A stretch of DNA of 58,943 nucleotides from an uncultured Chloroflexia bacterium (GCA_963726245.1 CAVSBT010000009.1:1-58943); one strand, 5' to 3'. Counted from the first letter of the stretch, positions 1 to 58,943 are shown. Program-made: numbers and translations. Notes: a model not told the origin generated them from the sequence alone.

Positions 1-38
1 AGCTTAAGGAAAGGCCTGGGGAACCCGTCGTCGCCCGC

Positions 39-746
39 CTAGCTGTCGGCGGGCGTCTGCTCCTGACGCGCCAACCGCTTGAGCTGACCGTCGTGCATCT
101 CCAGTATCACGTCTGCAAGGGCGGCCATCCTCATGTCGTGGCTCACCATCAGGCCCAGCTTACCGCGCGTCTTCACCTCCGCGATGAGGGAACGGACGAC
201 GCGCTCTCCCTGCTCCGAATCCAGGTTGGCCGTAGGCTCGTCGACCAGGACCAAGAGCGGGTCACGCATGAGGGCGCGGCCGATGGCGACGCGCTGACGC
301 TCGCCGCCCGAGAGCTCAGTCGCCAGCGCGCCAGCGCGAGCGGCGAGCCCCAGTTCGTCGAGAAGCCGGTTCGCCCGCTCGGCGGCCTCGCGGCGGCTCC
401 CCGAGCCTATCTCGTTCATGATCAGCAGATTCTCGCGCGCCGTCAGGAACGGGATGAGGTTGTTCGCCTGAAAGACGAAGCCGACCGCATCACGGCGGTA
501 CGCCGCCCGCTCGGCAGCGGAGAGCCGGGTGATCTCGCGGTCGCTGACCGTGATGCTGCCACTCGAAGGGGTGAGCAGCCCGCCGATCATCGCCAGCAAC
601 GTCGTCTTGCCCGAACCCGAGGGGCCCACAATGGCGACGAAGTCGCCGGGCTGGGTCGCGAAGCTCACGTCGCGCACGGCGTGCACGGCCAGCGCGCCGC
701 TGCCGTACGTCTTGTTGAGGGCCATCACTGTCAGCGTCGCGCTCAT
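39..746 (-). CDS. ABC transporter ATP-binding protein (LolD/MacB/HrtA family)
   Basis: Walker A GPSGSGKTT, signature LSGGERQR, Walker B VLVDEPT, VSH switch; adjacent to FtsX-type permease. Confidence 0.93.
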   Translation of the reverse strand: MSATLTVMALNKTYGSGALAVHAVRDVSFATQPGDFVAIVGPSGSGKTTLLAMIGGLLTPSSGSITVSDREITRLSAAERAAYRRDAVGFVFQANNLIPFLTARENLLIMNEIGSGSRREAAERANRLLDELGLAARAGALATELSGGERQRVAIGRALMRDPLLVLVDEPTANLDSEQGERVVRSLIAEVKTRGKLGLMVSHDMRMAALADVILEMHDGQLKRLARQEQTPADS

Positions 747-747
747 C

Positions 748-1848
748 TCACTGCTGCTGACCGAGTGCGATGATGGGGTCGACGCGGGCCAACTGGCGAA
801 CCGAGAACAGCGCCCCGATGATCCCGGTCGCGACGAGCAAGAGTGAGGTCACAACAAAGGTGCCCCCGGTGAAGGCGATGGGCACCGTCCTCGGAAGCCG
901 GGCCAGTGCCGCGCCCGTCGCGTAGGCCAGGGGCACAGAGACGCCGACACCGAGCACTGTGACCGCCAGCACCTGGGTGAGCAACTGGCGGAAGATGTAG
1001 GCGCTGCTGGCGCCCAATGCCTTCAGCAGCCCAATCTGCGCCACCTTCTGCATGGTCAGCACGTAGAAGAAGATGCCGATGACGAGGGCGCCGATGAGGA
1101 AACCGAAGGCCCGCAGCGCGTCCACCGTCGCCTGCTGCCCTTGCACACCCTCGATATTGGCGAACGCCGTATCCTTGGAGACTACCTCATAGGTGTCGGT
1201 CGCTCTGCCGACCAGATTCCGCCCTTTCAGCAGAGCGACGCTGGCCGCCGGCAGGTCGGAATCGGCGGAGCCGTACTTGACCTCTCGCCAGCTATCGAGG
1301 AGCACGTAGAGCACCGGCTGGAAGAAGAAGTAGCCCTCATCGATTCTGCCCACGATGGTGAACTCGAAATCCTTGAGCCGCGACGGCACTGTGAGCCGAT
1401 CGCCGACGGAGAGGCCTGAGACCTTCAAGAACGAGGCGTCGGCCAGCACCCCGCGGCCGTCCCCGGTGGTAAGCGTCCTGCCGCCGGTGACCCGCGGCTC
1501 GACGATGGAGCCGGGCGCATAGCCGAGGAGAGCCGCCGTCGTGATGTTGCCCTTGGAGTTGCGGGTGTTCACGCCGACGTACCCCAGCGGCGCCCAGTCT
1601 GACACGCCATCGAGCCGGCTGATCTCGTCAACCGTCTCCGCTGAGAGCTCCGAGCGGATGACGCTCAGGTCGCTGCTCTTCGCGTAGGCGAGGGCGTCGG
1701 CGTTCAGCCCTCGCAGCGCGCTTCCCGCCTGCTCGTTCAGGCCGATACCCAGCCCGTTGATCATGAGGACCAGGTAGGAGATCAGCGCCACCACCAGGGC
1801 GACGAGCGCAAACTGGAACTTGCGCCGCTGGATCTCTTTCAACCCCAT
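748..1848 (-). CDS. ABC transporter permease, FtsX/MacB-like (HrtB-like)
   Basis: N-terminal TM, large extracytoplasmic loop, C-terminal QK..QIGLLKALGAS FtsX motif, ends RVDPIIALG. Confidence 0.88.
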   Translation of the reverse strand: MGLKEIQRRKFQFALVALVVALISYLVLMINGLGIGLNEQAGSALRGLNADALAYAKSSDLSVIRSELSAETVDEISRLDGVSDWAPLGYVGVNTRNSKGNITTAALLGYAPGSIVEPRVTGGRTLTTGDGRGVLADASFLKVSGLSVGDRLTVPSRLKDFEFTIVGRIDEGYFFFQPVLYVLLDSWREVKYGSADSDLPAASVALLKGRNLVGRATDTYEVVSKDTAFANIEGVQGQQATVDALRAFGFLIGALVIGIFFYVLTMQKVAQIGLLKALGASSAYIFRQLLTQVLAVTVLGVGVSVPLAYATGAALARLPRTVPIAFTGGTFVVTSLLLVATGIIGALFSVRQLARVDPIIALGQQQ

Positions 1849-2110
1849 CGTGAGGGCTCCTGCACCAGAAACGTCGATAGGCGACTAACAGGCATGGGAG
1901 GCTCGAAGCGCTACTCACAGCCACTAAACAGTCTACATCAAGCTCGAGGTTCGCCGCAGCGGCTGACGGAAGCCTTCCCGCGCCTCGTACCGCGCGAACC
2001 GCGCGCCTCCCTAGCCAGGTCTCGTACAGGGTCTCGCGCCCGCAGATCGGGGCAAACACCTATGTCGTGCGGCTTACCTCCTCCGAACATCTACCTGAGC
2101 AGGAGGAGGT

Positions 2111-3322
2111 ATGGCGAAAGCAACAGAGGCTATCGCCTCACTGCCCATTACGCGGCCCGAATCGCCCACTTTCCAGGAAAGCGAGCGCGATACGGGCCTC
2201 TTCGATGTTTCCATCGTCATCCCCTGCCTCGATGAAGAGGACTCGATAGGCGTCTGCGTGAGCAAGGCCCGTCGCTGGCTTCAGCGCTCGGCGCTCAGCG
2301 GCGAGGTCATCGTCGTCGATAACGGCTCGCAGGACGGCTCAGTCCGCCAGGCGGCGCGCGCGGGGGCCAGGGTGATCCACGAGGCCCGCCGTGGCTACGG
2401 TAGCGCGCTGCTGCGCGGCATCGCCGAGTCACGCAGCCGCTACGTCGTCATGGGCGACGGCGACGACACCTACGACTACTCGAACCTGGACGCATTCATG
2501 CACGCCCTCGACGACGGCGCCGACATCGTGGTCGGCAACCGTTACAAGGGTGGGATAGTCCCCGGCGCCATGACCTGGAGCCACCGCTACATCGGCACGC
2601 CGATCATCACGCTGTTGCTCCGCCTGTGCAGCGGCGCCCGGCTCGCCGATAGCCAGTGCGGCCTGCGGGCATTCCGGCGGGTCGCCTTCGAGCAACTGGA
2701 CATGCACACGCCAGGCATGGAGTTCGCCTCGGAGATGATCCTGAAGGCGGCGCGAAGAGGCATGCGGCTGGCGGAAGTCCCCATACCCTACTATCCCCGC
2801 GCCGGCGAAGCGAAGCTGAGGACATTTCGGGACGGCTGGCGCCACCTGCGCTTCCTGCTGCTGACCACCCCCAATTTCTTGTACACGGTTCCCGGCCTCC
2901 TGCTCACTTTCGTGGGGGCGCTAATCCTGGCCCTGGGCCTGGCGTCGTCCCGCGGTATCGTCATCGGAACCATGGAGTGGCAGCCGGTGTTTGCGGGGAC
3001 AATACTGCTGGTCCTGGGGATCAACGCCCTCCTGTTCAGCGGCGTCGCCCACATCTACACCACCTCGATCGGCATCACCCAGCCCGACCTGGTCCACGCC
3101 CTGGCCAGCCGTGTGCTGCGCTTCGAGGTGGTCATGGCTGGAGCGGCGGCCCTCATCGCCGTCGGCATTGGTCTCGACATCTTTCTGATGGCCGAGGACG
3201 TGTCTGCAGCCGCCGTCCCCAACAGACTGGGGCTCGCTGCCGTCGCCCAGGCGGTCATCCTCATCGCAGGCAACTTCGGGCTGGCCGGCTTTCTAGCCAG
3301 CCTACTGAACGGCTCAAAGTAA
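2111..3322 (+). CDS. GT2 glycosyltransferase, polyprenyl-phosphate glycosyltransferase (DPM1-like) with C-terminal TM helices
   Basis: VSIVIPCLDEE, VVDNGSQD, RGYGSAL, MGDGDDTY, DSQCGLRAF, GMEFASEM; RBS AGGAGG upstream. Confidence 0.9.
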   Translation: MAKATEAIASLPITRPESPTFQESERDTGLFDVSIVIPCLDEEDSIGVCVSKARRWLQRSALSGEVIVVDNGSQDGSVRQAARAGARVIHEARRGYGSALLRGIAESRSRYVVMGDGDDTYDYSNLDAFMHALDDGADIVVGNRYKGGIVPGAMTWSHRYIGTPIITLLLRLCSGARLADSQCGLRAFRRVAFEQLDMHTPGMEFASEMILKAARRGMRLAEVPIPYYPRAGEAKLRTFRDGWRHLRFLLLTTPNFLYTVPGLLLTFVGALILALGLASSRGIVIGTMEWQPVFAGTILLVLGINALLFSGVAHIYTTSIGITQPDLVHALASRVLRFEVVMAGAAALIAVGIGLDIFLMAEDVSAAAVPNRLGLAAVAQAVILIAGNFGLAGFLASLLNGSK

Positions 3323-3368
3323 GCACCGCCCGGCGCGAGCCGGGCTTAATCGAAGGGGAAGGACCCAG

Positions 3369-4586
3369 TTGGAGGGCATGGACGCCACCACCACGCCGAA
3401 GCCCCTGAAGATCGACGTCTTCACCGACTACTTCCCGCCCCACCTCGGAGGCGGCGTCGAGCGCGTCGTCGATGAAGTCTGCCGGTGCCTGGCTCGACAG
3501 GGCCACGCCCTGCGGGTCTTCACCTTCAACACCGCCCGCGCGCCTGCCCACGAGGTCGTCGACGGAGTTCACGTCTACCGCGCCCCGGCCATCCAGTTGA
3601 CCCGCGTCACCCGCATGCAGGCCTCCTTCTCGCCTGGGCTCCTGCCGCTGGCCTGGAGGCTGGCCCGCTCACAGCCGCCCGACATCCTTCACGCTCACAA
3701 CCTGTTCTTCTCGTCGACCACGGCCGCCGTCCTCCTACGGCGCGTCCTGAAGAGGCCCCTGGTGACCACCATGCACCTGGGCTCTCTGCGACATCTCGGC
3801 GGGCCCTCGCGGCTCCTGGCCTCGTCCTACGAACGAACCCTGGGGCGGGCTATCGTCCGTGGCAGCGACCGCCTCATCGCCGTGAGCAACGATGTCGCCC
3901 AGCATGCCGTTCACCTCGGCGCCAGACCCGAGGCGGTGCGGATCATCGCCAATGGCGTCGATGTCCGGCAGTTCCGTCCCAGCACAAGCCGGGAGAACGG
4001 CCCCTTCCGGGTCGCCTGCGTCGGCCGTCTCATCTTCAACAAGGGCCCGCAGTACCTGGTGGAGGCGGCTCCCGAGGTTCTGCGAGCTCACCCGGAGACG
4101 GAGTTCGTCTTCGTCGGCGACGGGCCCCTGCGGCCTCGTCTGGAGGAGCGGGCCCGCCGGCTCGGGATCAGTCACCGCGTGACGTTCCTGGGAACCCGGC
4201 CCGACGTCGCCGCCATCCTGCAAAGGTGCGACCTGCTCGCGCGTCCCTCCCTGCTGGAAGGGATGCCCCTGACGGTCCTGGAGGCTATGGCCTGCGGACT
4301 GCCGGTCGTGGCCACACCCATCTCCGGCACAGCGGAGCTGGTGCGCGACGGCGAGACCGGCCTCCTCGTCCGCCCGGCCGACCCGGCCTCCCTGGCGCGG
4401 GCGATCCTGCGCCTGATGGATGACGAGCCGCTGCGCGAGGCGTGCGGCAAGAAGGCCAGGCGCCTGGTGGCGCGCGGCCACAGTTGGGACGCCGTCGCGG
4501 CGAAGACGCTGGCCGTGTACAGCGAGCTCCTGCCACAGGCAACGCAGGAACCGGCAGCGGCGCAACCGCTGGCTAGAGCAGCTTAG
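3369..4586 (+). CDS. GT4 (GT-B fold) glycosyltransferase
   Basis: GGVERVV, DILHAH, IANGVD, VGRLIFNKG, EGMPLTVLEAMACGLPVVAT; start may be 3378. Confidence 0.92.
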   Translation: MEGMDATTTPKPLKIDVFTDYFPPHLGGGVERVVDEVCRCLARQGHALRVFTFNTARAPAHEVVDGVHVYRAPAIQLTRVTRMQASFSPGLLPLAWRLARSQPPDILHAHNLFFSSTTAAVLLRRVLKRPLVTTMHLGSLRHLGGPSRLLASSYERTLGRAIVRGSDRLIAVSNDVAQHAVHLGARPEAVRIIANGVDVRQFRPSTSRENGPFRVACVGRLIFNKGPQYLVEAAPEVLRAHPETEFVFVGDGPLRPRLEERARRLGISHRVTFLGTRPDVAAILQRCDLLARPSLLEGMPLTVLEAMACGLPVVATPISGTAELVRDGETGLLVRPADPASLARAILRLMDDEPLREACGKKARRLVARGHSWDAVAAKTLAVYSELLPQATQEPAAAQPLARAA

Positions 4587-4598
4587 GAGAAACCTGCC

Positions 4599-5697
4599 AT
4601 GATTCAGCCAAGGAAGCCTCTCGCCGTTGGAGTAATTGGAGCGGGATGGGTGGCGACGGCCCGCCATATCCCGTCCTTCCAGCGCGACCCCCGCGTCCGC
4701 GTGGAGGCTCTGCTGGAGCCGGCCCCGCAGCGGGCGCGCGACGCCGCCCGTCGCTATCACATACCTCACACCTACAGCGAGCTGCCGGCTTTCCTGGCCC
4801 ACGGTCTCGACGTGGTGGCGATCTGCACGCCGCCCTGGACGCACGCGCCCCTGGCCATCGAAGCGCTGCGCCGCGGCTGCCACGTCCTGGTCGAGAAGCC
4901 CATGGCCATGTCCGTCGAAGAGGCCTCGCAGATGGTCGAGGCGGCGAAGGAGGCCGGTACCAGCCTCTGCATCGCCCACAACTTCCTCTTCTCACGCTCC
5001 ATGCGCAAGGCGATGCTCCTCCTGGAGCGCGGCGACGTGGGCCAGGTGCAGCACGCCATCGCCCTCCAGCTCAGCAGCCCACAGAGACGGCTGCCAAGCT
5101 GGTACCCGGACCTGCCGGGCGGCCTCTTCTTCGACGAGTCGCCGCACATGGTCTACCTGCTGCGGCGCTTCCTGGGCGATCTGACCGTGCAGCAGGCGTG
5201 GGGCCAGGCCGCCCCGCCGGACGTCGCCCAGACGCTCGACCGGGTGGAAGCGCGGCTCCAGGGCGCCTGGGGCAGCGCCCACCTCAGCATGTCCTTCCGC
5301 TCCCCCATCTCCGAGTGGCTCCTCATGGTCGTCGGGACGAAGCGGGTGCTGGTGCTGGACGTCTTCCGCGACATTCTGATGGTCCAGAGCCCCGACGGCG
5401 CCCACGGCACCGGCGATGTGCTGAAGAAGCTCCTTCCGGGCCTCCTGGCAAGGGCTGGCCGGCTTCGTGACCTCCGGCGCTCTCTTCTCGACCGGGCGGC
5501 TGTTCTACGGCCACGAGACCCTGGTGCAGCGCTTCGTCGACAGCATAGTTGACGGCACGCCCGTCCCCGTGCCGCCGGAAGAGGGCCTGGCCGTGATAGA
5601 GACCATGCAATCCATCCTCGAGCAGACCAGTGCGAGCGTAGAGGCGCCAGGCTCCCGGCGAACGGCGAGGGGCCCGCTTGAAGGTCGTCGGCGGGAT
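4599..5697 (+). CDS. Gfo/Idh/MocA family NAD(P)-dependent oxidoreductase (indel near 5430)
   Basis: VGVIGAG, ICTPPWTH, HVLVEKPMA, GGLFFDESPH; C-terminus (FVDSIVDGTPVPVPPEEGLAVIE) continues in the 5467 frame; end uncertain. Confidence 0.8.
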
Positions 5698-7305
5698 ATG
5701 AGCCGCAAATCAAGGAGGAGGCAGTCCGCCGTTCCCAACGGCCGCCGACCGCCGCCGCAGGCGCGGCCGGGAGGCTGGACCGCCTACCTGAACCCGAGTC
5801 GTTACTGGCTGCTCGCCGTGCTGGCGGGAGTCGCCGCCTATCGCTTCGTCGTGCTCGCCGACCAGCCGGCGCCGCCGGGCGCCGATCCGGGCAACTGGCT
5901 CGCGTTTACCCACCAGCTCTTTGGCACGCCCGTCAAGGCAGCCGCATCCGTCTACTTCCCCGTGATCCCGGTCCTCTTGAAGGCCCTGCTCGCCTTCATG
6001 CCGGCGCTCATGGCGACCAAGGTCCTGGGCGTGGGAGTATCCGTCGCCATGGGGATACCGTTCTACCTCATCCTGCGCCGTGGCTGTTCGCCCCTCCTCT
6101 CCGCCGGTCTCACCCTGGCCTTCCTTCTCGCGGGCTACCAGGAAGAGGTGCTGATCTTCGGCGGCTACCCTCAGCTCCTGGCCACGACCTTCCTGCTGTT
6201 CACGGTGTACTGGCTGATGGACGGTCTCATCTCCGGCCGGCTGCGGCCGCTCCTTCTGGCCGCGGCCAGCACCGCGCTGGTGGCCGGCACGCACCACTTC
6301 ACGCTGCTGCTCATGCCGCCGACGCTACTGGTCCTGGGGGCGGCGCTGTTCATCCAGGAGCGGCCGCCCATACGCCCGTTCCTGCGCAACGCCGGCGTCT
6401 GGGCGCTGGCGCGCGGCCGTCTTCACGCCTTCCCTTCCTGCCCTGGTACGTCGATTTCCTGTCCCTCATGCAAGGCAATCCGGCCAACGCGACCGGCTTC
6501 AGCATCCTCGACGTGAACGGCGTCACAACCTACGTCTTCCTCGAGAACCGCTCATTCTGGGTGGCCTTGCTCGTCGTGGCCGCCGCCCTGCCTCTTGTGC
6601 CCCGCCTCGGCGAGAGGGCCGCCAGGATGAGGCCCGCCGCCCTGGCCCTCCTGGCCGGCCCGTTGCTGGGCTTCGCCCTCACCAGCGAGGTCCGCACCTT
6701 CCAGCTCATCGAGGCCGGCATCGTGATGTCGCTGGCCCTGCCGGTGGCCGCCGTCGAGCAGCACCTCAGCCAGACCCGGGTGAGCGGTGACCTTCCGGCA
6801 GGTGGAGCGCCTGTCCCTGGGCCTGGCGGTAGCTGCCTTGCTCACCGTCATAGCCACTTCCGGCAACGAGCGCCTCACGAGGCAACGGGCGGTCTACCAG
6901 ATAGTGGACGGCCCGGCCCTGGAGGCCCTGAACTGGCTGCACGAGCACACCCCGCCCGGTGCCCGCGTGGTCGCCAACGACTCAGTCGGCAGGGTGTCCT
7001 ACGCCTGGTGGGTGGAGGGGTACGCCGAGCGCCCCACCTACAGCCTCATCCTGCCCGCCTACCTCTCCTTCGCCGAAGAGAAGGAGCAATCGACGCTGGC
7101 CACTCGGCTGCTGGAGGAAGATACGCCGCCCTCCGAGGTGGAATCCATCCTCCAGCAGACGGGCATCGAGTACATCTTCCTCGACAAGCGGACCGGCGGC
7201 AGGTTCAAGCCCCTGCTCTCGAAGACCACGTACTACCTGTCCATGGAGAACGACGAGTTCGCCATCCTCCGTCTCCCCCAGGCGGAAGCGCGGGCGAAGC
7301 CGTGA
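5698..7305 (+). CDS. Multi-TM GT-C-type glycosyltransferase with STT3/AglB-like soluble C-terminal domain (indels near 6420 and 6780)
   Basis: First-loop GADPGNW, many TM helices, GGYPQLLA, C-terminal EALNWLHEHTPPGARVVA...WWVEGYAERPT and GIEYIFLD; reconstructed from three ORF frames. Confidence 0.6.
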
Positions 7306-8444
7306 CCCTGTCCTCGCGCGGCGCGACGGCGCTTCAGGCAAACCCTGCATCCCCGCCGGGCGAGCCGGTCCCGCCCGCAGTGACGTCTCGCGAGCTGCCC
7401 GCCTCAGGACGCCCGGTCGCCTGGGGCCGAGGCCTCCTCATCTCGCTGGTGATCGCCTTCGCCGTGCCGACGGGCCTCGGGCTCTATGCAGATTTCGGGG
7501 ACGTCTCCGCGACCCTGGCCGGCTTCCAGTGGAACCTTCTGCCGGCGCTGCTTGGCCTGACGGTGGTCAACTACCTGGTGCGCTATCTCCGCTGGCGGAA
7601 GCTGGTGCAGCTTGCCAGCGGCCAGTCGCCTGGTCTACGGCAAGACCTGCTGGTCTTCTTCGCGGGCACGGCGATGATTCTGACGCCTGCGCGTCTGGGC
7701 GAATGGGCAAAGAGCTACTACGCCCGCCGGCTATACGGCGCGCCGGTGGCGCGCACCGCCCCCATACCGCTCGTGGAGCGCATCACCGATGCTCTCGTCA
7801 TGCTCCTGCTGGCCACAGCCGGCCTTGTCCTGTTCGGCTGGGACAGGACTGTCTTCGTCGTGGTGGGCGTCGTCGCTGTGGGGGCTGTGGTGGCACTACG
7901 ACACCGAGGGCTGCTGGGGCTGGTCCTGCGAGGCGCGGCGCGATTCCCGCCCGCCCGCCGTCTTCTGCCACCCGTGGAAGACTTCCATGAAAGCTCGCGC
8001 CTTCTGCTCTCGTTGACGGGGCTGTCCTGGGCACTCAGCCTCGGGCTCGTGGCCTGGTCGCTGGAGTGTCTAACGTTCTTCCTGGTGCTCGTGGGCCTGG
8101 GCAGGCCCGCGACCTGGGAGCTAGTGGTTCAGGCCGCCTTCATATTCCCGATTGCATCGCTTGCCGGCAGCTTCTCGCTGATACCGGGAGGGCTCGGTGT
8201 GACAGAGGCCGGCATCACCGGCATGACTCAGGCGATCATCAGCGCCCCGCGAAGCGTAGCCGTTGCGTCCGCGCTCCTCGTTCGTGCCATCATCCTGGGC
8301 TTCGGCTTCACGCTGGGGTTGCTCGCGCTGGCGGTCGTCAGCCGGCCCGCTGCCAGCGGTCGCGCTAGCGGTCAGAGTCGCGGAGAGCGCCGAGTTCCCC
8401 TGTCACCGGCCGCGGAAGAAGCCCTTCACGTGGTCCAAGAATGA
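7302..8444 (+). CDS. Lysylphosphatidylglycerol synthase TM-domain (UPF0104) flippase-like protein
   Basis: RYLRW, LTPARLGEWAK, VERITD, SLIPGGLGVTEAG motifs; GTG start overlaps previous TGA (GTGA). Confidence 0.85.
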   Translation: MTLSSRGATALQANPASPPGEPVPPAVTSRELPASGRPVAWGRGLLISLVIAFAVPTGLGLYADFGDVSATLAGFQWNLLPALLGLTVVNYLVRYLRWRKLVQLASGQSPGLRQDLLVFFAGTAMILTPARLGEWAKSYYARRLYGAPVARTAPIPLVERITDALVMLLLATAGLVLFGWDRTVFVVVGVVAVGAVVALRHRGLLGLVLRGAARFPPARRLLPPVEDFHESSRLLLSLTGLSWALSLGLVAWSLECLTFFLVLVGLGRPATWELVVQAAFIFPIASLAGSFSLIPGGLGVTEAGITGMTQAIISAPRSVAVASALLVRAIILGFGFTLGLLALAVVSRPAASGRASGQSRGERRVPLSPAAEEALHVVQE

Positions 8445-8843
8445 CGGATGCCTCATGTGGTCGAGGAACTGACCCCAGGACGCTTCGGCGGAGGCGGCGC
8501 GGTGCAGATCGCGGACGCGCTCCGCGACTATGTCGCGGATGCGTCCCTCCTCGCCGGCGTCGAGCCAGAACCCGTGTTGGTCCTCGCAGGTGTTCAGCTC
8601 CAGGTTGTAGGCGCGGTAGTCGAAGGCCGTCATCTTCTTGCCGCACTTGGGGCAGGCCAGCTCACTCAGCCGCGGGTCGTAGATGATCTGCGCCCTGCGC
8701 TCGTCTTCGGAGGCGACGGTGGCCTCTAGCTCATCCAGTTCAGGGTAGTCCAGCCAGCGCCCGTGACATGACGGACAGTGATCTACGTCGATACCCTGGT
8801 ACTTCTCGGTCTGCATCTCAACCTTGCATCGCGGGCACAGCAT
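8403..8843 (-). CDS. Tandem zf-TFIIB-type zinc-ribbon protein
   Basis: CPRC...VDHCPSCHGRWLD..EL and CPKC...LNTCEDQHGFWLDAGE; RBS AGGAG before ATG 8843. Confidence 0.8.
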   Translation of the reverse strand: MLCPRCKVEMQTEKYQGIDVDHCPSCHGRWLDYPELDELEATVASEDERRAQIIYDPRLSELACPKCGKKMTAFDYRAYNLELNTCEDQHGFWLDAGEEGRIRDIVAERVRDLHRAASAEASWGQFLDHMRHPSFLDHVKGFFRGR

Positions 8844-8933
8844 GCTCCTCACCCTCCTACGTCTCATGCTAGCACAGGCGACAGGCCAGAACGCGAAGAC
8901 GCCGACGCGGCGGCGGCCCGCCTTGCGCCACCC

Positions 8934-9716
8934 TTAGCCGTCAGACTTTGCTCTGATCGCCTCGCGTAGCGCGTTCAGGTCCTGCCAGGCGCCTCTGCCA
9001 AGGCAGGTCATGTCCGAAGTCAGCGTCACCATCTGGAAGCCCTGCTCGATACTGCGGGCGGCGAAGGCCGGGCCGGCGGTGTGGATGCCCGGTACGACGC
9101 CGTGGCGGCGGGCCGCGTCGAGGATGCGCGCGACGGCCGCCACGTGGACGGGCTCGTCGCTGTCGGAGCGCGGCGGAAGACCCAGGGCCAGGCTCAGGTC
9201 GGCGGGGCCGATGTAGCAGGCATCGACGCCGGGCACGCCCATGATATCGTCCAGGTTCTCCAGCGCCTGTCTGGTCTCGATCATGACGACGCAGAGCACC
9301 GCCTCATTCGCCCCGCCGGTATAGTCCGGTCCCGCATACACGGACGCGCGGATGGGCCCGTAGCTGCGAATCCCCAAGGGCGGGTAGCGGCAGGCGGCGA
9401 CGGCGGCCTCGGCATCGGCACGCGTATTGATGAGGGGCACGATCACGCCCCAGGCGCCGGCATCGAGCGCCTTCATAATGATAGAGGGCTCGTTCCAGGG
9501 CACGCGCACCACAGGGATGACGTCCGTGGTGGAGATGGCCTGGAGCATGCCCACGGCCTGACTGTAGTCGATGACGCCGTGCTGCATGTCGATGCAGAGC
9601 CAGTCGAAGCCGATGTGGGCCATGACCTCGGCCGAGAAGGCGTCGGGCAGGGTCAGCCAGGCGCCGATCGTGGTCTTACCTTCAGACCAGAGCCGCTTGA
9701 CCGTGTTCTCGCGCAT
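8934..9716 (-). CDS. HpcH/HpaI family aldolase
   Basis: GFDWLCIDMQHG, VRVP, ALDAGAWGVIVP, YPPLGIRS, MIET, IGPADLS; start moved to ATG 9716 behind AGGAGG. Confidence 0.92.
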   Translation of the reverse strand: MRENTVKRLWSEGKTTIGAWLTLPDAFSAEVMAHIGFDWLCIDMQHGVIDYSQAVGMLQAISTTDVIPVVRVPWNEPSIIMKALDAGAWGVIVPLINTRADAEAAVAACRYPPLGIRSYGPIRASVYAGPDYTGGANEAVLCVVMIETRQALENLDDIMGVPGVDACYIGPADLSLALGLPPRSDSDEPVHVAAVARILDAARRHGVVPGIHTAGPAFAARSIEQGFQMVTLTSDMTCLGRGAWQDLNALREAIRAKSDG

Positions 9717-9784
9717 CACGTTCCTCCTCAGCCCGCATGCTAGATCGATGGCAACCCCGCGTCCAGCAGCAATCCCCCCACCCA

Positions 9785-9810
9785 TAGGGGCGCAGCATGC
9801 TGCGCCCCTA
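9785..9810. repeat. GTAG-type REP palindrome copy 1
   Basis: Perfect palindrome TAGGGGCGCAGCATGCTGCGCCCCTA, intergenic. Confidence 0.8.
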
Positions 9811-9895
9811 CCTACCAGCCAAGGGCCGACGCAAGGCATGTTTGGATTGTATCGAGGATTCGTGGAATGTAAGCCGTCTTGGGAACGAGCGGCGC

Positions 9896-10522
9896 TCAGT
9901 CGCCGGGGGTGGCCTCGCGGAGTCCGTAGTACAGGACCCAACTGCCCGCGCCCACCAGGACGATGATCACGGCAGCCGACATAGAGCCCCACGGTACGAG
10001 CGGACCCGTACCGCCGTCTCCCGCCTTTGGCAGGCCGGTTACGCCGGTCGGGGAGGATGACTGGCTCTGGACGGCTGCGGCCGGCGTACCCTGCGGCGAC
10101 GGCTCGACGGTTGTGCTGGCCCGCATCAGGGCCGGAGTGGCCGAGGGCGTACCGCCGCCTGCGCCAATACTACAATGGTCGGGGTGGCCGTGGGAGTGCC
10201 GGTGGGCGTTACCGTAGAGGTGGCAGTGGGCGTGAAGGTAGGCGTTGGCGTGGCCGTGCTGGTAGATGTCGCCGTCGGCGTAGTGGTAGGGGTGTTCGTG
10301 GGCGTGTTGGTCGGCGTGCTCGTGGGTGTGCTGGTCGGCGTATCGGTGGGTGTGCTGGTTGGCGTGTCGGTGGGCGTACGTCGGTGGCGTCGACGTCTCC
10401 GCGTGGGCGATTCGGCTGGCGCCCGCCACCCCAGGGAGAACCAAAGACAGCGCCGCCGCCAGAGCCAGCGCCGCAGCGATACTCGCGGCCAGCCGCCACA
10501 TTCCTTGCGGTCGTACAGGCAT
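9896..10522 (-). CDS. Secreted Thr/Pro-rich surface protein with LPxAG sortase-like signal (two compensating indels near 10380 and 10170)
   Basis: Signal peptide [24 protein letters not shown]; [12 protein letters not shown] repeats in the 10126..10590 frame; C-terminal LPKAG + TM + short tail; RBS AGGAGG 8 nt before ATG 10522. Confidence 0.7.
10175..10380 (-). repeat. 12-bp coding tandem repeat (TPT-x units)
   Basis: Units such as ggtgggtgtgct / ggtcggcgtgct; translates to [28 protein letters not shown]. Confidence 0.8.
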
Positions 10523-10682
10523 CCTATGCTCCTCCTGTCGAGGGTGCGCGTGATTATCGGCCGCATGGGGTACGTCCAACAGTTCTCCATTTCCCTAATC
10601 CTAGCCCTCCCGGACGACAGGCTTATACTCCCTGCGTAACGCCCGGGAAAGCGACACGTTGTACTGATAGAGAAAGGTTGCC

Positions 10683-11384
10683 GTGCTCTGGCGGAAGCTG
10701 TTGCCTGCGTTCCGGTACCCTCGCCTGCCAGGACCTTCAGGCGGACGCCGGCGACTGCTGTTCGCTCTTCTCGCCATAGAGCTGGGCCTCCTGGTTGGCC
10801 TGGGCCTGACGGCCCTCGTGAAGGCGAAGGCCGGCGCTCACGAGTTCGTGGCCCGCGATACGGTGCTAACCGCGGGCGACCTGCCCTCAGGATGGGTTCC
10901 GGTCGATGCCGCCACCTATCCCTACATGACCAACAGCCCTCTCCTCCGTCTCATGCTGGAGGAAGAGACGGTCGCCGGCGCCTTCTCCGCCTATCGTGAC
11001 CCTCAGGACTCCTCCACAGTCGCCACCTACGTGGTCTTCCGGCCCGATGAGCCGCTGGCGCTCCACACCGGCGACGACAACCGCACCCTGGAGACGGTGA
11101 CGCCGCTGGTGATGGAGCTGGAGCGCCTCGCCCGACAGCGGCTTGATGGCGGGCTTCCCGAGCTCTTCTTCGCCGCCACCGACGTGCCTGTCCCCGACTC
11201 GCTCCGGGGCCGCAGCCTGGCGCCTCCCACAGGCGAAGGGGTCCAGTCTGACTCCATCCTCTTCGTCCAAGGCCCCGTGCTCGCCCTGGTGGTGATGGAA
11301 CACCCGCGCGGCAAGGAGACGTTCCAGCCCATCGAGGAACTGGCCCGGATCGTCTACAGCCGGGTCCTCGAGCAACTGGACTAG
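10683..11384 (+). CDS. Hypothetical single-TM membrane-anchored protein
   Basis: Basic N-terminus, one TM ([22 protein letters not shown]), extracytoplasmic domain starting [11 protein letters not shown]; coding-like codon bias. Confidence 0.65.
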
Positions 11385-11387
11385 CTT

Positions 11388-11460
11388 CCCCAAGCCCCAT
11401 CTAAGCGATCCCCCTAATATGATCCGCTATTCCCCCTAAACGTCGCGGCCTAACCCCTAA
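11388..11460 (+). promoter_or_regulatory. Phased CCCCTAA direct-repeat array upstream of arlB1
   Basis: CCCCTAA at 11411, 11433, 11454 (22 and 21 bp apart) plus CCCCAAG at 11388. Confidence 0.5.
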
Positions 11461-11529
11461 TCTCTTCGTCCCTTTAGCCGAAAATTACTCAGGACATACA
11501 TCTAGAGCCGTACGGTCCACGGCCGACAT
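11458..11529 (+). promoter_or_regulatory. Two candidate sigma28-like promoters for arlB1
   Basis: TAAT-N15-GCCGAAAA (11458-11484) and TAGA-N15-GCCGACAT (11503-11529) versus consensus TAAA-N15-GCCGATAA. Confidence 0.4.
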
Positions 11530-11569
11530 ATGGCTGCAAAGCCGCCCCGGGAGAATGGAGGGGCAAGAG

Positions 11570-12160
11570 ATGAAGCGATTTGCCAGCGCGCTACGCCGGG
11601 TCCACCGTGAAGAGCGAGGGATCACCGGTCTTGAGACCGCCATCATCCTCATCGCCTTCGTCGTGGTCGCGACCATCTTCGCCTTCGTCGTGTTGACTAC
11701 CGGTATCTTTAGCTCCGAGCGGGGCAAGGAGACCGTCTTCGCCGGCCTTGCGAAGGCCCGCGGCACCATGGAGGTGCGCGGCGGCATCGTCGCCACGGCG
11801 TCGGGCTCGCCCCTGGCTGTGAGCGACATCTTCTTCGCCGTGGCCACCACGGCCGGCGGCGAGTCCATTCCCCTTGACCCGACCGCCACTACAGACCGAA
11901 CGGTCATCGCCTACCGCGACTCCGCCAATGTAGACAACAACGTACCTTACACGGCCACCGGCATCGTCGGGGACGGCGACGCCCTCTTGGAGCCGGGTGA
12001 GCTGATGCTTATCAGCATCAGCCGGGCCGCCATCGCCGGCCCTCCCGCCATGGACGGAAACACACGCTTCACCTTCGAGATCCAGACACCGGTCGGTGCT
12101 GTCATCGACCTCACCCGTCAGTTGCCGACGGAGCTGTCGCCGGTGATGCAGCTCCACTAG
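11570..12160 (+). CDS. arlB: Archaellin 1 (archaeal flagellin)
   Basis: Class III signal peptide ERG|ITGLETAIILIAFVVVATIFAF, GDGDALLEPGE motif, FTFEIQTPVGAVIDLTRQLP C-terminus; RBS GGAGGGG before ATG 11570. Confidence 0.95.
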   Translation: MKRFASALRRVHREERGITGLETAIILIAFVVVATIFAFVVLTTGIFSSERGKETVFAGLAKARGTMEVRGGIVATASGSPLAVSDIFFAVATTAGGESIPLDPTATTDRTVIAYRDSANVDNNVPYTATGIVGDGDALLEPGELMLISISRAAIAGPPAMDGNTRFTFEIQTPVGAVIDLTRQLPTELSPVMQLH

Positions 12161-12173
12161 AGCCACATATCGA

Positions 12174-12217
12174 GGCGGCGCCCTGACGTTTCGCCGTACG
12201 TTCAAGCAGGGCGCCGC
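12174..12217. repeat. Hairpin element after arlB1; inverted copy lies after arlB2
   Basis: GCGGCGCCCTG-loop-CAGGGCGCCGC; its reverse complement matches 13556-13600 with 1 substitution and 1 indel. Confidence 0.85.
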
Positions 12218-12230
12218 TCGAAAGCAGCGG

Positions 12231-12267
12231 CAGGCGAAGGCCGGGCTTGTTGCCCGGCCTTCGCCTG
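12231..12267 (+). terminator. Strong GC-rich hairpin downstream of arlB1 (terminator-like)
   Basis: Perfect 16-bp stem CAGGCGAAGGCCGGGC/GCCCGGCCTTCGCCTG, loop TTGTT; weak U-tract. Confidence 0.55.
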
Positions 12268-12360
12268 TGTCTCACAACGGATACCGAGCGGATTAACGGA
12301 TACTGCCAGAACCCCCATCCATCCATCCGTTGGCCATCCGTCGACAGGCCTTCCTCCTGG

Positions 12361-12490
12361 TGTAGCGGAGGGCTTCAGCCCTCCACCCGCTCGTGGCGAC
12401 TTGACGGTCACGAACTAATTACACCACCTGCAGATTGAAATCCGCAGCTTCGCCGAAGCTGAGGGTTTCAACCCTCAGGGATGAAGCTAA
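12361..12490. mobile_element. Possible IS200/IS605-like end remnants (non-autonomous palindromic element)
   Basis: Hairpins GGAGGGCTTCAGCCCTCC and CTGAGGGTTTCAACCCTCAG-GGATGAA resemble IS200/605 terminal palindromes; no transposase in window. Confidence 0.3.
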
Positions 12491-12535
12491 ATAGTTGAAC
12501 GCCATAAGGTCGCCGCTGACCTTGCCCTCCGGAAC

Positions 12536-12563
12536 GTAGGGGCGCAGCATGCTGCGCCCCTAC
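12536..12563. repeat. GTAG-type REP palindrome copy 2
   Basis: Perfect palindrome GTAGGGGCGCAGCATGCTGCGCCCCTAC, core identical to copy 1. Confidence 0.8.
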
Positions 12564-12869
12564 TGCCACTTAGCCCAGGGCCGACGCCAATCAGCCAGCC
12601 CTCTGGCAGTCCGTATGTCTGCCGCTCCTGCTTCTGTGGATGGGTGCGCCCCTGGCGCTCTGACCACAGACCCCAAGAATAGGGTTTCCCCTAATAGAGC
12701 CCCTACGCCTGCGGTCGAACATTCTTCAGGCATACGTCTCGGGCCGTAAGGCCTTCGGACGATGCACGGGACGAAACCTATGGCAGTCGATAGACGCCCC
12801 ATCCGGCGGCGGCTGCCAGGGTCAGAGTGAAAGGAGGGCTGGTTGCCGGGAACAAATCCGTTCCGCCTG

Positions 12870-12890
12870 TTTAGCGGAAAATCAGCTCAG
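12870..12890 (+). promoter_or_regulatory. Upstream motif shared by arlB1 and arlB2
   Basis: TTTAGCGGAAAATCAGCTCAG here versus TTTAGCCGAAAATTACTCAG at 11473-11492. Confidence 0.5.
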
Positions 12891-12931
12891 ACCTAACCAA
12901 CCAAACCCTTACAAGAAAGGAGGGCTGCTAG

Positions 12932-13537
12932 ATGAAGCGACTTACCAGCGCACTGCGCCGGATCCACCGCGAAGAGCGAGGGATCACCGGTCTTGAGACC
13001 GCCATCATCCTCATCGCCTTCGTCGTGGTCGCCACCATCTTCGCCTTCGTCGTGTTGACCACCGGTATCTTCAGCGCCGAGCGTGGCAAGGAGACCGTCT
13101 TCGCCGGCCTGGCGAAGGCCCGCGGCACCATGGAGGTGCGCGGCGGCGTCGTCGCCTCGGCGACGGGCACAACCCTGGCCGTAGACCACATCTTCTTCAC
13201 CGTGGCCACTACGGCTGGCGGTGAGTCCATCCCCCTGGACCCGGACGGCCTGACGAACCGGACGGTCATCGCCTACCGCGACGCCACGGTCACGGACAAC
13301 GACGTGACGTACACGGCGGCCGACATCGTGGGAGACGGCGACACGCTCTTGGAGCCGGGCGAGGTAAAGGTCATTGACATTAACGCGGCTGACATCGCCA
13401 GTGATGTCAGCCCTGGCGTCCCCAGCTTGGCTGCCAATGACCGCTTCACCCTGGAGGTCCAGACGCCTGTCGGCGCCGTCCTCGACATCACCCGGCAACT
13501 GCCAGCGGAACTCGCTACAGTAATGCAGCTGCATTAG
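12932..13537 (+). CDS. arlB: Archaellin 2
   Basis: Same class III signal and N-terminal helix as arlB1, GDGDTLLEPGE, FTLEVQTPVGAVLDITRQLP; RBS AGGAGG. Confidence 0.95.
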   Translation: MKRLTSALRRIHREERGITGLETAIILIAFVVVATIFAFVVLTTGIFSAERGKETVFAGLAKARGTMEVRGGVVASATGTTLAVDHIFFTVATTAGGESIPLDPDGLTNRTVIAYRDATVTDNDVTYTAADIVGDGDTLLEPGEVKVIDINAADIASDVSPGVPSLAANDRFTLEVQTPVGAVLDITRQLPAELATVMQLH

Positions 13538-13555
13538 GAAGGACCCTGTGGGAGT

Positions 13556-13600
13556 GCGGCGCCCTGCTTGAACGTACGGCGGAACGGTCAGGGCGCCGCC
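13556..13600. repeat. Hairpin element after arlB2 (inverted copy of 12174-12217)
   Basis: GCGGCGCCCTGCTTGAACGTACGGCGGAACGGTCAGGGCGCCGCC. Confidence 0.85.
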
Positions 13601-13623
13601 CCCCTTAAGAAGGCAGGTATGCC

Positions 13624-14334
13624 ATGGAAATCACAGCTCAAATGGTCGCCATGGAGGAGGAGATCAAGGTCCTCAAGGGCGAGATCAAGTCGATCCTAGA
13701 GGAGATCAGGGCCTCCGTCCTCACCCGCGACAACCCCTTCGCCTTGCAGACCGGCCTGCCCGTATTCCAGCCCGTGGAGCGGTCGGACAAGACCAGCGAG
13801 CCCTCGCCAGCGCCGGAGCCCCTTCCCGCGCCGGAAGCGCACAGGGAGCCCGTGCCAGAGCCGGCGAGAGCCAGCGAGGCGGAAGACCCGCTCCCACCCG
13901 TTCTGCGGGTGGAGCCGGCCGCCGCTCTTCCGGAGACAAGGGAGGAGCCGCAGGCCGCGCCTCTGACGGTGATGGCTGGGGCCGGCCCGAGGGTCACCCC
14001 TCTACCCACGATGGCTGAGGTGATGGCTCCTCAGGTCTGGAGCGTGTCTACGATCGCCGGCCTGATTGCTTGGGTGGACGAGACGACCTCTCGACTGGGC
14101 ACCACCCACTTACAGATGATCCTGGACCTGGCCCGCTTCGCCGGTCTCATTCCGCCGGAGGCGGAGGAGGCCCTTATGAAAGTCATCAAGCTGGCCAGCA
14201 GCCGCAAGGACAGCGCCACCGTCTCTGTGAACGACACGCTGGTCGCCGTGCGACAGTTGGAGGCCATCTTCCAGGCGACGGAGAGCGACGAGATGTCCTA
14301 TCTACAAAGGCGTCGCAGCGGAAGGAACCGGTAG
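13624..14334 (+). CDS. ArlCDE-like archaellum accessory (switch) protein
   Basis: N-terminal coiled coil ending in NPF (FlaC-like), Pro/Glu linker, C-terminal W...G...ILD....G.I.PEA.E.L...S.ND pattern like FlaD/E; lies between arlB and arlG. Confidence 0.6.
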   Translation: MEITAQMVAMEEEIKVLKGEIKSILEEIRASVLTRDNPFALQTGLPVFQPVERSDKTSEPSPAPEPLPAPEAHREPVPEPARASEAEDPLPPVLRVEPAAALPETREEPQAAPLTVMAGAGPRVTPLPTMAEVMAPQVWSVSTIAGLIAWVDETTSRLGTTHLQMILDLARFAGLIPPEAEEALMKVIKLASSRKDSATVSVNDTLVAVRQLEAIFQATESDEMSYLQRRRSGRNR

Positions 14335-14417
14335 CGGCCACACAGCCGCCCGTCGGGGCGGGCCCGCCGGGCCTTCAGACTGGCAAGCCACCTGAAGGAG
14401 TGTAAGGGGGTGTAGCC

Positions 14418-14897
14418 ATCGAGAAGGCCATCTCTACTATCTTGCTGACCATAGCCGCGATCGTGGCCATCATGGCCATAGTCAACTCGGTCATGCCCGC
14501 GTTGAGCCGCGCCAACAGCTCGATGGTCATGACGTCTGACGCGATTAATGACCGCATCTCGAGCCAGATAGAGATCATCCACGCCACCGGCGTCGACACC
14601 GCCACCCAGGCCGACACCTGGGTCAAGAACGTGGGCTCCTCCCGCATCGGCCCGATCGACTACGCCGATGTCTTCTTCGGTCCCGAAGACGACTTTATTC
14701 GCATCCCCTACGGGGGCGCTAGCTGCTCGGCGCCCTGCTGGGAGTACGCGCTGGAAGGCGGCGCCACCGAGTGGGAGCCTACGGCTACTATGCACATCAT
14801 CGTCCACCTGGACTACTCACTCGCCACGGGCACCACCTACTTCGTCAAGGTGGTGGCGCCCAACGGCATCAGTGATGCCAAGTTCTTCAGCGTCTAG
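14418..14897 (+). CDS. arlG: Archaellum stator protein ArlG
   Basis: N-terminal hydrophobic helix, IEII...WVKNVGS...DVFFG...WEP...VKVVAPNG; in-frame ATC at 14418 behind RBS AAGGGGG (ORF track starts at TTG 14442). Confidence 0.8.
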   Translation: MEKAISTILLTIAAIVAIMAIVNSVMPALSRANSSMVMTSDAINDRISSQIEIIHATGVDTATQADTWVKNVGSSRIGPIDYADVFFGPEDDFIRIPYGGASCSAPCWEYALEGGATEWEPTATMHIIVHLDYSLATGTTYFVKVVAPNGISDAKFFSV

Positions 14898-14909
14898 GAG
14901 CGCCGGACT

Positions 14910-15410
14910 ATGGAGACCAGCATACCAGCCGTTATCGTCTCCGCCATCCTGATGGTGTCCGCTATGGTGCTGGCCCGGTCTGGCTATCAGTCCGTTGATC
15001 GGATGGGGCAGGTCTGGAAGGAGCTGGAGGTCCGTTCTAGCGAACAGGTCCACACCCAACTCGCCATCACCAACGTGACCTCTAACAGCCCCCACGTGGA
15101 CGTGGACCTTCTGAACGAAGGCAGCACAGCCCTGGCCGACTATGGCCGCATGGACGTGCTCGTCCAGTACACAACCGGCGGCGGCGCCCCCGTCGTGGCC
15201 TGGATTCCTTACACGAACGGCGCCCTGGCCCAGAACACCTGGGTGATCCAAGGCATCACCAACGACGCCTTCGAGCCGGGGATTCTCAACCCCGGTGAGA
15301 CGCTTAGGATGCGCATCTGGCTCGACCCGTCCGCCGGCGTCGGGACGACGAACCGGCTCGTCATCGCGACAGACCTGGGCATTACCGTCTCCACCGCTTT
15401 CATAGGCTAG
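14910..15410 (+). CDS. arlF: Archaellum stator protein ArlF
   Basis: N-terminal TM, LLNEGSTAL, DVLVQY, LNPGETL, RLVIATDLGI; lies before arlH. Confidence 0.8.
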   Translation: METSIPAVIVSAILMVSAMVLARSGYQSVDRMGQVWKELEVRSSEQVHTQLAITNVTSNSPHVDVDLLNEGSTALADYGRMDVLVQYTTGGGAPVVAWIPYTNGALAQNTWVIQGITNDAFEPGILNPGETLRMRIWLDPSAGVGTTNRLVIATDLGITVSTAFIG

Positions 15411-15448
15411 GTGAGACGTAGCCGATACATTAGCAGGGCAGGTGAAAC

Positions 15449-16165
15449 ATGATTCAGAACCCAGCGCACAAGAAACATTACATCTCCACCGGGAACGTGG
15501 AACTGGACAAGAAGATGGCCGGCGGCATTCCGGAGGGCTCGCTGACCCTGATAGAGGGCCAGTCCGAGTCAGGCAAGAGCGTGCTGACCCAGCAGTTGGT
15601 GTGGGGCGCCCTTCAGGATGCCAGACGGGTGGCCTACTACACCACTGAGAACACCACCCACAGCCTCCTCCGCCAGATGAGGAGCCTCAACCAGGACATC
15701 ACCGACTTCTTCCTCCTGGGCCGGATAAACATCTATCCCATGCGCTTAGCGCCCACGGAGGATGAGGCCCGCACGATGCTTCGCGCCGCCCTCGAACACA
15801 TGACAAGGATGACGGCGGACCGCGACCTCCTGGCGTTCGATTCGCTCAGTGTCTTTATGACCAGCATCCCTGAGCAGGAGACTCTGTCCTTCTTCATGGC
15901 GGTCAAAGAGCTGTGCGACCAGAACAAGACGCTGCTCCTGACCATGCACTCCTACGCCTTCAGCGAGGCCATGTTCATCCGCATCCGCTCCATCTGCGAC
16001 GCCTACCTCCGCATAAGGGTGGGGGAGGTAGGCACTCAACTCCTGAAGGAGATGGAGGTGTCCAAGGTCCGGGGCGCCGACCAGACCACCGGCAACGTCA
16101 TCGCCTTTGACGTCGAGCCAGGTTTGGGTATGCGCATCATACCGATGACCAGGGCCAAGGCATGA
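15449..16165 (+). CDS. arlH: Archaellum ATP-binding protein ArlH (RecA/KaiC-like)
   Basis: ELDKKMAGGIPEGSLTLIEGQSESGKS, YYTTEN, FDSLS, ICDAYL, IAFDVEPGLGMRI. Confidence 0.93.
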   Translation: MIQNPAHKKHYISTGNVELDKKMAGGIPEGSLTLIEGQSESGKSVLTQQLVWGALQDARRVAYYTTENTTHSLLRQMRSLNQDITDFFLLGRINIYPMRLAPTEDEARTMLRAALEHMTRMTADRDLLAFDSLSVFMTSIPEQETLSFFMAVKELCDQNKTLLLTMHSYAFSEAMFIRIRSICDAYLRIRVGEVGTQLLKEMEVSKVRGADQTTGNVIAFDVEPGLGMRIIPMTRAKA

Positions 16166-17901
16166 CAAATCTCCCCTTCAGCGGCGAGGGCACAAGCCAC
16201 CAACATGGGGCAGGCGCCGAGCAGTGCAGCCTCCAGGGGCTGCTGCCCCCGGCCCTTCAGGAAAGGACGGCCGAATCGCCGCACCTTCTGGAGTACCTGC
16301 ACCGGGTACCGATCGCCGAGGTGGGGGTGCCAGAGTACTACCCGGAGCTCAACCGCAAGCTGGGCGACCTGAAACATCCCAACCTGATCTACCCGGTGCC
16401 CGGCGACCTTTTCGTGCACATCTTCCCCGACGCTGAGGACGCGCGCGACTACTACATCAGCATCGAGCCTTCTTCCGTGGGAGACCTGGACCTCATCCTG
16501 GAGCAGCTTGAGAGCCGGCTGATGGATTATGTCGAAGCCCTGGAGCGCGCCGAAACGCCGGAGGCCAAGGCCGAGGTCCTGCGGCAGGCCGTCCGGGAGA
16601 ACTGCGCCGTGACGAGCGACGGAAAGAGCAAACGCTCCGATGGGAAAAAGTCCGGCGGTGGTCTCTTCTCACGCGGCCCGAAGTCGGAAGGCAAGATACC
16701 CGTTACCGCCGAGCAGTTGGCCGGCCTGGAGTACCTCCTGGTCCGCGACAAGATCGGCCTCGGCATCCTGGAGCCCATGATCCATGACCCCTACATTGAG
16801 GACATCAGTTGCAGTGGCCTGGGACGTCTCTTCATCGAGCACAAGGTCTTCAAGGGCCTCAAGAGCACCGCCACCTTCGATCACACGGAGGCCCTGGACG
16901 AGTTCGTCATCCGCCTCTCGGAGAAGATCCAGAAGCCGGTCACCTACCGGAACCCCATCGTCGATGCCACCCTGCCCGACGGCTCGCGCATAAACATCGT
17001 CTACGGGAGCGACGTGTCCAAGCGTGGTAGCAACTTCTCCATCCGCAAGTTCACCCTCACGCCTCTGAGCATCGTCGATATCGTCAGCAGCGGCGGCCTG
17101 AACAGCGAGATGGCAGGATACCTCTGGCTGGCCGTAAGCGAGGGCATGAACGTCTTCGTCTCGGGCGAGACGGCCTCCGGAAAGACGACCCTGCTCAACG
17201 CCATCTCGGGCTTCATCCAGCCCTGGGCCAAGATCGTGAGCATCGAGGACACGCCGGAGCTTCAGGTGCCGCACCCCAACTGGATCCGCGAGGTGGTCCG
17301 GGGCAGCATGTCCGACGACGACTCCTCGGTGACCATGTTCAGCCTGCTGAAGGCCGCCCTGCGGCAGCGGCCCAACGCCATCCTCGTAGGCGAGATCCGT
17401 GGTGAGGAGGGAGCGATCGCCTTTCAGGCCATGCAGACCGGCCACGCCGTCATGGCCACATTCCACGCCTCCACGGTGGAGAAGCTCATCCAGCGTCTCA
17501 CCGGCCATCCGATCGACGTGCCCAAGGTCTACATTGACAACCTGAACGTGGTGGTCCTCTGTGGCTCTGTACGGCTGCCTACCGGGAAGATGGGGCGGCG
17601 CATACTCTCTATCGCCGAGATCATCGACTACGACTCTGAGACTGATTCGTTCTCTTTCATCGAGATCTTCCGCTGGGACTCCTCCAGGGACATCCACGAG
17701 TTTACGGGAGACGGAAACAGCTACCTACTGGAGCAGGTTATCGCTCCCAGGCGCGGCCTGGACGCCCGCAGCAAGCGGGTTATCTACGACGAAGTGGAGC
17801 GCCGGGGGAGCCTCATCAAGAAGCTGAGCGAAAGCGGCAGAACCAATTTCTATGATATCTATCAAGTCTTTTCTCAGGCGGGGCGCGAAGGCCTCCTCTA
17901 G
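16162..17901 (+). CDS. arlI: Archaellum motor ATPase ArlI
   Basis: NLIYPV..DLFVHI, DPYIEDISCSG, PIVDATLPDGSRINIVY, GETASGKTT, EDTPE, ALRQRPN, VGEIRG, TFHA. Confidence 0.95.
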   Translation: MTNLPFSGEGTSHQHGAGAEQCSLQGLLPPALQERTAESPHLLEYLHRVPIAEVGVPEYYPELNRKLGDLKHPNLIYPVPGDLFVHIFPDAEDARDYYISIEPSSVGDLDLILEQLESRLMDYVEALERAETPEAKAEVLRQAVRENCAVTSDGKSKRSDGKKSGGGLFSRGPKSEGKIPVTAEQLAGLEYLLVRDKIGLGILEPMIHDPYIEDISCSGLGRLFIEHKVFKGLKSTATFDHTEALDEFVIRLSEKIQKPVTYRNPIVDATLPDGSRINIVYGSDVSKRGSNFSIRKFTLTPLSIVDIVSSGGLNSEMAGYLWLAVSEGMNVFVSGETASGKTTLLNAISGFIQPWAKIVSIEDTPELQVPHPNWIREVVRGSMSDDDSSVTMFSLLKAALRQRPNAILVGEIRGEEGAIAFQAMQTGHAVMATFHASTVEKLIQRLTGHPIDVPKVYIDNLNVVVLCGSVRLPTGKMGRRILSIAEIIDYDSETDSFSFIEIFRWDSSRDIHEFTGDGNSYLLEQVIAPRRGLDARSKRVIYDEVERRGSLIKKLSESGRTNFYDIYQVFSQAGREGLL

Positions 17902-19417
17902 CGAACCGGGCGACAAGGCTCCGGCGCTCTCCTCCTCCCTCTTCAACCGGGAGCCGCTGGACTTCGACCTGATCAGCCAGCTCACCCACATGTCGGCCGC
18001 GGCCACGGCCGGGATATCGCGCGACAAGCTATTCGAAGGAACGTCCCGCCTCGACTACTGCACCTCCCGCTTCTTTCGCCGCGTGCACCTGGTGGCGCAA
18101 CGCCTCAACTACGACTACTCCAGCGCCTGCGAGATGGTAGCCGAAACGACGGAGGCCGAGAGCGTGCAAAACCTGCTCCTTCGCCTCTCCACCTCTCTCT
18201 CGGCCGGTGAGCCGGAAGAAGAGTTCCTGGCCCGCGAGACTGAGGTGCAACTGGAACTTTATGGTAAGAAGTACGAGCGCGACATCGAATCGCTGCGCAA
18301 GTGGACGGACGCCTACGTAGCCCTCATGGTCTCCTGCACCCTCATCGTGGTCATCTCCATGGTCTCGATGATGATCTACTCCATGGGGTCGGGCATCATC
18401 GTCGGTTTGGCCTTCATCGTGCTGCTGGTGACCATAGCCGGAAGCTGGGTCATCTTCAGCGTAGCCCCCCACGAGGTGAAAACCCATCACCTGGCGAGGA
18501 AGTCGCCCGAGCAGTACCAGATGAAGCGGCTGGGTCAGATCCTGCTGCCGGTGGCGGCCGTCTTCGGCGCCGTGCTGGGCATCACCTTCGGGCTGGGTCC
18601 GGCCCTCATCGGGGCCGCGGTGGTCCTGGCGCCGCTGGGCTACGTGGCCTTCCGCGATGACCGGAAGATAGATTCCCGCGACCAGGACATCGCCACGTTC
18701 TTGCGCGCCCTGGGCGGCGTGATGGGCGCCGTGGGAACCACCGTCGGCGAGGGCCTCAACCGGCTCAACCGGCGCTCCCTGGGCTCCCTGGAGCCTCACG
18801 TGCGCCGTCTCTATGTGCGGTTGGGCAACAACATATCGCCACAGCTCTGCTGGCTGCGCTTCGCCGGTGAGACAGGATCAGAGCTGGTGAGCCGCTCCGT
18901 GCGCACCTTCTTCGACGGCCTGCGCCTGGGCGGGGATGCCAGCCGAGTGGGTACCCTCTCCTCCACCTTCGCCCAGAAGGTGGCGCTGCAGCGGTCCACA
19001 CGCAAGATGGTGTCCTCCACCTTCGCCTTCGTGGTGGTTCCGCTCCACGTCGTTCTCCTGTCCATCATGCTCTTCATCACGGAAGTGATGCGTATATTCG
19101 GCGGCGAGCTGGCCAAGGTCCAAGACCAAAGCCTCAACAGCGACATCATATCTGAGGCGGGAGTGAACAACATCATCCTCTACTCCGCCCCCAACATGCG
19201 CTTCATCAGCATCTTCGTCGGCATAATGATCGTCGTGCTGACGGCGGCCAACAGCTTCGCGCCCTACGCGGCTGGGGGCGGAAATCGTTACAAGCTCTGC
19301 CTGTTCGCAGCCGTAATGATGTTCATGTCGGGCGTCGCCATGATGGTCGTGCCGGCCATGGTGTCGATGGTCTTCCACAACATAGCGGCCACGCCCACGA
19401 TCACGTCAACACCGTAA
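17852..19417 (+). CDS. arlJ: Archaellum membrane platform protein ArlJ
   Basis: Two T2SSF-like domains with TM blocks, YERDIESLRKWTDAY, F.GETGSELV, GG.RYKL; follows arlI. Confidence 0.9.
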   Translation: MISIKSFLRRGAKASSSEPGDKAPALSSSLFNREPLDFDLISQLTHMSAAATAGISRDKLFEGTSRLDYCTSRFFRRVHLVAQRLNYDYSSACEMVAETTEAESVQNLLLRLSTSLSAGEPEEEFLARETEVQLELYGKKYERDIESLRKWTDAYVALMVSCTLIVVISMVSMMIYSMGSGIIVGLAFIVLLVTIAGSWVIFSVAPHEVKTHHLARKSPEQYQMKRLGQILLPVAAVFGAVLGITFGLGPALIGAAVVLAPLGYVAFRDDRKIDSRDQDIATFLRALGGVMGAVGTTVGEGLNRLNRRSLGSLEPHVRRLYVRLGNNISPQLCWLRFAGETGSELVSRSVRTFFDGLRLGGDASRVGTLSSTFAQKVALQRSTRKMVSSTFAFVVVPLHVVLLSIMLFITEVMRIFGGELAKVQDQSLNSDIISEAGVNNIILYSAPNMRFISIFVGIMIVVLTAANSFAPYAAGGGNRYKLCLFAAVMMFMSGVAMMVVPAMVSMVFHNIAATPTITSTP

Positions 19418-19431
19418 GAAGGGAGGCAACC

Positions 19432-19965
19432 ATGCGGTTCCTAAACCGGCTGCTAAAGACCCCCGAAGAGGAACAGGACGAAACCCAGGACGAGTTCGAC
19501 GCCGAAGAGAAGGGCCTGCTCATGATACCCTCTCTTCCCGGCGGCAAAGACGAAGCACCGCCTTCGGCGATGCTGGAGACGGCGGTTGGCGAGCCAGAAA
19601 CGCTCGCGGCGGAAGGAACGGCGCAAGGCCCGCCCGCGGAGGGCGAAGCTGCAACCGGTCCAGACCAGGTCGCGCAGCCCTCCGCCGGCGAAGGGGAGCC
19701 CACGACTGCGACCCAAGAGTCGCCACCCACTGAGGATTCGACGCCGGAGACCGCGGGCGAAGGAACCGAGGAGGAGGGCTCTCCCGATGACCCGATGCAC
19801 ATGTTCAGGGCCAGCGCCAAGCGCACCTATATGGCGGCGGCACTGACGGATGGCCTGGAAGACGTCTCTATCGCGGAGCTCCTGGCCGAGGCCCGCTCCC
19901 TTCGCGCCATCCTCGGCGGAGAGGCCGCAAGTGACGCCGGTGAGGGGAAGCGGAAGGTTGCCTAA
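19432..19965 (+). CDS. Acidic low-complexity hypothetical protein, probably co-transcribed with arl genes
   Basis: RBS GGGAGG, 14 nt after arlJ; amphipathic N-terminus MRFLNRLLK, E/P/A-rich middle, helical C-terminus. Confidence 0.7.
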   Translation: MRFLNRLLKTPEEEQDETQDEFDAEEKGLLMIPSLPGGKDEAPPSAMLETAVGEPETLAAEGTAQGPPAEGEAATGPDQVAQPSAGEGEPTTATQESPPTEDSTPETAGEGTEEEGSPDDPMHMFRASAKRTYMAAALTDGLEDVSIAELLAEARSLRAILGGEAASDAGEGKRKVA

Positions 19966-19971
19966 CCGGTC

Positions 19972-21201
19972 ATGCTCACCACCATCTGGGCGGTAACGGT
20001 TCGTGCGATCGCCGTGCTGACGGCGGTCCTGGCTGTCGGCGCCATCGTCATCTCGCTCAAGGTGGTCGGCGCGCAGGCGGGACCGCCTGATGGCGCGGCA
20101 GACACGCCCATCGCATCAAGCGATCCCGCCGCAGACGCTGAGGCGCAACCTCTCCAGCCCGTGCTGGCGACCAGGCAGACTGAGCAAGGATCCGAGGACC
20201 ATCAAGCCGCGTCCTCCGCGTTATCCGCCCGCTACGCGGCGCCCAGCGAGGCGCTGCCCGCCACCCGCGCTCGCGCCGTCTCAGGACAGACGAATGTGTC
20301 CGAACGCCCCCGAGTCACGCTGCCCGCCAACCGGCGGCTGGCCGCCGTCCTCGACGTGGGCTCGTCAGCTCCGGCCGGCGTCGTAGAGATGGCCCAACTC
20401 GTCAAGCAAGGCCTGGAGTCAAAGGGCTACGACGTGAGCCTGCTGGAAGGCGATGCCGCCGGCGCCACGGGCCCTCTCCGACCCGACGCCTACGTCTCCG
20501 TTCGAGCCGCGACCGCCACAGAGGCCGCCGCCGGCGTGGAGGCCTGGTTCTGCCAGGTGGAAGGCGCCCTTGGCGGCCAACTGGCCGATCAGTTGCTGAG
20601 GAGCCTCGCGGCGGCCGGCGTGCCCAACGTGGGCCAGGGCGACTCCGCCATCACGAATCCCGAGGCCTTCAGTTGCAGCGACCTCCTCGCCGGTCGTGCG
20701 CAGATGCCAGCGGTCCTTCTCGAAATCCCGGCTCTGGCCGGCGGAGAAAGCGATGGGCACGCGCTCACGCAAGGCCTTGCCAATGGCATCCAGCAATTCT
20801 TCCAGAAGTACAGAACCTCACTCCTGCGGAACGACCAGCGCCAGCGCCTGGTCTGGCCTGCCGTTGGCCCCATCACGAGCTACTTCGGCCCCAGTCACCC
20901 GCTGGGAATAGACATCGGGCAGTCGGAGGGTGCGATCGTGGCGGCCACCGATGGCGTCGTCGTCTTCGCCGGCGGCGACCCCTGTTGTTCCTACGGCCTG
21001 TACACCGTCGTCCAGAGCCCGGAGGGGATCGCCACGCTCTACGCGCACCTGGAGTCGATCAGCGTGACCCAGGGGCAGAGCGTGCGGCAGGGACAGCCGC
21101 TGGGCATCGTGGGCTGCACCGGCCACTGCTTCGGCACGCACCTCCACTTCGAGGTGATCCAGGACGGCGTTCGCCGGGACCCTCTCTCCTATCTGCCGTA
21201 G
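19972..21201 (+). CDS. Membrane-anchored degenerate Amidase_3 plus M23 metallopeptidase
   Basis: N-terminal TM; amidase-like VLDVG / DAYVSVRA / MPAVLLE; M23 HPLGIDI, TLYAHL, GCTG...HLHFEV. Confidence 0.85.
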   Translation: MLTTIWAVTVRAIAVLTAVLAVGAIVISLKVVGAQAGPPDGAADTPIASSDPAADAEAQPLQPVLATRQTEQGSEDHQAASSALSARYAAPSEALPATRARAVSGQTNVSERPRVTLPANRRLAAVLDVGSSAPAGVVEMAQLVKQGLESKGYDVSLLEGDAAGATGPLRPDAYVSVRAATATEAAAGVEAWFCQVEGALGGQLADQLLRSLAAAGVPNVGQGDSAITNPEAFSCSDLLAGRAQMPAVLLEIPALAGGESDGHALTQGLANGIQQFFQKYRTSLLRNDQRQRLVWPAVGPITSYFGPSHPLGIDIGQSEGAIVAATDGVVVFAGGDPCCSYGLYTVVQSPEGIATLYAHLESISVTQGQSVRQGQPLGIVGCTGHCFGTHLHFEVIQDGVRRDPLSYLP

Positions 21202-21353
21202 CGCTCGACCAGCTTTCTCACCCCCGAATCGACCGGCAGGCGCTCTGGTCCATATGCCCAGAAACATGGGCCAATCGGCAGTATGCAAAACCGACGGCGC
21301 CTATGTAGATTCGAACCAGGCGACTCACACGCAGTCTACAAAGGGGTGTTTCT

Positions 21354-22577
21354 ATGAAGGTGCGCGTCCCTCAGCTCTACTGGTACAACCCGTCCGAGCT
21401 CGAGCTGGACTTCCCCGATTCGTGGGAGGTCCACTACTGCCCGCCGAAAGGACACGACCGTCCTCGCCTCAGCCCGCAGGAGATGCAGAAGGCCTTCGAT
21501 AATCCCATCGGGACGCCGCCGCTACGCGAGCTGGCCCGAGGGCGAAAAGAAGTCGCCATCCTCTTCGACGACACGACTCGCCCTACCCGCACCTATGAGA
21601 TCGCCGCCTACGTCCTGGCCGAGCTGGCCGCGGCCGGCATAGCCGACGACCAGATACGCTTCGTTGCCGCCGTGGGCACTCACGGCTCTCATGACGGCGT
21701 CGCGCACCGCCTGAAGCTGGGCCAGGAGATCATGGCGCGCTTCCCCGTCTACAACCACAACCCTTACGAGAACTGCGTCGACGTGGGCGTCACCAGCCAC
21801 GGCACGCCGCTGGCGGTGAACCGCGAGGTCATGCGCTGCGACCTGAAGATCGCCATTGGCTGCGTCCTGCCCCATCCGCAGGCCGGCTTCGGCGGCGGCG
21901 GCAAGATCATCCTCCCCGGCGTCGCCCACATCGACAGCGTCGCGCACTTCCACGCCAAGGTGCCCTTCACCGCCCCCGAGACCGTCGGGCCAGGCAACTA
22001 CGAGCAGAACGTCATGCGGCTGGACTTCGAGGAAGCCTGCAAGCTGGCGGGCCTCGACTTCAACGCCGACTGCCTGGTGAACCTGAAGGGCGAGATGATC
22101 GCCCTCTTCACCGGCGACCCGGTCCAGGAGCACCGGGAGGCGTGCAAGCTGGCGAAGGAGGTCTACGCCACCGAGCGCATCCCAGGGCTGAACGTGGTCG
22201 TCGCAAACACCTTCCTCAAGAGCAATGAGTCCTTCGTCGCCGTGCCCACCTCGCTGAGGTCCTTGGGGGCGGACGGCGGCACCATGTTGATCATCATGAA
22301 CTCGCCGACCGGCCAGGTGGTCCACTACTCGATGCGCAGCTTCGGCAGCGACTACGGCGGCCGCCTATTCTCGGCCCGCACGCTGCCGCCGCAGTTCAAC
22401 GTCATCGTCCTCAATCCCTTGAAGGACCTGACCTGCGTCGACATGTTCAGCAACGCCAAAGCGGTCACCTGGGCCAAGGACTGGGGCGAGGCCAGGAAGG
22501 CCCTGGAGTGCCACCACCCCAACGGCGCCAAGGTGGCCGTCTACCCCGACGCCACCATCCAGTACGTCGCCTTCTGA
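21354..22577 (+). CDS. LarA-family nickel-pincer hydroxy-acid racemase/epimerase
   Basis: NPIGTPPL, DDTTRPT, AVGTH, YNH, G.TSHGTP, PHPQAGFGGGGKIILPGVA. Confidence 0.85.
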   Translation: MKVRVPQLYWYNPSELELDFPDSWEVHYCPPKGHDRPRLSPQEMQKAFDNPIGTPPLRELARGRKEVAILFDDTTRPTRTYEIAAYVLAELAAAGIADDQIRFVAAVGTHGSHDGVAHRLKLGQEIMARFPVYNHNPYENCVDVGVTSHGTPLAVNREVMRCDLKIAIGCVLPHPQAGFGGGGKIILPGVAHIDSVAHFHAKVPFTAPETVGPGNYEQNVMRLDFEEACKLAGLDFNADCLVNLKGEMIALFTGDPVQEHREACKLAKEVYATERIPGLNVVVANTFLKSNESFVAVPTSLRSLGADGGTMLIIMNSPTGQVVHYSMRSFGSDYGGRLFSARTLPPQFNVIVLNPLKDLTCVDMFSNAKAVTWAKDWGEARKALECHHPNGAKVAVYPDATIQYVAF

Positions 22578-22643
22578 GCGGGCGACGCCCCCCGGACAGC
22601 GTTTCAGGCAAACCCTGCGGCCAGGGGGAGAAGGGGGCAGGAG

Positions 22644-23769
22644 ATGAGCCCTGGAATAGAGATCAAGGGAAATCAGGCCTTGCAGGACGAGGTCCGGGCG
22701 CGCGGGCTCTGCACCCTCTGCGGTGCGTGCTCCGGGATGTGCCCCTACCACGTCCCTCACAGGGCGGATGGTGACGCTCGACGACTGCAACCTGGCCCAG
22801 GGGCGCTGCTACGCCTTCTGCCCCCGCACTCTGACAGACCTGGACCTCCTCAGCCAGACCGTGTTCGGCGTGCCCTACCCAGCCAGCGAGCTGGGGACGG
22901 TCAAGGAGGTGCTGATGGCCCGCGCCGCCGGCGGCGACCTCCGCGTCTCGCGCCCAGTACGGCGGCACGGTCAGCGCCCTCGTCAGCTTCGCCCTGCGAA
23001 CGGGGCTGATCGATACCGCTGTCCTCACCGCCAGCGACGGCGGCATGCTGCCCCCGGGAGGGCCGTGCGCGACGAGGCGGGCGTCCTGGCCTGCGCCGGC
23101 TCCAACTTCGTGGCCTCGCCCACCCTGGCGACGTTCAACCGAGAGGCCGCCGGCGACGCCCAGCGGATCGGCGTGGTGGCGACGCCCTGCCAGACGCTGG
23201 CACTGGCCAAGATGAGGGCCTCGCCCCTGGAGAACCGCAACAACATCGACAAGCTGAAGCTGGTCGTCGGCCTCTTCTGCACCTGGGCTCTGAGGTACCG
23301 CGACTTCGCCGCTTTCCTCGGCGAGAGAGCGCCGCTGGACCAGGTCATCAAGGTTCGACATCCCGCCGCCGCCGGCCAACGTCTTCCAGGTCTATGCCGA
23401 CTCCACCCGCGTCGCCATTCCCCTCGACGAGGTGCGCGCCTTCATCCGCGCCGACCTGCAATGTCTGCATCGACATGACGGCGGAGTTCGCCGACGTGTC
23501 CGTCGGCGCCGCCGAGGGCATCGAGGGCTGGAACACGCTCATCGTCGCAGCGACGCGCGGGGCGAAGCTGGTGGAGGCGGCCCGCGCCGACGGCGTCCTG
23601 GAGACGGCGCCTCTGCCGGACGCGAACCTGGCGCACCTGAAGGAGGCCTCCCTCCTCAAGAAGAGGCGGGGGCTGAGCGAACATCGTCGAGACAGCGGGC
23701 AGCAAGGAGGACCTGCTCTACCTGAAGCTGAGCAGCGAGGCCGTGAAGGGAGGCTTCTGCCGGAGCTAA
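22644..23769 (+). CDS. FrhB/FdhB/FpoF-family F420-binding subunit with N-terminal ferredoxin (several indels)
   Basis: CTLCGACSGMCP, CNLAQGRCYAFCPR, QYGGTVSAL, VATPCQ, VGLFCTWAL, CNVCIDMTAEFADVSVGAAEG, WNTLIV across frames. Confidence 0.8.
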
Positions 23770-23817
23770 GGCACTCACGGGCGCTCCGGGCCTGACCGGA
23801 AAGGGAGTTGCTGAAGC

Positions 23818-25735
23818 ATGGCGAGCATCGCAGCGTACGAGCCGGGCACCGACCAGCTCCTCATGGGCAACGAGGCCATCGCCCGCGGGGCGCTGGAGGC
23901 GGGCGTCGGCTTCGCCAGCGCCTACCCCGGCACGCCCTCCTCGGAGATCATCGGCAGCCTGGCCGAGGCCGCCAAGGAGGCGGGCATCTACGTCGAGTGG
24001 TCGGTGAACGAGAAGGTGGCCCTGGAGGCCGCCGCGGCGGCTTCCTTCGCCGGGGTGCGGGCCATCGTGGCCATGAAGCAGAACGGCCTCAACGTGGCCT
24101 CCGACTTCCTGATGACCCTCAACCTCACGGGGACCAACGCCGGCCTGGTGCTGGTCGTCTCCGACGACCCCTCGGCCCACTCCAGCACCAACGAGCAGGA
24201 CTCCCGCCCCATCGCCAAGTGGGCCGACCTGCCCCTCCTCGAGCCCGCCACCTTCCAGGAAGCCAAGGACATGACCCGCTGGGCCTTCGAGCTATCCGAA
24301 GAGCTGAAGACGGTCTGCCTGGTGAGGGGCGTCACCCGCGTCTCCCACGCCCGCGGCGACGTCCGCCTGGGGGAGCTCACGCCGCCGAGCCGGCCGGGCC
24401 GCTTCGCGCCGACGTCCCCTGTCCAGTTCGCCTCGCTTCCGGCGCCCCTCAAGCACAGCCTGCTGCACCAGAAGCTGGCGAAGGCCCAGGAGCTCTTCGA
24501 GACCTCACCCTTCAACTGGTACAGGGGCCCGGAGAAGCCGGAACTGCTGATGGTCACCTGCGGCAGCGGCTGGTTCTACTCGCTGGAGGCGGTGAAGGCC
24601 CTGGGGCTGGAGGATTCGGTGGGCATCCTGAAGCTGGGCACCACCTGGCCCCTGCCCGAGAAGCTGGTCCTGGAGCACCTGGCACAGGCCGAGAAGGTGC
24701 TGGTCGTGGAGGAGATCGACCCCTTCCTGGAGGGCAACCTCAAGGAGCTCGTCGGCGGCAACCTCTCTGCCGTCGGCCCGCTCACGTTCTACGGCAAGCG
24801 CAGCGGCCACCTTCCGGCCGTCGGCGAACTGAACCCGGACCTGGTGCTGGGGGCGCTGGCCACCGTGCTGGGCGTCGAGAAGCCGGCGCAGCCGAGGGAG
24901 TACGTCGAGAAGGCCGAGGCGCTGACCGGGCTGGTCACCCACGCCAGGGTGGTCGGCTTCTGCGCCGGCTGTCCCCACCGGGCCACCTTCTGGTCGGTGA
25001 AGAACGCCCTCAAGCTGGACGGGCGAGGCGGCTTCGTGACCGGCGACATCGGCTGCTACACGCATGGCCCTCGGGCCGACGGGCTACTTCCAGCTCAAGA
25101 CGATGCACGCCATGGGTTCGGGCACCGGCCTCGCCTCCGGCTTCGGCAAGCTGGGCGCCATGGGCTTCAAGCAGCCCGTGGTGGCCGTCTGCGGCGACTC
25201 GACCTTCTTCCACGCCGCCATTCCCGCCCTCATCAACGGCGTCTATAACCACTCCAACTTCACGATGCTCATCCTCGACAACAGCGCCACGGCCATGACC
25301 GGCTTCCAGCCGCATCCAGGCACGGGCGCCAACGCCCTGGGCGAGGCGACGACCCCTGTGGACATCGAGGCCCTCTGTCGCGCGCTGGGCGTGCGCGTGG
25401 AGGTCACGGACCCCTTCGACCTTCCGGGCACGACCGAGAAGCTGCTCGACCTGATGGCGGACGAAGGCGGCGTGCGCGTGCTGATATCGAGGAGGAAGTG
25501 CGCCCTGGTCCGGGCCCGGCAGGAGAAGGCGGCCTACCGCATGCGCGTGGACAGCGAGAGATGCCTGGGCGAGAGCTGCGGCTGCAACCGCCTCTGTACG
25601 CGAGTCTTCCAGTGCCCCGGGCTGGTCTGGGACAGCGATGGCGGCGTGGCCAGGATCGATGAGATGGTCTGTAGCGGCTGCGGCGTCTGCGCCGACATCT
25701 GTCCCGCCTCGGCCATCATCCGGGAGGCAGTCTGA
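23818..25735 (+). CDS. iorA: Indolepyruvate:ferredoxin oxidoreductase alpha subunit (indel near 25060)
   Basis: LMGNEAIARGA, YPGTPSSEI, NEKVALE, SSTNEQDSR, FCAGCPHR, GDIGCY, GDSTFFH, TAMTGFQP, CSGCGVCADICP. Confidence 0.92.
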
Positions 25736-25736
25736 C

Positions 25737-26360
25737 ATGGAAGATAGAGACCCGCTGAACGTCATCGTCACCGGCGTGGGCGGCCAGGGCAACGTGCTCA
25801 TCGCCCAGCTCATAGGCCGGACCCTGGTGAAGGCAGGCTACCACGTCACCGTCGGCGAGACCTACGGCGCCTCCCAGAGGGGCGGCGCCGTTATGAGCCA
25901 TCTGCGCATCTCGCGCGATGGCCAGTACGGCCCCCTCATCCCCGAGGGCCGCGCGCACGTCATCCTCGGCCTGGAGCCGCTGGAGACCCTGCGGGTGCTG
26001 GCTCGGTACGGCAACCCGGAGGTCACCGTCATCGCCAACTCGCGGCCCGTTCACCCGCTGGCCGTGGCCACAGGCGCCGCCGAGTACCCCCGTAGGGAGC
26101 AGGTGATAAGGACGCTGGAGCAGCTATCGAGCCACGCCTGGCTCCTCGATGCCACCGACATCGCGCTCGACCTGGGCGCCGGCATCCTCACCAACATCGT
26201 CATGCTGGGCGCGCTCGTCGGCACCGACGTGCTGCCGGTCGGGCTCGAAGCCTTTGAACCCGAACTCCGCGAGAGCCTGCCGGCCGACAAGCTGGACCTC
26301 AACCTCGAGGCCTTCCGCAGGGGCATCCTGGAAGTGACAGCGGCCGGCCCCTCCGCATAG
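25737..26360 (+). CDS. iorB: Indolepyruvate:ferredoxin oxidoreductase beta subunit
   Basis: GVGGQGNV, ETYGASQRGGAVMSH, NIVMLGAL, LNLEAF. Confidence 0.92.
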   Translation: MEDRDPLNVIVTGVGGQGNVLIAQLIGRTLVKAGYHVTVGETYGASQRGGAVMSHLRISRDGQYGPLIPEGRAHVILGLEPLETLRVLARYGNPEVTVIANSRPVHPLAVATGAAEYPRREQVIRTLEQLSSHAWLLDATDIALDLGAGILTNIVMLGALVGTDVLPVGLEAFEPELRESLPADKLDLNLEAFRRGILEVTAAGPSA

Positions 26361-26433
26361 AACGCAATCCGCCCCGCCGGGCCCGCGTCTGTCACGCGCT
26401 CTACTCGCCCCTTGCCCACGCCGATAATCATCC

Positions 26434-26541
26434 CGGCGTCACAGTTGGCCGGGGTCTGCCATGCCGCCGGCGATCACGACGCAAGACATCGACGCCACTG
26501 ACGTTATCTGGGACTTCTTCGTAGCGCACCCGAAGCCGTAG
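26434..26541 (+). pseudogene. C-terminal remnant of a PHB-depolymerase/LpqC-like esterase
   Basis: From 26440 reads HSWPGSAMPPAITTQDIDATDVIWDFFVAHPKP*; in-frame TAA at 26425 and no N-terminal part. Confidence 0.6.
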
Positions 26542-26557
26542 GATCAGCCCAGAGGCC

Positions 26558-27211
26558 ATGAACCCTGAGAGTTCCTTCTCGGCCATCATCCTGGCCGGCG
26601 GGCGCAGCGTGCGATTCGGGCGCGACAAGGCGGCGGAGATCGTCGCCGGCCGCTCCCTCCTCCAGCACGTCGTCGACGCCGTAGGCCCAATGGCGCACGA
26701 GATCGTCGTCGTCAGAGCGCCGGGGATGTCTCCTCCTGCCGTGAACTCGCAGACGCCGCTCCGCCAGGTGGAAGACGCGCGTCCAGGCGGCGCCCTGGCC
26801 GGCCTCTACAGCGGCCTGCTGGCGTCCACCCAGCCCGTCGCGCTGGCGCTGGGCTGCGACATGCCTCTCCTCAGCCAGCCGCTGCTTCGATACCTACAGA
26901 GCCTCCTGCATCCCGACGTTGACGTCGTCATGCCGCTCTGGGAAGGCAAAGAGGAGCCCCTGCACGCCTATTACCGGCGCACCTGCCTCCCGGCCATCGA
27001 AAGGACCCTGGACGGCGGCAAGAGGCGGTTCGTGGAGTTCCTGCCGGACGTACACGTTCGGTACGTGAGTCACGACGAACTCCAGCGCCTCGACCCTGAG
27101 GGCCGCAGCTTCTGGAACGTCAACTACCCGTCAGACCTGGCCCGCATCCTGCCCGTGCTTCAAGTCGAGAACCCACAAGCCGGGGGTGAAGAGCGGCCCG
27201 GGGCCGGATAG
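26558..27211 (+). CDS. mobA: Molybdenum cofactor guanylyltransferase
   Basis: ILAGGRSVRFGRDKA, LAGL, GCDMP, EPLHAYY, SFWNVNYPSDL. Confidence 0.9.
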   Translation: MNPESSFSAIILAGGRSVRFGRDKAAEIVAGRSLLQHVVDAVGPMAHEIVVVRAPGMSPPAVNSQTPLRQVEDARPGGALAGLYSGLLASTQPVALALGCDMPLLSQPLLRYLQSLLHPDVDVVMPLWEGKEEPLHAYYRRTCLPAIERTLDGGKRRFVEFLPDVHVRYVSHDELQRLDPEGRSFWNVNYPSDLARILPVLQVENPQAGGEERPGAG

Positions 27212-27321
27212 GCTTAGCGCGACGACATTTAGTTAACCATTTATGCGGTTGGAGCGTTTTACATGGTGTCCGCCCGTTCTGCGGGCGGTGGCGGGGCTTG
27301 TGATCTCTCACGGGACCGGGG

Positions 27322-28725
27322 TTGGCAACACACTGGGCCCTGCTGCTGCACTTCTATCAGCCCCCTACCCAGCTTCCCTATGTCCTCCGCCAAATAGTCT
27401 GCGAGTCTTACCGCCCCCTGATCCAGCTCCTCGCCGATAACCCCCACGCCCGCGTGACGGTCAACATCAATGGCGTCCTCACCGAGATGCTCATCGACAA
27501 CGCCCACCAGGACGTGGTCGAGGGGCTGGGCTGGCTGGCCGAACGGGGCCAGGTGGAGTTCACCGGCTCCGCCAAGTATCACCCCATCCTTCCCCTCATC
27601 CCCGAGGAGGAGATACGCCGCCAGATCCGCTCCAACTACAACACCAACCGCCGCTACCTGGGGCACACCTACGCTCCCCGCGGCTTCTTCCCGCCCGAGA
27701 TGTGCTACAGCGACCGCATCCTTTCACCCGTGGTCGATTTCGGGCACGACTGGGTGATACTGAGCGGCATCGCCTGCCACGGCCAGTGGCCCACCGACGT
27801 GGTGCAGAGAGGCAACCCCCTGGATGCGCCCATCAACTTCATCTTCCGCGACGACATCCTGAGCAACGGCATATCCTTCCAGACGCTGGACGCCCACGGC
27901 TTCCTGGACAAGCTCCGCAACCTTGGTCGCCACCGGCGCGGCGACGTCTACGTAGTGACAGCTATGGACGCCGAGACCTACGGCCATCACATCGCCGGCT
28001 GGGTGGAGGCCTTCCTGGGCGAGGTCTACAAAGAGCTGCGCCCGGAGTCGACCGGCCTGCTGGCCCGGCAAGAAGCCGCCAGCCCCAGGCTGGTCACCGC
28101 CGGCTACGCCCGCAGCGTGGTGGAGGAAGTGCGCCGTGTCTCCCATCCGTCCGACGGCAACGGCGACAGGCGGCAGTACCCGCTTCCACATCACCTCCTG
28201 GGCATGGAACATCAGCGCGAAGAGGACGCCTCGCTCATTCGACTCGCCACCGTGAGCGAGATAGTCGACAGGTTTCCTCACCTGGAGGGCTGCTGGCCTC
28301 TGGCCAGCTCCTGGAGCACCAGCGCCGATGACCTGGCCCGCGGCGTGCCCTACCCGCTCTGGAACGACCCCGGCAACCACATTCACGGGCTGCTCTGGGA
28401 GCACCTCACCCTCTGCATCGAGCTACAGCAGCAGGCCGAGCAGTGCGCCGACAACCCTCCAAGCCAGTGGCACACCGGCATCGCCAGAAACATCCTCGAC
28501 ACCGCCCTCCATAGCTGCCAGTTCTGGTGGTCCAGCCGTCGACCCCACTGGGACGTGAACATGGTCTTTCGGGGTCTGGCGGAGCAAGGGCAGGCCGCCC
28601 TCAACTCATCGCGGGCTGTGGAGATGAGCGGCGCCTCCCGCGAGCACAAGCGTCTGGCCTGGCGACGCCGCCTGGCCGCCCTCGAGCTCTACCGTCAGAC
28701 CATGGACGAGCTGGTCCGGTCCTGA
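27322..28725 (+). CDS. Glycoside hydrolase family 57
   Basis: LHFYQP, ESYRPL, YHPILPL, GFFPPEMCY, AMDAETYGHH, SCQFWW. Confidence 0.88.
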   Translation: MATHWALLLHFYQPPTQLPYVLRQIVCESYRPLIQLLADNPHARVTVNINGVLTEMLIDNAHQDVVEGLGWLAERGQVEFTGSAKYHPILPLIPEEEIRRQIRSNYNTNRRYLGHTYAPRGFFPPEMCYSDRILSPVVDFGHDWVILSGIACHGQWPTDVVQRGNPLDAPINFIFRDDILSNGISFQTLDAHGFLDKLRNLGRHRRGDVYVVTAMDAETYGHHIAGWVEAFLGEVYKELRPESTGLLARQEAASPRLVTAGYARSVVEEVRRVSHPSDGNGDRRQYPLPHHLLGMEHQREEDASLIRLATVSEIVDRFPHLEGCWPLASSWSTSADDLARGVPYPLWNDPGNHIHGLLWEHLTLCIELQQQAEQCADNPPSQWHTGIARNILDTALHSCQFWWSSRRPHWDVNMVFRGLAEQGQAALNSSRAVEMSGASREHKRLAWRRRLAALELYRQTMDELVRS

Positions 28726-28782
28726 CAGATTCGCGCCCCTCATCGACGCGGCCCTCTGTTCACAGGTGGTATCCGCGTTACA

Positions 28783-29723
28783 ATGGTGCCCAGCACCAGG
28801 AATCATGATGCGCCTCTCGAACAACCAGAGCCGCGACGCAGCCCCGCGAGAAGACATCGCTTTCGCCACGCGCTGGGTCCCGCCGGTCTACTGGCGGCAC
28901 TCGCCCTGAATCTCGTTCTGGGGCAGGCGTGCTACCTGGGGCCCTCGAAGTCCACCCCGACGCCGACCGCCGTCCCCACCGAGATCCCCACACCCGTACC
29001 GCCGACACTCCCGCCGGAGCCGACTTCAACGCCGGTGCCGCAACTCCAGCCCGGCGAAGCCATCGTTGTCGGGGGCGAACTGCGGACCAGGCCGGACCCC
29101 TCGACCCACAACGTACCGCTGGGGACTCTCCCGGACCAGGCGCCGGTGCGCGTCACCGCCGTCGTGCAGGGGGAGAACTGGCTGGTGGGAGAGCAGACGT
29201 GGGTCTCGGCGAGCCCGCCCTGGGCCAGCGAATGGCTCCAACTGGAGGACGGCAGCTACGTCTTTGGGGCCTTCGTCTTCCAGCTCCTAGAGGGGAAACA
29301 TCACCCCTGATCGACTTCGGCGCAGAGGAGAAGTGGATCGACGTCAACCTGTCGGAGCAGACGGCGCGGGCCATGGTAGGCGAGCAGGCGGTGCACCTCG
29401 CGGCGGCCACCACCGGCGCGCCGGGCTTCGAGACGCCGCGCGGCACACAGTACATCGAGCCCGACGGGCGCATCGTGCTGGAACGGATGACGGCCTCCCA
29501 GGCAGGCTACAACCCCTCGCAGGCCCGTTACGACGTGGAGAGGGTGCTCTTCACCCAGTACTTCGACCGTAAGGGTGATGCGCTTCATCTCAACTACTGG
29601 CGCCCCGATTCCGTGTTCGGCGCCGAAGCGACCAGTCACGGCTGCGTCGGCCTCCGCCTCCACGACGCCCAGTACTTCTGGCTCTTCGCCCAGGCCGGCA
29701 CCCGCGTCGAGATTCACGATTAG
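28783..29723 (+). CDS. Lipoprotein L,D-transpeptidase (YkuD) with SH3-like domain (indel near 29295)
   Basis: Lipobox-like LGQAC, PT linker, LRTRPD; WIDVNLSEQT, TG.PGFETPRG, ALH, TSHGCVGL; start uncertain. Confidence 0.82.
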
Positions 29724-29741
29724 CAGTAGAGGCGCACAGTA

Positions 29742-29768
29742 GTAGGGGCGCACGGCCGTGCGCCCCTA
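29742..29768. repeat. GTAG-type REP palindrome copy 3
   Basis: G-TAGGGGCGCACGGCCGTGCGCCCCTA; partial arm GTAGAGGCGCAC at 29726. Confidence 0.75.
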
Positions 29769-29962
29769 GGAACGGTATTGCGCTCCGCCAAGCGTCTAGC
29801 CATAATGTTGGCGCTGACCCGGTGTGCGAGGGATCGCGACCAAAGGGCCACCACAGCCGGGCGGAACCAGGACTGCTCCGTCGCCGGTGCTGGCACACAG
29901 GCGGCCCGAGGGACTGATCGAGCGCCGGGCTCGATACACCCCTTCCGGAGAAGGGTGGCCTC

Positions 29963-30922
29963 GTGCAGCGGTACATCGCCAAGCGCATTCTCCTCAACAT
30001 CCCCGTCATCTTCCTCGTCGTCACTATTGTCTTCCTGGTCAGCCACCTGCGGACCGACATTGCCGAGCGGCGCGTCGCTCAGTCCTCCTTCGGCGGCATG
30101 GAGTACGACCAGGCAGTGGCCGCCATCCGCAAGGAGATGGGCACCGACAAGCCGCTCCTCGCGCAGTACGGGCATTACCTGCTGGACACGGCGCGGGGCG
30201 ATTTCGGCACCTCGCTCATGAGCCAGAAGCCGGTCGTGGTGGAGCTCAAGCACCGCCTCGGGACATCTGTCGAGCTGGGATTACTCCAGATCCTTGTCGC
30301 CCTGGTCATCAGCATCCCCATAGGCGTCATCTCGGCCGTCCGGCAGGACACCTGGCTTGACTATGGCTTGCGCTTCTTCGCCATCCTGGGGCTGGCCATA
30401 CCGTCCTTCTACCTGGCCACACTGCTGCATCTGTTCGCCTTCAACTGGTTTGGCTGGGGCCCGCCCACTACCAACTACCACAGCTTCTTCGACAACCCCA
30501 GCCTGAACCTCCAGGCCATGGCCTTACCCGCCCTGGCGGGAGGCCTCGCCATGGGGGCCGTCATCATGCGTCTGCTGCGCTCGCAGCTCTTAGAGGTGTT
30601 GCGTCAGGACTACATCCGCACCGCCTGGGCCAAGGGCCTGCGCGAGCGGGCTGTCCTCATGGGCCATGCGATGAAGAACGCCATGATCCCCGTCTTCACC
30701 ATTGTCGGGCTCCTGGTGGGCACCCTCTTCGGAGGCAACCTCATCCTGGAGAGCATGTTCGCCCTGCCTGGAGTCGCTCAGTTCCTCGTGGTCTCATTCC
30801 AGCAGAACGACCTGCCCATGATTCAGGGCACCGTGCTGCTGGTGGGTATCGTGCTGGTCATGACGAATATCGTGGTGGATCTCAGCTACGCCTGGCTGGA
30901 CCCACGCATTCGCTACCACTGA
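29963..30922 (+). CDS. Peptide/nickel ABC transporter permease (OppB/DppB)
   Basis: GDFGTSL, IPSFYL, LEVLRQDYIRTAWAKGL, DLSYAWLDPRIR. Confidence 0.92.
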   Translation: MQRYIAKRILLNIPVIFLVVTIVFLVSHLRTDIAERRVAQSSFGGMEYDQAVAAIRKEMGTDKPLLAQYGHYLLDTARGDFGTSLMSQKPVVVELKHRLGTSVELGLLQILVALVISIPIGVISAVRQDTWLDYGLRFFAILGLAIPSFYLATLLHLFAFNWFGWGPPTTNYHSFFDNPSLNLQAMALPALAGGLAMGAVIMRLLRSQLLEVLRQDYIRTAWAKGLRERAVLMGHAMKNAMIPVFTIVGLLVGTLFGGNLILESMFALPGVAQFLVVSFQQNDLPMIQGTVLLVGIVLVMTNIVVDLSYAWLDPRIRYH

Positions 30923-30931
30923 CGACGGCCT

Positions 30932-31897
30932 GTGAGAGAGCCAGTGACAACAGAAGCAGCGTCCTTGGAGCAGCAATGGACCCTCCCCCGCCGGCCGGCC
31001 TGGTGGGTGACGGCCCGCCGGCTGGCGGTGCGCAAGCCCCTGGGTACCTTTGGACTGCTGGTCATCGCCCTTCTCGTCGTGGCGGCGGTAGGAGCGCCGG
31101 TGTTTGGCCGCTACGACCCACGTGAGACCTTCCAGCGACCCAACCCCAACTACAGCCCGGGTGTGTTCAACCCGGCTGCCCTTTCCCCTACCGAACTGGA
31201 CAGGACGGCGGCGCCTTCCGCGGCACACTGGTTTGGAACGGACAGCTCCGGTCAGGATACCTGGTCATGGGTAATCTGGGGCGCCCGCCGCTCTCTTGGC
31301 ATTGGCGTCGGCGCCCTGGCCATCTCGATAACCGCCGGGGCTGTGGCGGGAATCGTGTCCGCCTACTTCGGGGGCTGGCTCGACATGCTGTTGCAGCGCC
31401 TCATGGACGCCCTCCAGGTCTTCCCTGGTCTTCTCCTAATGCTGCTCATCGGCGCCTACTTCGGTTTCAACATCCGCAACCTGATCCTGGCTTTCGGCAT
31501 CGTGGGCATCAGCCAGGTGTCACGCATCGTGCGGGGAACGGTGTTGAGCCTGCGCGAGATGCCTTACGTCGAAGCGGCGCGCGTCCTGGGCGCCTCGGAC
31601 CTACGCACCATGATCCGGCACATCCTGCCAAACACGGCGGCGCCGATCATAGTCATCTTCACGATTGGTCTTGGCACGGTCGTCATCGCCGAGGCGGGCT
31701 TGTCATTCCTCGGCCTAACGCCGCCGGGGATCTCCTGGGGTCAGATGCTCGCCGAGGGCAGCGACTTCATCCAGACGTCACCCTGGCAGGCGGTCTTCAG
31801 CGGCCTGGCCATTACGCTGGCTGTGCTGGCGTTCAACCTGCTCGGCGACGCCCTCCGGGACATCATGGACCCGAGGTTACGCGCGGGAAGGGCATAG
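30932..31897 (+). CDS. Peptide/nickel ABC transporter permease (OppC/DppC)
   Basis: HWFGTD, YVEAARVLGAS, HILPN, AGLSFLG, NLLGDALRDIMDPR. Confidence 0.92.
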   Translation: MREPVTTEAASLEQQWTLPRRPAWWVTARRLAVRKPLGTFGLLVIALLVVAAVGAPVFGRYDPRETFQRPNPNYSPGVFNPAALSPTELDRTAAPSAAHWFGTDSSGQDTWSWVIWGARRSLGIGVGALAISITAGAVAGIVSAYFGGWLDMLLQRLMDALQVFPGLLLMLLIGAYFGFNIRNLILAFGIVGISQVSRIVRGTVLSLREMPYVEAARVLGASDLRTMIRHILPNTAAPIIVIFTIGLGTVVIAEAGLSFLGLTPPGISWGQMLAEGSDFIQTSPWQAVFSGLAITLAVLAFNLLGDALRDIMDPRLRAGRA

Positions 31898-31951
31898 GGC
31901 GACAGGCAGAGGTCTGAGAGAACAGGACGCAAAGGGGTAAGGCGGATCACC

Positions 31952-33832
31952 GTGAGAGAGGACAACTACTGGACGAGACTGCGGACTGAGAGGCTGAGCC
32001 GCCGGCGTCTGCTGGCGGGGGCGCTGGCCGCCGGCGCCGCTGCCGCCGGCCTGCCGCTGATCGGCTGCCGCGGCGGCGCGAACGGCCCCGCGGTGGGCTC
32101 ACCCGCGGCCACGCCGGGAGGGCAGCCGGCGCTCACCACCGTCGGCAGCCGCGGCGGCACCTACCGCTGGTTCCAGTACGACTCCTTGATCCTGGACACT
32201 CGCGACCCTCACCAGACCCGCCTCGGCCCCATGTACAACATCCAGTCCTACATCTTCAGCAAGGTCCTCAACTACTTCGATGAGGTCCAGCAGATCATGT
32301 GGCCCGACCTCTCCTGCGACGCCCAGGGCAACCCCGCCATGCCCGAGCAGGTCGACGAGCTCACCTATATCATCCGCATCCGCCCTACCGCCCGCTTCCA
32401 CGATACTCCCAAGATCCGCCAGGACTGGCCCAACACCGCCGGCCGGCCCGTCACCGCCGAAGACCTCAAGTACAGCATAGAACGCCAGCTCAACCCCGAT
32501 AGTCCCAAACGTGCCCTCTACTACCGCCGCTACCAGTGGGAGACGATCGACAAGATGGAGGTGCTGGACGACCGCACCCTCCGCATCACCACCAAAAGAC
32601 CCTGCGCCCCTTTCCTGCACTTCCTGGCCGACCGCAACTCCTTTGTCATTCCTCGCGAGCTCGTCGACCCCAATACCGACGACATGAACGCCGACAACAA
32701 GATGGTCGGCTCCGGCCCCTTCATGTTCGACAAGCTGGACGTATTGCGATTGCTGCGTGTGGTCCGCAACCCCGACTGGTTCGCCGCCGATGACAACCCG
32801 GAGGGCATGGGGACGGGCCGCCCCTTCCTGGACGCCGTTGAGGCCTACTATCCGCCCGAGAGTGATAGCGTGGTTGAAACGGCATTCAAGACGAAGCAGG
32901 TAGACGTCGCCACCTTCAATGACCAGAGCAACATCTTCCACCTGCTGGATGAGATGCCAGGCATTCGCTTGACCGAGAACGGGATAACCGGCGGCCTGGC
33001 CTCCGCCCTCCTCATCGACCGGCCGCCCTACCAGGACTTCCGCATGCGCGCGGCAATCAACCTGGCCCAGGACCGCAATGCTCTGGGCGAGCAGATCTAC
33101 CCGGCCGCCCCCGGCCACCCCCGCTTCCTCCTGAGCGATGCCATCGCCTGGCCGATCACACGCTGGGCGACACCCCAGGAGAAGCTCACCACCCTCGGCG
33201 GCTACCGCTACGGCCCCGGCGAGCGGGAGGCGGACATCGCCGAAGGGCGCAAGCTATTCGACGCGGCCGGCGGCAAGGACGTCCTGGATAACATTCGCAT
33301 TCTGTTCTCCTCCATCCCGCCCACCGTCCCGCAGAAGATCCTGCCCCAGGTGGTGCGCCAGTTGGAGCAGAACTTGGGCATAAATGTCCAGGCCGATGTC
33401 GATCAGACCGGCTACACGCAGATCGTCTCCTGCCTCGCCCGCGCCGCGACCGGCGCCCCGGCAGAGTCGTGCAGCTTCACCTGGAGCTTCGACAACGGCT
33501 TCACCGATCTAGACGACTGGCTCTACCCGTTCTTCCACACCGGAGGCGGCTTCAATTCTTTTGGCGTGTCCGACAAGCTCCTCGACCAGTTGCTGGACCA
33601 GCAGCGGGAGGAGTTTGACTACGAGAAGCGGCGGGAGATCGGTTTCCAGATCCAGCACCGGCTCGATTTCGAGATCCTGCCCGGCTACCGCTACTTCAAC
33701 GAGATCGCACGCAGCGTGGCCCGCCCCTACGTGATGAACGGCAGAAACTGGGGGTGGTTCGGCGTCGCCTACTGGTTCGCCAACGTCTGGCTGGATGCCA
33801 GCCACCCCGACTTCCAGGGCCGACCAGCCTAG
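31952..33832 (+). CDS. ABC substrate-binding protein family 5 (OppA-like), Tat lipoprotein
   Basis: LSRRRLL Tat motif plus LIGC lipobox, GRPVTAEDLKYS, GSGPF, RNPDW. Confidence 0.9.
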   Translation: MREDNYWTRLRTERLSRRRLLAGALAAGAAAAGLPLIGCRGGANGPAVGSPAATPGGQPALTTVGSRGGTYRWFQYDSLILDTRDPHQTRLGPMYNIQSYIFSKVLNYFDEVQQIMWPDLSCDAQGNPAMPEQVDELTYIIRIRPTARFHDTPKIRQDWPNTAGRPVTAEDLKYSIERQLNPDSPKRALYYRRYQWETIDKMEVLDDRTLRITTKRPCAPFLHFLADRNSFVIPRELVDPNTDDMNADNKMVGSGPFMFDKLDVLRLLRVVRNPDWFAADDNPEGMGTGRPFLDAVEAYYPPESDSVVETAFKTKQVDVATFNDQSNIFHLLDEMPGIRLTENGITGGLASALLIDRPPYQDFRMRAAINLAQDRNALGEQIYPAAPGHPRFLLSDAIAWPITRWATPQEKLTTLGGYRYGPGEREADIAEGRKLFDAAGGKDVLDNIRILFSSIPPTVPQKILPQVVRQLEQNLGINVQADVDQTGYTQIVSCLARAATGAPAESCSFTWSFDNGFTDLDDWLYPFFHTGGGFNSFGVSDKLLDQLLDQQREEFDYEKRREIGFQIQHRLDFEILPGYRYFNEIARSVARPYVMNGRNWGWFGVAYWFANVWLDASHPDFQGRPA

Positions 33833-33883
33833 CAGTGTGTCGAGTTAGCCCACGGCCGGCAGCATCGCCAGAAGGGAGCCCCA

Positions 33884-35134
33884 ATGAGCCTCTACCTCGA
33901 CCTCAACAAGGAACTGACGCCAGCCCAAGTTGCCCTCAAAGAGGAAGCCCACCGGTTTGCCGCCGAGGTGCTGCGGCCCGCCGGCCTCGAACTGGACAAG
34001 CTCGCCGACCCAGAAGACGTCATCAAGGAGGGCTCTCCTTTCTGGGACGTGTTCAAGAAGGCCTATGACCAGGGCTTCCACATTCGCGGGTTTGACGAGT
34101 CGATGGGCGGCGCCAACCTGGGCCCCCTGGAGCAACACATTGTCGCCGAGGAGATGGGCTGGGGCAGCTCCGACCTCGCCATCGCCCTCGGCTGCGCGCC
34201 CTTCCCGTTCTCGTTCACGGCCGGGGTGTGCCAGCTCACCGGCAACCAGGAGCTCATGGAGGAGATCGTCGGCCCCTTCGCCCGCGACCGGGAAGCCAAG
34301 CTCATCGGCTGCTGGGCCATAACCGAGCCCCAGCACGGCTCAGACAGCTTGCTCATCGGCACCGACCAGTTCAGCAACCCGGCCGTGGCCTATGACGTGA
34401 ACGCCCGTCTCGACGGCGATGACTGGGTGCTCAGCGGCCAGAAGTCGTCCTGGGTATCCAACGGCACCATCGCTACCCACGCCCTCACATTCGTGGCGCT
34501 GGACCGCTCGGCGGGCCAGGGAGGCAGCGGCGTCGCCGTCGTTCCCCTCGACCTGCCCGGCGTCTCCAAGGGAAAGCCCCTGAACAAGCTGGGGCAGCGC
34601 GCCCTCAACCAGGGAGAGATCTTCTTCGACGACGTGCGCATCCCGCGGCGCTACATGCTCGTGGAGCCCGCGCTGTATCCCCTCGCCATCGACTGGCTCC
34701 TCTCACAGGCCAACGCCGGCATGGGGGCCTGCTTTACCGGCGTGGCCCGCGCCGCCTTCGAGGAGGCCCTCGCCTATGCCAAGCAGCGCGTCCAGGGCGG
34801 CAAGCCCATCGCTGAGCACCAGCTCGTCCAGTACAAGCTCTTTGACATGTTCGTGAAGGTGGAGGCCTCCAGGGCCCTATCGAGGGCCGCCATCGTCTAC
34901 AACACGGACACAATGCCCCCGGCCACCCGCTATTCCATCGCCGCCAAGGTCTTCTGCACCCAGGCCGCCTTCGAGGTGGCCAGCGACGCGGTCCAGATCT
35001 TCGGCGGCTACGGGCTGTGCAAGGAACTGCTGGTAGAGAAGCTCCTGCGGGACGCCCGCGCCTCCATGATCGAGGACGGCTCTAACGAGGTGCTGGCGCT
35101 CGCCGCCGCGCGTCAGATCATCGACCAGTACTGA
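33884..35134 (+). CDS. Acyl-CoA dehydrogenase
   Basis: WAITEPQHGSD, GQKSSWVSNG, KLGQRA, RVQGGKPI..HQ, AVQIFGGYG, IEDGSNEV. Confidence 0.93.
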   Translation: MSLYLDLNKELTPAQVALKEEAHRFAAEVLRPAGLELDKLADPEDVIKEGSPFWDVFKKAYDQGFHIRGFDESMGGANLGPLEQHIVAEEMGWGSSDLAIALGCAPFPFSFTAGVCQLTGNQELMEEIVGPFARDREAKLIGCWAITEPQHGSDSLLIGTDQFSNPAVAYDVNARLDGDDWVLSGQKSSWVSNGTIATHALTFVALDRSAGQGGSGVAVVPLDLPGVSKGKPLNKLGQRALNQGEIFFDDVRIPRRYMLVEPALYPLAIDWLLSQANAGMGACFTGVARAAFEEALAYAKQRVQGGKPIAEHQLVQYKLFDMFVKVEASRALSRAAIVYNTDTMPPATRYSIAAKVFCTQAAFEVASDAVQIFGGYGLCKELLVEKLLRDARASMIEDGSNEVLALAAARQIIDQY

Positions 35135-35195
35135 GGACGCCAGCGCCGAAGCAAGGTGCCGAAAGGGGCGCGGAGCTGCCGTCCGCTCACAGAGG

Positions 35196-36370
35196 TCAGG
35201 AGACGTCGGGCCGGCGGTAGGCGACTTCGCCCGCCACGACAGTCATCTCCACCCGGAGCCCGTCGTCCAGGACCACCAGGTCGGCGTCGGCGCCGGGGCG
35301 CAGCGAGCCCTTGCGCTCCGTCCAGCCCGAGGACACGAGCCGGATTGCAGGTGGCCATTCGCACCGCCTCGGGCAAGGTGACCGGCAGCCAGGCGACGGC
35401 GTTGCGCAGCACCTCATCCGTGGTGGCCAGACTGCCGATGATGGTTCCGTCCTCGCCGACGGCGGCTCGACCCACCACCTTCGCCCTCATCCCCTCCCAC
35501 TCCACGGTCTCCCGCTCGCTGCCAGCCGGAGGTAGGGCGTCGCTGACCAGCACCGTGCCGTCCACGCCCTTGGCCCGCACGAGCAGCGCCGCCGCGGCCG
35601 GATGGACGTGAGAGCCGTCCAGGATGAGCTCGCAGGTGACGGAAGGCGTGGTGAGGGCCGCGCCCAGGCAGCCCGGGTCGCGATGGGCCAGCGGTCGCAT
35701 AGCGTTGAAGCAGTGGGTGACGTGGCGGACGCCGGCCTCGAAGGCGTGAAGGGCCTCTTCGTAGGTAGCGTCGCTGTGGCCCAGGCTGGGGACAGCCCCC
35801 GCCTCCAGCGCGGCGGCGATGAGGGCGTCGGCGCCGGGCAGCTCCGGCGCCAGGGTGACGAGACGCAGCCGGCGCCCCGTCGCCTCCACGTACTCGCGGA
35901 ACTGGGCCACGTCGGGCGGCCGCAGCCAGGCTTCGGGGAAGGCGCCCCTGCGCCGCGGGTTGAGGAATGGGCCCTCGAGAAAGTAGCCCAGGGCCTGAGC
36001 GCCCGCCGGCGGCCTCTCGAAGAAGACAGCGCTGCGCTGGAGGGCGCGGAGGATGCGCTCGTGTTCACCGCCGGCGACGCCGATGAGGAAGGAGGTGACG
36101 CCTCGAGAGGTTATCCAGCGGGCGTAGGCGTCTACCTCGGCGGGGTCCTCGGTGAGCAACGAGTGGTCGCCGCCGCCGTGGGTGTGCAGCTCGATGAAGC
36201 CGGGCGCCAGGTAGCGGCCGCGCAGGTCCAGCACCTCGTCGCCGGCCTGCTGGCTCAACGTCGGGGCCGGCGGCGGCGATGCGCCCTTTCTCGACCAGCA
36301 GGCCGCCCTCGACCACGGCGTCGATGGTGATGAGGCGGGCGTTGACCAGCGCCAGCCGGGCCACGGCCAT
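35196..36370 (-). CDS. nagA: N-acetylglucosamine-6-phosphate deacetylase (indels near 36250 and 35320)
   Basis: PGFIELHTHG, LEGPFL..RRGA, TLAPE, GHSDA, THCFNAM, HRDPG, DGSHVHP, NPAR, KGSLRPGADADLV. Confidence 0.88.
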
Positions 36371-36374
36371 CCAC

Positions 36375-37910
36375 CTAGGAGGAGGCGGCGATGACGGCGT
36401 TGCCGGCGGCGACGCCGCTGACCATTGCCCCCGCTATGCCGTGCCCGAAGACGGTGCTGGCCCCAGCCAGGTAGAGGCCCGGTATCTCCGTCTGGGAGGC
36501 CAGGCGGCGATCCCCGAACTGGTCCGGCGCGTGCTCGAAGCCGTAGCTCGTGCCGCCGGTGGAGAGCGTGAAGCGCTCCTGGGTAAGGGGCGTGGCCGAC
36601 TCACGCCAGACGACGTTCCTCACAAGCCCCGGCATCATCTCATCCGCGACCTCGAGGAGCCGCTCCTCGAGAGTGCGCTTCGCCACCGTGTAGGGCATCG
36701 TGTGGCGGTAGCGGCCGCCCGAAGCCGGCCCCTGCTCAGCGCCCCACGAGCTGAGCTGAGCCGGGGCGATGGTCATGATCTGGAGGTTGGTGTAGCCTTC
36801 CGGCGCGATGTTCCGGCTCTCCGGGTCTTTGAGGGAAGCGATGGTGATGTAGGCGCCAGGTCTCTCCGGGATCTCACCCGCGAGGCAGGCGGCGTACTGC
36901 TCCTCCGGGTCATAGGTAGGGGCAAGCAGGTAGTTGCTGTTTCGAAGGCCCAGCTCGCGCGGGTCCACCTGGAGCGCCAGATAGACGACGAAAAGGGGCA
37001 GCGACATGCGGTAGGCGAGCAGCCGCTCCCGCAGGCCGGCGCTGATGCGCTCTTCGCCGACCATCTCCAGCAGGGTACGCTTGGCGTCGGCGTTGGAGAT
37101 GACGTGGCGGGCGCGGAACACCTCGCCTTTCGCCAGCTCCACGCCGGCCGCCCGGCCCCCCTCCACCAGGATCCGGCTCACCCGCGAGCGCAGGCGGACC
37201 CGGCCGCCGTTCTCCTCGATCGTCCCCACCAGGGCGTCGATGAGGGTGCGGGAGCCCCCGTGCACGTAGTAGGCGCCCTTCAGGTAGTGATCGAGAATGA
37301 AGGCGTGCAGGGCCGCCGAGGCCCGCGAGGGCGGAGCGCCGTAGTTGCCCGACTCGGCGCTGAGCACGCTCCTCAGGCGGAGGCTGCACTCCAGGCTGTC
37401 GAACACCTCGCCCAGCGTGCAGGCGTCCCACGGCTTCCTGACCCGTTCTTCGAGGGCCATGACCTCGGGGCTCGGGCCACCGAACCGGCGATGAGCCATG
37501 GCCTTCATGAACGACAAGAAGCGCTCAATGGCCCGCGCCTCTTCCGGGAACGTCTCCTTCAGCCGGCTCTCATAGTTGTCCCAGCCGGCCGGCACACGGA
37601 ACCTCAGGTCGGGGTAGATGAGGGTATCGAAGCCGTCCTGGTCCATGGGGAGGAACTCGACCTTGTCGGCGAGGCCGAGCTGCCCCAGCACCGCCTGGTA
37701 CAGCCCTCCCGGCCCGCAGTCCCCGATGTAGTGAAGCCCGACGTCGAAGTCAAACATCTTCTTCCGCCGGAAGCACTGCGCGTTGCCGCCGGCGGTGAAG
37801 TGATGCTCCAGCACCAGCGTTCGGAGACCCGCCCTGGAGGTGAGCGCGGCCGCCGTCAGGCCTCCCATTCCGGACCCGATGACGATTACGTCATATTCCT
37901 CGTGTTCCAT
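36375..37910 (-). CDS. FAD-dependent oxidoreductase, phytoene dehydrogenase/retinol saturase family
   Basis: DVIVIGSGMGGL, VLEHH..AGG, FDVGLHY, ESATPLT, GLYLAGAS...GHGIAGAM. Confidence 0.88.
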   Translation of the reverse strand: MEHEEYDVIVIGSGMGGLTAAALTSRAGLRTLVLEHHFTAGGNAQCFRRKKMFDFDVGLHYIGDCGPGGLYQAVLGQLGLADKVEFLPMDQDGFDTLIYPDLRFRVPAGWDNYESRLKETFPEEARAIERFLSFMKAMAHRRFGGPSPEVMALEERVRKPWDACTLGEVFDSLECSLRLRSVLSAESGNYGAPPSRASAALHAFILDHYLKGAYYVHGGSRTLIDALVGTIEENGGRVRLRSRVSRILVEGGRAAGVELAKGEVFRARHVISNADAKRTLLEMVGEERISAGLRERLLAYRMSLPLFVVYLALQVDPRELGLRNSNYLLAPTYDPEEQYAACLAGEIPERPGAYITIASLKDPESRNIAPEGYTNLQIMTIAPAQLSSWGAEQGPASGGRYRHTMPYTVAKRTLEERLLEVADEMMPGLVRNVVWRESATPLTQERFTLSTGGTSYGFEHAPDQFGDRRLASQTEIPGLYLAGASTVFGHGIAGAMVSGVAAGNAVIAASS

Positions 37911-38234
37911 GTCGGTGACCTCCCGGCCTCGAGGCCGTCCCCCGGCGCGAGCCTCACTGCCTCGTTGCACTCACAGCCTACGACGGCCGGCGGGCAATGA
38001 GCAATCGAGACCGAGATCGCTTGTTCACAGGGACGGGAGCGGTTACTCTAGGAGCGCTTCGCGGCGGCGAGCACAGCAAGTGCTGGCCGCCAGAACCGGA
38101 GCGATCCATATGGCGGGCGGAAAACGGCGAGCGACGGGGCGCCCCATGTGCACAAGCGCCGCACGATGCCGCCGTAGCAAGCCGGATTTCCGGAATCTCC
38201 CTGGATTCGCCTGAACGGGAGCTGCGCAGGACCC

Positions 38235-39137
38235 GTGTCTGAGTTCATACAGACGGTGGCCACCGGTCTATCAATGGGCAGCGTGTATGCGATCGTTGCC
38301 CTGGCCATCGTCCTCATCTACCGCTCCACGGGGGTCGTCAACTTCGCCCAGGGCGAGATGGCGATGTTCAGCACCTTCATCGGCTGGTCCATGATCGCCT
38401 TCTTCGGCGCCTGGTCCTTGCCTCTGGACCTGAACTACTGGCTGCCATTCTTCCTCGCCGTCCTCATAGCCGCCGCCATCGGCGCACTGGTGGAGAGGAT
38501 AGCGCTGCGACCGGTAGAGGAGGCGCCGGTAATCAACTCCGTCATCATCACCCTGGGGCTCTTCACCCTCTTCAACACGGTGGCCATCTGGCGGTACGGC
38601 GGCATCGCCAAGCCGTTCCCCTCGCCTGGTTTGTTCCAGGGTTCGGCGCTGAGAGCGGGGCCCATCGTCATCAGCCGGCTAAACATCGGCGTGTTCTGTG
38701 TGTCGCTGCTCATAATGCTGGGCCTCTACCTGTTCCTCACCTACACAAGACTGGGGCTGGCGATGCGGGCTGCCTCCGAGAACCGGGCAGCCTGCCGCAT
38801 GGTTGGTATCCCCGCCAGCCGTATGCTGACCATGGGATGGGCCTTCGCGGCGGCGGTGGGAGCGATGGCAGGGATGCTGGTGGCGCCCATCATCTTCCTG
38901 TCGGCCAACATGATGGTCGGTACCCTGATCTTCGCCTTCGCGGCCGCCGTCTTAGGCGGCCTCCAGAGCTTACCCGGCGCTATCCTGGGGGGGTTACTCC
39001 TGGGCATCATCCAGAACATGGCCGGCACGTACATCGGCTCCGAGATCGACACCACTGCCGCCTTCTTTGTCATCGTACTTGTCCTGCTGGTGCGCCCGAC
39101 CGGCCTCCTCGGTCGCCGGGTGATTCGTAAGGTCTGA
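38235..39137 (+). CDS. Branched-chain amino acid ABC permease (LivH-like)
   Basis: GSVYAIVAL, VVNFAQGE, TRLGLAMRA, AAVLGG, VRPTGLLG. Confidence 0.9.
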   Translation: MSEFIQTVATGLSMGSVYAIVALAIVLIYRSTGVVNFAQGEMAMFSTFIGWSMIAFFGAWSLPLDLNYWLPFFLAVLIAAAIGALVERIALRPVEEAPVINSVIITLGLFTLFNTVAIWRYGGIAKPFPSPGLFQGSALRAGPIVISRLNIGVFCVSLLIMLGLYLFLTYTRLGLAMRAASENRAACRMVGIPASRMLTMGWAFAAAVGAMAGMLVAPIIFLSANMMVGTLIFAFAAAVLGGLQSLPGAILGGLLLGIIQNMAGTYIGSEIDTTAAFFVIVLVLLVRPTGLLGRRVIRKV

Positions 39138-39138
39138 A

Positions 39139-40329
39139 ATGCCGCGCACGCGCACACTGCTGCGACCGGGCGTCCTGGCTCTTGTCCTGCTGCTGGTGGT
39201 GGCGGCCATCTTCCCCTACCTGTACACATGGCCCTTCTTCAGCGCCTTTCTGAACCCGTTTCGCACCTTCCAGGCGACGCGCTTCGGCCTCTGGCTCATC
39301 ATCCTCATGGGTCTAAACCTGCTTACCGGCTACAGCGGTCAGATATCCCTCGGCCACGCCGCCCTGGTGGCGGTCGGGGCCTACGTGGCCGCCAGCCTCA
39401 TGAGCCAGGGCTTTCTCGGTCAAGAGGTGCCCCTCTGGGTCGCGGTGATTGCGGCCGGCCTGTTCACGGGGGCCCTGGGGTTTGTCTTGGGGGCGCCCGC
39501 CTTGCGACTGAGCGGCCCCTACCTGGCCATCGCTACGCTGGCCATGATCATAGCGCTGCCCCAGGTGCTGAAGCTCGATTCAGTCACCTTCGCCGGCCAC
39601 CAAGTCCACGTTAACATGGCCCGCTGGACGGGCGGCGTGCAGGGCATCCTGCTGGACAGGCCCCAACCACCGAATTCCCTGAAGGACCTGGTGACCGACC
39701 GTCAATGGATCTACTACGAGATCATGGTGCCCGCCGTCATCATGACGGCGATGGCATGGAACCTGACCCGCAGCCGCATCGGGAGGGCCTTCATCGCCGT
39801 CCGCGATACAGAGGTGGCGGCGGAGCACATGGGAATCAACATGTCGCTCTACAAGATGACCGCCTTCGCCCTCAGCGGTCTTTACGCCGGCGTCGGTGGC
39901 GGCCTGTTCGTCTACAACGAGGCGTTCATAAGCCCGGACAGCTTTGAGATCATCAAGTCGATCACCATGGTGGTGGCTGTCGTGCTGGGCGGCCTCGCTT
40001 CCATCGCAGGGACGGTCTTCGCGGCCTTCTTCATGGCCTTCCAAAACGAGCTGGTTGACTCCCTATCGGGCCTCATTGTCAAAATCCCTTCCTTGAGCGC
40101 CCTGCAGGGATACATACCCACCACCGCGGCCGACTTCGAGAAGCTCCGGGGCGCCGCATACAGCATCCCTTTGATGATCTTCATCATCTTTGCGCCGGGC
40201 GGCGTGGCCGGCCTAATCCGCCAGGCAAGCTACTCGGCGCCGAAGTGGCGGACGGTCTGGGGCGCCCGGCTGACACGCTTGGTGAGCGCCGTCAAACCGC
40301 GCCGCCCCAGTTCCACGCCTGGACCCTGA
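39139..40329 (+). CDS. Branched-chain amino acid ABC permease (LivM-like)
   Basis: GLNLLTGYSGQISLGHA, RLSGPYLAIATL, SRIGRAFIAVRD, VLGGL. Confidence 0.9.
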   Translation: MPRTRTLLRPGVLALVLLLVVAAIFPYLYTWPFFSAFLNPFRTFQATRFGLWLIILMGLNLLTGYSGQISLGHAALVAVGAYVAASLMSQGFLGQEVPLWVAVIAAGLFTGALGFVLGAPALRLSGPYLAIATLAMIIALPQVLKLDSVTFAGHQVHVNMARWTGGVQGILLDRPQPPNSLKDLVTDRQWIYYEIMVPAVIMTAMAWNLTRSRIGRAFIAVRDTEVAAEHMGINMSLYKMTAFALSGLYAGVGGGLFVYNEAFISPDSFEIIKSITMVVAVVLGGLASIAGTVFAAFFMAFQNELVDSLSGLIVKIPSLSALQGYIPTTAADFEKLRGAAYSIPLMIFIIFAPGGVAGLIRQASYSAPKWRTVWGARLTRLVSAVKPRRPSSTPGP

Positions 40330-40435
40330 CACAACCCGCCGGGGCCGCGAGGACCCAGAAAGGACGATTCGAAACTGGGTCCGCTCCGCTCGGGTAGACG
40401 ACAATCGCCCGGGCAACACAAAAGGGGGGATTGAC

Positions 40436-41719
40436 ATGCTACCAGGATTCCCTCGGAGGTTCCTTTTCGCGGTCATACTCCTCTCCGGTCTGCTTCTCCT
40501 GAGCTGCGGAGGGAACAAGGAAGAGGCCAGCAAGACACCCGAGAACGTGCCCGGCGTCACGGACACCGAGATCATACTCGGGGCCCACTACCCATTGAGC
40601 CAGTCGCCGGCCGCGGCCTACGCGCCCATCGTCTACGGCGCGCGCGCCTACTTCGATTACATCAACGCTCAGGGAGGCATTTACGGCCGCAAGATCAGAT
40701 ACATAGTCGGCGATGACCACTACAACCCGGCGGACGCGCTGGAAGCGACTCGCAAGCTGGTGGAGCAGGACCACGTCTTCGCCATGGTGCTCAACATGGG
40801 CGAGTCGACCCACTCCACCGTCTATAAGTACCTCGAAGAGCAGGGCATCCCCGACCTCTTCCTCTCCAGCGGCATCGTCAAGTGGACGTACCCGGTGGTG
40901 CACACGCGCTTCGGCGGCAACCCCGATTACGAGACCGAGGGGAAGATACTCGGTCAGTACATCGCCGAGAACTACAACGGGAAGAAGCTGGGCCTGCTGG
41001 TCCAGAACGACGAGTTCGGGGTGGACGGAGAGCGCGGGATCCGAATGGGACTGGAGGGCAGCGACGTCCAGATCGCGGCCCGCGAGACCTACGAGTCCAC
41101 GCAGTGGGACGTCACCGCCCAGACACAGCGGCTGAAGAACGCCGGCGTTGATGTCGTCGCCTCCTACGCCATCCCGCCTCCCGCCGCCAGCATGGTCAAG
41201 ACAGCGCGTGAGCTTCTGAACTGGGACGTGCCCTTCGTAGTCACGGGCGTCGTCGTTACGGACATCTTTACGGCACTCGCCGGGGCCCAAAACGCCGAGG
41301 GTGTGATCAGCGTGGTCTTCGGCAAGCAGATCTACCAGACGGATGACCCTGGAGTCCAGAAGCACATCCAGATCATGAAGGACTTCGGTCAGGGTACCGA
41401 GGCGAGCAACTTCACCCTGTTCGGCGCCGCCCAGGCCGAGGCCGCGGTGAAGGGGCTACAGCTCGCGGGGCAGAACCTGACTCGAGAGGGCTTGATTAGT
41501 GGCCTCGAGTCCATCCGCGACTGGTGCTGCTCCTTGTGCATTAAGCCCGTCAATTTCAGCCCCACGGATCACCGTGGCAGTGAGATGGAAGAGTTCGTCA
41601 GGATGGAGAGCGGCAAGTGGGTGGTGATCGGCGACCCGATCGATTTCGAGTCGACGCCGGGCAAAGCCATCGGCTGCAAGGGTGAGGACCAGCCAATCTA
41701 CCCGGACGGAGGAGGCTAA
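40436..41719 (+). CDS. LivK-like ABC substrate-binding lipoprotein
   Basis: LLSC lipobox, PGVTDTEI, INAQGGIYGRKI, DDHYNP, QNDEFG. Confidence 0.88.
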   Translation: MLPGFPRRFLFAVILLSGLLLLSCGGNKEEASKTPENVPGVTDTEIILGAHYPLSQSPAAAYAPIVYGARAYFDYINAQGGIYGRKIRYIVGDDHYNPADALEATRKLVEQDHVFAMVLNMGESTHSTVYKYLEEQGIPDLFLSSGIVKWTYPVVHTRFGGNPDYETEGKILGQYIAENYNGKKLGLLVQNDEFGVDGERGIRMGLEGSDVQIAARETYESTQWDVTAQTQRLKNAGVDVVASYAIPPPAASMVKTARELLNWDVPFVVTGVVVTDIFTALAGAQNAEGVISVVFGKQIYQTDDPGVQKHIQIMKDFGQGTEASNFTLFGAAQAEAAVKGLQLAGQNLTREGLISGLESIRDWCCSLCIKPVNFSPTDHRGSEMEEFVRMESGKWVVIGDPIDFESTPGKAIGCKGEDQPIYPDGGG

Positions 41720-41790
41720 CGCCACATCACTTCGACCCGAGGTCATAGAAGGCACCATCAGGAGCGCCCACTGAAGAAGGGTGACGGGCA

Positions 41791-42573
41791 GTGCCGGGCA
41801 TAGTCCTCTACGAGAAGCGGGACCACGTGGCCTATGTTACCCTCAACCGCCCTGAGGTCCTCAACGCCTTCAACCGCGCCATGCACCAGGCCCTGCGCCA
41901 GGTGTGGATGGACTTCCGCGAGGACGACGACGCTTGGGTTGCCCTCATCACCGGCGCCGGCGACCGCGCCTTCTCGGCCGGGCAGGACGTGAAGGAGGTC
42001 GGGGAACGCCGGGCCCAGAGCGCCCAGCGCAGCTTCTGGGACACCTGGTTCGGCAGCGACCTCCAGGAGGGACTGGAGGTGTGGAAGCCCATAGTGGCAG
42101 CCATCAACGGCTACTGCCTGGGCGAGGGCATGACCTTCATCCTCTCCTGCGACTTCCGCATCGCCTCCGAGCGGGCCAGCTTCGGCTTCCCGGAGGTCAC
42201 GCTAGGGATGCCAACCATCGTCGGAGCCGTGCGGGCGCCGCGGGTGGTCGGCCTCGGCAACGCCCTCGAGCTGTTGCTCACCGGCGACCGCATCGACGCC
42301 CGGCGCGCCCTGGAGATGGGGCTGGTGCACCGGGTGGTGCCCCACGACCGCGTGCAGGCGGAGGCGGAGAGCCTGGCGCAGCGACTCTGCCGCAACGGCC
42401 CGCTGGCCGTGCGCTGCACCAAAGAGGTGGCGGTGCGCAGCCTGGACATGCCCTTCGCCGAGGCGGTGCGAATGGGCGAGGCCCTGCGGCGGCTGGCCCT
42501 CCAAAGCGAGGATGCCGTGGAAGGTATCCAGGCCTACCTCGAGAAGCGGGAGCCGCACTTCACGGGTCGCTGA
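41791..42573 (+). CDS. Enoyl-CoA hydratase/isomerase family protein
   Basis: TLNRPEVLNA, AFSAGQD, KPIVAAINGYCLG, CDFRIA, PEV, LLTGD. Confidence 0.92.
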   Translation: MPGIVLYEKRDHVAYVTLNRPEVLNAFNRAMHQALRQVWMDFREDDDAWVALITGAGDRAFSAGQDVKEVGERRAQSAQRSFWDTWFGSDLQEGLEVWKPIVAAINGYCLGEGMTFILSCDFRIASERASFGFPEVTLGMPTIVGAVRAPRVVGLGNALELLLTGDRIDARRALEMGLVHRVVPHDRVQAEAESLAQRLCRNGPLAVRCTKEVAVRSLDMPFAEAVRMGEALRRLALQSEDAVEGIQAYLEKREPHFTGR

Positions 42574-42629
42574 GCCGGGCCGTCCTCAGCGCCACTGCCT
42601 GTCCGCCTCGCGAGATGCCAGCGCCTTCC

Positions 42630-42645
42630 GGTGGTACAATCCACC
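42630..42645 (+). promoter_or_regulatory. Extended -10 promoter inside a short inverted repeat, upstream of the AGPS-like gene
   Basis: GGTGG-TACAAT-CCACC containing TGgTACAAT; AGGAGG follows. Confidence 0.4.
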
Positions 42646-42667
42646 AGGAGGACGCCTTAGACTGATC

Positions 42668-44282
42668 ATGCCGATGAAGTGGTGGGGTTGGGGGGAGGAC
42701 GACCACGCCTCTCCCCTGCCTGATCCCGAAGGCTTCTGGGCCTACGTCCGCCGCCGTTTCGGCGAGACGGGCGAGTCGCCGCGCATCGACTCTCTGGAGG
42801 CGGTCGACGTGCGACCGTCGCGGCTGGAAGCCCGCGACGTGGAGGCCCTGCGTCGCGCCGCCGGCGAAGGCGCGGTGGCCACCGAGCCCGCCGTGCGGGC
42901 CGTGCACAGCTTCGGCAAGGGCTACCGCGACCTGATCCGCCTGCGCCGGGGCGAGGTGCCGAACCCGACGGACGCCGTCGTCTGGCCGGAGACCGAGGCG
43001 CAGGTGGCAGCCATCCTCGACCTGGCAGCAGAGCGCGGCATCGCCGTCATCCCCTTCGGCGGCGGCACCTCCGTGGTGGGCGGGTTGGATCCAGTCGCCG
43101 ACAAGCCCTGCATCACCCTCCACCTCGGGCGCTTGCAGCGCATCCTGGCGGTGGACTCAGTGGCAGGCACCGTCAGCGCCGAGGCCGGCATCCTGGGGCC
43201 CGCCCTCGAGCAACAACTGAACAGCCGCGGCTTCACATTGGGTCACTTCCCCCAGTCGTTCCACTATTCCAGCCTGGGCGGCTGGATCGCCACGCGGTCG
43301 GCGGGCCACAAATCGACGCTCTACGGCAAGATCGAGGAGCGGGTCGAGAGCCTGCGCCTGGTCCACCCCGGCGGCTACCTGAGCACGCCGGAGGTGCCGG
43401 CCGCCGCCGCCGGTCCCGACCTGAACCAGGCTGTCGCCGGCTCCGAGGGCGTCTTGGGGGTCATCACGCGCGCCACCATGCGCCTCGCCCCCCTGCCCGA
43501 ACACCGCGACTACCGCGGCTACCTCTTCCAGAGCTTCCACGAGGGGGTAGAGGCCTGCCGGCAACTCATGCGCTGCGAGCTGCGGCCGGCCGTCCTGCGA
43601 CTCTCCGATGAGCCGGAGACGGAGACGACTCTGGCCATGGTTGCCCCGCCCTCGGGCCAGGCGGCGTCCTCACCAGCTGCAAGCCGCTCTCCTCATCCTG
43701 GGCTTCGAAGGGAGCGAGCGCGAAGTGGGCTGGGGCTGGGAGGAGGCGGACCCGCTGGTGAGCCGCCACGGAGGCCGCTCGCTGGGCCGGGGGCCGGGCG
43801 AGGCCTGGGAGCGTTCCCGTTACGACGCCCCTTACCTGCGCGACCTGCTCATTGACCACGGCATCATGGCCGATACTCTGGAGACCGCCGCCACCTGGGG
43901 CCACTACCTGGACCTCCACCGGGCGGTGCGGGATGCCATGGCCGCCGCGATGGGCGAGCGCGGACACGTCATGGCCCACCTGTCGCACTGCTACAGCGAT
44001 GGCGGCTCCATCTACTACACGTTCCTCGCACCCCAGGAGCACGGCAACGAGCTGGGGCAGTGGCAGCGCGTGAAGTCGGCGGCCACCCAGGCCATCGTGG
44101 AGAACGGCGGCGCTCTCAGCCACCACCACGGCATCGGCAGCGACCACCGGCCCTGGATGGCGGCCTACCTGGGCCCGGGCGGCGCGCGCGCGCTGGCGGC
44201 CCTCAAGCAGGCCTTCGACCCGCGCGGTATCATGAACCCTGGCAAGCTGCTCGCGGCGCAAGAGGAGACGACGATTGACTAG
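42668..44282 (+). CDS. Alkyl-DHAP synthase-like FAD-binding oxidoreductase (indel near 43660)
   Basis: [76 protein letters not shown]. Confidence 0.85.
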
Positions 44283-45972
44283 CAAACCACCACCGCCGAG
44301 CGGAGGCTTCTCGTCCCGAACGCGCGCCGAGGCCATCGCCCGCTTCCAGGCCGACACATTCGACATTGCCATCATCGGCGGCGGCATCAACGGGGCCGGC
44401 ATCGCCCGCGACGCCGCCCAGCGCGGCCTCAGCGTCGCCCTTTTAGAGAAGGGCGACTTCGCCAGCGGCACGAGCAGCAAATCGTCACGGATGGTCGCAC
44501 GGCGGCCTCCGCTACCTGGCCAAGCGGCACGTTCACCTGGTGCGGGAATCCCTGGTGGAGCGCGGGGTGCTGCTGCGGCTGGCCCCTCACCTGGTGCACC
44601 CAATGCCCTACATCCTGCCCGTGTATGAAGGGGGCATGAACGGCCGCTTCGTTCTGCGCGCCGGCCTCACCGCCTACGACCTCCTGGCAGGCCGCCGCAG
44701 GCTCCAGCGGCACAGAGCGCATGTCGCGCGATGCCCTGGTGCGGACGGAGCCCTGCGTCCGCCTGGACGGGCTCCAGGGCGGCTTCCGCTACTTCGACTG
44801 CGTGGTGAACGACGCCCGCCTTACCCTAGCCAACGTCCGCTCCGCCGCCCGCGACCACGCCGCCATCGCCAGCTACGTGGAGGCGACAGACGTCATCACC
44901 GAAGGCGGGCGCGTCACCGGCGTCAACTTCACCGACAGGCTGAGCGGCGCCACCGGCGCCCTGCATGCCCACCTGGTGGTGGCGGCCGCCGGCCCCTGGA
45001 CGGACCGCGTGCGGGCGCTGGCGGGGGGGCAGCCCATGCTACGCCCCACCAAGGGCATACACGTCGTCGTGGAGCAGGCCCGACTGCCGCTGGCCAACGC
45101 CATCCCCTTCCAGTTTGGCGATCGGATGATGTTCGCTGTCCCACACGGGGAGTACACCTACATCGGCACCACCGACACCGACTACCCCGGCGACCCCGGT
45201 CAGGTCCGCGCCGAAACCGACGACGTCGCGTACACCATCGAGGCCGCGAACTCGGCCTTCAGCGTCGATCTCTCGCCCCGACGACATACTCTCCACCTGG
45301 GCCGGCGTGCGGCCCCTCGTCTACGAGGAGGGCACACCCTCCGACGTGGGCCGGGACTACGAGATCCAGGCGGGCCCCGAGGGCTTCATCACCATAGCCG
45401 GCGGCAAGCTCACCACCTATCGGGCCATGGCTGAGGACCTGGTCAATCGGGTCGCGCAGCACCTGGCCCGACGCCTGGCCAGGCCCAAGCCTCCCTGTCG
45501 CACCGCCTCCGTCGCGCTGCCCGGCGGCGACCTGGACCGCTTCGAGCGCTACCGCGAGGCCGCGGCGCCGCCTCTGGAGGAGAGCTGGGGCGTCTCGCGC
45601 CAGTCTGCCTACCACCTGGTGGACACCTACGGCACGGAGTATGTGAAGGTGCTGGCATACGCCCGCCAGAGCCCCGACCTTCTGAAGCCTCTGGCGCCCG
45701 AGGTGCCCGTCCTCGCCGCCGAGGCCATATACGCCGTCGAGGAGGAGATGGCCGTTACACTGGAGGACTTCATGTCTCGCCGCACGGACCTCATGCTCTT
45801 CGAGCCCCAGCACGGGCTGGAGGCGGCCGGACGCGCCGCCGAACTCATGGGCGAGGCCCTGGGGTGGGCGCCCCCGCAGCGCAAAGAGCAGGTGGAGCGC
45901 TATCGAGAGGCCGTGGCCGCCATGACGGCCTTCCGCAGCGCAGAGCAGCCCGCAGTGGAGTCCGTCTCCTGA
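44275..45972 (+). CDS. glpD: FAD-dependent glycerol-3-phosphate dehydrogenase/oxidase (several indels)
   Basis: [65 protein letters not shown]. Confidence 0.88.
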
Positions 45973-46898
45973 TGGCCGAGACCCTCGTCATCGTCAACCC
46001 GCGCTCGGCCAACGGCTCCACCGGGCGCCGCTGGCCTGAGTTCGAGGCGCCGGCTGCGCGCCGCTATCCCTGCCTTCGACGCCGTCTTCACAGAACGCCC
46101 CAACCACGCCACCGACCTGGCCCGGGAGGGCGCCGCCAGCCACGAGCGCGTGGTCGTCGTGGGCGGCGACGGCACGATCAACGAGGTCGTGAACGGCCTG
46201 CTTGTCGACGACCGCCCCGTCCGCGCCGGCCTGGTGCCTGGGCATCGTCCCCCGGGGCACCGGCGCCGACTTCGTGCGCACCATGGGCATACCCCACGAC
46301 CTCGACGCCGCCATCCAGCGCCTCACAACCGGCACTCCCCGCGAGGTGGACGTGGCGAAGGCCCGCTACACGGGGCCCGACGGCAGCGAGCGCGGTACGG
46401 TACTTCGTCAACGAGGCCGAGGTGGGCATGGGGGCGGCCGTCTGCGTGGCGGTGAACCGGAGCTCCAAGCGGCTGGGCGGGCGCCTCTCCTTCCTGAAAG
46501 GCATCCTCATCACCACCCTTCGCTACCGCAGCCAGCCGGTCCTGTTCTCAGTGGATGGCGGACCTGCCGAGGAAGTGCTGCTGCGGAACGCCTGGATCGC
46601 CAACGGCCGCTTCTCCGGCGGCGGCATCTGCTCGGCGCCGCGCGCCCGGCCGGACGACGGCCTGCTGGACCTGGTGCGCATCCCCGACCTCGGCTTCTGG
46701 TCGAACCTGGCGAACATGCGCCGTCTGCGCAGCGGCGCCTTCGTGGAGCATCCGAAGGTGGTGTACGTCACCGCCCGCCGCGTCGAGGTTTGGCCGGCGG
46801 GCCCTGTCGCCCTGCTGGTGGAAGTAGAGGGCGAGCCCATCGGCGCCATACCCGCCACTTTCGAGGTGCTGGACGCGCGCCTCAACGTGCTGGCGTAG
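45972..46898 (+). CDS. Diacylglycerol kinase family lipid kinase (several indels)
   Basis: IVNPRSANG, VVGGDGTINEVVNG, GIVPRGTGADF, FVNEA..G, NGRFSGGG, DDGLLD. Confidence 0.85.
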   Translation: MAETLVIVNPRSANGSTGRRWPEFEAPAARRYPCLRRRLHRTPQPRHRPGPGGRRQPRARGRRGRRRHDQRGRERPACRRPPRPRRPGAWASSPGAPAPTSCAPWAYPTTSTPPSSASQPALPARWTWRRPATRGPTAASAVRYFVNEAEVGMGAAVCVAVNRSSKRLGGRLSFLKGILITTLRYRSQPVLFSVDGGPAEEVLLRNAWIANGRFSGGGICSAPRARPDDGLLDLVRIPDLGFWSNLANMRRLRSGAFVEHPKVVYVTARRVEVWPAGPVALLVEVEGEPIGAIPATFEVLDARLNVLA

Positions 46899-47489
46899 CC
46901 GGCCGCGCCCGAGCCCGGGCGGAACAGCGTGGCCGGGGCTTTCCAGCCTCGGCTCTTCTATGCGCCAGGTCTGGAAAGCCTGGTCGACGGCCGAGCTACG
47001 GCGGCAGTCTCTGCTGGCTTCCCTACGCGCCAGGCCGAGACCTGGCCTTCTGGGCGTGACCAGGCCGCGCTCGTTTCCCAGCGGCGAAGGGCGGCCCGGC
47101 CGGCGACAGTGCGCCCCGACCTGCTATCGCCAGATGATGGCCAACTCCTTGCGCTTGGACTGGGGCGAGGAGCCGTTCATCTGGAGCCGCGCCTCGTACT
47201 CGTTCAGCATCTTGGCCAGCTCACGACGATGCCGCCGACAGGCCAGCGACTGGCAAGAGCTCGGTAGGAAACGCTTGGCGGCGTGTACTGCCCCCTCGCC
47301 GATGCCGGCCAGGTTGTTGTAGTCGCGCTCCAAGTGTAATGCGCTCGCCGAAACCTGGAGGTCCCCGCGTCATGCGGCACGCTCACCACCGCCGAGTACT
47401 GGGCGGCGTCGTCATCGGGCTCTCGCGAAGGCGGTGAACTTGCAGTTCGACAGGAGTCAGAGATAGCGTGGAACTCCTCCAAGAGCTTG

Positions 47490-48586
47490 ACCAGCCGGGC
47501 GAACTCGTAGGACCGCGCCGGCATTGGGGACCCCCAGCAGTCCTCCGAGGACGCGCCCACGACGGCTATATCACCGCTCACCGCCACGCTGGTGCCGAAG
47601 TTGTCGTATGCCTGGGCACCGGAGACGGTGAGCTTCTTCACCTGGCCCCAGTTGTCGGTCCCGCCCGTGTTGCGCCGAACACGTAGGCCGCGCCGGCCCC
47701 CACATTCTCCCCGGGCGCGCCCACGACGGCGATATCCCCGCTCACCGCCACGCCCATGCCGAAGTTGTCGTCCGCCTCGGCATCGGAGGCGATGAGCTTC
47801 TTCACCTGGCCCCAGTTGTCGGTCCCGCCCGTCGTTGCGCCCGAACACGTAGGCCGCGCCGGCGTTACTTCCCTGCGAATCCTCCGTCCGAGGCACCCAC
47901 GACGGCCATATCCCCACTCACCGCCACGCTCGCGCCGAAGTAGCTGTTCGGCTGGGCATCGGAGGCGGTGAGCTTCTTCACCTGGCCCCAGTTGTTGGCC
48001 CCGCCCGAGTTGCGCCCGAACACGTAGGCCGCGCCGGTCGCCGTGTTCTTCGTCCCAAGGCGCCCACGACGGCGTTATCCCCGCTCACCGCCACGCTCGC
48101 GCCGAAGCAGGTCGGCCACCTGGGGGTCCGCCGCGGTGACCTTCTTCACCTGGCCCCAGTTGTCGGTCCCGCCCTGGTTGCGGGAGAAGACGTAGGCCGC
48201 GCCAGCACTGTTGCCCACCGCATCCTCCCCGGGTCGCGCCCACGACGATGATATCCCCGCTCACCGCCACGCCCGCGCCGAACAGGTCGTCCGCCTGGGC
48301 ATCGGAGGCGGTGAGCTTCTTCACCTGGCCCCAGTTGCCTGTCCCGCCCGCGTTGCGCGCGTACACATAGGCCGCGCCGGCATCGCTGCCCCCCGCATCC
48401 TCCTGGTAGCGCGCCCACGACGGCGATATCCCCGCTCACCGCTACCGTCCAGCCGAACTGGTCGTCGACCTGGGCGTCCGAGGCGGTGAGCTTCTTCACC
48501 TGGCTCAGCGACGCGGCCTCACTGCTGCTGGGCGCCGCCAGCGCCACAGCCAGCGCCACCAATACCAGGATGCTCAGCTTCTTCAC
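47490..48586 (-). CDS. Secreted FG-GAP-repeat (beta-propeller) protein, many indels, 3' end uncertain
   Basis: Signal peptide MKKLSILVLVALAVALAA; six repeats QVKKLTASDAQA.D.FG..VAVSGD.AVVGA...AGAAYVF.RN.GG..NWG. Confidence 0.8.
47510..48510 (-). repeat. Six about 170-bp coding tandem repeats (FG-GAP units)
   Basis: CTTCTTCACCTGGC recurs near 47633, 47797, 47973, 48141, 48316 and 48491. Confidence 0.85.
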
Positions 48587-48785
48587 GGCGAGTCCTCCTT
48601 CTCAACGAGATGACAGTCCAGAGCGCACGCTGCGCGCCTACCCGGGCCGGACACCGGGGTAACTCGCACCGGCTGCCTAGCGATTGGGCGGGCATTGCTG
48701 ACTAGGTACCCTCCGTCTCCCTACAGAGCGCACCCGTAAGAATTGTGTGGGACGTCGCCAGTGTACCACGCGTGTCAAGAGGGCC

Positions 48786-48817
48786 GTGTAGGGGCGGTTC
48801 GCGAACCGCCCCTACAC
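48786..48817. repeat. GTAG-type REP palindrome copy 4
   Basis: Perfect 32-bp palindrome GTGTAGGGGCGGTTCGCGAACCGCCCCTACAC. Confidence 0.8.
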
Positions 48818-48931
48818 CGAACAACGAGGCCGCGCCCTAGCCACTTCGCCCTGCCGGTGCTATCATCCATGCGACCAAGGGACTAGAGACGGGGAGCCAT
48901 CCCTGTCTACCAGAGCGCAGGGCGAACAAGG

Positions 48932-50205
48932 ATGAACTACCCTATCTGGGACGTCCCTCTGATCAGCGGCGGCCTCGTCATCGCCGCAATCGCCGTCGTT
49001 CACGTTTTCATCTCCCATTTTGCCGTTGGCGGCGGCATCTACCTCGTCCTCACGGAACGCAAGGCCCGCAAAGAGAACTCCGAGGAACTCCTGGGCTTCA
49101 TCAGGAGCCAGTCGCTCTTCTTCCTGTTGCTCACCTTGGTGGGAGGCGCCCTCACAGGCGTCGGCATCTGGTTCAGCATCTCGCTGGTGAGCCCCGATGC
49201 CACGTCAACCCTGCTGCACGTGTTCGTCTGGATATGGGCGACCGAGTGGGTCTTCTTCCTGGTCGAGGTGATCTCGATCCTGGTCTACTACTACGGCTGG
49301 GACCGGCTGACGCCTGAAGATCACATGCGGGTGGGCTGGATCTACGCCGGCTCGGCGTGGGTAAGCCTGGTCCTCATCACCGGCATCCTCGCCTTCATGC
49401 TGACGCCGGGCTCCTGGACCACACCCACGACCTCCACGATGCCTTCTTCAACCCCACCTTCTTGCCCAGCGTTCTGCTGCGAACAGGCGTGGCGGTGGCC
49501 TTGGGCGGTGTGTACGCCCTGGTAACGGGCAGCCTGCTGGCCGATGAAGGGCTGAGGGAGCGGGTGATCCGCTATTCCGCGCTCTGGGTACGGTGGGCCT
49601 TCCTGGTCATTCCCCTGGCCGGGGTGTGGTTCTTCTTCGCGGCGCCGGAGAGGGCCCGCCACCTGCCCATCGGCGGGTCGGGGGTGGTTCAGATCTTCCT
49701 CATCCTGACCCTGGCGTTGTCGCTCTTCGTCTTCGTCTTCACCCACCTGGGCGCCTACTGGGGAGCGCGCCGCTTCGGTCTGCCCATGGCGCTCGTGCTC
49801 TTCGTCACGGCCTTTGCGGTTATAGGCGCCGGAGAGTGGGTGCGGGAGGCCGTACGCAAGCCCTACATCATCAGCAACTACATGTACTCCAACTCTATCC
49901 GCCTCGACGACGTGGGCCGCGTGGTCGACCAGGGCGTGCTCTCGAGCGCCCTCTGGTCCCGCGTGCCCGCCGTCGAGCCCGGCAACGAGAGCGAAGCAGG
50001 CCACGAGGTCTTCCGCCTCCTCTGCTCCAGTTGCCACACCGTGGCGGGCTACAACGCCATCCGGCCAATAGTGAAGGGCTGGAGCGAGGAGTACATCGAT
50101 AGCCAGTTGCAGAACCTCGATGTTCTGAAGGAGGTCATGCCGCCTTTCCTGGGGTCCGAGCAAGAACGCAAGGCCCTGGCAAAGTGGCTGTCAGGATTGA
50201 ATTGA
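48932..50205 (+). CDS. Cytochrome bd subunit I-like (CydA-like) protein fused to a C-terminal c-type cytochrome (indel near 49420)
   Basis: HVFISHFAVGG, GALTGVGIWF, WATEWVFF, FMLTPG, FFNPT, EWVREAVRKPY, CSSCH and MPPF. Confidence 0.82.
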
Positions 50206-50220
50206 TGCAGGACGCGCGCT

Positions 50221-51343
50221 ATGCCACAAGCTGACCCATTGCCGCTGCCGGCGCCCGAGGTGCTGTTTCATGTGCTTCTGGTGGCCACGTTCACGCTCCA
50301 CATCCTGGCGATGAACGTCCTCCTGGGAGGCTCCATACTGGCGGCCGTCAACGCCGTCCTCCAACCGCCTGCGGCCTGAGGAACACCGGGGCCTTCTCCT
50401 GCAGCGAGTCGGCCGGCCGCTTACGCTGAGCGTGGCAGTGACGGTGACGCTGGGGGTCGCTCCCCTTCTCTTCCTCCAGCTAGTTTATGGCCCCTTCTTC
50501 TTCACCTCCTCGATCCTCATGGCGTTCCCCTGGCTATCGGTCATCGTTTTCGTCATGGCAGCTTACGCCGCCCTCTACTTGGTCGAGATGCGGTCGCGGT
50601 TCCTGGGGCGCTGGGCCCTCGCCGTGCGCATAGCGAGCGCCCTCACCTTCGCGGGGGTGGCCTTCCTTTATGTCAACAACGCCACCCTAATGCTCACGCC
50701 CGACAGGTGGCATGACATCTACGATCACTTCCGCCGCGGCATCTACCTGCCTCTGGGGGACGCACAGCTCTTCCCGCGCTACCTGCACTTCCTGCTTGCC
50801 GCCCTGGCCATCGGCGGGCTGGCTCTGCTGGCCTACGGCCTCTGGGTGCGGCGCCGCGAGCCCGCCTTCGGCGACTGGTGCCTGCGCCAGGGGGCCTGGT
50901 GGTTCCTGATCCCGACCGCCCTTCAGGCGGCCATCGGGCCCATCTTCCTCGTGGTTCAACCGGCCTCTGTCCGCGACGAGTTCCTGTCCGCCGACCTGCT
51001 GGAGACGGGCGTGCTCTGGGCGGGCGTGGCCTCCGCCCTCGTCGCCGTGGTGCTGGTGCTCTGGACGCTGCGAACCCGTGCGCCCACGGTGCCCGGCGCC
51101 GCCGCCGTAGGCTTTATGTTGATCAGCGTATCGCTGATGTCGGTGACCCGCGACCTGCTGCGGGCGGCGCGAACGTCATCCTACCTGGACGTGAGCACCC
51201 TGCCCTCGCGGACACAGGTGGGAGGCCTCATCGTCTTCCTCGTGGCGCTGACGGCCGGGCTGGGCACGATAGGTTACATGCTCTGGCTTCTGCGTCGCGG
51301 TCGCCCGGCTCTGACCGATCGCCCTTATGAAGGGCCCTCCTAG
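50221..51343 (+). CDS. Second CydA-like membrane subunit (CydA'-like) (indel near 50370)
   Basis: DPLPLPAP, TFTLHILAMN, VTLGVAPLLFLQLVYG, LMLTPDRW, PRYLHF, RDLLR. Confidence 0.72.
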
Positions 51344-51370
51344 CCGGCACGGGAGGGGCCGTTCGGCCCC

Positions 51371-51399
51371 TTGTCCAGGGAGTTTTGCCAGGTTAACAT
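51371..51399 (+). promoter_or_regulatory. Candidate sigma70 promoter
   Basis: TTGTCC-N17-TAACAT, 9 nt upstream of ATG 51409. Confidence 0.35.
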
Positions 51400-51408
51400 A
51401 GATTCGGC

Positions 51409-51624
51409 ATGAGGAAGAGAGGCTCCACTCTCGAGAAGCGCCGGCGAGGACTCGCCGGCGAAACGCCCCAGAGGGACCAGGAACCCCAAGACGACCGCGA
51501 GCGCCGCCGCCAGGAGCCGCCTGCCCAGGACTCCTGCGAGGCGCGCTTTCGCTTCGACCCCTATTGGGATGAGGTGTTCGCGGCCTACTACGACCCAAGT
51601 ATGGGTACCTGCTGCCGGCGCTAG
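51409..51624 (+). CDS. Small hypothetical protein (71 aa)
   Basis: Fills the intergenic gap; charged N-terminal half, aromatic/Cys C-terminus RFDPYWDEVFAAYYDPSMGTCCRR. Confidence 0.4.
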   Translation: MRKRGSTLEKRRRGLAGETPQRDQEPQDDRERRRQEPPAQDSCEARFRFDPYWDEVFAAYYDPSMGTCCRR

Positions 51625-51708
51625 ACCTGCCTGCCCGCAGGCCGGTACCCCGGAGAAGCCTTTGCATCAGCGGCGGACTCGCCCGTGCTCCGGGCAAGGA
51701 GGTCCTTC

Positions 51709-53121
51709 ATGGCAGACATAGCATCCTACGGCGCCTACGTGCCCCTCTACCGCCTCGCTCGCAAAGACATGGGCGAGGCTTGGGACATCCCGGCGGTTCC
51801 GGGTGAACGAGCGGTGGCCAACGTCGATGAGGACAGCCTCACGATGGCGGTTGCCGCCTCAGTCGACTGTCTTCTGGGGATAGACCCCGCCTCCATCGAC
51901 GCCGTCCACTTCGCCACCACCACCGCTCCCTACCACGAGAGGCAGTGCGCGCCTATAATCGCCGGCGCCCTGGACCTGCGGCGCGATATCTTCACGGCTG
52001 ACTTCACCGACTCCGTGCGCGCCGCCACGACCGCCCTCCGGGCCGCCGCCGACGCCGTCGCCGCCGGCTCGGCGAAGCGCATCCTGGTGGTGGCCGCCGA
52101 CGCCCGCCTCGGGGAGCCGCAGACGCCCTGGGAGCAAATGCTGGGGGACGGCGCCGGCGCGGTCCTGGTCGCCGACAAGGGCGCCGCCACCATGCGCGGC
52201 TTCTTCTCCCTGGCCGGCGATCACCTGGGGCCCTGGCGGCGGGCCGATGACCACTTCCTGCGCTCCTTCGAGTCGCGAGTCGAGACCCAGTACGGCTACG
52301 CCGCCAACACGGTCGAGGCCGCCAAGGCCACGCTCCAAAAGGAGGGTGTGGCCCCCGGCGACATCACCCGCGCCGTCATCACGGGCATGGACCCGCGCAG
52401 CCACGCCGGCGTGGCCCGCGCCGTGGGCATCGACCCGGCCAAGCTCCAGGACACACTGTTCTTCTCAGTCGGCCACTCTGGGGCAGCCCAAGTGTTGATG
52501 ATGCTGGCCGGCGCCCTGCAAGCCTCCAGCCCCGGCGACAAGCTGTTGGTGGCCAACTACGGCGACGGCAGCGATGCCTTCCTGCTGGACGTCAAGGAGC
52601 CTTTCCCGGCCGCTCCCGGGCGCCGGGGGCTCAACGGCTACCTGGCCTGGCGGCAACCGCTGTCCCATTACACCGGCTACCTGGCCCGCCGCAAGCTCGT
52701 AGAGCACGAGGAGCCGATCATGCGCTCCTCGGAAGTCATCTACTGGCGGGACGCGCGGCAGGAGCTCAACTTCCACGGCGCCCGCTGCACGAAGTGCGGC
52801 ACCTTCCAGTACCCCATCCCCCGCGTCTGCACGGAGTGCGGGACCAAGGACGAGATCGAAGAGGTGAAGCTGAGCAAGACCGGCAACATCTACACCTTCA
52901 CCCTGGACCACCTGTACCTGGGCATGTACCTCAACGTGCCCGTCCCGCGGGTGGTCATAGACCTGGAGGGAGGCGGCCGCGTCTTCCTGGAGATGACGGA
53001 CTGCGACCCCCAAGAGGTCAAGGTGGGAATGCCCGTCGAACTGACCTTCCGCCGCCTGCACGAGGGCTCGGCGTTCCACAATTACTACTGGAAGTGCCGG
53101 CCCACGCCGCAGGGGGCTTAG
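51709..53121 (+). CDS. HMG-CoA-synthase-like domain fused to DUF35 (Zn-ribbon plus OB-fold)
   Basis: SYGAYVPLYRL, ERAVAN.DEDSLTMAV, GDGAGA, YGDGSDA; CTKCG..QYP.PRVCTEC, GMPVELTFRR, NYYWKC. Confidence 0.88.
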   Translation: MADIASYGAYVPLYRLARKDMGEAWDIPAVPGERAVANVDEDSLTMAVAASVDCLLGIDPASIDAVHFATTTAPYHERQCAPIIAGALDLRRDIFTADFTDSVRAATTALRAAADAVAAGSAKRILVVAADARLGEPQTPWEQMLGDGAGAVLVADKGAATMRGFFSLAGDHLGPWRRADDHFLRSFESRVETQYGYAANTVEAAKATLQKEGVAPGDITRAVITGMDPRSHAGVARAVGIDPAKLQDTLFFSVGHSGAAQVLMMLAGALQASSPGDKLLVANYGDGSDAFLLDVKEPFPAAPGRRGLNGYLAWRQPLSHYTGYLARRKLVEHEEPIMRSSEVIYWRDARQELNFHGARCTKCGTFQYPIPRVCTECGTKDEIEEVKLSKTGNIYTFTLDHLYLGMYLNVPVPRVVIDLEGGGRVFLEMTDCDPQEVKVGMPVELTFRRLHEGSAFHNYYWKCRPTPQGA

Positions 53122-53155
53122 CGACGGCGAGACCAGCGCCGGAGGAGGACTAGCC

Positions 53156-54322
53156 ATGGGTAGCATAAAAGACAGGGTCGCTGTCGTCGGAGTCGGCGCC
53201 ACCAAGTTCGGCGAGATCTGGGAGAAGGACCAAGAGGACCTGCTGGTCGACGCCGCTTACGAGGCCTTCGACGACGCCGGTATCACGCCAAAGGACATCG
53301 AGGCTGCTTGGGTGGGGGTGCTCTACAACTTCACCGGCATCAGCGGCAGCACGGCCGCCGAGCCCCTCAAGCTCTTCGGGAAGCCGGTGACGCGCGTGGA
53401 GAACTTCTGCGCCTCGGGAATGGACGCCTTCCGGAACGCCTGCTACGGCGTCGCCTCCGGCGTCTACGACATCGTGCTGGCCTGCGGCGTCGAGAAGCTG
53501 ATGGACATCGGCTCGTCCGGCATCCCGACGACGGACTTCGGCCACCCGGTCATGGGCGGCGTCAGCGCGCCCGGCATGTTCGCCCTCGCCGCCACCCGCT
53601 GTTTCCATCAGTACGGCTGGACTAGAGAGGACCTGGCGCGGGTGGCCGTGAAGAACCACAAGAACGGCGTGGCCCATCCCAAGGCTCACTTCCGCCGCGC
53701 CATTACCATGGAGGACGCTCTCAACGCGCCGATGATCGCCTGGCCGCTCGGCCGCTTCGACTGCTGCGCCATGTCCGATGGCGCCGCCGCCGCCATCATC
53801 ACCCGGCCGGAGATCGCCAAGACCCTCCGCCACAAGGACGACTACGTGCTGGTGAAGGCCAACGCTCTGGCCCTGGCCACCGTTCTGCCCATGTACAAGG
53901 CCTCGTTTGACTACTTGGGCTTCCCGGCCACGCAGATGGCGGCGAGGCTCGCCTACGAGGAGGCCGGCGTCAAGGACCCGAAACAGGAGATTGGCTTCGC
54001 CGAGGTGCACGACTGCTTCACGATCACGGAGCTGCTGAACATCCAGGACCTTGGATTCGCCGAGCCCGGAAAGGCCGCTGAGTACGTGCGGGAGGGCCGC
54101 GCCGACGTCGAGGGGGATATCCCCATCAACCCCAGCGGCGGCCTGAAGTGCTTCGGCCACCCGATTGGCGCCACGGGATGCCGGATGATCTACGAGGTGA
54201 CGAAGCAGATTCAGGGTCGCGCTGACGGCAACCAGGTGAAGGAGCCGCGCCTGGGTCTGGCCCACAACCTGGGCGGCCCGGCCTCCGTCTGCTCCGTCAC
54301 CATCCTGGGGCCACGCGACTGA
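53156..54322 (+). CDS. Thiolase / acetyl-CoA acetyltransferase (SCP2-/archaeal-type)
   Basis: VENFCASG, KNHKNG, DCCAMSDGAAA, EVHDCF, NPSGGL..FGHPIGATG, HNLGG. Confidence 0.92.
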   Translation: MGSIKDRVAVVGVGATKFGEIWEKDQEDLLVDAAYEAFDDAGITPKDIEAAWVGVLYNFTGISGSTAAEPLKLFGKPVTRVENFCASGMDAFRNACYGVASGVYDIVLACGVEKLMDIGSSGIPTTDFGHPVMGGVSAPGMFALAATRCFHQYGWTREDLARVAVKNHKNGVAHPKAHFRRAITMEDALNAPMIAWPLGRFDCCAMSDGAAAAIITRPEIAKTLRHKDDYVLVKANALALATVLPMYKASFDYLGFPATQMAARLAYEEAGVKDPKQEIGFAEVHDCFTITELLNIQDLGFAEPGKAAEYVREGRADVEGDIPINPSGGLKCFGHPIGATGCRMIYEVTKQIQGRADGNQVKEPRLGLAHNLGGPASVCSVTILGPRD

Positions 54323-54363
54323 GGGTCGCTGTCCCCGTTAGCCGCCGCGGAGCGAAAAATGTT

Positions 54364-54406
54364 CGCGCGAGGGCCTTGACAGGGTCCTCGCGCGTCCTGC
54401 TATTAT
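54364..54406 (+). promoter_or_regulatory. Candidate sigma70 promoter with the -35 centred in an inverted repeat
   Basis: CGCGCGAGG-gcc-TTGACA-gggt-CCTCGCGCG, then TGcTATTAT (19-nt spacer). Confidence 0.4.
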
Positions 54407-54615
54407 CGCTCAAACCGCGTAGCACGAATGCGTAAGTGGGCTTGCGGAGCCCGCCCGGCCGCGCGGGGGGTAGGGCGGCACTGGCGCAGGGAAGTGCCCG
54501 TACCGCCCATTAATTATCTCTGTCGAAGAACGCCCGCAGCGGTTCGCCGGAGACGGCGCCAGCCGCCCGACTCAGATCACGCCAGCGGCCCCAGTCACTC
54601 TCCCCCGACCCTGAG

Positions 54616-55125
54616 CTACTCGCCCCGAGGGTACACCTTGCCGGGTCGCAGACCCAGTTGGCGGTAGGCGTTGGACCGAAGCTTGTGCGCCAGGCGCCGC
54701 CACTGGACGATCTCGCGCTGCGTCAGGCCATCGAAGAAGGCCTCCGCGACCTCTCGGTGGACGGCGTCCGCCTTCAGGTACCGCTCCCTCCCAACATTAG
54801 TAAGCGTGAGGAGGACCTTGCGGCGGTCCTTAGGGTGAGGATCCCGATTGATCAGGCCCGCGTTCACCAGCCGGTCCACCAGCCCGGAGAGGCTCTGGGC
54901 CTCGAGGAGAACGGTGGTGCGGGCGCGTGCGGGGACCAGGGGCGTGGGGTCCCAGTAGAGCATCCCCATGAGAAAGACCTGGGGAGAGCTGAGGCCCAGC
55001 GGTAGGAGAGCACGCTCCGTCAGCTTCTGAAGAGAGCCGAAGGTCTGGTAGAGGAGGGCCCAGTCCTCCCATACCTCCGGCACCTGGCCTTCCTGTTTCT
55101 GAACACGAACAGATCCGGTTGCCAT
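54616..55125 (-). CDS. MarR family transcriptional regulator
   Basis: GLSSPQ, LSGLVDRLVNAGLINR.PHPKDRRKVLLTLT.VG. Confidence 0.9.
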   Translation of the reverse strand: MATGSVRVQKQEGQVPEVWEDWALLYQTFGSLQKLTERALLPLGLSSPQVFLMGMLYWDPTPLVPARARTTVLLEAQSLSGLVDRLVNAGLINRDPHPKDRRKVLLTLTNVGRERYLKADAVHREVAEAFFDGLTQREIVQWRRLAHKLRSNAYRQLGLRPGKVYPRGE

Positions 55126-55332
55126 ATGTGGCTCTTCCCCCTTTCCCTTTGGAAGACTCCTGGCTCAGTCTAATGCGTACTGGCACGAATATACTGCGTT
55201 TCGAGATAAATATACTGTATTGGCCTCGATACGGCAATAGGTCTGTCGTACTCTTGCCCGCGGCCCTCGGCGCGTTAGACTAGAATAGTGGGGCCCGTCT
55301 CGATGGCCAGAAGCGCACAAGGAGGTGGCACC

Positions 55333-56283
55333 ATGGCGAGCCGCAAGACATTCCTGCTGGGACAAGCGGTGGCCTTCTCTAACGGAGTCAGGGGCCGGCT
55401 GGTCGGGCTGGAGATGGAGCCCGACTGGACGCCGGCTCACTTGATGGTGGCAGCGGGGGGGCCCTGGCCCTGGCAGAAGCGACGCGTCCTCCGGCTGTCC
55501 ACGCAAGCCGTCATCGAATTTCGAGGCGAGGAGATACTGCTGGGCATCCCTTCAACGAACGTTGAGGTGGTTCCCCATCCCGGCGCACCTCACGCCGAAG
55601 GCCAGGTGACCTGGCTGGACACGAGCAGCCGGCTCCAGATAGCGCCCCGGGCCGTAGAGCGCGAGTGGGGCCGGTTCCTGGGCCTGGTGATAGAGCCGAG
55701 CGGTTCGATCGGACTGGTGGGCGAAGTGGGCACGCTGACAAAGAGGCGTATCTTGATACCGGGCGAGTACGCCTCCTACCAGAACCATGAGTTCGTCTGG
55801 CTGGACCTGAAGGGCCGGTCTCCGGACAGTCTCCCCGCCTACGAGCCCGACGGCTACGTCGAGAGGGAGGCGTGGGCGGCTCTCCGCGGCGCCCGCGGCT
55901 TGGGCGAGACGGAGCTACGCACTGTCCGCTTGGAGGCCAAGGACGGCAAGGTAATCCTACTGGGGAACGTGGCCTCCTCACGAATCGCGGAAGCCATGGA
56001 GAGCGCCCTCTCCACAGTATCATCCGTGCTGGGAGTGGAGAACCGCCTCGTCGCCGACCATGACCTGGAGATAGAAGTGGCCTCGGCCCTGGCCCAGAAC
56101 CCATCGACCCGGGGCGAGCGCTTCATCGTACACTCGCGCCTGGGGAGGGTCACCTTGGACGGGCAGGTGAAGCCGGAGGCGGCCCAGTCGGCCGTGGCAG
56201 TGGCCCAGCAGGTGGCGGGAGTAGCGGGCGTCGAGAGCCGCCTCCAGCCGCTCGGCCCGAGGCAGGGCAAGTCGGCGGCCTAG
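55333..56283 (+). CDS. Protein with PRC-barrel-like N-terminus and two BON domains
   Basis: DGKVILLGNV...VLGVENRL and GRVTLDGQV...VAGVAGVESRL; RBS GGAGGT before ATG 55333. Confidence 0.8.
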   Translation: MASRKTFLLGQAVAFSNGVRGRLVGLEMEPDWTPAHLMVAAGGPWPWQKRRVLRLSTQAVIEFRGEEILLGIPSTNVEVVPHPGAPHAEGQVTWLDTSSRLQIAPRAVEREWGRFLGLVIEPSGSIGLVGEVGTLTKRRILIPGEYASYQNHEFVWLDLKGRSPDSLPAYEPDGYVEREAWAALRGARGLGETELRTVRLEAKDGKVILLGNVASSRIAEAMESALSTVSSVLGVENRLVADHDLEIEVASALAQNPSTRGERFIVHSRLGRVTLDGQVKPEAAQSAVAVAQQVAGVAGVESRLQPLGPRQGKSAA

Positions 56284-56828
56284 GCAGGGGGCGGCGACAC
56301 ACACACCATCTCGATGCGCCGTCCGTTCACTACCATGAACTTGCTGTCCCAGGCGAGCGCGCCATCGCCCTCGCAGACGGCCTTGGTTTCGGTCATCGCC
56401 AGGAAGTGATCGAATAGCCTGGGTAGCGCGACCGAGAAGTCGGCGTCCTTGACGAGATAGACGTTGCCGAGGATGCGGAAGGGCGGCGCGAACACCAGCA
56501 TCAGGTATGCTGCCCTCTTTACGATGTCCACGCGGTGCGTCTCCCGTCGCTTCTCCTCCGCCTGCGGCGACTCCAGTGAACGTGCGAACACGACGGAGTC
56601 CTTGTCAACGACCAATGGACCATCGGTGGCGATCACCTCCCGGCAGCCCAGCAGCTCGCGCACCTTCACGCTGTCCAACTGAAGGTGCGTGACTTGCGAG
56701 TTGCTCAAGAGATCGATCAGACGCATCTCCTCGGTGAGCCCGCGGCAACGCCCCGTGATCATGTAGCTCTGCGTCACGATCTCCACCGCGGCGATCGATC
56801 CGCCCGAATCCGACGTCATTCCAACCAT
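56280..56828 (-). CDS. Conserved hypothetical protein with internal duplication (DUF6812-like)
   Basis: Two similar halves: T.SYMITG...RLIDLL and PPFRILGNVY...FLAMTE...FMVVN. Confidence 0.6.
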   Translation of the reverse strand: MVGMTSDSGGSIAAVEIVTQSYMITGRCRGLTEEMRLIDLLSNSQVTHLQLDSVKVRELLGCREVIATDGPLVVDKDSVVFARSLESPQAEEKRRETHRVDIVKRAAYLMLVFAPPFRILGNVYLVKDADFSVALPRLFDHFLAMTETKAVCEGDGALAWDSKFMVVNGRRIEMVCVSPPPA

Positions 56829-56878
56829 CGCGACCTCAGCCTTGCTTCATTCACGAGTCCAACCCCTGATTTGCGGCT

Positions 56879-57748
56879 CTAGGGACCGGCAGACCCACCG
56901 GTGCGGCTCACGCGGCGCACGGCCCCGCTCCCGTCGCGCTCCACCGTGATCCACTCGCCCCGGTTGAGGGTATAGCCGCCGGGGTCGATCTCGGCGCGCA
57001 GGATGGCCAGCTCATGATCCGTGGGCGGCGCCAGCTCCTCTACCGGGTCGGCGATGATGGGCTTGAAGTCCATCCTGGCCAGCACCTCTTCTACGGACAT
57101 CCAGGGGGCCACGGCCTGGAGCTTCAGCATGTGGCTCTTCTCATCGAAGCCGAAGAGGGCACGCTCCGTGACCACCAGGTAGGGGCCGGTACCGGCGGGC
57201 ATGCCGGCGCGCTCGCGGGCGCCGGGGCTGCCGTCCAGGTAGCCCGGCGATGACATGAAATCGAGCTTCTCCACGAACTTGCGCTTCTCCAGCTTGGTCA
57301 TGACGATGACCCGCCAGCACTGCGATGCGATCTCATTGCCCCCGCCGGGCCCCCCAAACCGCCTTTCCGGCTTCTCGTAGCTGTCGCCCGTGATGGTGGA
57401 GTTGAGGTTCCCGTACCTGTCGACCTGGATGGCCGCCAGGACGCCGTAGTCCATGTATCCAAGGCTGGCGTGAAAGTCCACGGTGTTCATGCCCGTCCAG
57501 CACACGGCTCGGTAGTGAGAGCGGCTGGCTCCCAACATCATCGGCCAGAGAGGAAAAGTGGGGCTGGGCGCAACGGCGCCCTCCTCCACGACGTAGCCGA
57601 CGTTCGGCGTTCGCATTCGCTTGGCCATCAGAATGGCCATGAGCGGCGGCCCTGCCATCTGCACGAAGTACAGCTTGTCCTCCTCGATGAGCCGAGCCAC
57701 GGTGCAGATGTTGGCCTCGATGTCCGTGAAGGTGAGCGTCTCACTCAT
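56879..57748 (-). CDS. Family I CoA-transferase beta subunit (GctB-like)
   Basis: YVVEEG (catalytic Glu region), QVDRYGNLNST, GPGGGNEIAS, FVEKLDFMSSPG, GPYLVVT. Confidence 0.88.
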   Translation of the reverse strand: MSETLTFTDIEANICTVARLIEEDKLYFVQMAGPPLMAILMAKRMRTPNVGYVVEEGAVAPSPTFPLWPMMLGASRSHYRAVCWTGMNTVDFHASLGYMDYGVLAAIQVDRYGNLNSTITGDSYEKPERRFGGPGGGNEIASQCWRVIVMTKLEKRKFVEKLDFMSSPGYLDGSPGARERAGMPAGTGPYLVVTERALFGFDEKSHMLKLQAVAPWMSVEEVLARMDFKPIIADPVEELAPPTDHELAILRAEIDPGGYTLNRGEWITVERDGSGAVRRVSRTGGSAGP

Positions 57749-58716
57749 TCGTAGTAGCCCTCCCTCACCGTCTCCTCCTGTCGAAGCTGAAGGAGCTTCT
57801 TGGCCCCTACCCGCTGCTCCAGCATCTCCTCATGGGAGGCCACGCTGTAGACCCACTTGTCGAGGTACTCGTTCATGCTCTCCTGGGCCTGGGCGACCGC
57901 GAACTCGAACATGTGCAGGAAGTCGGCATTATACAGCCCCGGAACCGCGCCCGGGTAGGTGCCGAACGGGGCGAGGACGACCGCGTCGACGAAGTAGTAG
58001 GGGATGGTGGTTCTCTGGGGCTGCCGCCGGATGGCGTCGTTCCCGATGATCTCCTCGGTGGAGATGATGAGCTTCTTGGAGGCCATGGCGACCTCCAGCG
58101 GCGCCACGCCGGCCCCGAAGACGCGGGCGTTGCCGTAGACGTCGCACTGGTGGACGTGAATGATGCCCACATCCGGGTTGAGGGCGGGCACCACGCAGAT
58201 AGGTTTCCCCAGATAGGGGTCCTCGATGAGCTTGGCGGCGGAGCGGGTAAAGGCGTCGGTGCCGCCCATGTAGCGCATGGGGAGGAACGGCACGCCCATC
58301 GCGCCGGCCAGGAGCCGGTAGGAGAGAGCCCCGTTCGTCCACTCGATGAGCTCGATCTCCCCTTTCTGGAGCGCCCGGTTGATGACAGGGCCCGATTCCA
58401 TCCAGCCCACGTCCACCTTACCGACGCAGCCGCCGGCGACCAGCAGGCTCACATCGGACCAGTTGAACTTCGCGCATAGCCAGAGGTCCTTCTTGCGCTG
58501 ACGGATGATCTCGCGGAACAGTGAGGTTGGCCCGCGATTGGCGACGTTCTGGTCGTAGGCCACGTAGTCGCCGTCCTGGACGAAGCGCCGGACCGCCTCC
58601 TGCTCAGTCACCACCTTCTCGACAGGGCGGCGCTCCTTGTGGTCGCGGACGTAGGCCCGCAGGCCGTCCGGGTCCGGCATCCGGAACTCGCCCACGCCCG
58701 AAGCAAGAACTTCCAT
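57745..58716 (-). CDS. Family I CoA-transferase alpha subunit (GctA-like)
   Basis: EAVRRFVQDGD, EIIRQ, AGAMGVPFLP, PALNPDVGIIHV..CD.YGN, VDAVV.APFG; RBS GGAGGAG before ATG 58716. Confidence 0.88.
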   Translation of the reverse strand: MEVLASGVGEFRMPDPDGLRAYVRDHKERRPVEKVVTEQEAVRRFVQDGDYVAYDQNVANRGPTSLFREIIRQRKKDLWLCAKFNWSDVSLLVAGGCVGKVDVGWMESGPVINRALQKGEIELIEWTNGALSYRLLAGAMGVPFLPMRYMGGTDAFTRSAAKLIEDPYLGKPICVVPALNPDVGIIHVHQCDVYGNARVFGAGVAPLEVAMASKKLIISTEEIIGNDAIRRQPQRTTIPYYFVDAVVLAPFGTYPGAVPGLYNADFLHMFEFAVAQAQESMNEYLDKWVYSVASHEEMLEQRVGAKKLLQLRQEETVREGYYE

Positions 58717-58943
58717 CTCTCTCCTCCCAGGACTACTGCTGCGGGACATCAATGATGCGCTCCACCTGCATAACCTCCACTCGACGCTCCCTCCTGGCAA
58801 ACAATACGCCCCAACGGGCCACAGATGGTGCGTCCCGTAGACTCTAGCACCATTAGTTGGCGCCTTCCAGACCCGGAAGCGGCGGGCCGTCTTCTATGGC
58901 GTCTGGGTGGCGACTCAGAGGCGGTGAGCCGCCTACTCGTAGC

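What the first reader, a model, noticed from the sequence alone, without database searches (positions are those of the whole stretch)
11570..19417. Complete archaellum (archaeal flagellum) operon in a bacterial genome context
Seen: two archaellins with class III signals (ERG|ITGLETAII), then arlCDE-like, arlG, arlF, arlH, arlI and arlJ in one indel-free, tightly spaced run. The neighbours are bacterial (L,D-transpeptidase, M23 peptidase, lipobox proteins) and GC and codon style match the flanks. Established: the archaellum is an ATP-driven rotary type-IV-filament machine of archaea, G-before-F order is the fla2 arrangement, and archaellum clusters have been reported in some Chloroflexota. Inference: an old archaea-to-bacteria transfer giving non-flagellar swimming. 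The accessory genes and regulatory signals described in the other findings are the least characterised part.
Basis: partly seen in the sequence, partly recalled or inferred. Interest (0 to 1): 0.95.

Follow-up and report, generated by a model that had tools for sequence, protein, structure and literature searches.

The report
Archaellum operon in a Dehalococcoidia bacterium
A bacterium of the phylum Chloroflexota carries a complete, intact gene set for the archaeal swimming motor, a cross-domain transfer already published in 2025, here followed by two bacterial add-on genes that may tie the motor to the cell wall.

Summary
Window 11570-19417 (+) encodes two archaellins with class III signal peptides, an ArlD/E-like protein, ArlG, ArlF, ArlH, ArlI and ArlJ, all intact and closely spaced. 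The contig is bacterial and not chimeric. Its flanks are collinear with three related genomes, and GTDB relatives in the same family are public "Dehalococcoidia bacterium" MAGs.

Sivabalasarma et al. 2025 (PMC12488501) report archaellum genes in 243 of 3,780 Chloroflexota genomes, including Dehalococcoidia, with arlG-arlF order, and swimming shown in Litorilinea aerophila.

What I could not find in print is the operon's tail. A 177-aa acidic protein (19432-19965) belongs to an unnamed Chloroflexota-only family. That family sits directly after the last arl gene in 42 of 63 bacterial loci and 0 of 17 archaeal loci. It co-occurs with ArlI in 14 of 21 ArlI-positive Dehalococcoidia genomes, against 1 of 130 ArlI-negative ones. 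In this window a membrane-anchored M23 peptidoglycan peptidase follows it (19972-21201). Elsewhere the family's motif is fused to LysM or M23 modules. It is a candidate link between motor and cell wall, which is inference only.

The parts
10683..11384 (+). Conserved upstream gene (233 aa, one predicted N-terminal membrane helix, no family hit). It lies just before arlB in three related genera. Whether it belongs to the system is uncertain.
   Evidence: No Pfam hit even at E<=10. Orthologues sit immediately upstream of arlB in G001 (79%) and G004 (59%). Sequence.
11404..11462 (+). Three copies of the motif CCCCTAA, 115-160 nt upstream of arlB1. Candidate regulatory site.
   Evidence: The window holds only 4 copies of CCCCTAA on either strand, and all 4 lie upstream of the two archaellin genes. 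The 8-mer CCCCTAAT occurs 13 times in the 2.68-Mb genome, 3 of them here.
11570..12160 (+). arlB1, archaellin with a class III signal peptide (MKRFASALRRVHREERG|ITGLETAII...)
   Evidence: Pfam Arch_flagellin 76.8 bits. TIGR02537 27.9 bits. PDB 9i5h E 6e-33, with the solved chain starting at the aligned Ile.
12170..12267 (+). Two tandem GC-rich hairpins right after the arlB1 stop codon. Probable terminator or RNA-stabilising element, which would make arlB1 its own transcription unit.
   Evidence: Inverted repeats I14 (11 nt, 100%) and I4 (16 nt, 100%). The fold of 12158-12290 gives -77 kcal/mol, z -6.56, and 0 of 200 shuffles fold as well. No T-run, so the consensus terminator scan did not list them.
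12680..12697 (+). Imperfect palindrome TAGGGTTTCCCCTAAT, 244 nt upstream of arlB2
   Evidence: Conserved with its context 251 nt upstream of arlB2 in G001. The extended motif occurs only twice in the genome, here and at C37:145749.
12932..13537 (+). arlB2, second archaellin, 75% identical to arlB1. First gene of the tightly packed run.
   Evidence: Pfam Arch_flagellin 86.6 bits. PDB 9i5h E 3.3e-37. BLASTP against arlB1.
13624..14334 (+). ArlD/E-like protein (236 aa): N-terminal coiled coil with an LKGEIK...IR...NPF motif, a Pro-rich linker, and a conserved C-terminal helical domain
   Evidence: No Pfam or NCBIfam hit of its own. Aligns with the gene in the same slot of Methanosarcina and Archaeoglobus loci. 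Chloroflexota profile against archaeal profile: probability 99.7%, E 4.4e-26 over 89 columns. 3 of 21 family members weakly hit PF04659 Arch_fla_DE, best E 4.5e-4.
14442..14897 (+). arlG (stator or periplasmic filament protein)
   Evidence: PDB FlaG 5tug E 2.7e-8. Pfam Arch_flagellin 34.2 bits. NCBIfam ArlG is the only hit, but at 22.5 bits against a cut-off of 110.
14910..15410 (+). arlF (stator protein)
   Evidence: NCBIfam ArlF is the only hit, at 27.4 bits against a cut-off of 110. Pfam FlaF_Ig-like 22.5 bits against 28.4. Top PDB hit is FlaF 4p94 at E 0.022. The call rests mainly on position and on homology to arlF in archaeal loci.
15449..16165 (+). arlH (KaiC-like ATP-binding regulator of ArlI)
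   Evidence: NF004723 FlaH 279.2 bits (cut-off 194). ArlH equivalog 212.4 bits (cut-off 215). PDB FlaH 4yds E 1.6e-32.
16162..17901 (+). arlI (hexameric motor and assembly ATPase). Walker A GETASGKT is present.
   Evidence: NF058587 642.2 bits (cut-off 550). Next best models: BasE 184 and TadA 159 bits. PDB FlaI 4ii7 436 bits against CpaF 145 bits.
17852..19417 (+). arlJ (polytopic membrane platform)
   Evidence: NF004703 ArlJ/FlaJ E 3.1e-134, 448 bits, full length, but below the 570 cut-off. Pfam T2SSF only 15 bits.
19432..19965 (+). Unnamed acidic 177-aa protein ('Y177'). It has conserved N-terminal (MRFLxRLLKTP..DEFxAEExGLLM) and C-terminal (DDPxxxFR...LxDVxxxELLAEARxIR) motifs joined by a Pro/Glu-rich linker, and starts 14 nt after arlJ.
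   Evidence: No Pfam hit at E<=10. 34 homologues, none with a Pfam domain; those carrying a name are called 'hypothetical'. Position and co-occurrence statistics. Alignments A4 and A5.
19972..21201 (+). Membrane-anchored cell-wall enzyme (409 aa): N-terminal membrane helix, disordered linker, a domain with a MurNAc-L-Ala-amidase-like fold (about 121-290), and a C-terminal M23/LytM peptidase domain. It starts 6 nt after Y177.
   Evidence: Pfam Peptidase_M23 81.8 bits at residues 312-404. AlphaFold2 model: helix 2-35, and pLDDT mostly 64-96 for most of 121-290. Foldseek finds LytM domains, plus peptidoglycan amidases 4m6h_B (E 2.5e-6, TMt 0.65) and 4rn7 (E 4e-5, TMt 0.58). Full-length orthologues follow arlJ and Y177 in G001, G004 and G007.

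Best explanation
This is a genuine, complete arl2-type archaellum operon in the chromosome of an uncultured Dehalococcoidia bacterium (Chloroflexota). It was inherited vertically within that lineage after the ancient transfer from Methanotecta-like Euryarchaeota that has already been published.

The proposed working is inferred from homology to the archaeal machine and from the experiments on Litorilinea aerophila. The two pre-archaellins are cut after the Gly of ...REERG|ITG... by one of the genome's A24 prepilin peptidases. The ArlJ platform and the ArlI ATPase then feed them into a filament. ArlI, modulated by ArlH and surrounded by the ArlD/E-like protein, drives rotation by ATP hydrolysis. 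[quoted passage not shown] The result is flagellum-independent swimming.

arlB1 looks like a separate transcription unit ending in two strong hairpins. arlB2 through arlJ run on without gaps into two bacterial additions, the Y177 protein and a membrane-anchored M23 peptidoglycan peptidase.
For: - Identity of the parts: (scores are listed under parts). ArlI scores 642 bits on the archaellum-motor model, against 159 on TadA and at most 63 on the PilB, PilT and GspE models.
- All ORFs are intact and spaced by -50 to +107 nt.
- Bacterial host. Same-family relative G004 is, by matching coordinates, CAZMGB010000003.1, 'uncultured Dehalococcoidia bacterium'. The genome holds a bacterial 16S gene scoring 1550 bits on RF00177 and 4 penicillin-binding transpeptidases. 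The contig itself carries YkuD and M23 genes.
- Not chimeric. The region is collinear with a 73-kb contig of same-genus G001 from window 748 to 31897, and both cluster edges are shared with G004 and G007.
- Long residence. ArlI orthologues occur in 30 of 40 relatives, 15 of 17 in the same family, and GC3 equals the host's.
- The ArlI tree places the window inside a 13-row Dehalococcoidia clade (SH-aLRT 99). The 17 archaeal rows sit on one side of a single branch (99).
- Processing enzymes are present: three A24 peptidases, two of bacterial PilD type.
- No flagellar FlhA was found.
- Published context, sections read: 243 of 3,780 Chloroflexota genomes carry archaellum genes, with arlGF order and the peptidase outside the locus, and L. 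aerophila swims with an archaellum.
Against: - ArlF, ArlG and ArlJ fall below NCBI's curated cut-offs, and the ArlH equivalog model does so narrowly. The ArlD/E-like gene has no direct family hit.
- ArlF's best solved relative reaches only E 0.022.
- No CheW or CheF was found, so directed taxis is unsupported.
- The genome is a bin, 82.8% complete with 6.3% contamination. Absences are therefore soft, and the 16S gene lies on another contig.
- I have no expression, read-coverage or microscopy data.
- My tree used only the 80 best ArlI hits and one very long outgroup (branch length 10). It cannot show the direction of transfer. With that root the archaeal clade even appears nested among the bacterial rows.
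Confidence: 0.9

Rival explanations
1. The Y177 and M23 genes belong functionally to this archaellum. Y177 would be a cytoplasmic tether with two conserved end motifs. Together with the membrane-anchored peptidoglycan enzyme, or fused to LysM/M23 modules in other lineages, it would open or grip the bacterial cell wall at the motor. This would be a bacterial adaptation with no archaeal counterpart. It adds to the best explanation rather than replacing it.
For: - The gaps are 14 and 6 nt, with no convincing terminator between arlJ and the M23 gene.
- An iterative search with Y177 over 14,133 ORFs of 80 ArlI loci gave 45 hits in 42 of 63 bacterial loci and 0 of 17 archaeal loci. Reversed and five shuffled queries gave 0 hits each.
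- 43 of the 45 hits start directly after the last arl gene, whichever it is: arlJ in 31 cases and arlI in 12. The other 2 lie directly upstream of an M23 gene that precedes arlB.
- Among 151 Dehalococcoidia genomes, the motif is found in 14 of 21 ArlI-positive and 1 of 130 ArlI-negative genomes. That one hit is the weakest, at E 2.7e-4. All 14 lie within 4 kb downstream of arlI on the same strand.
- In a phylum sample the motif is in 3 of 4 ArlI-positive and 0 of 297 ArlI-negative genomes.
- Fusions: L058 reads as one frame holding the Y motif, a membrane helix, 2 LysM domains and M23. L034 holds the Y motif plus 2 LysM domains.
- An M23 gene lies within 7 kb of arlI in 9 of 30 ArlI-positive relatives, from four GTDB families.
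- PMC13319060 states that it is unknown how peptidoglycan-bearing Chloroflexota without PilN/PilO anchor archaella (passages seen).
Against: - Everything rests on gene position. Related genomes are not independent samples.
- M23 is not adjacent in 21 of 30 ArlI-positive relatives. Every relative also carries a housekeeping paralogue.
- 7 of 21 ArlI-positive Dehalococcoidia, and the SAR202-like clade, show no Y motif.
- This genome has PilN and PilO elsewhere.
- Y177 is largely disordered. Short acidic motifs are easy to over-interpret.
- The L058 fusion could be an indel error in a MAG.
Confidence: 0.4
2. The cluster is an inherited relic, or serves a function other than swimming (adhesion filament, secretion, DNA uptake), in this lineage.
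For: - No chemotaxis genes (CheW, CheF) were found.
- The cited paper notes that cultivated SAR202 isolates with archaellum operons showed no filaments (PMC12488501, Main, passage seen).
- Several component models score below curated cut-offs.
Against: - All eight genes are intact, and 73-91% identical to the same-genus orthologues over a collinear region.
- The rotary-specific parts (ArlH, ArlF, ArlG, ArlD/E-like) are kept. These are not needed for a mere pilus.
- The cluster is retained in 30 of 40 relatives.
- The preprint 10.64898/2026.05.11.724246 counts a chemosensory system in only 82 (58 F1 and 24 ACF) of 226 archaellated Chloroflexota. Its absence here is therefore usual (passages seen).
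- L. aerophila swims.
Confidence: 0.08
3. The contig is archaeal, mis-binned, or a chimeric join of archaeal and bacterial DNA.
For: - The bin has 6.3% contamination.
- Bulk GC of the cluster is 2-6 points below the flanks.
Against: - The same flanks on both sides of the cluster occur in three independently assembled related genomes, one on a 220-kb contig.
- GC3 of the arl genes matches the host's genes.
- Bacterial cell-wall genes lie on the same contig.
- The nearest ArlI sequences at 56-87% identity are all from Chloroflexota. Archaeal ones reach at most 54%.
Confidence: 0.02

Closest known systems
Archaellum clusters of Chloroflexota (Sivabalasarma et al. 2025, Nat Microbiol, PMC12488501; model organism Litorilinea aerophila)
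   Same: - Same gene set: arlB copies, an arlCDE-type gene, arlG before arlF, then arlH, arlI and arlJ.
- The prepilin peptidase lies outside the locus and is of bacterial PilD type.
- No flagellar genes were found and no CheF.
- The best solved relative of both archaellins is PDB 9i5h. I believe this is the L. aerophila filament, but that is recalled. The output calls it only 'Flagellin', and the id is not in the paper's held text.
   Different: - The host belongs to another class (Dehalococcoidia, not Caldilineales), and the archaellins are only roughly half identical to 9i5h.
- No cheY-like, pilN or pilO-LysM gene lies beside the cluster. PilN and PilO sit on another contig.
- Instead the operon ends with Y177 and an M23 peptidase. 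Neither is mentioned in the main text of that paper (0 occurrences of M23, hydrolase, endopeptidase, hypothetical).
arl2-type archaellum clusters of Methanotecta (Archaeoglobaceae, Methanosarcinales)
   Same: Same order: arlB, arlD/E-like, arlG, arlF, arlH, arlI, arlJ. ArlI is 50-54% identical. The C-terminal domain of the arlD/E-slot protein is homologous.
   Different: - None of the 17 archaeal loci has a Y177-type gene.
- None of the 16 archaeal loci in which arlJ was located has an M23 gene in the table.
- Five whole archaeal genomes gave no Y-motif match better than E 0.0099, and that one lay away from the arl locus.
- The hosts are archaea.
PilN/PilO-LysM alignment scaffold proposed for the L. 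aerophila archaellum (PMC13319060, Front Microbiol 2026)
   Same: The same problem has to be solved: an archaeal motor must pass through and hold on to bacterial peptidoglycan. LysM or other peptidoglycan-directed modules are encoded next to arl genes.
   Different: The proteins are unrelated. That paper finds pilO-LysM next to arl genes in only 3 of 244 archaellated genomes, and says the solution in the others is unknown (passages seen). The Y-motif family is far more common: 42 of 63 bacterial loci.
Dedicated peptidoglycan enzymes of other envelope-spanning machines (flagellar FlgJ, type IV secretion VirB1; LytM factors EnvC, NlpD, DipM). Recalled, not tested here.
   Same: An M23/LytM domain is encoded within a machine's operon. 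The best fold matches are the EnvC and DipM LytM domains.
   Different: No sequence relation to FlgJ or VirB1 was tested. Here the LytM domain keeps the HLHFE motif and is joined to an amidase-like fold. By my recalled reading of the Amidase_3 zinc motif, that fold lacks the usual histidines, but this was not tested.
Tad / type IVa pili and type II secretion (bacterial type IV filament systems)
   Same: Same superfamily core: ATPase, platform protein, prepilin-like subunit and A24 peptidase. The genome also holds such systems on contigs C17, C25, C29 and C31.
   Different: The window's ATPase scores 642 bits on the archaellum model against 159 (TadA), 63 (PilT) and 59 (PilB, GspE). ArlH, ArlF and ArlG have no counterpart in those systems.

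Membership tests
Archaellum (arl) gene cluster | Archaellin(s) with a class III (type IV prepilin-like) signal peptide and a hydrophobic N-terminal helix | tested here: met
   Two genes exceed the Pfam Arch_flagellin and TIGR02537 cut-offs. The cleavage-site Gly is followed by ITGLETAIILIAF. The solved chain 9i5h starts at the aligned Ile.
Archaellum (arl) gene cluster | ArlI, an archaellum-specific motor ATPase distinct from the pilus and secretion ATPases | tested here: met
   NF058587 642.2 bits, above its cut-off of 550. TadA 159 bits. PDB FlaI 436 bits against CpaF 145.
Archaellum (arl) gene cluster | ArlJ membrane platform | tested here: inconclusive
   The best three NCBIfam hits are all ArlJ/FlaJ models (E 3e-134, 448 bits, full length), but all fall below their curated cut-offs of 570, 400 and 550. 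The position after arlI and 33-69% identity to arlJ in other arl loci argue for membership.
Archaellum (arl) gene cluster | ArlH, a KaiC-like ATP-binding protein | tested here: met
   NF004723 'flagellar accessory protein FlaH' 279.2 bits, above its cut-off of 194. The ArlH equivalog scores 212.4, just under 215. PDB FlaH 4yds E 1.6e-32.
Archaellum (arl) gene cluster | ArlF and ArlG stator proteins | tested here: inconclusive
   ArlG: PDB FlaG E 2.7e-8, and Pfam Arch_flagellin above its cut-off. ArlF: only sub-threshold hits, namely NCBIfam ArlF 27.4 against 110, FlaF_Ig-like 22.5 against 28.4, and PDB FlaF E 0.022. In each case the named family is the top or only hit, and the gene order fits.
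Archaellum (arl) gene cluster | Cytoplasmic accessory: ArlCDE (Euryarchaeota) or ArlX (Thermoproteota) | tested here: inconclusive
   The protein itself has no Pfam or NCBIfam hit. Its C-terminal domain is homologous to the arlD/E-slot gene of archaeal arl2 clusters (hhalign 99.7%). 3 of 21 family members weakly hit Arch_fla_DE. No separate ArlC-like gene was seen.
Archaellum (arl) gene cluster | arl2 arrangement (arlG before arlF) | tested here: met
   The 14442-14897 ORF matches ArlG/FlaG and the 14910-15410 ORF matches ArlF/FlaF.
Archaellum (arl) gene cluster | A class III signal peptidase (PibD/ArlK or PilD) in the genome | tested here: met
   Three Peptidase_A24 genes lie on C17, C29 and C19. 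Two carry the bacterial A24 N-terminal domain. Which of them cuts the archaellins is unknown.
Archaellum (arl) gene cluster | Assembles a rotating filament that drives swimming | not testable with these tools
   Shown for L. aerophila in PMC12488501 (section read). Nothing here bears on this organism.
Chloroflexota archaellum clade (single transfer to Dehalococcoidia + Anaerolineae) | ArlI groups with Chloroflexota sequences, apart from archaeal ones | tested here: met
   Quick ML tree of 91 rows. The window lies in a 13-row Dehalococcoidia clade (99), and one branch (99) separates the 17 archaeal rows from the 70 bacterial rows. Rooting and direction could not be tested.
Tad / type IV pilus / type II secretion | ATPase and platform protein score best on the TadA/PilB/GspE and TadB/PilC/GspF models | tested here: not met
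   TadA 159, PilT 63, PilB 59 and GspE 59 bits, against 642 for ArlI. Pfam T2SSF on ArlJ gives only 15 bits, E 0.021.
M23/LytM peptidoglycan peptidases (gene 19972-21201) | M23 domain with the zinc-binding motifs | tested here: met
   Pfam 81.8 bits against 28.7. HLHFE and GIDI are conserved in all aligned orthologues. The first His sits one residue off the usual HxxxD spacing (SHPLGID), so activity is likely but unproven.

The most novel reading that the evidence does not exclude
Most archaellated Chloroflexota outside the SAR202-like clade carry an undescribed, bacteria-only archaellum component. It is a cytoplasmic acidic 'tether' protein, always encoded at the 3' end of the arl operon. In several lineages it is fused or coupled to membrane-anchored LysM, amidase-fold or M23 modules directed at peptidoglycan. 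On this reading it is the adaptation that lets an archaeal rotary motor be inserted into, and braced against, a bacterial peptidoglycan wall. This window shows the split form: Y177 plus the TM-amidase-like-M23 protein.
Probability: 0.35. Interest if true: 0.7.

Novelty: new member of a known kind. Interest (0 to 1): 0.4.

Why it matters
The headline is no longer news. It is a complete archaeal motility machine living in a bacterium, and that was published in 2025 with structure and motility data. This window is one more example, from a class already listed there.

The operon's tail is where further work could add something. Those who study the bacterial archaellum state that they do not know how it crosses and anchors in peptidoglycan in the many Chloroflexota that lack a PilN/PilO-LysM neighbour (PMC13319060).

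The Y-motif gene family follows the archaellum cluster across at least 11 GTDB families and is absent from the nearest archaeal clusters. It is sometimes fused to peptidoglycan-binding or peptidoglycan-cutting domains. That makes it a concrete, testable candidate for the missing adaptation, and a marker for annotating bacterial archaellum loci.

Tried and rejected
- **Archaeal or chimeric contig.** Rejected on synteny with G001, G004 and G007 and on GC3.
- **Tad, T4P or T2SS identity.** Rejected on model scores.
- **Rfam over the whole window.** No match at gathering scores.
- **Consensus promoter and terminator scan of 11300-21500.** No better than shuffles: 1 promoter found against 1.5 expected, and 6 terminators against 5.4. 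No promoter is claimed.
- **Family searches.** Pfam and NCBIfam gave nothing for the ArlD/E-like protein or Y177, and Pfam gave nothing for the two ORFs at 10027-11384. NCBIfam run on the 21 members of the ArlD/E-like family gave only coiled-coil noise (Rad50, SMC).
- **Y177 as a diverged ArlD/E.** Rejected: hhalign probability 0.3%.
- **Y177 as a CheF substitute.** No CheF or CheW is present in the genome, so there is nothing to connect.
- **Protein atlas.** Only Chloroflexota 'hypothetical' clusters for Y177. For the ArlD/E-like protein, one lead at 0.87 to a cluster in which 11% of members carry Arch_fla_DE.
- **Complex prediction** of the ArlD/E-like protein, ArlH and Y177: verdict 'no answer', score 0.00. 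This is no evidence either way.
- **ArlI tree.** The outgroup branch was too long to root the tree, so I draw no direction of transfer from it.
- **The second genomic copy of the TAGGGTTTnCCCCTAAT motif** lies upstream of an 829-aa spermine-synthase-like membrane protein. I could not connect it to motility.
- **Literature.**
  - 'archaellum' + 'peptidoglycan hydrolase': 2 papers hold both terms; the one listed is not relevant.
  - 'archaellum' + 'LysM' + 'Chloroflexota': 3 records, the Nat Microbiol paper, its preprint and the Frontiers paper.
  - Inside the two published papers (the preprint was not opened), the terms M23, hydrolase, endopeptidase and hypothetical have 0 occurrences.

Full report
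**What is there.** The window is the whole of contig C9 of a metagenome-assembled genome: 2.68 Mb in 46 contigs, 82.8% complete, 6.3% contamination. Between 11570 and 19417 on the + strand lie eight intact ORFs with gaps of -50 to +107 nt, apart from a 771-nt spacer after the first.

- The first two are archaellins: Pfam Arch_flagellin 76.8 and 86.6 bits against a cut-off of 29.5, and the NCBIfam archaellin N-terminal domain at 27.9 against 20. They are 75% identical to each other. Both begin MKR...REERG|ITGLETAIILIAF.
- Their best solved relative, PDB 9i5h (E 6e-33 and 3e-37), starts exactly at the aligned isoleucine. This fits cleavage after the glycine.
- The last four genes are ArlH, ArlI and ArlJ, preceded by ArlG and ArlF.
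  - ArlI is the clearest: 642 bits on NCBI's archaellum-motor model (cut-off 550), against 159 on TadA and about 60 on PilB, PilT and GspE. In the PDB it scores 436 bits on Sulfolobus FlaI, against 145 on CpaF.
  - ArlH passes the FlaH subfamily cut-off (279 against 194) and matches FlaH 4yds.
  - ArlJ matches only ArlJ/FlaJ models (E 3e-134) but stays below their curated cut-offs.
  - ArlG matches FlaG 5tug at E 2.7e-8.
  - ArlF has only sub-threshold hits, although every one is to FlaF/ArlF.
- The order is therefore G before F, the arl2 arrangement.

**The 'arlCDE-like' gene.** The 236-aa ORF at 13624-14334 has no Pfam or NCBIfam hit, even at E 10.

- In 80 loci fetched around ArlI relatives, a homologue sits in the same slot in Dehalococcoidia and also in Methanosarcinales, Archaeoglobaceae and related archaea.
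- A profile of 11 Chloroflexota members matches a profile of 10 archaeal members with probability 99.7% and E 4e-26, over the C-terminal 89 columns.
- Three of 21 members weakly hit Pfam Arch_fla_DE, best E 4.5e-4.

I call it ArlD/E-like. I saw no separate ArlC.

**Is the host a bacterium, and is the contig sound?**

- Same-family relative G004 (GTDB kinship) has an ArlI match whose contig length and coordinates coincide with public record CAZMGB010000003.1, 'uncultured Dehalococcoidia bacterium'. Same-order G021 coincides with CAYOSF010000024.1, also Dehalococcoidia.
- The bin holds a bacterial 16S gene, on another contig, and four penicillin-binding transpeptidases.
- The window itself carries an M23 peptidase and a YkuD L,D-transpeptidase.
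- Window genes from 748 to 31897 are collinear with a 73-kb contig of same-genus G001. Both edges of the cluster are shared with G004 and G007. Three independent assemblies with the same joins rule out a chimera.
- Bulk GC dips in the cluster (0.62-0.64 against 0.66-0.70). Third-position GC of the arl genes (0.83-0.88) is the host's. The dip therefore reflects protein composition, not recent arrival.

**History.**

- Full or partial ArlI orthologues (60-87% identical) occur in 30 of 40 GTDB relatives, and in 15 of 17 in the same family.
- Among the 80 best ArlI loci in the species-representative collection, those at 56-69% identity are all named Chloroflexota. The best archaeal ones, at 50-54%, are Archaeoglobaceae, Methanosarcinales and Ca. 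Methanoxibalbensis.
- In a quick maximum-likelihood tree of 91 rows, the window sits in a 13-row Dehalococcoidia clade (SH-aLRT 99). One branch (99) separates the 17 archaeal rows from the 70 bacterial rows. The only outgroup, a Tad-like paralogue, has a branch length of 10, so the root is untrustworthy and I infer no direction from it.
- The direction comes from Sivabalasarma et al. 2025 (PMC12488501; I read Results part 1, the HGT section and the Discussion). They report:
  - archaellum genes in 243 of 3,780 Chloroflexota genomes;
  - arlGF order, arlCDE rather than arlX, and the signal peptidase outside the locus;
  - flagella and archaella as mutually exclusive;
  - one transfer of the complete cluster from Methanotecta-like Euryarchaeota to the ancestor of Dehalococcoidia and Anaerolineae;
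  - a 2.7-Å filament structure and swimming in Litorilinea aerophila.

Everything I see fits that picture.

- Three A24 peptidases lie elsewhere in the genome, two of them of bacterial PilD type.
- No FlhA, CheW or CheF was found, in a genome 83% complete.
- A 2026 preprint counts a chemosensory system in only 82 (58 F1 and 24 ACF) of 226 archaellated Chloroflexota, so its absence here is ordinary (passages seen).

**How it most likely works.** This is inferred by homology. One of the A24 peptidases cuts the pre-archaellins. ArlJ and the ArlI hexamer assemble them into a filament and then rotate it by ATP hydrolysis. ArlH modulates ArlI, the ArlD/E-like protein forms the cytoplasmic surround, and ArlF and ArlG act as stator.

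arlB1 is followed at once by two perfect GC-rich hairpins. The fold gives -77 kcal/mol, z -6.6, and 0 of 200 shuffles fold as well. I read arlB1 as its own, probably abundant, transcript, with arlB2 heading the long operon.

The motif CCCCTAA occurs four times in the 58.9-kb window, and all four lie upstream of the two archaellin genes. An extended palindrome-like form, about 250 nt upstream of arlB2, is conserved in G001. This is a candidate regulator site and nothing more.

**The tail of the operon.** Fourteen nucleotides after arlJ comes a 177-aa acidic protein (Y177). Six nucleotides later comes a 409-aa protein with an N-terminal membrane helix, a disordered linker, a confidently modelled middle domain and a C-terminal M23/LytM domain. 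Foldseek matches the middle domain to peptidoglycan amidases: 4m6h_B at E 2.5e-6 and TMt 0.65, and 4rn7 at E 4e-5.

*Family and conserved motifs.*

- Y177 has no Pfam hit. Its 34 database homologues have no Pfam domain, and those that carry a name are called 'hypothetical'.
- Its family keeps two short conserved ends, MRFLxRLLKTP..DEFxAEExGLLM and DDPxxxFR...LxDVxxxELLAEARxIR, around a Pro/Glu-rich linker.

*Position beside the arl genes.*

- An iterative search over all 14,133 ORFs of the 80 loci gave 45 hits, in 42 of 63 bacterial loci and 0 of 17 archaeal loci. A reversed query and five shuffled queries gave 0 hits.
- Forty-three hits begin directly after the last arl gene: arlJ in 31 cases, and arlI in 12 where the order is rearranged. 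The other two lie directly upstream of an M23 gene that precedes arlB.

*Co-occurrence with ArlI in genome samples.*

- In an even sample of 151 Dehalococcoidia genomes, the 45-residue motif occurs in 14 of 21 ArlI-positive genomes, each time within 4 kb downstream of arlI on the same strand. It occurs in 1 of 130 ArlI-negative genomes, and that hit is the weakest, at E 2.7e-4.
- In a 301-genome phylum sample it occurs in 3 of 4 ArlI-positive and 0 of 297 ArlI-negative genomes.
- Five archaeal genomes with the closest archaella gave nothing better than E 0.0099, and that match lay elsewhere in the genome.

*Fusions and M23 neighbours.*

- In L058 one reading frame holds the Y motif, a membrane helix, two LysM domains and M23. 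In L034 it holds the Y motif and two LysM domains.
- An M23 gene lies within 7 kb of arlI in 9 of 30 ArlI-positive relatives, from four GTDB families.

*What speaks against a functional reading.*

- Related genomes are not independent samples.
- M23 is not adjacent in 21 of 30 ArlI-positive relatives, and every genome has a housekeeping LysM-M23 paralogue.
- Seven ArlI-positive genomes and the SAR202-like clade lack the motif.
- This genome has PilN and PilO elsewhere.
- A complex prediction of Y177 with ArlH and the ArlD/E-like protein gave no answer.

**Comparison with what is known, and novelty.** The archaellum operon itself is a new member of a known and published kind. The class, the gene order and the evolutionary story are all in PMC12488501.

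For the tail genes I found no description. M23, hydrolase, endopeptidase and hypothetical have 0 occurrences in the main texts of PMC12488501 and PMC13319060. Two full-text searches gave nothing further.

PMC13319060 proposes PilN/PilO-LysM as the wall-spanning scaffold in L. aerophila. It finds that arrangement next to arl genes in only 3 of 244 genomes, and says that how the others anchor archaella is unknown. The Y-motif family, with its LysM and M23 partners, is a candidate for that gap. I put this at about 0.35-0.4.

**Verdict.** The headline is already known. The residual interest lies in the conserved, bacteria-only tail module.

Noticed in passing
window 11404-11462 and 12680-12697; G000:C37:145749: The motif CCCCTAA occurs 4 times in the window, and all 4 lie upstream of arlB1 and arlB2. 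The extended form TAGGGTTTnCCCCTAAT occurs only twice in the 2.68-Mb genome. The second site lies between divergent genes, one of them an 829-aa spermine-synthase-like membrane protein. Possible shared regulator site.
   Followed up: partly
window 12170-12267: Two perfect GC-rich hairpins (11-bp and 16-bp stems) directly after the arlB1 stop codon, with z -6.6 against shuffles. The spacer between the two archaellin genes is also long (roughly 0.55-0.6 kb) in G001 and G004.
   Followed up: partly
window 19972-21201 (residues ~121-290): The M23 protein carries a confidently modelled domain with a peptidoglycan-amidase fold that Pfam does not detect. By my recalled reading of the Amidase_3 zinc motif, it lacks the usual histidines (LDVGSS, YVSVRA). 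It may therefore be a binding or regulatory domain rather than an enzyme.
   Followed up: partly
window 10683-11384: A 233-aa membrane-anchored protein with no family hit lies just upstream of arlB in the window, G001 and G004. Another possible lineage-specific accessory gene.
   Followed up: no
L040, L070, L077, L085, L091, L093, L097; G135, G184: Tandem duplicated arlI genes (two full-length copies, 52-56% identical to the window's ArlI) in one Dehalococcoidia clade. The two copies fall into separate subclades of the ArlI tree.
   Followed up: no
L033, L044, L048, L066, L067, L069, L073, L076, L083, L086, L088: A rearranged cluster order (arlB, arlG, arlF, a longer second arlF, arlJ, then arlH and arlI last) in Dehalococcoidales-type loci. 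Where sequence after arlI is available, the Y-motif gene then follows arlI instead of arlJ.
   Followed up: partly
G029:C1:262467-266495: A relative with ArlI split into two frames (residues 31-107 and 255-579), with an M23 gene 2 kb away. This looks like a decaying archaellum cluster.
   Followed up: no
G001:C1 (L102 about 2660-11390) versus window 9992-10683: G001 has about 8.7 kb between the HpcH aldolase gene and the gene upstream of arlB, where the window has 0.7 kb. The extra DNA holds paralogues of window genes 51685-54322.
   Followed up: no
G000 contigs C17, C29, C31, C25: The same genome also encodes bacterial type IV filament systems. PilD-type peptidases sit next to PilN-like genes and PilB-like ATPases on C17 and C29. 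PilN and PilO are on C31, and a TadA-like ATPase is on C25.
   Followed up: partly
ArlI tree: When rooted on the only available outgroup, the 17 archaeal ArlI rows appear nested among the Chloroflexota rows. With an outgroup branch of length 10 and only the closest archaeal sequences sampled, I treat this as a rooting artefact, but I did not test it.
   Followed up: no
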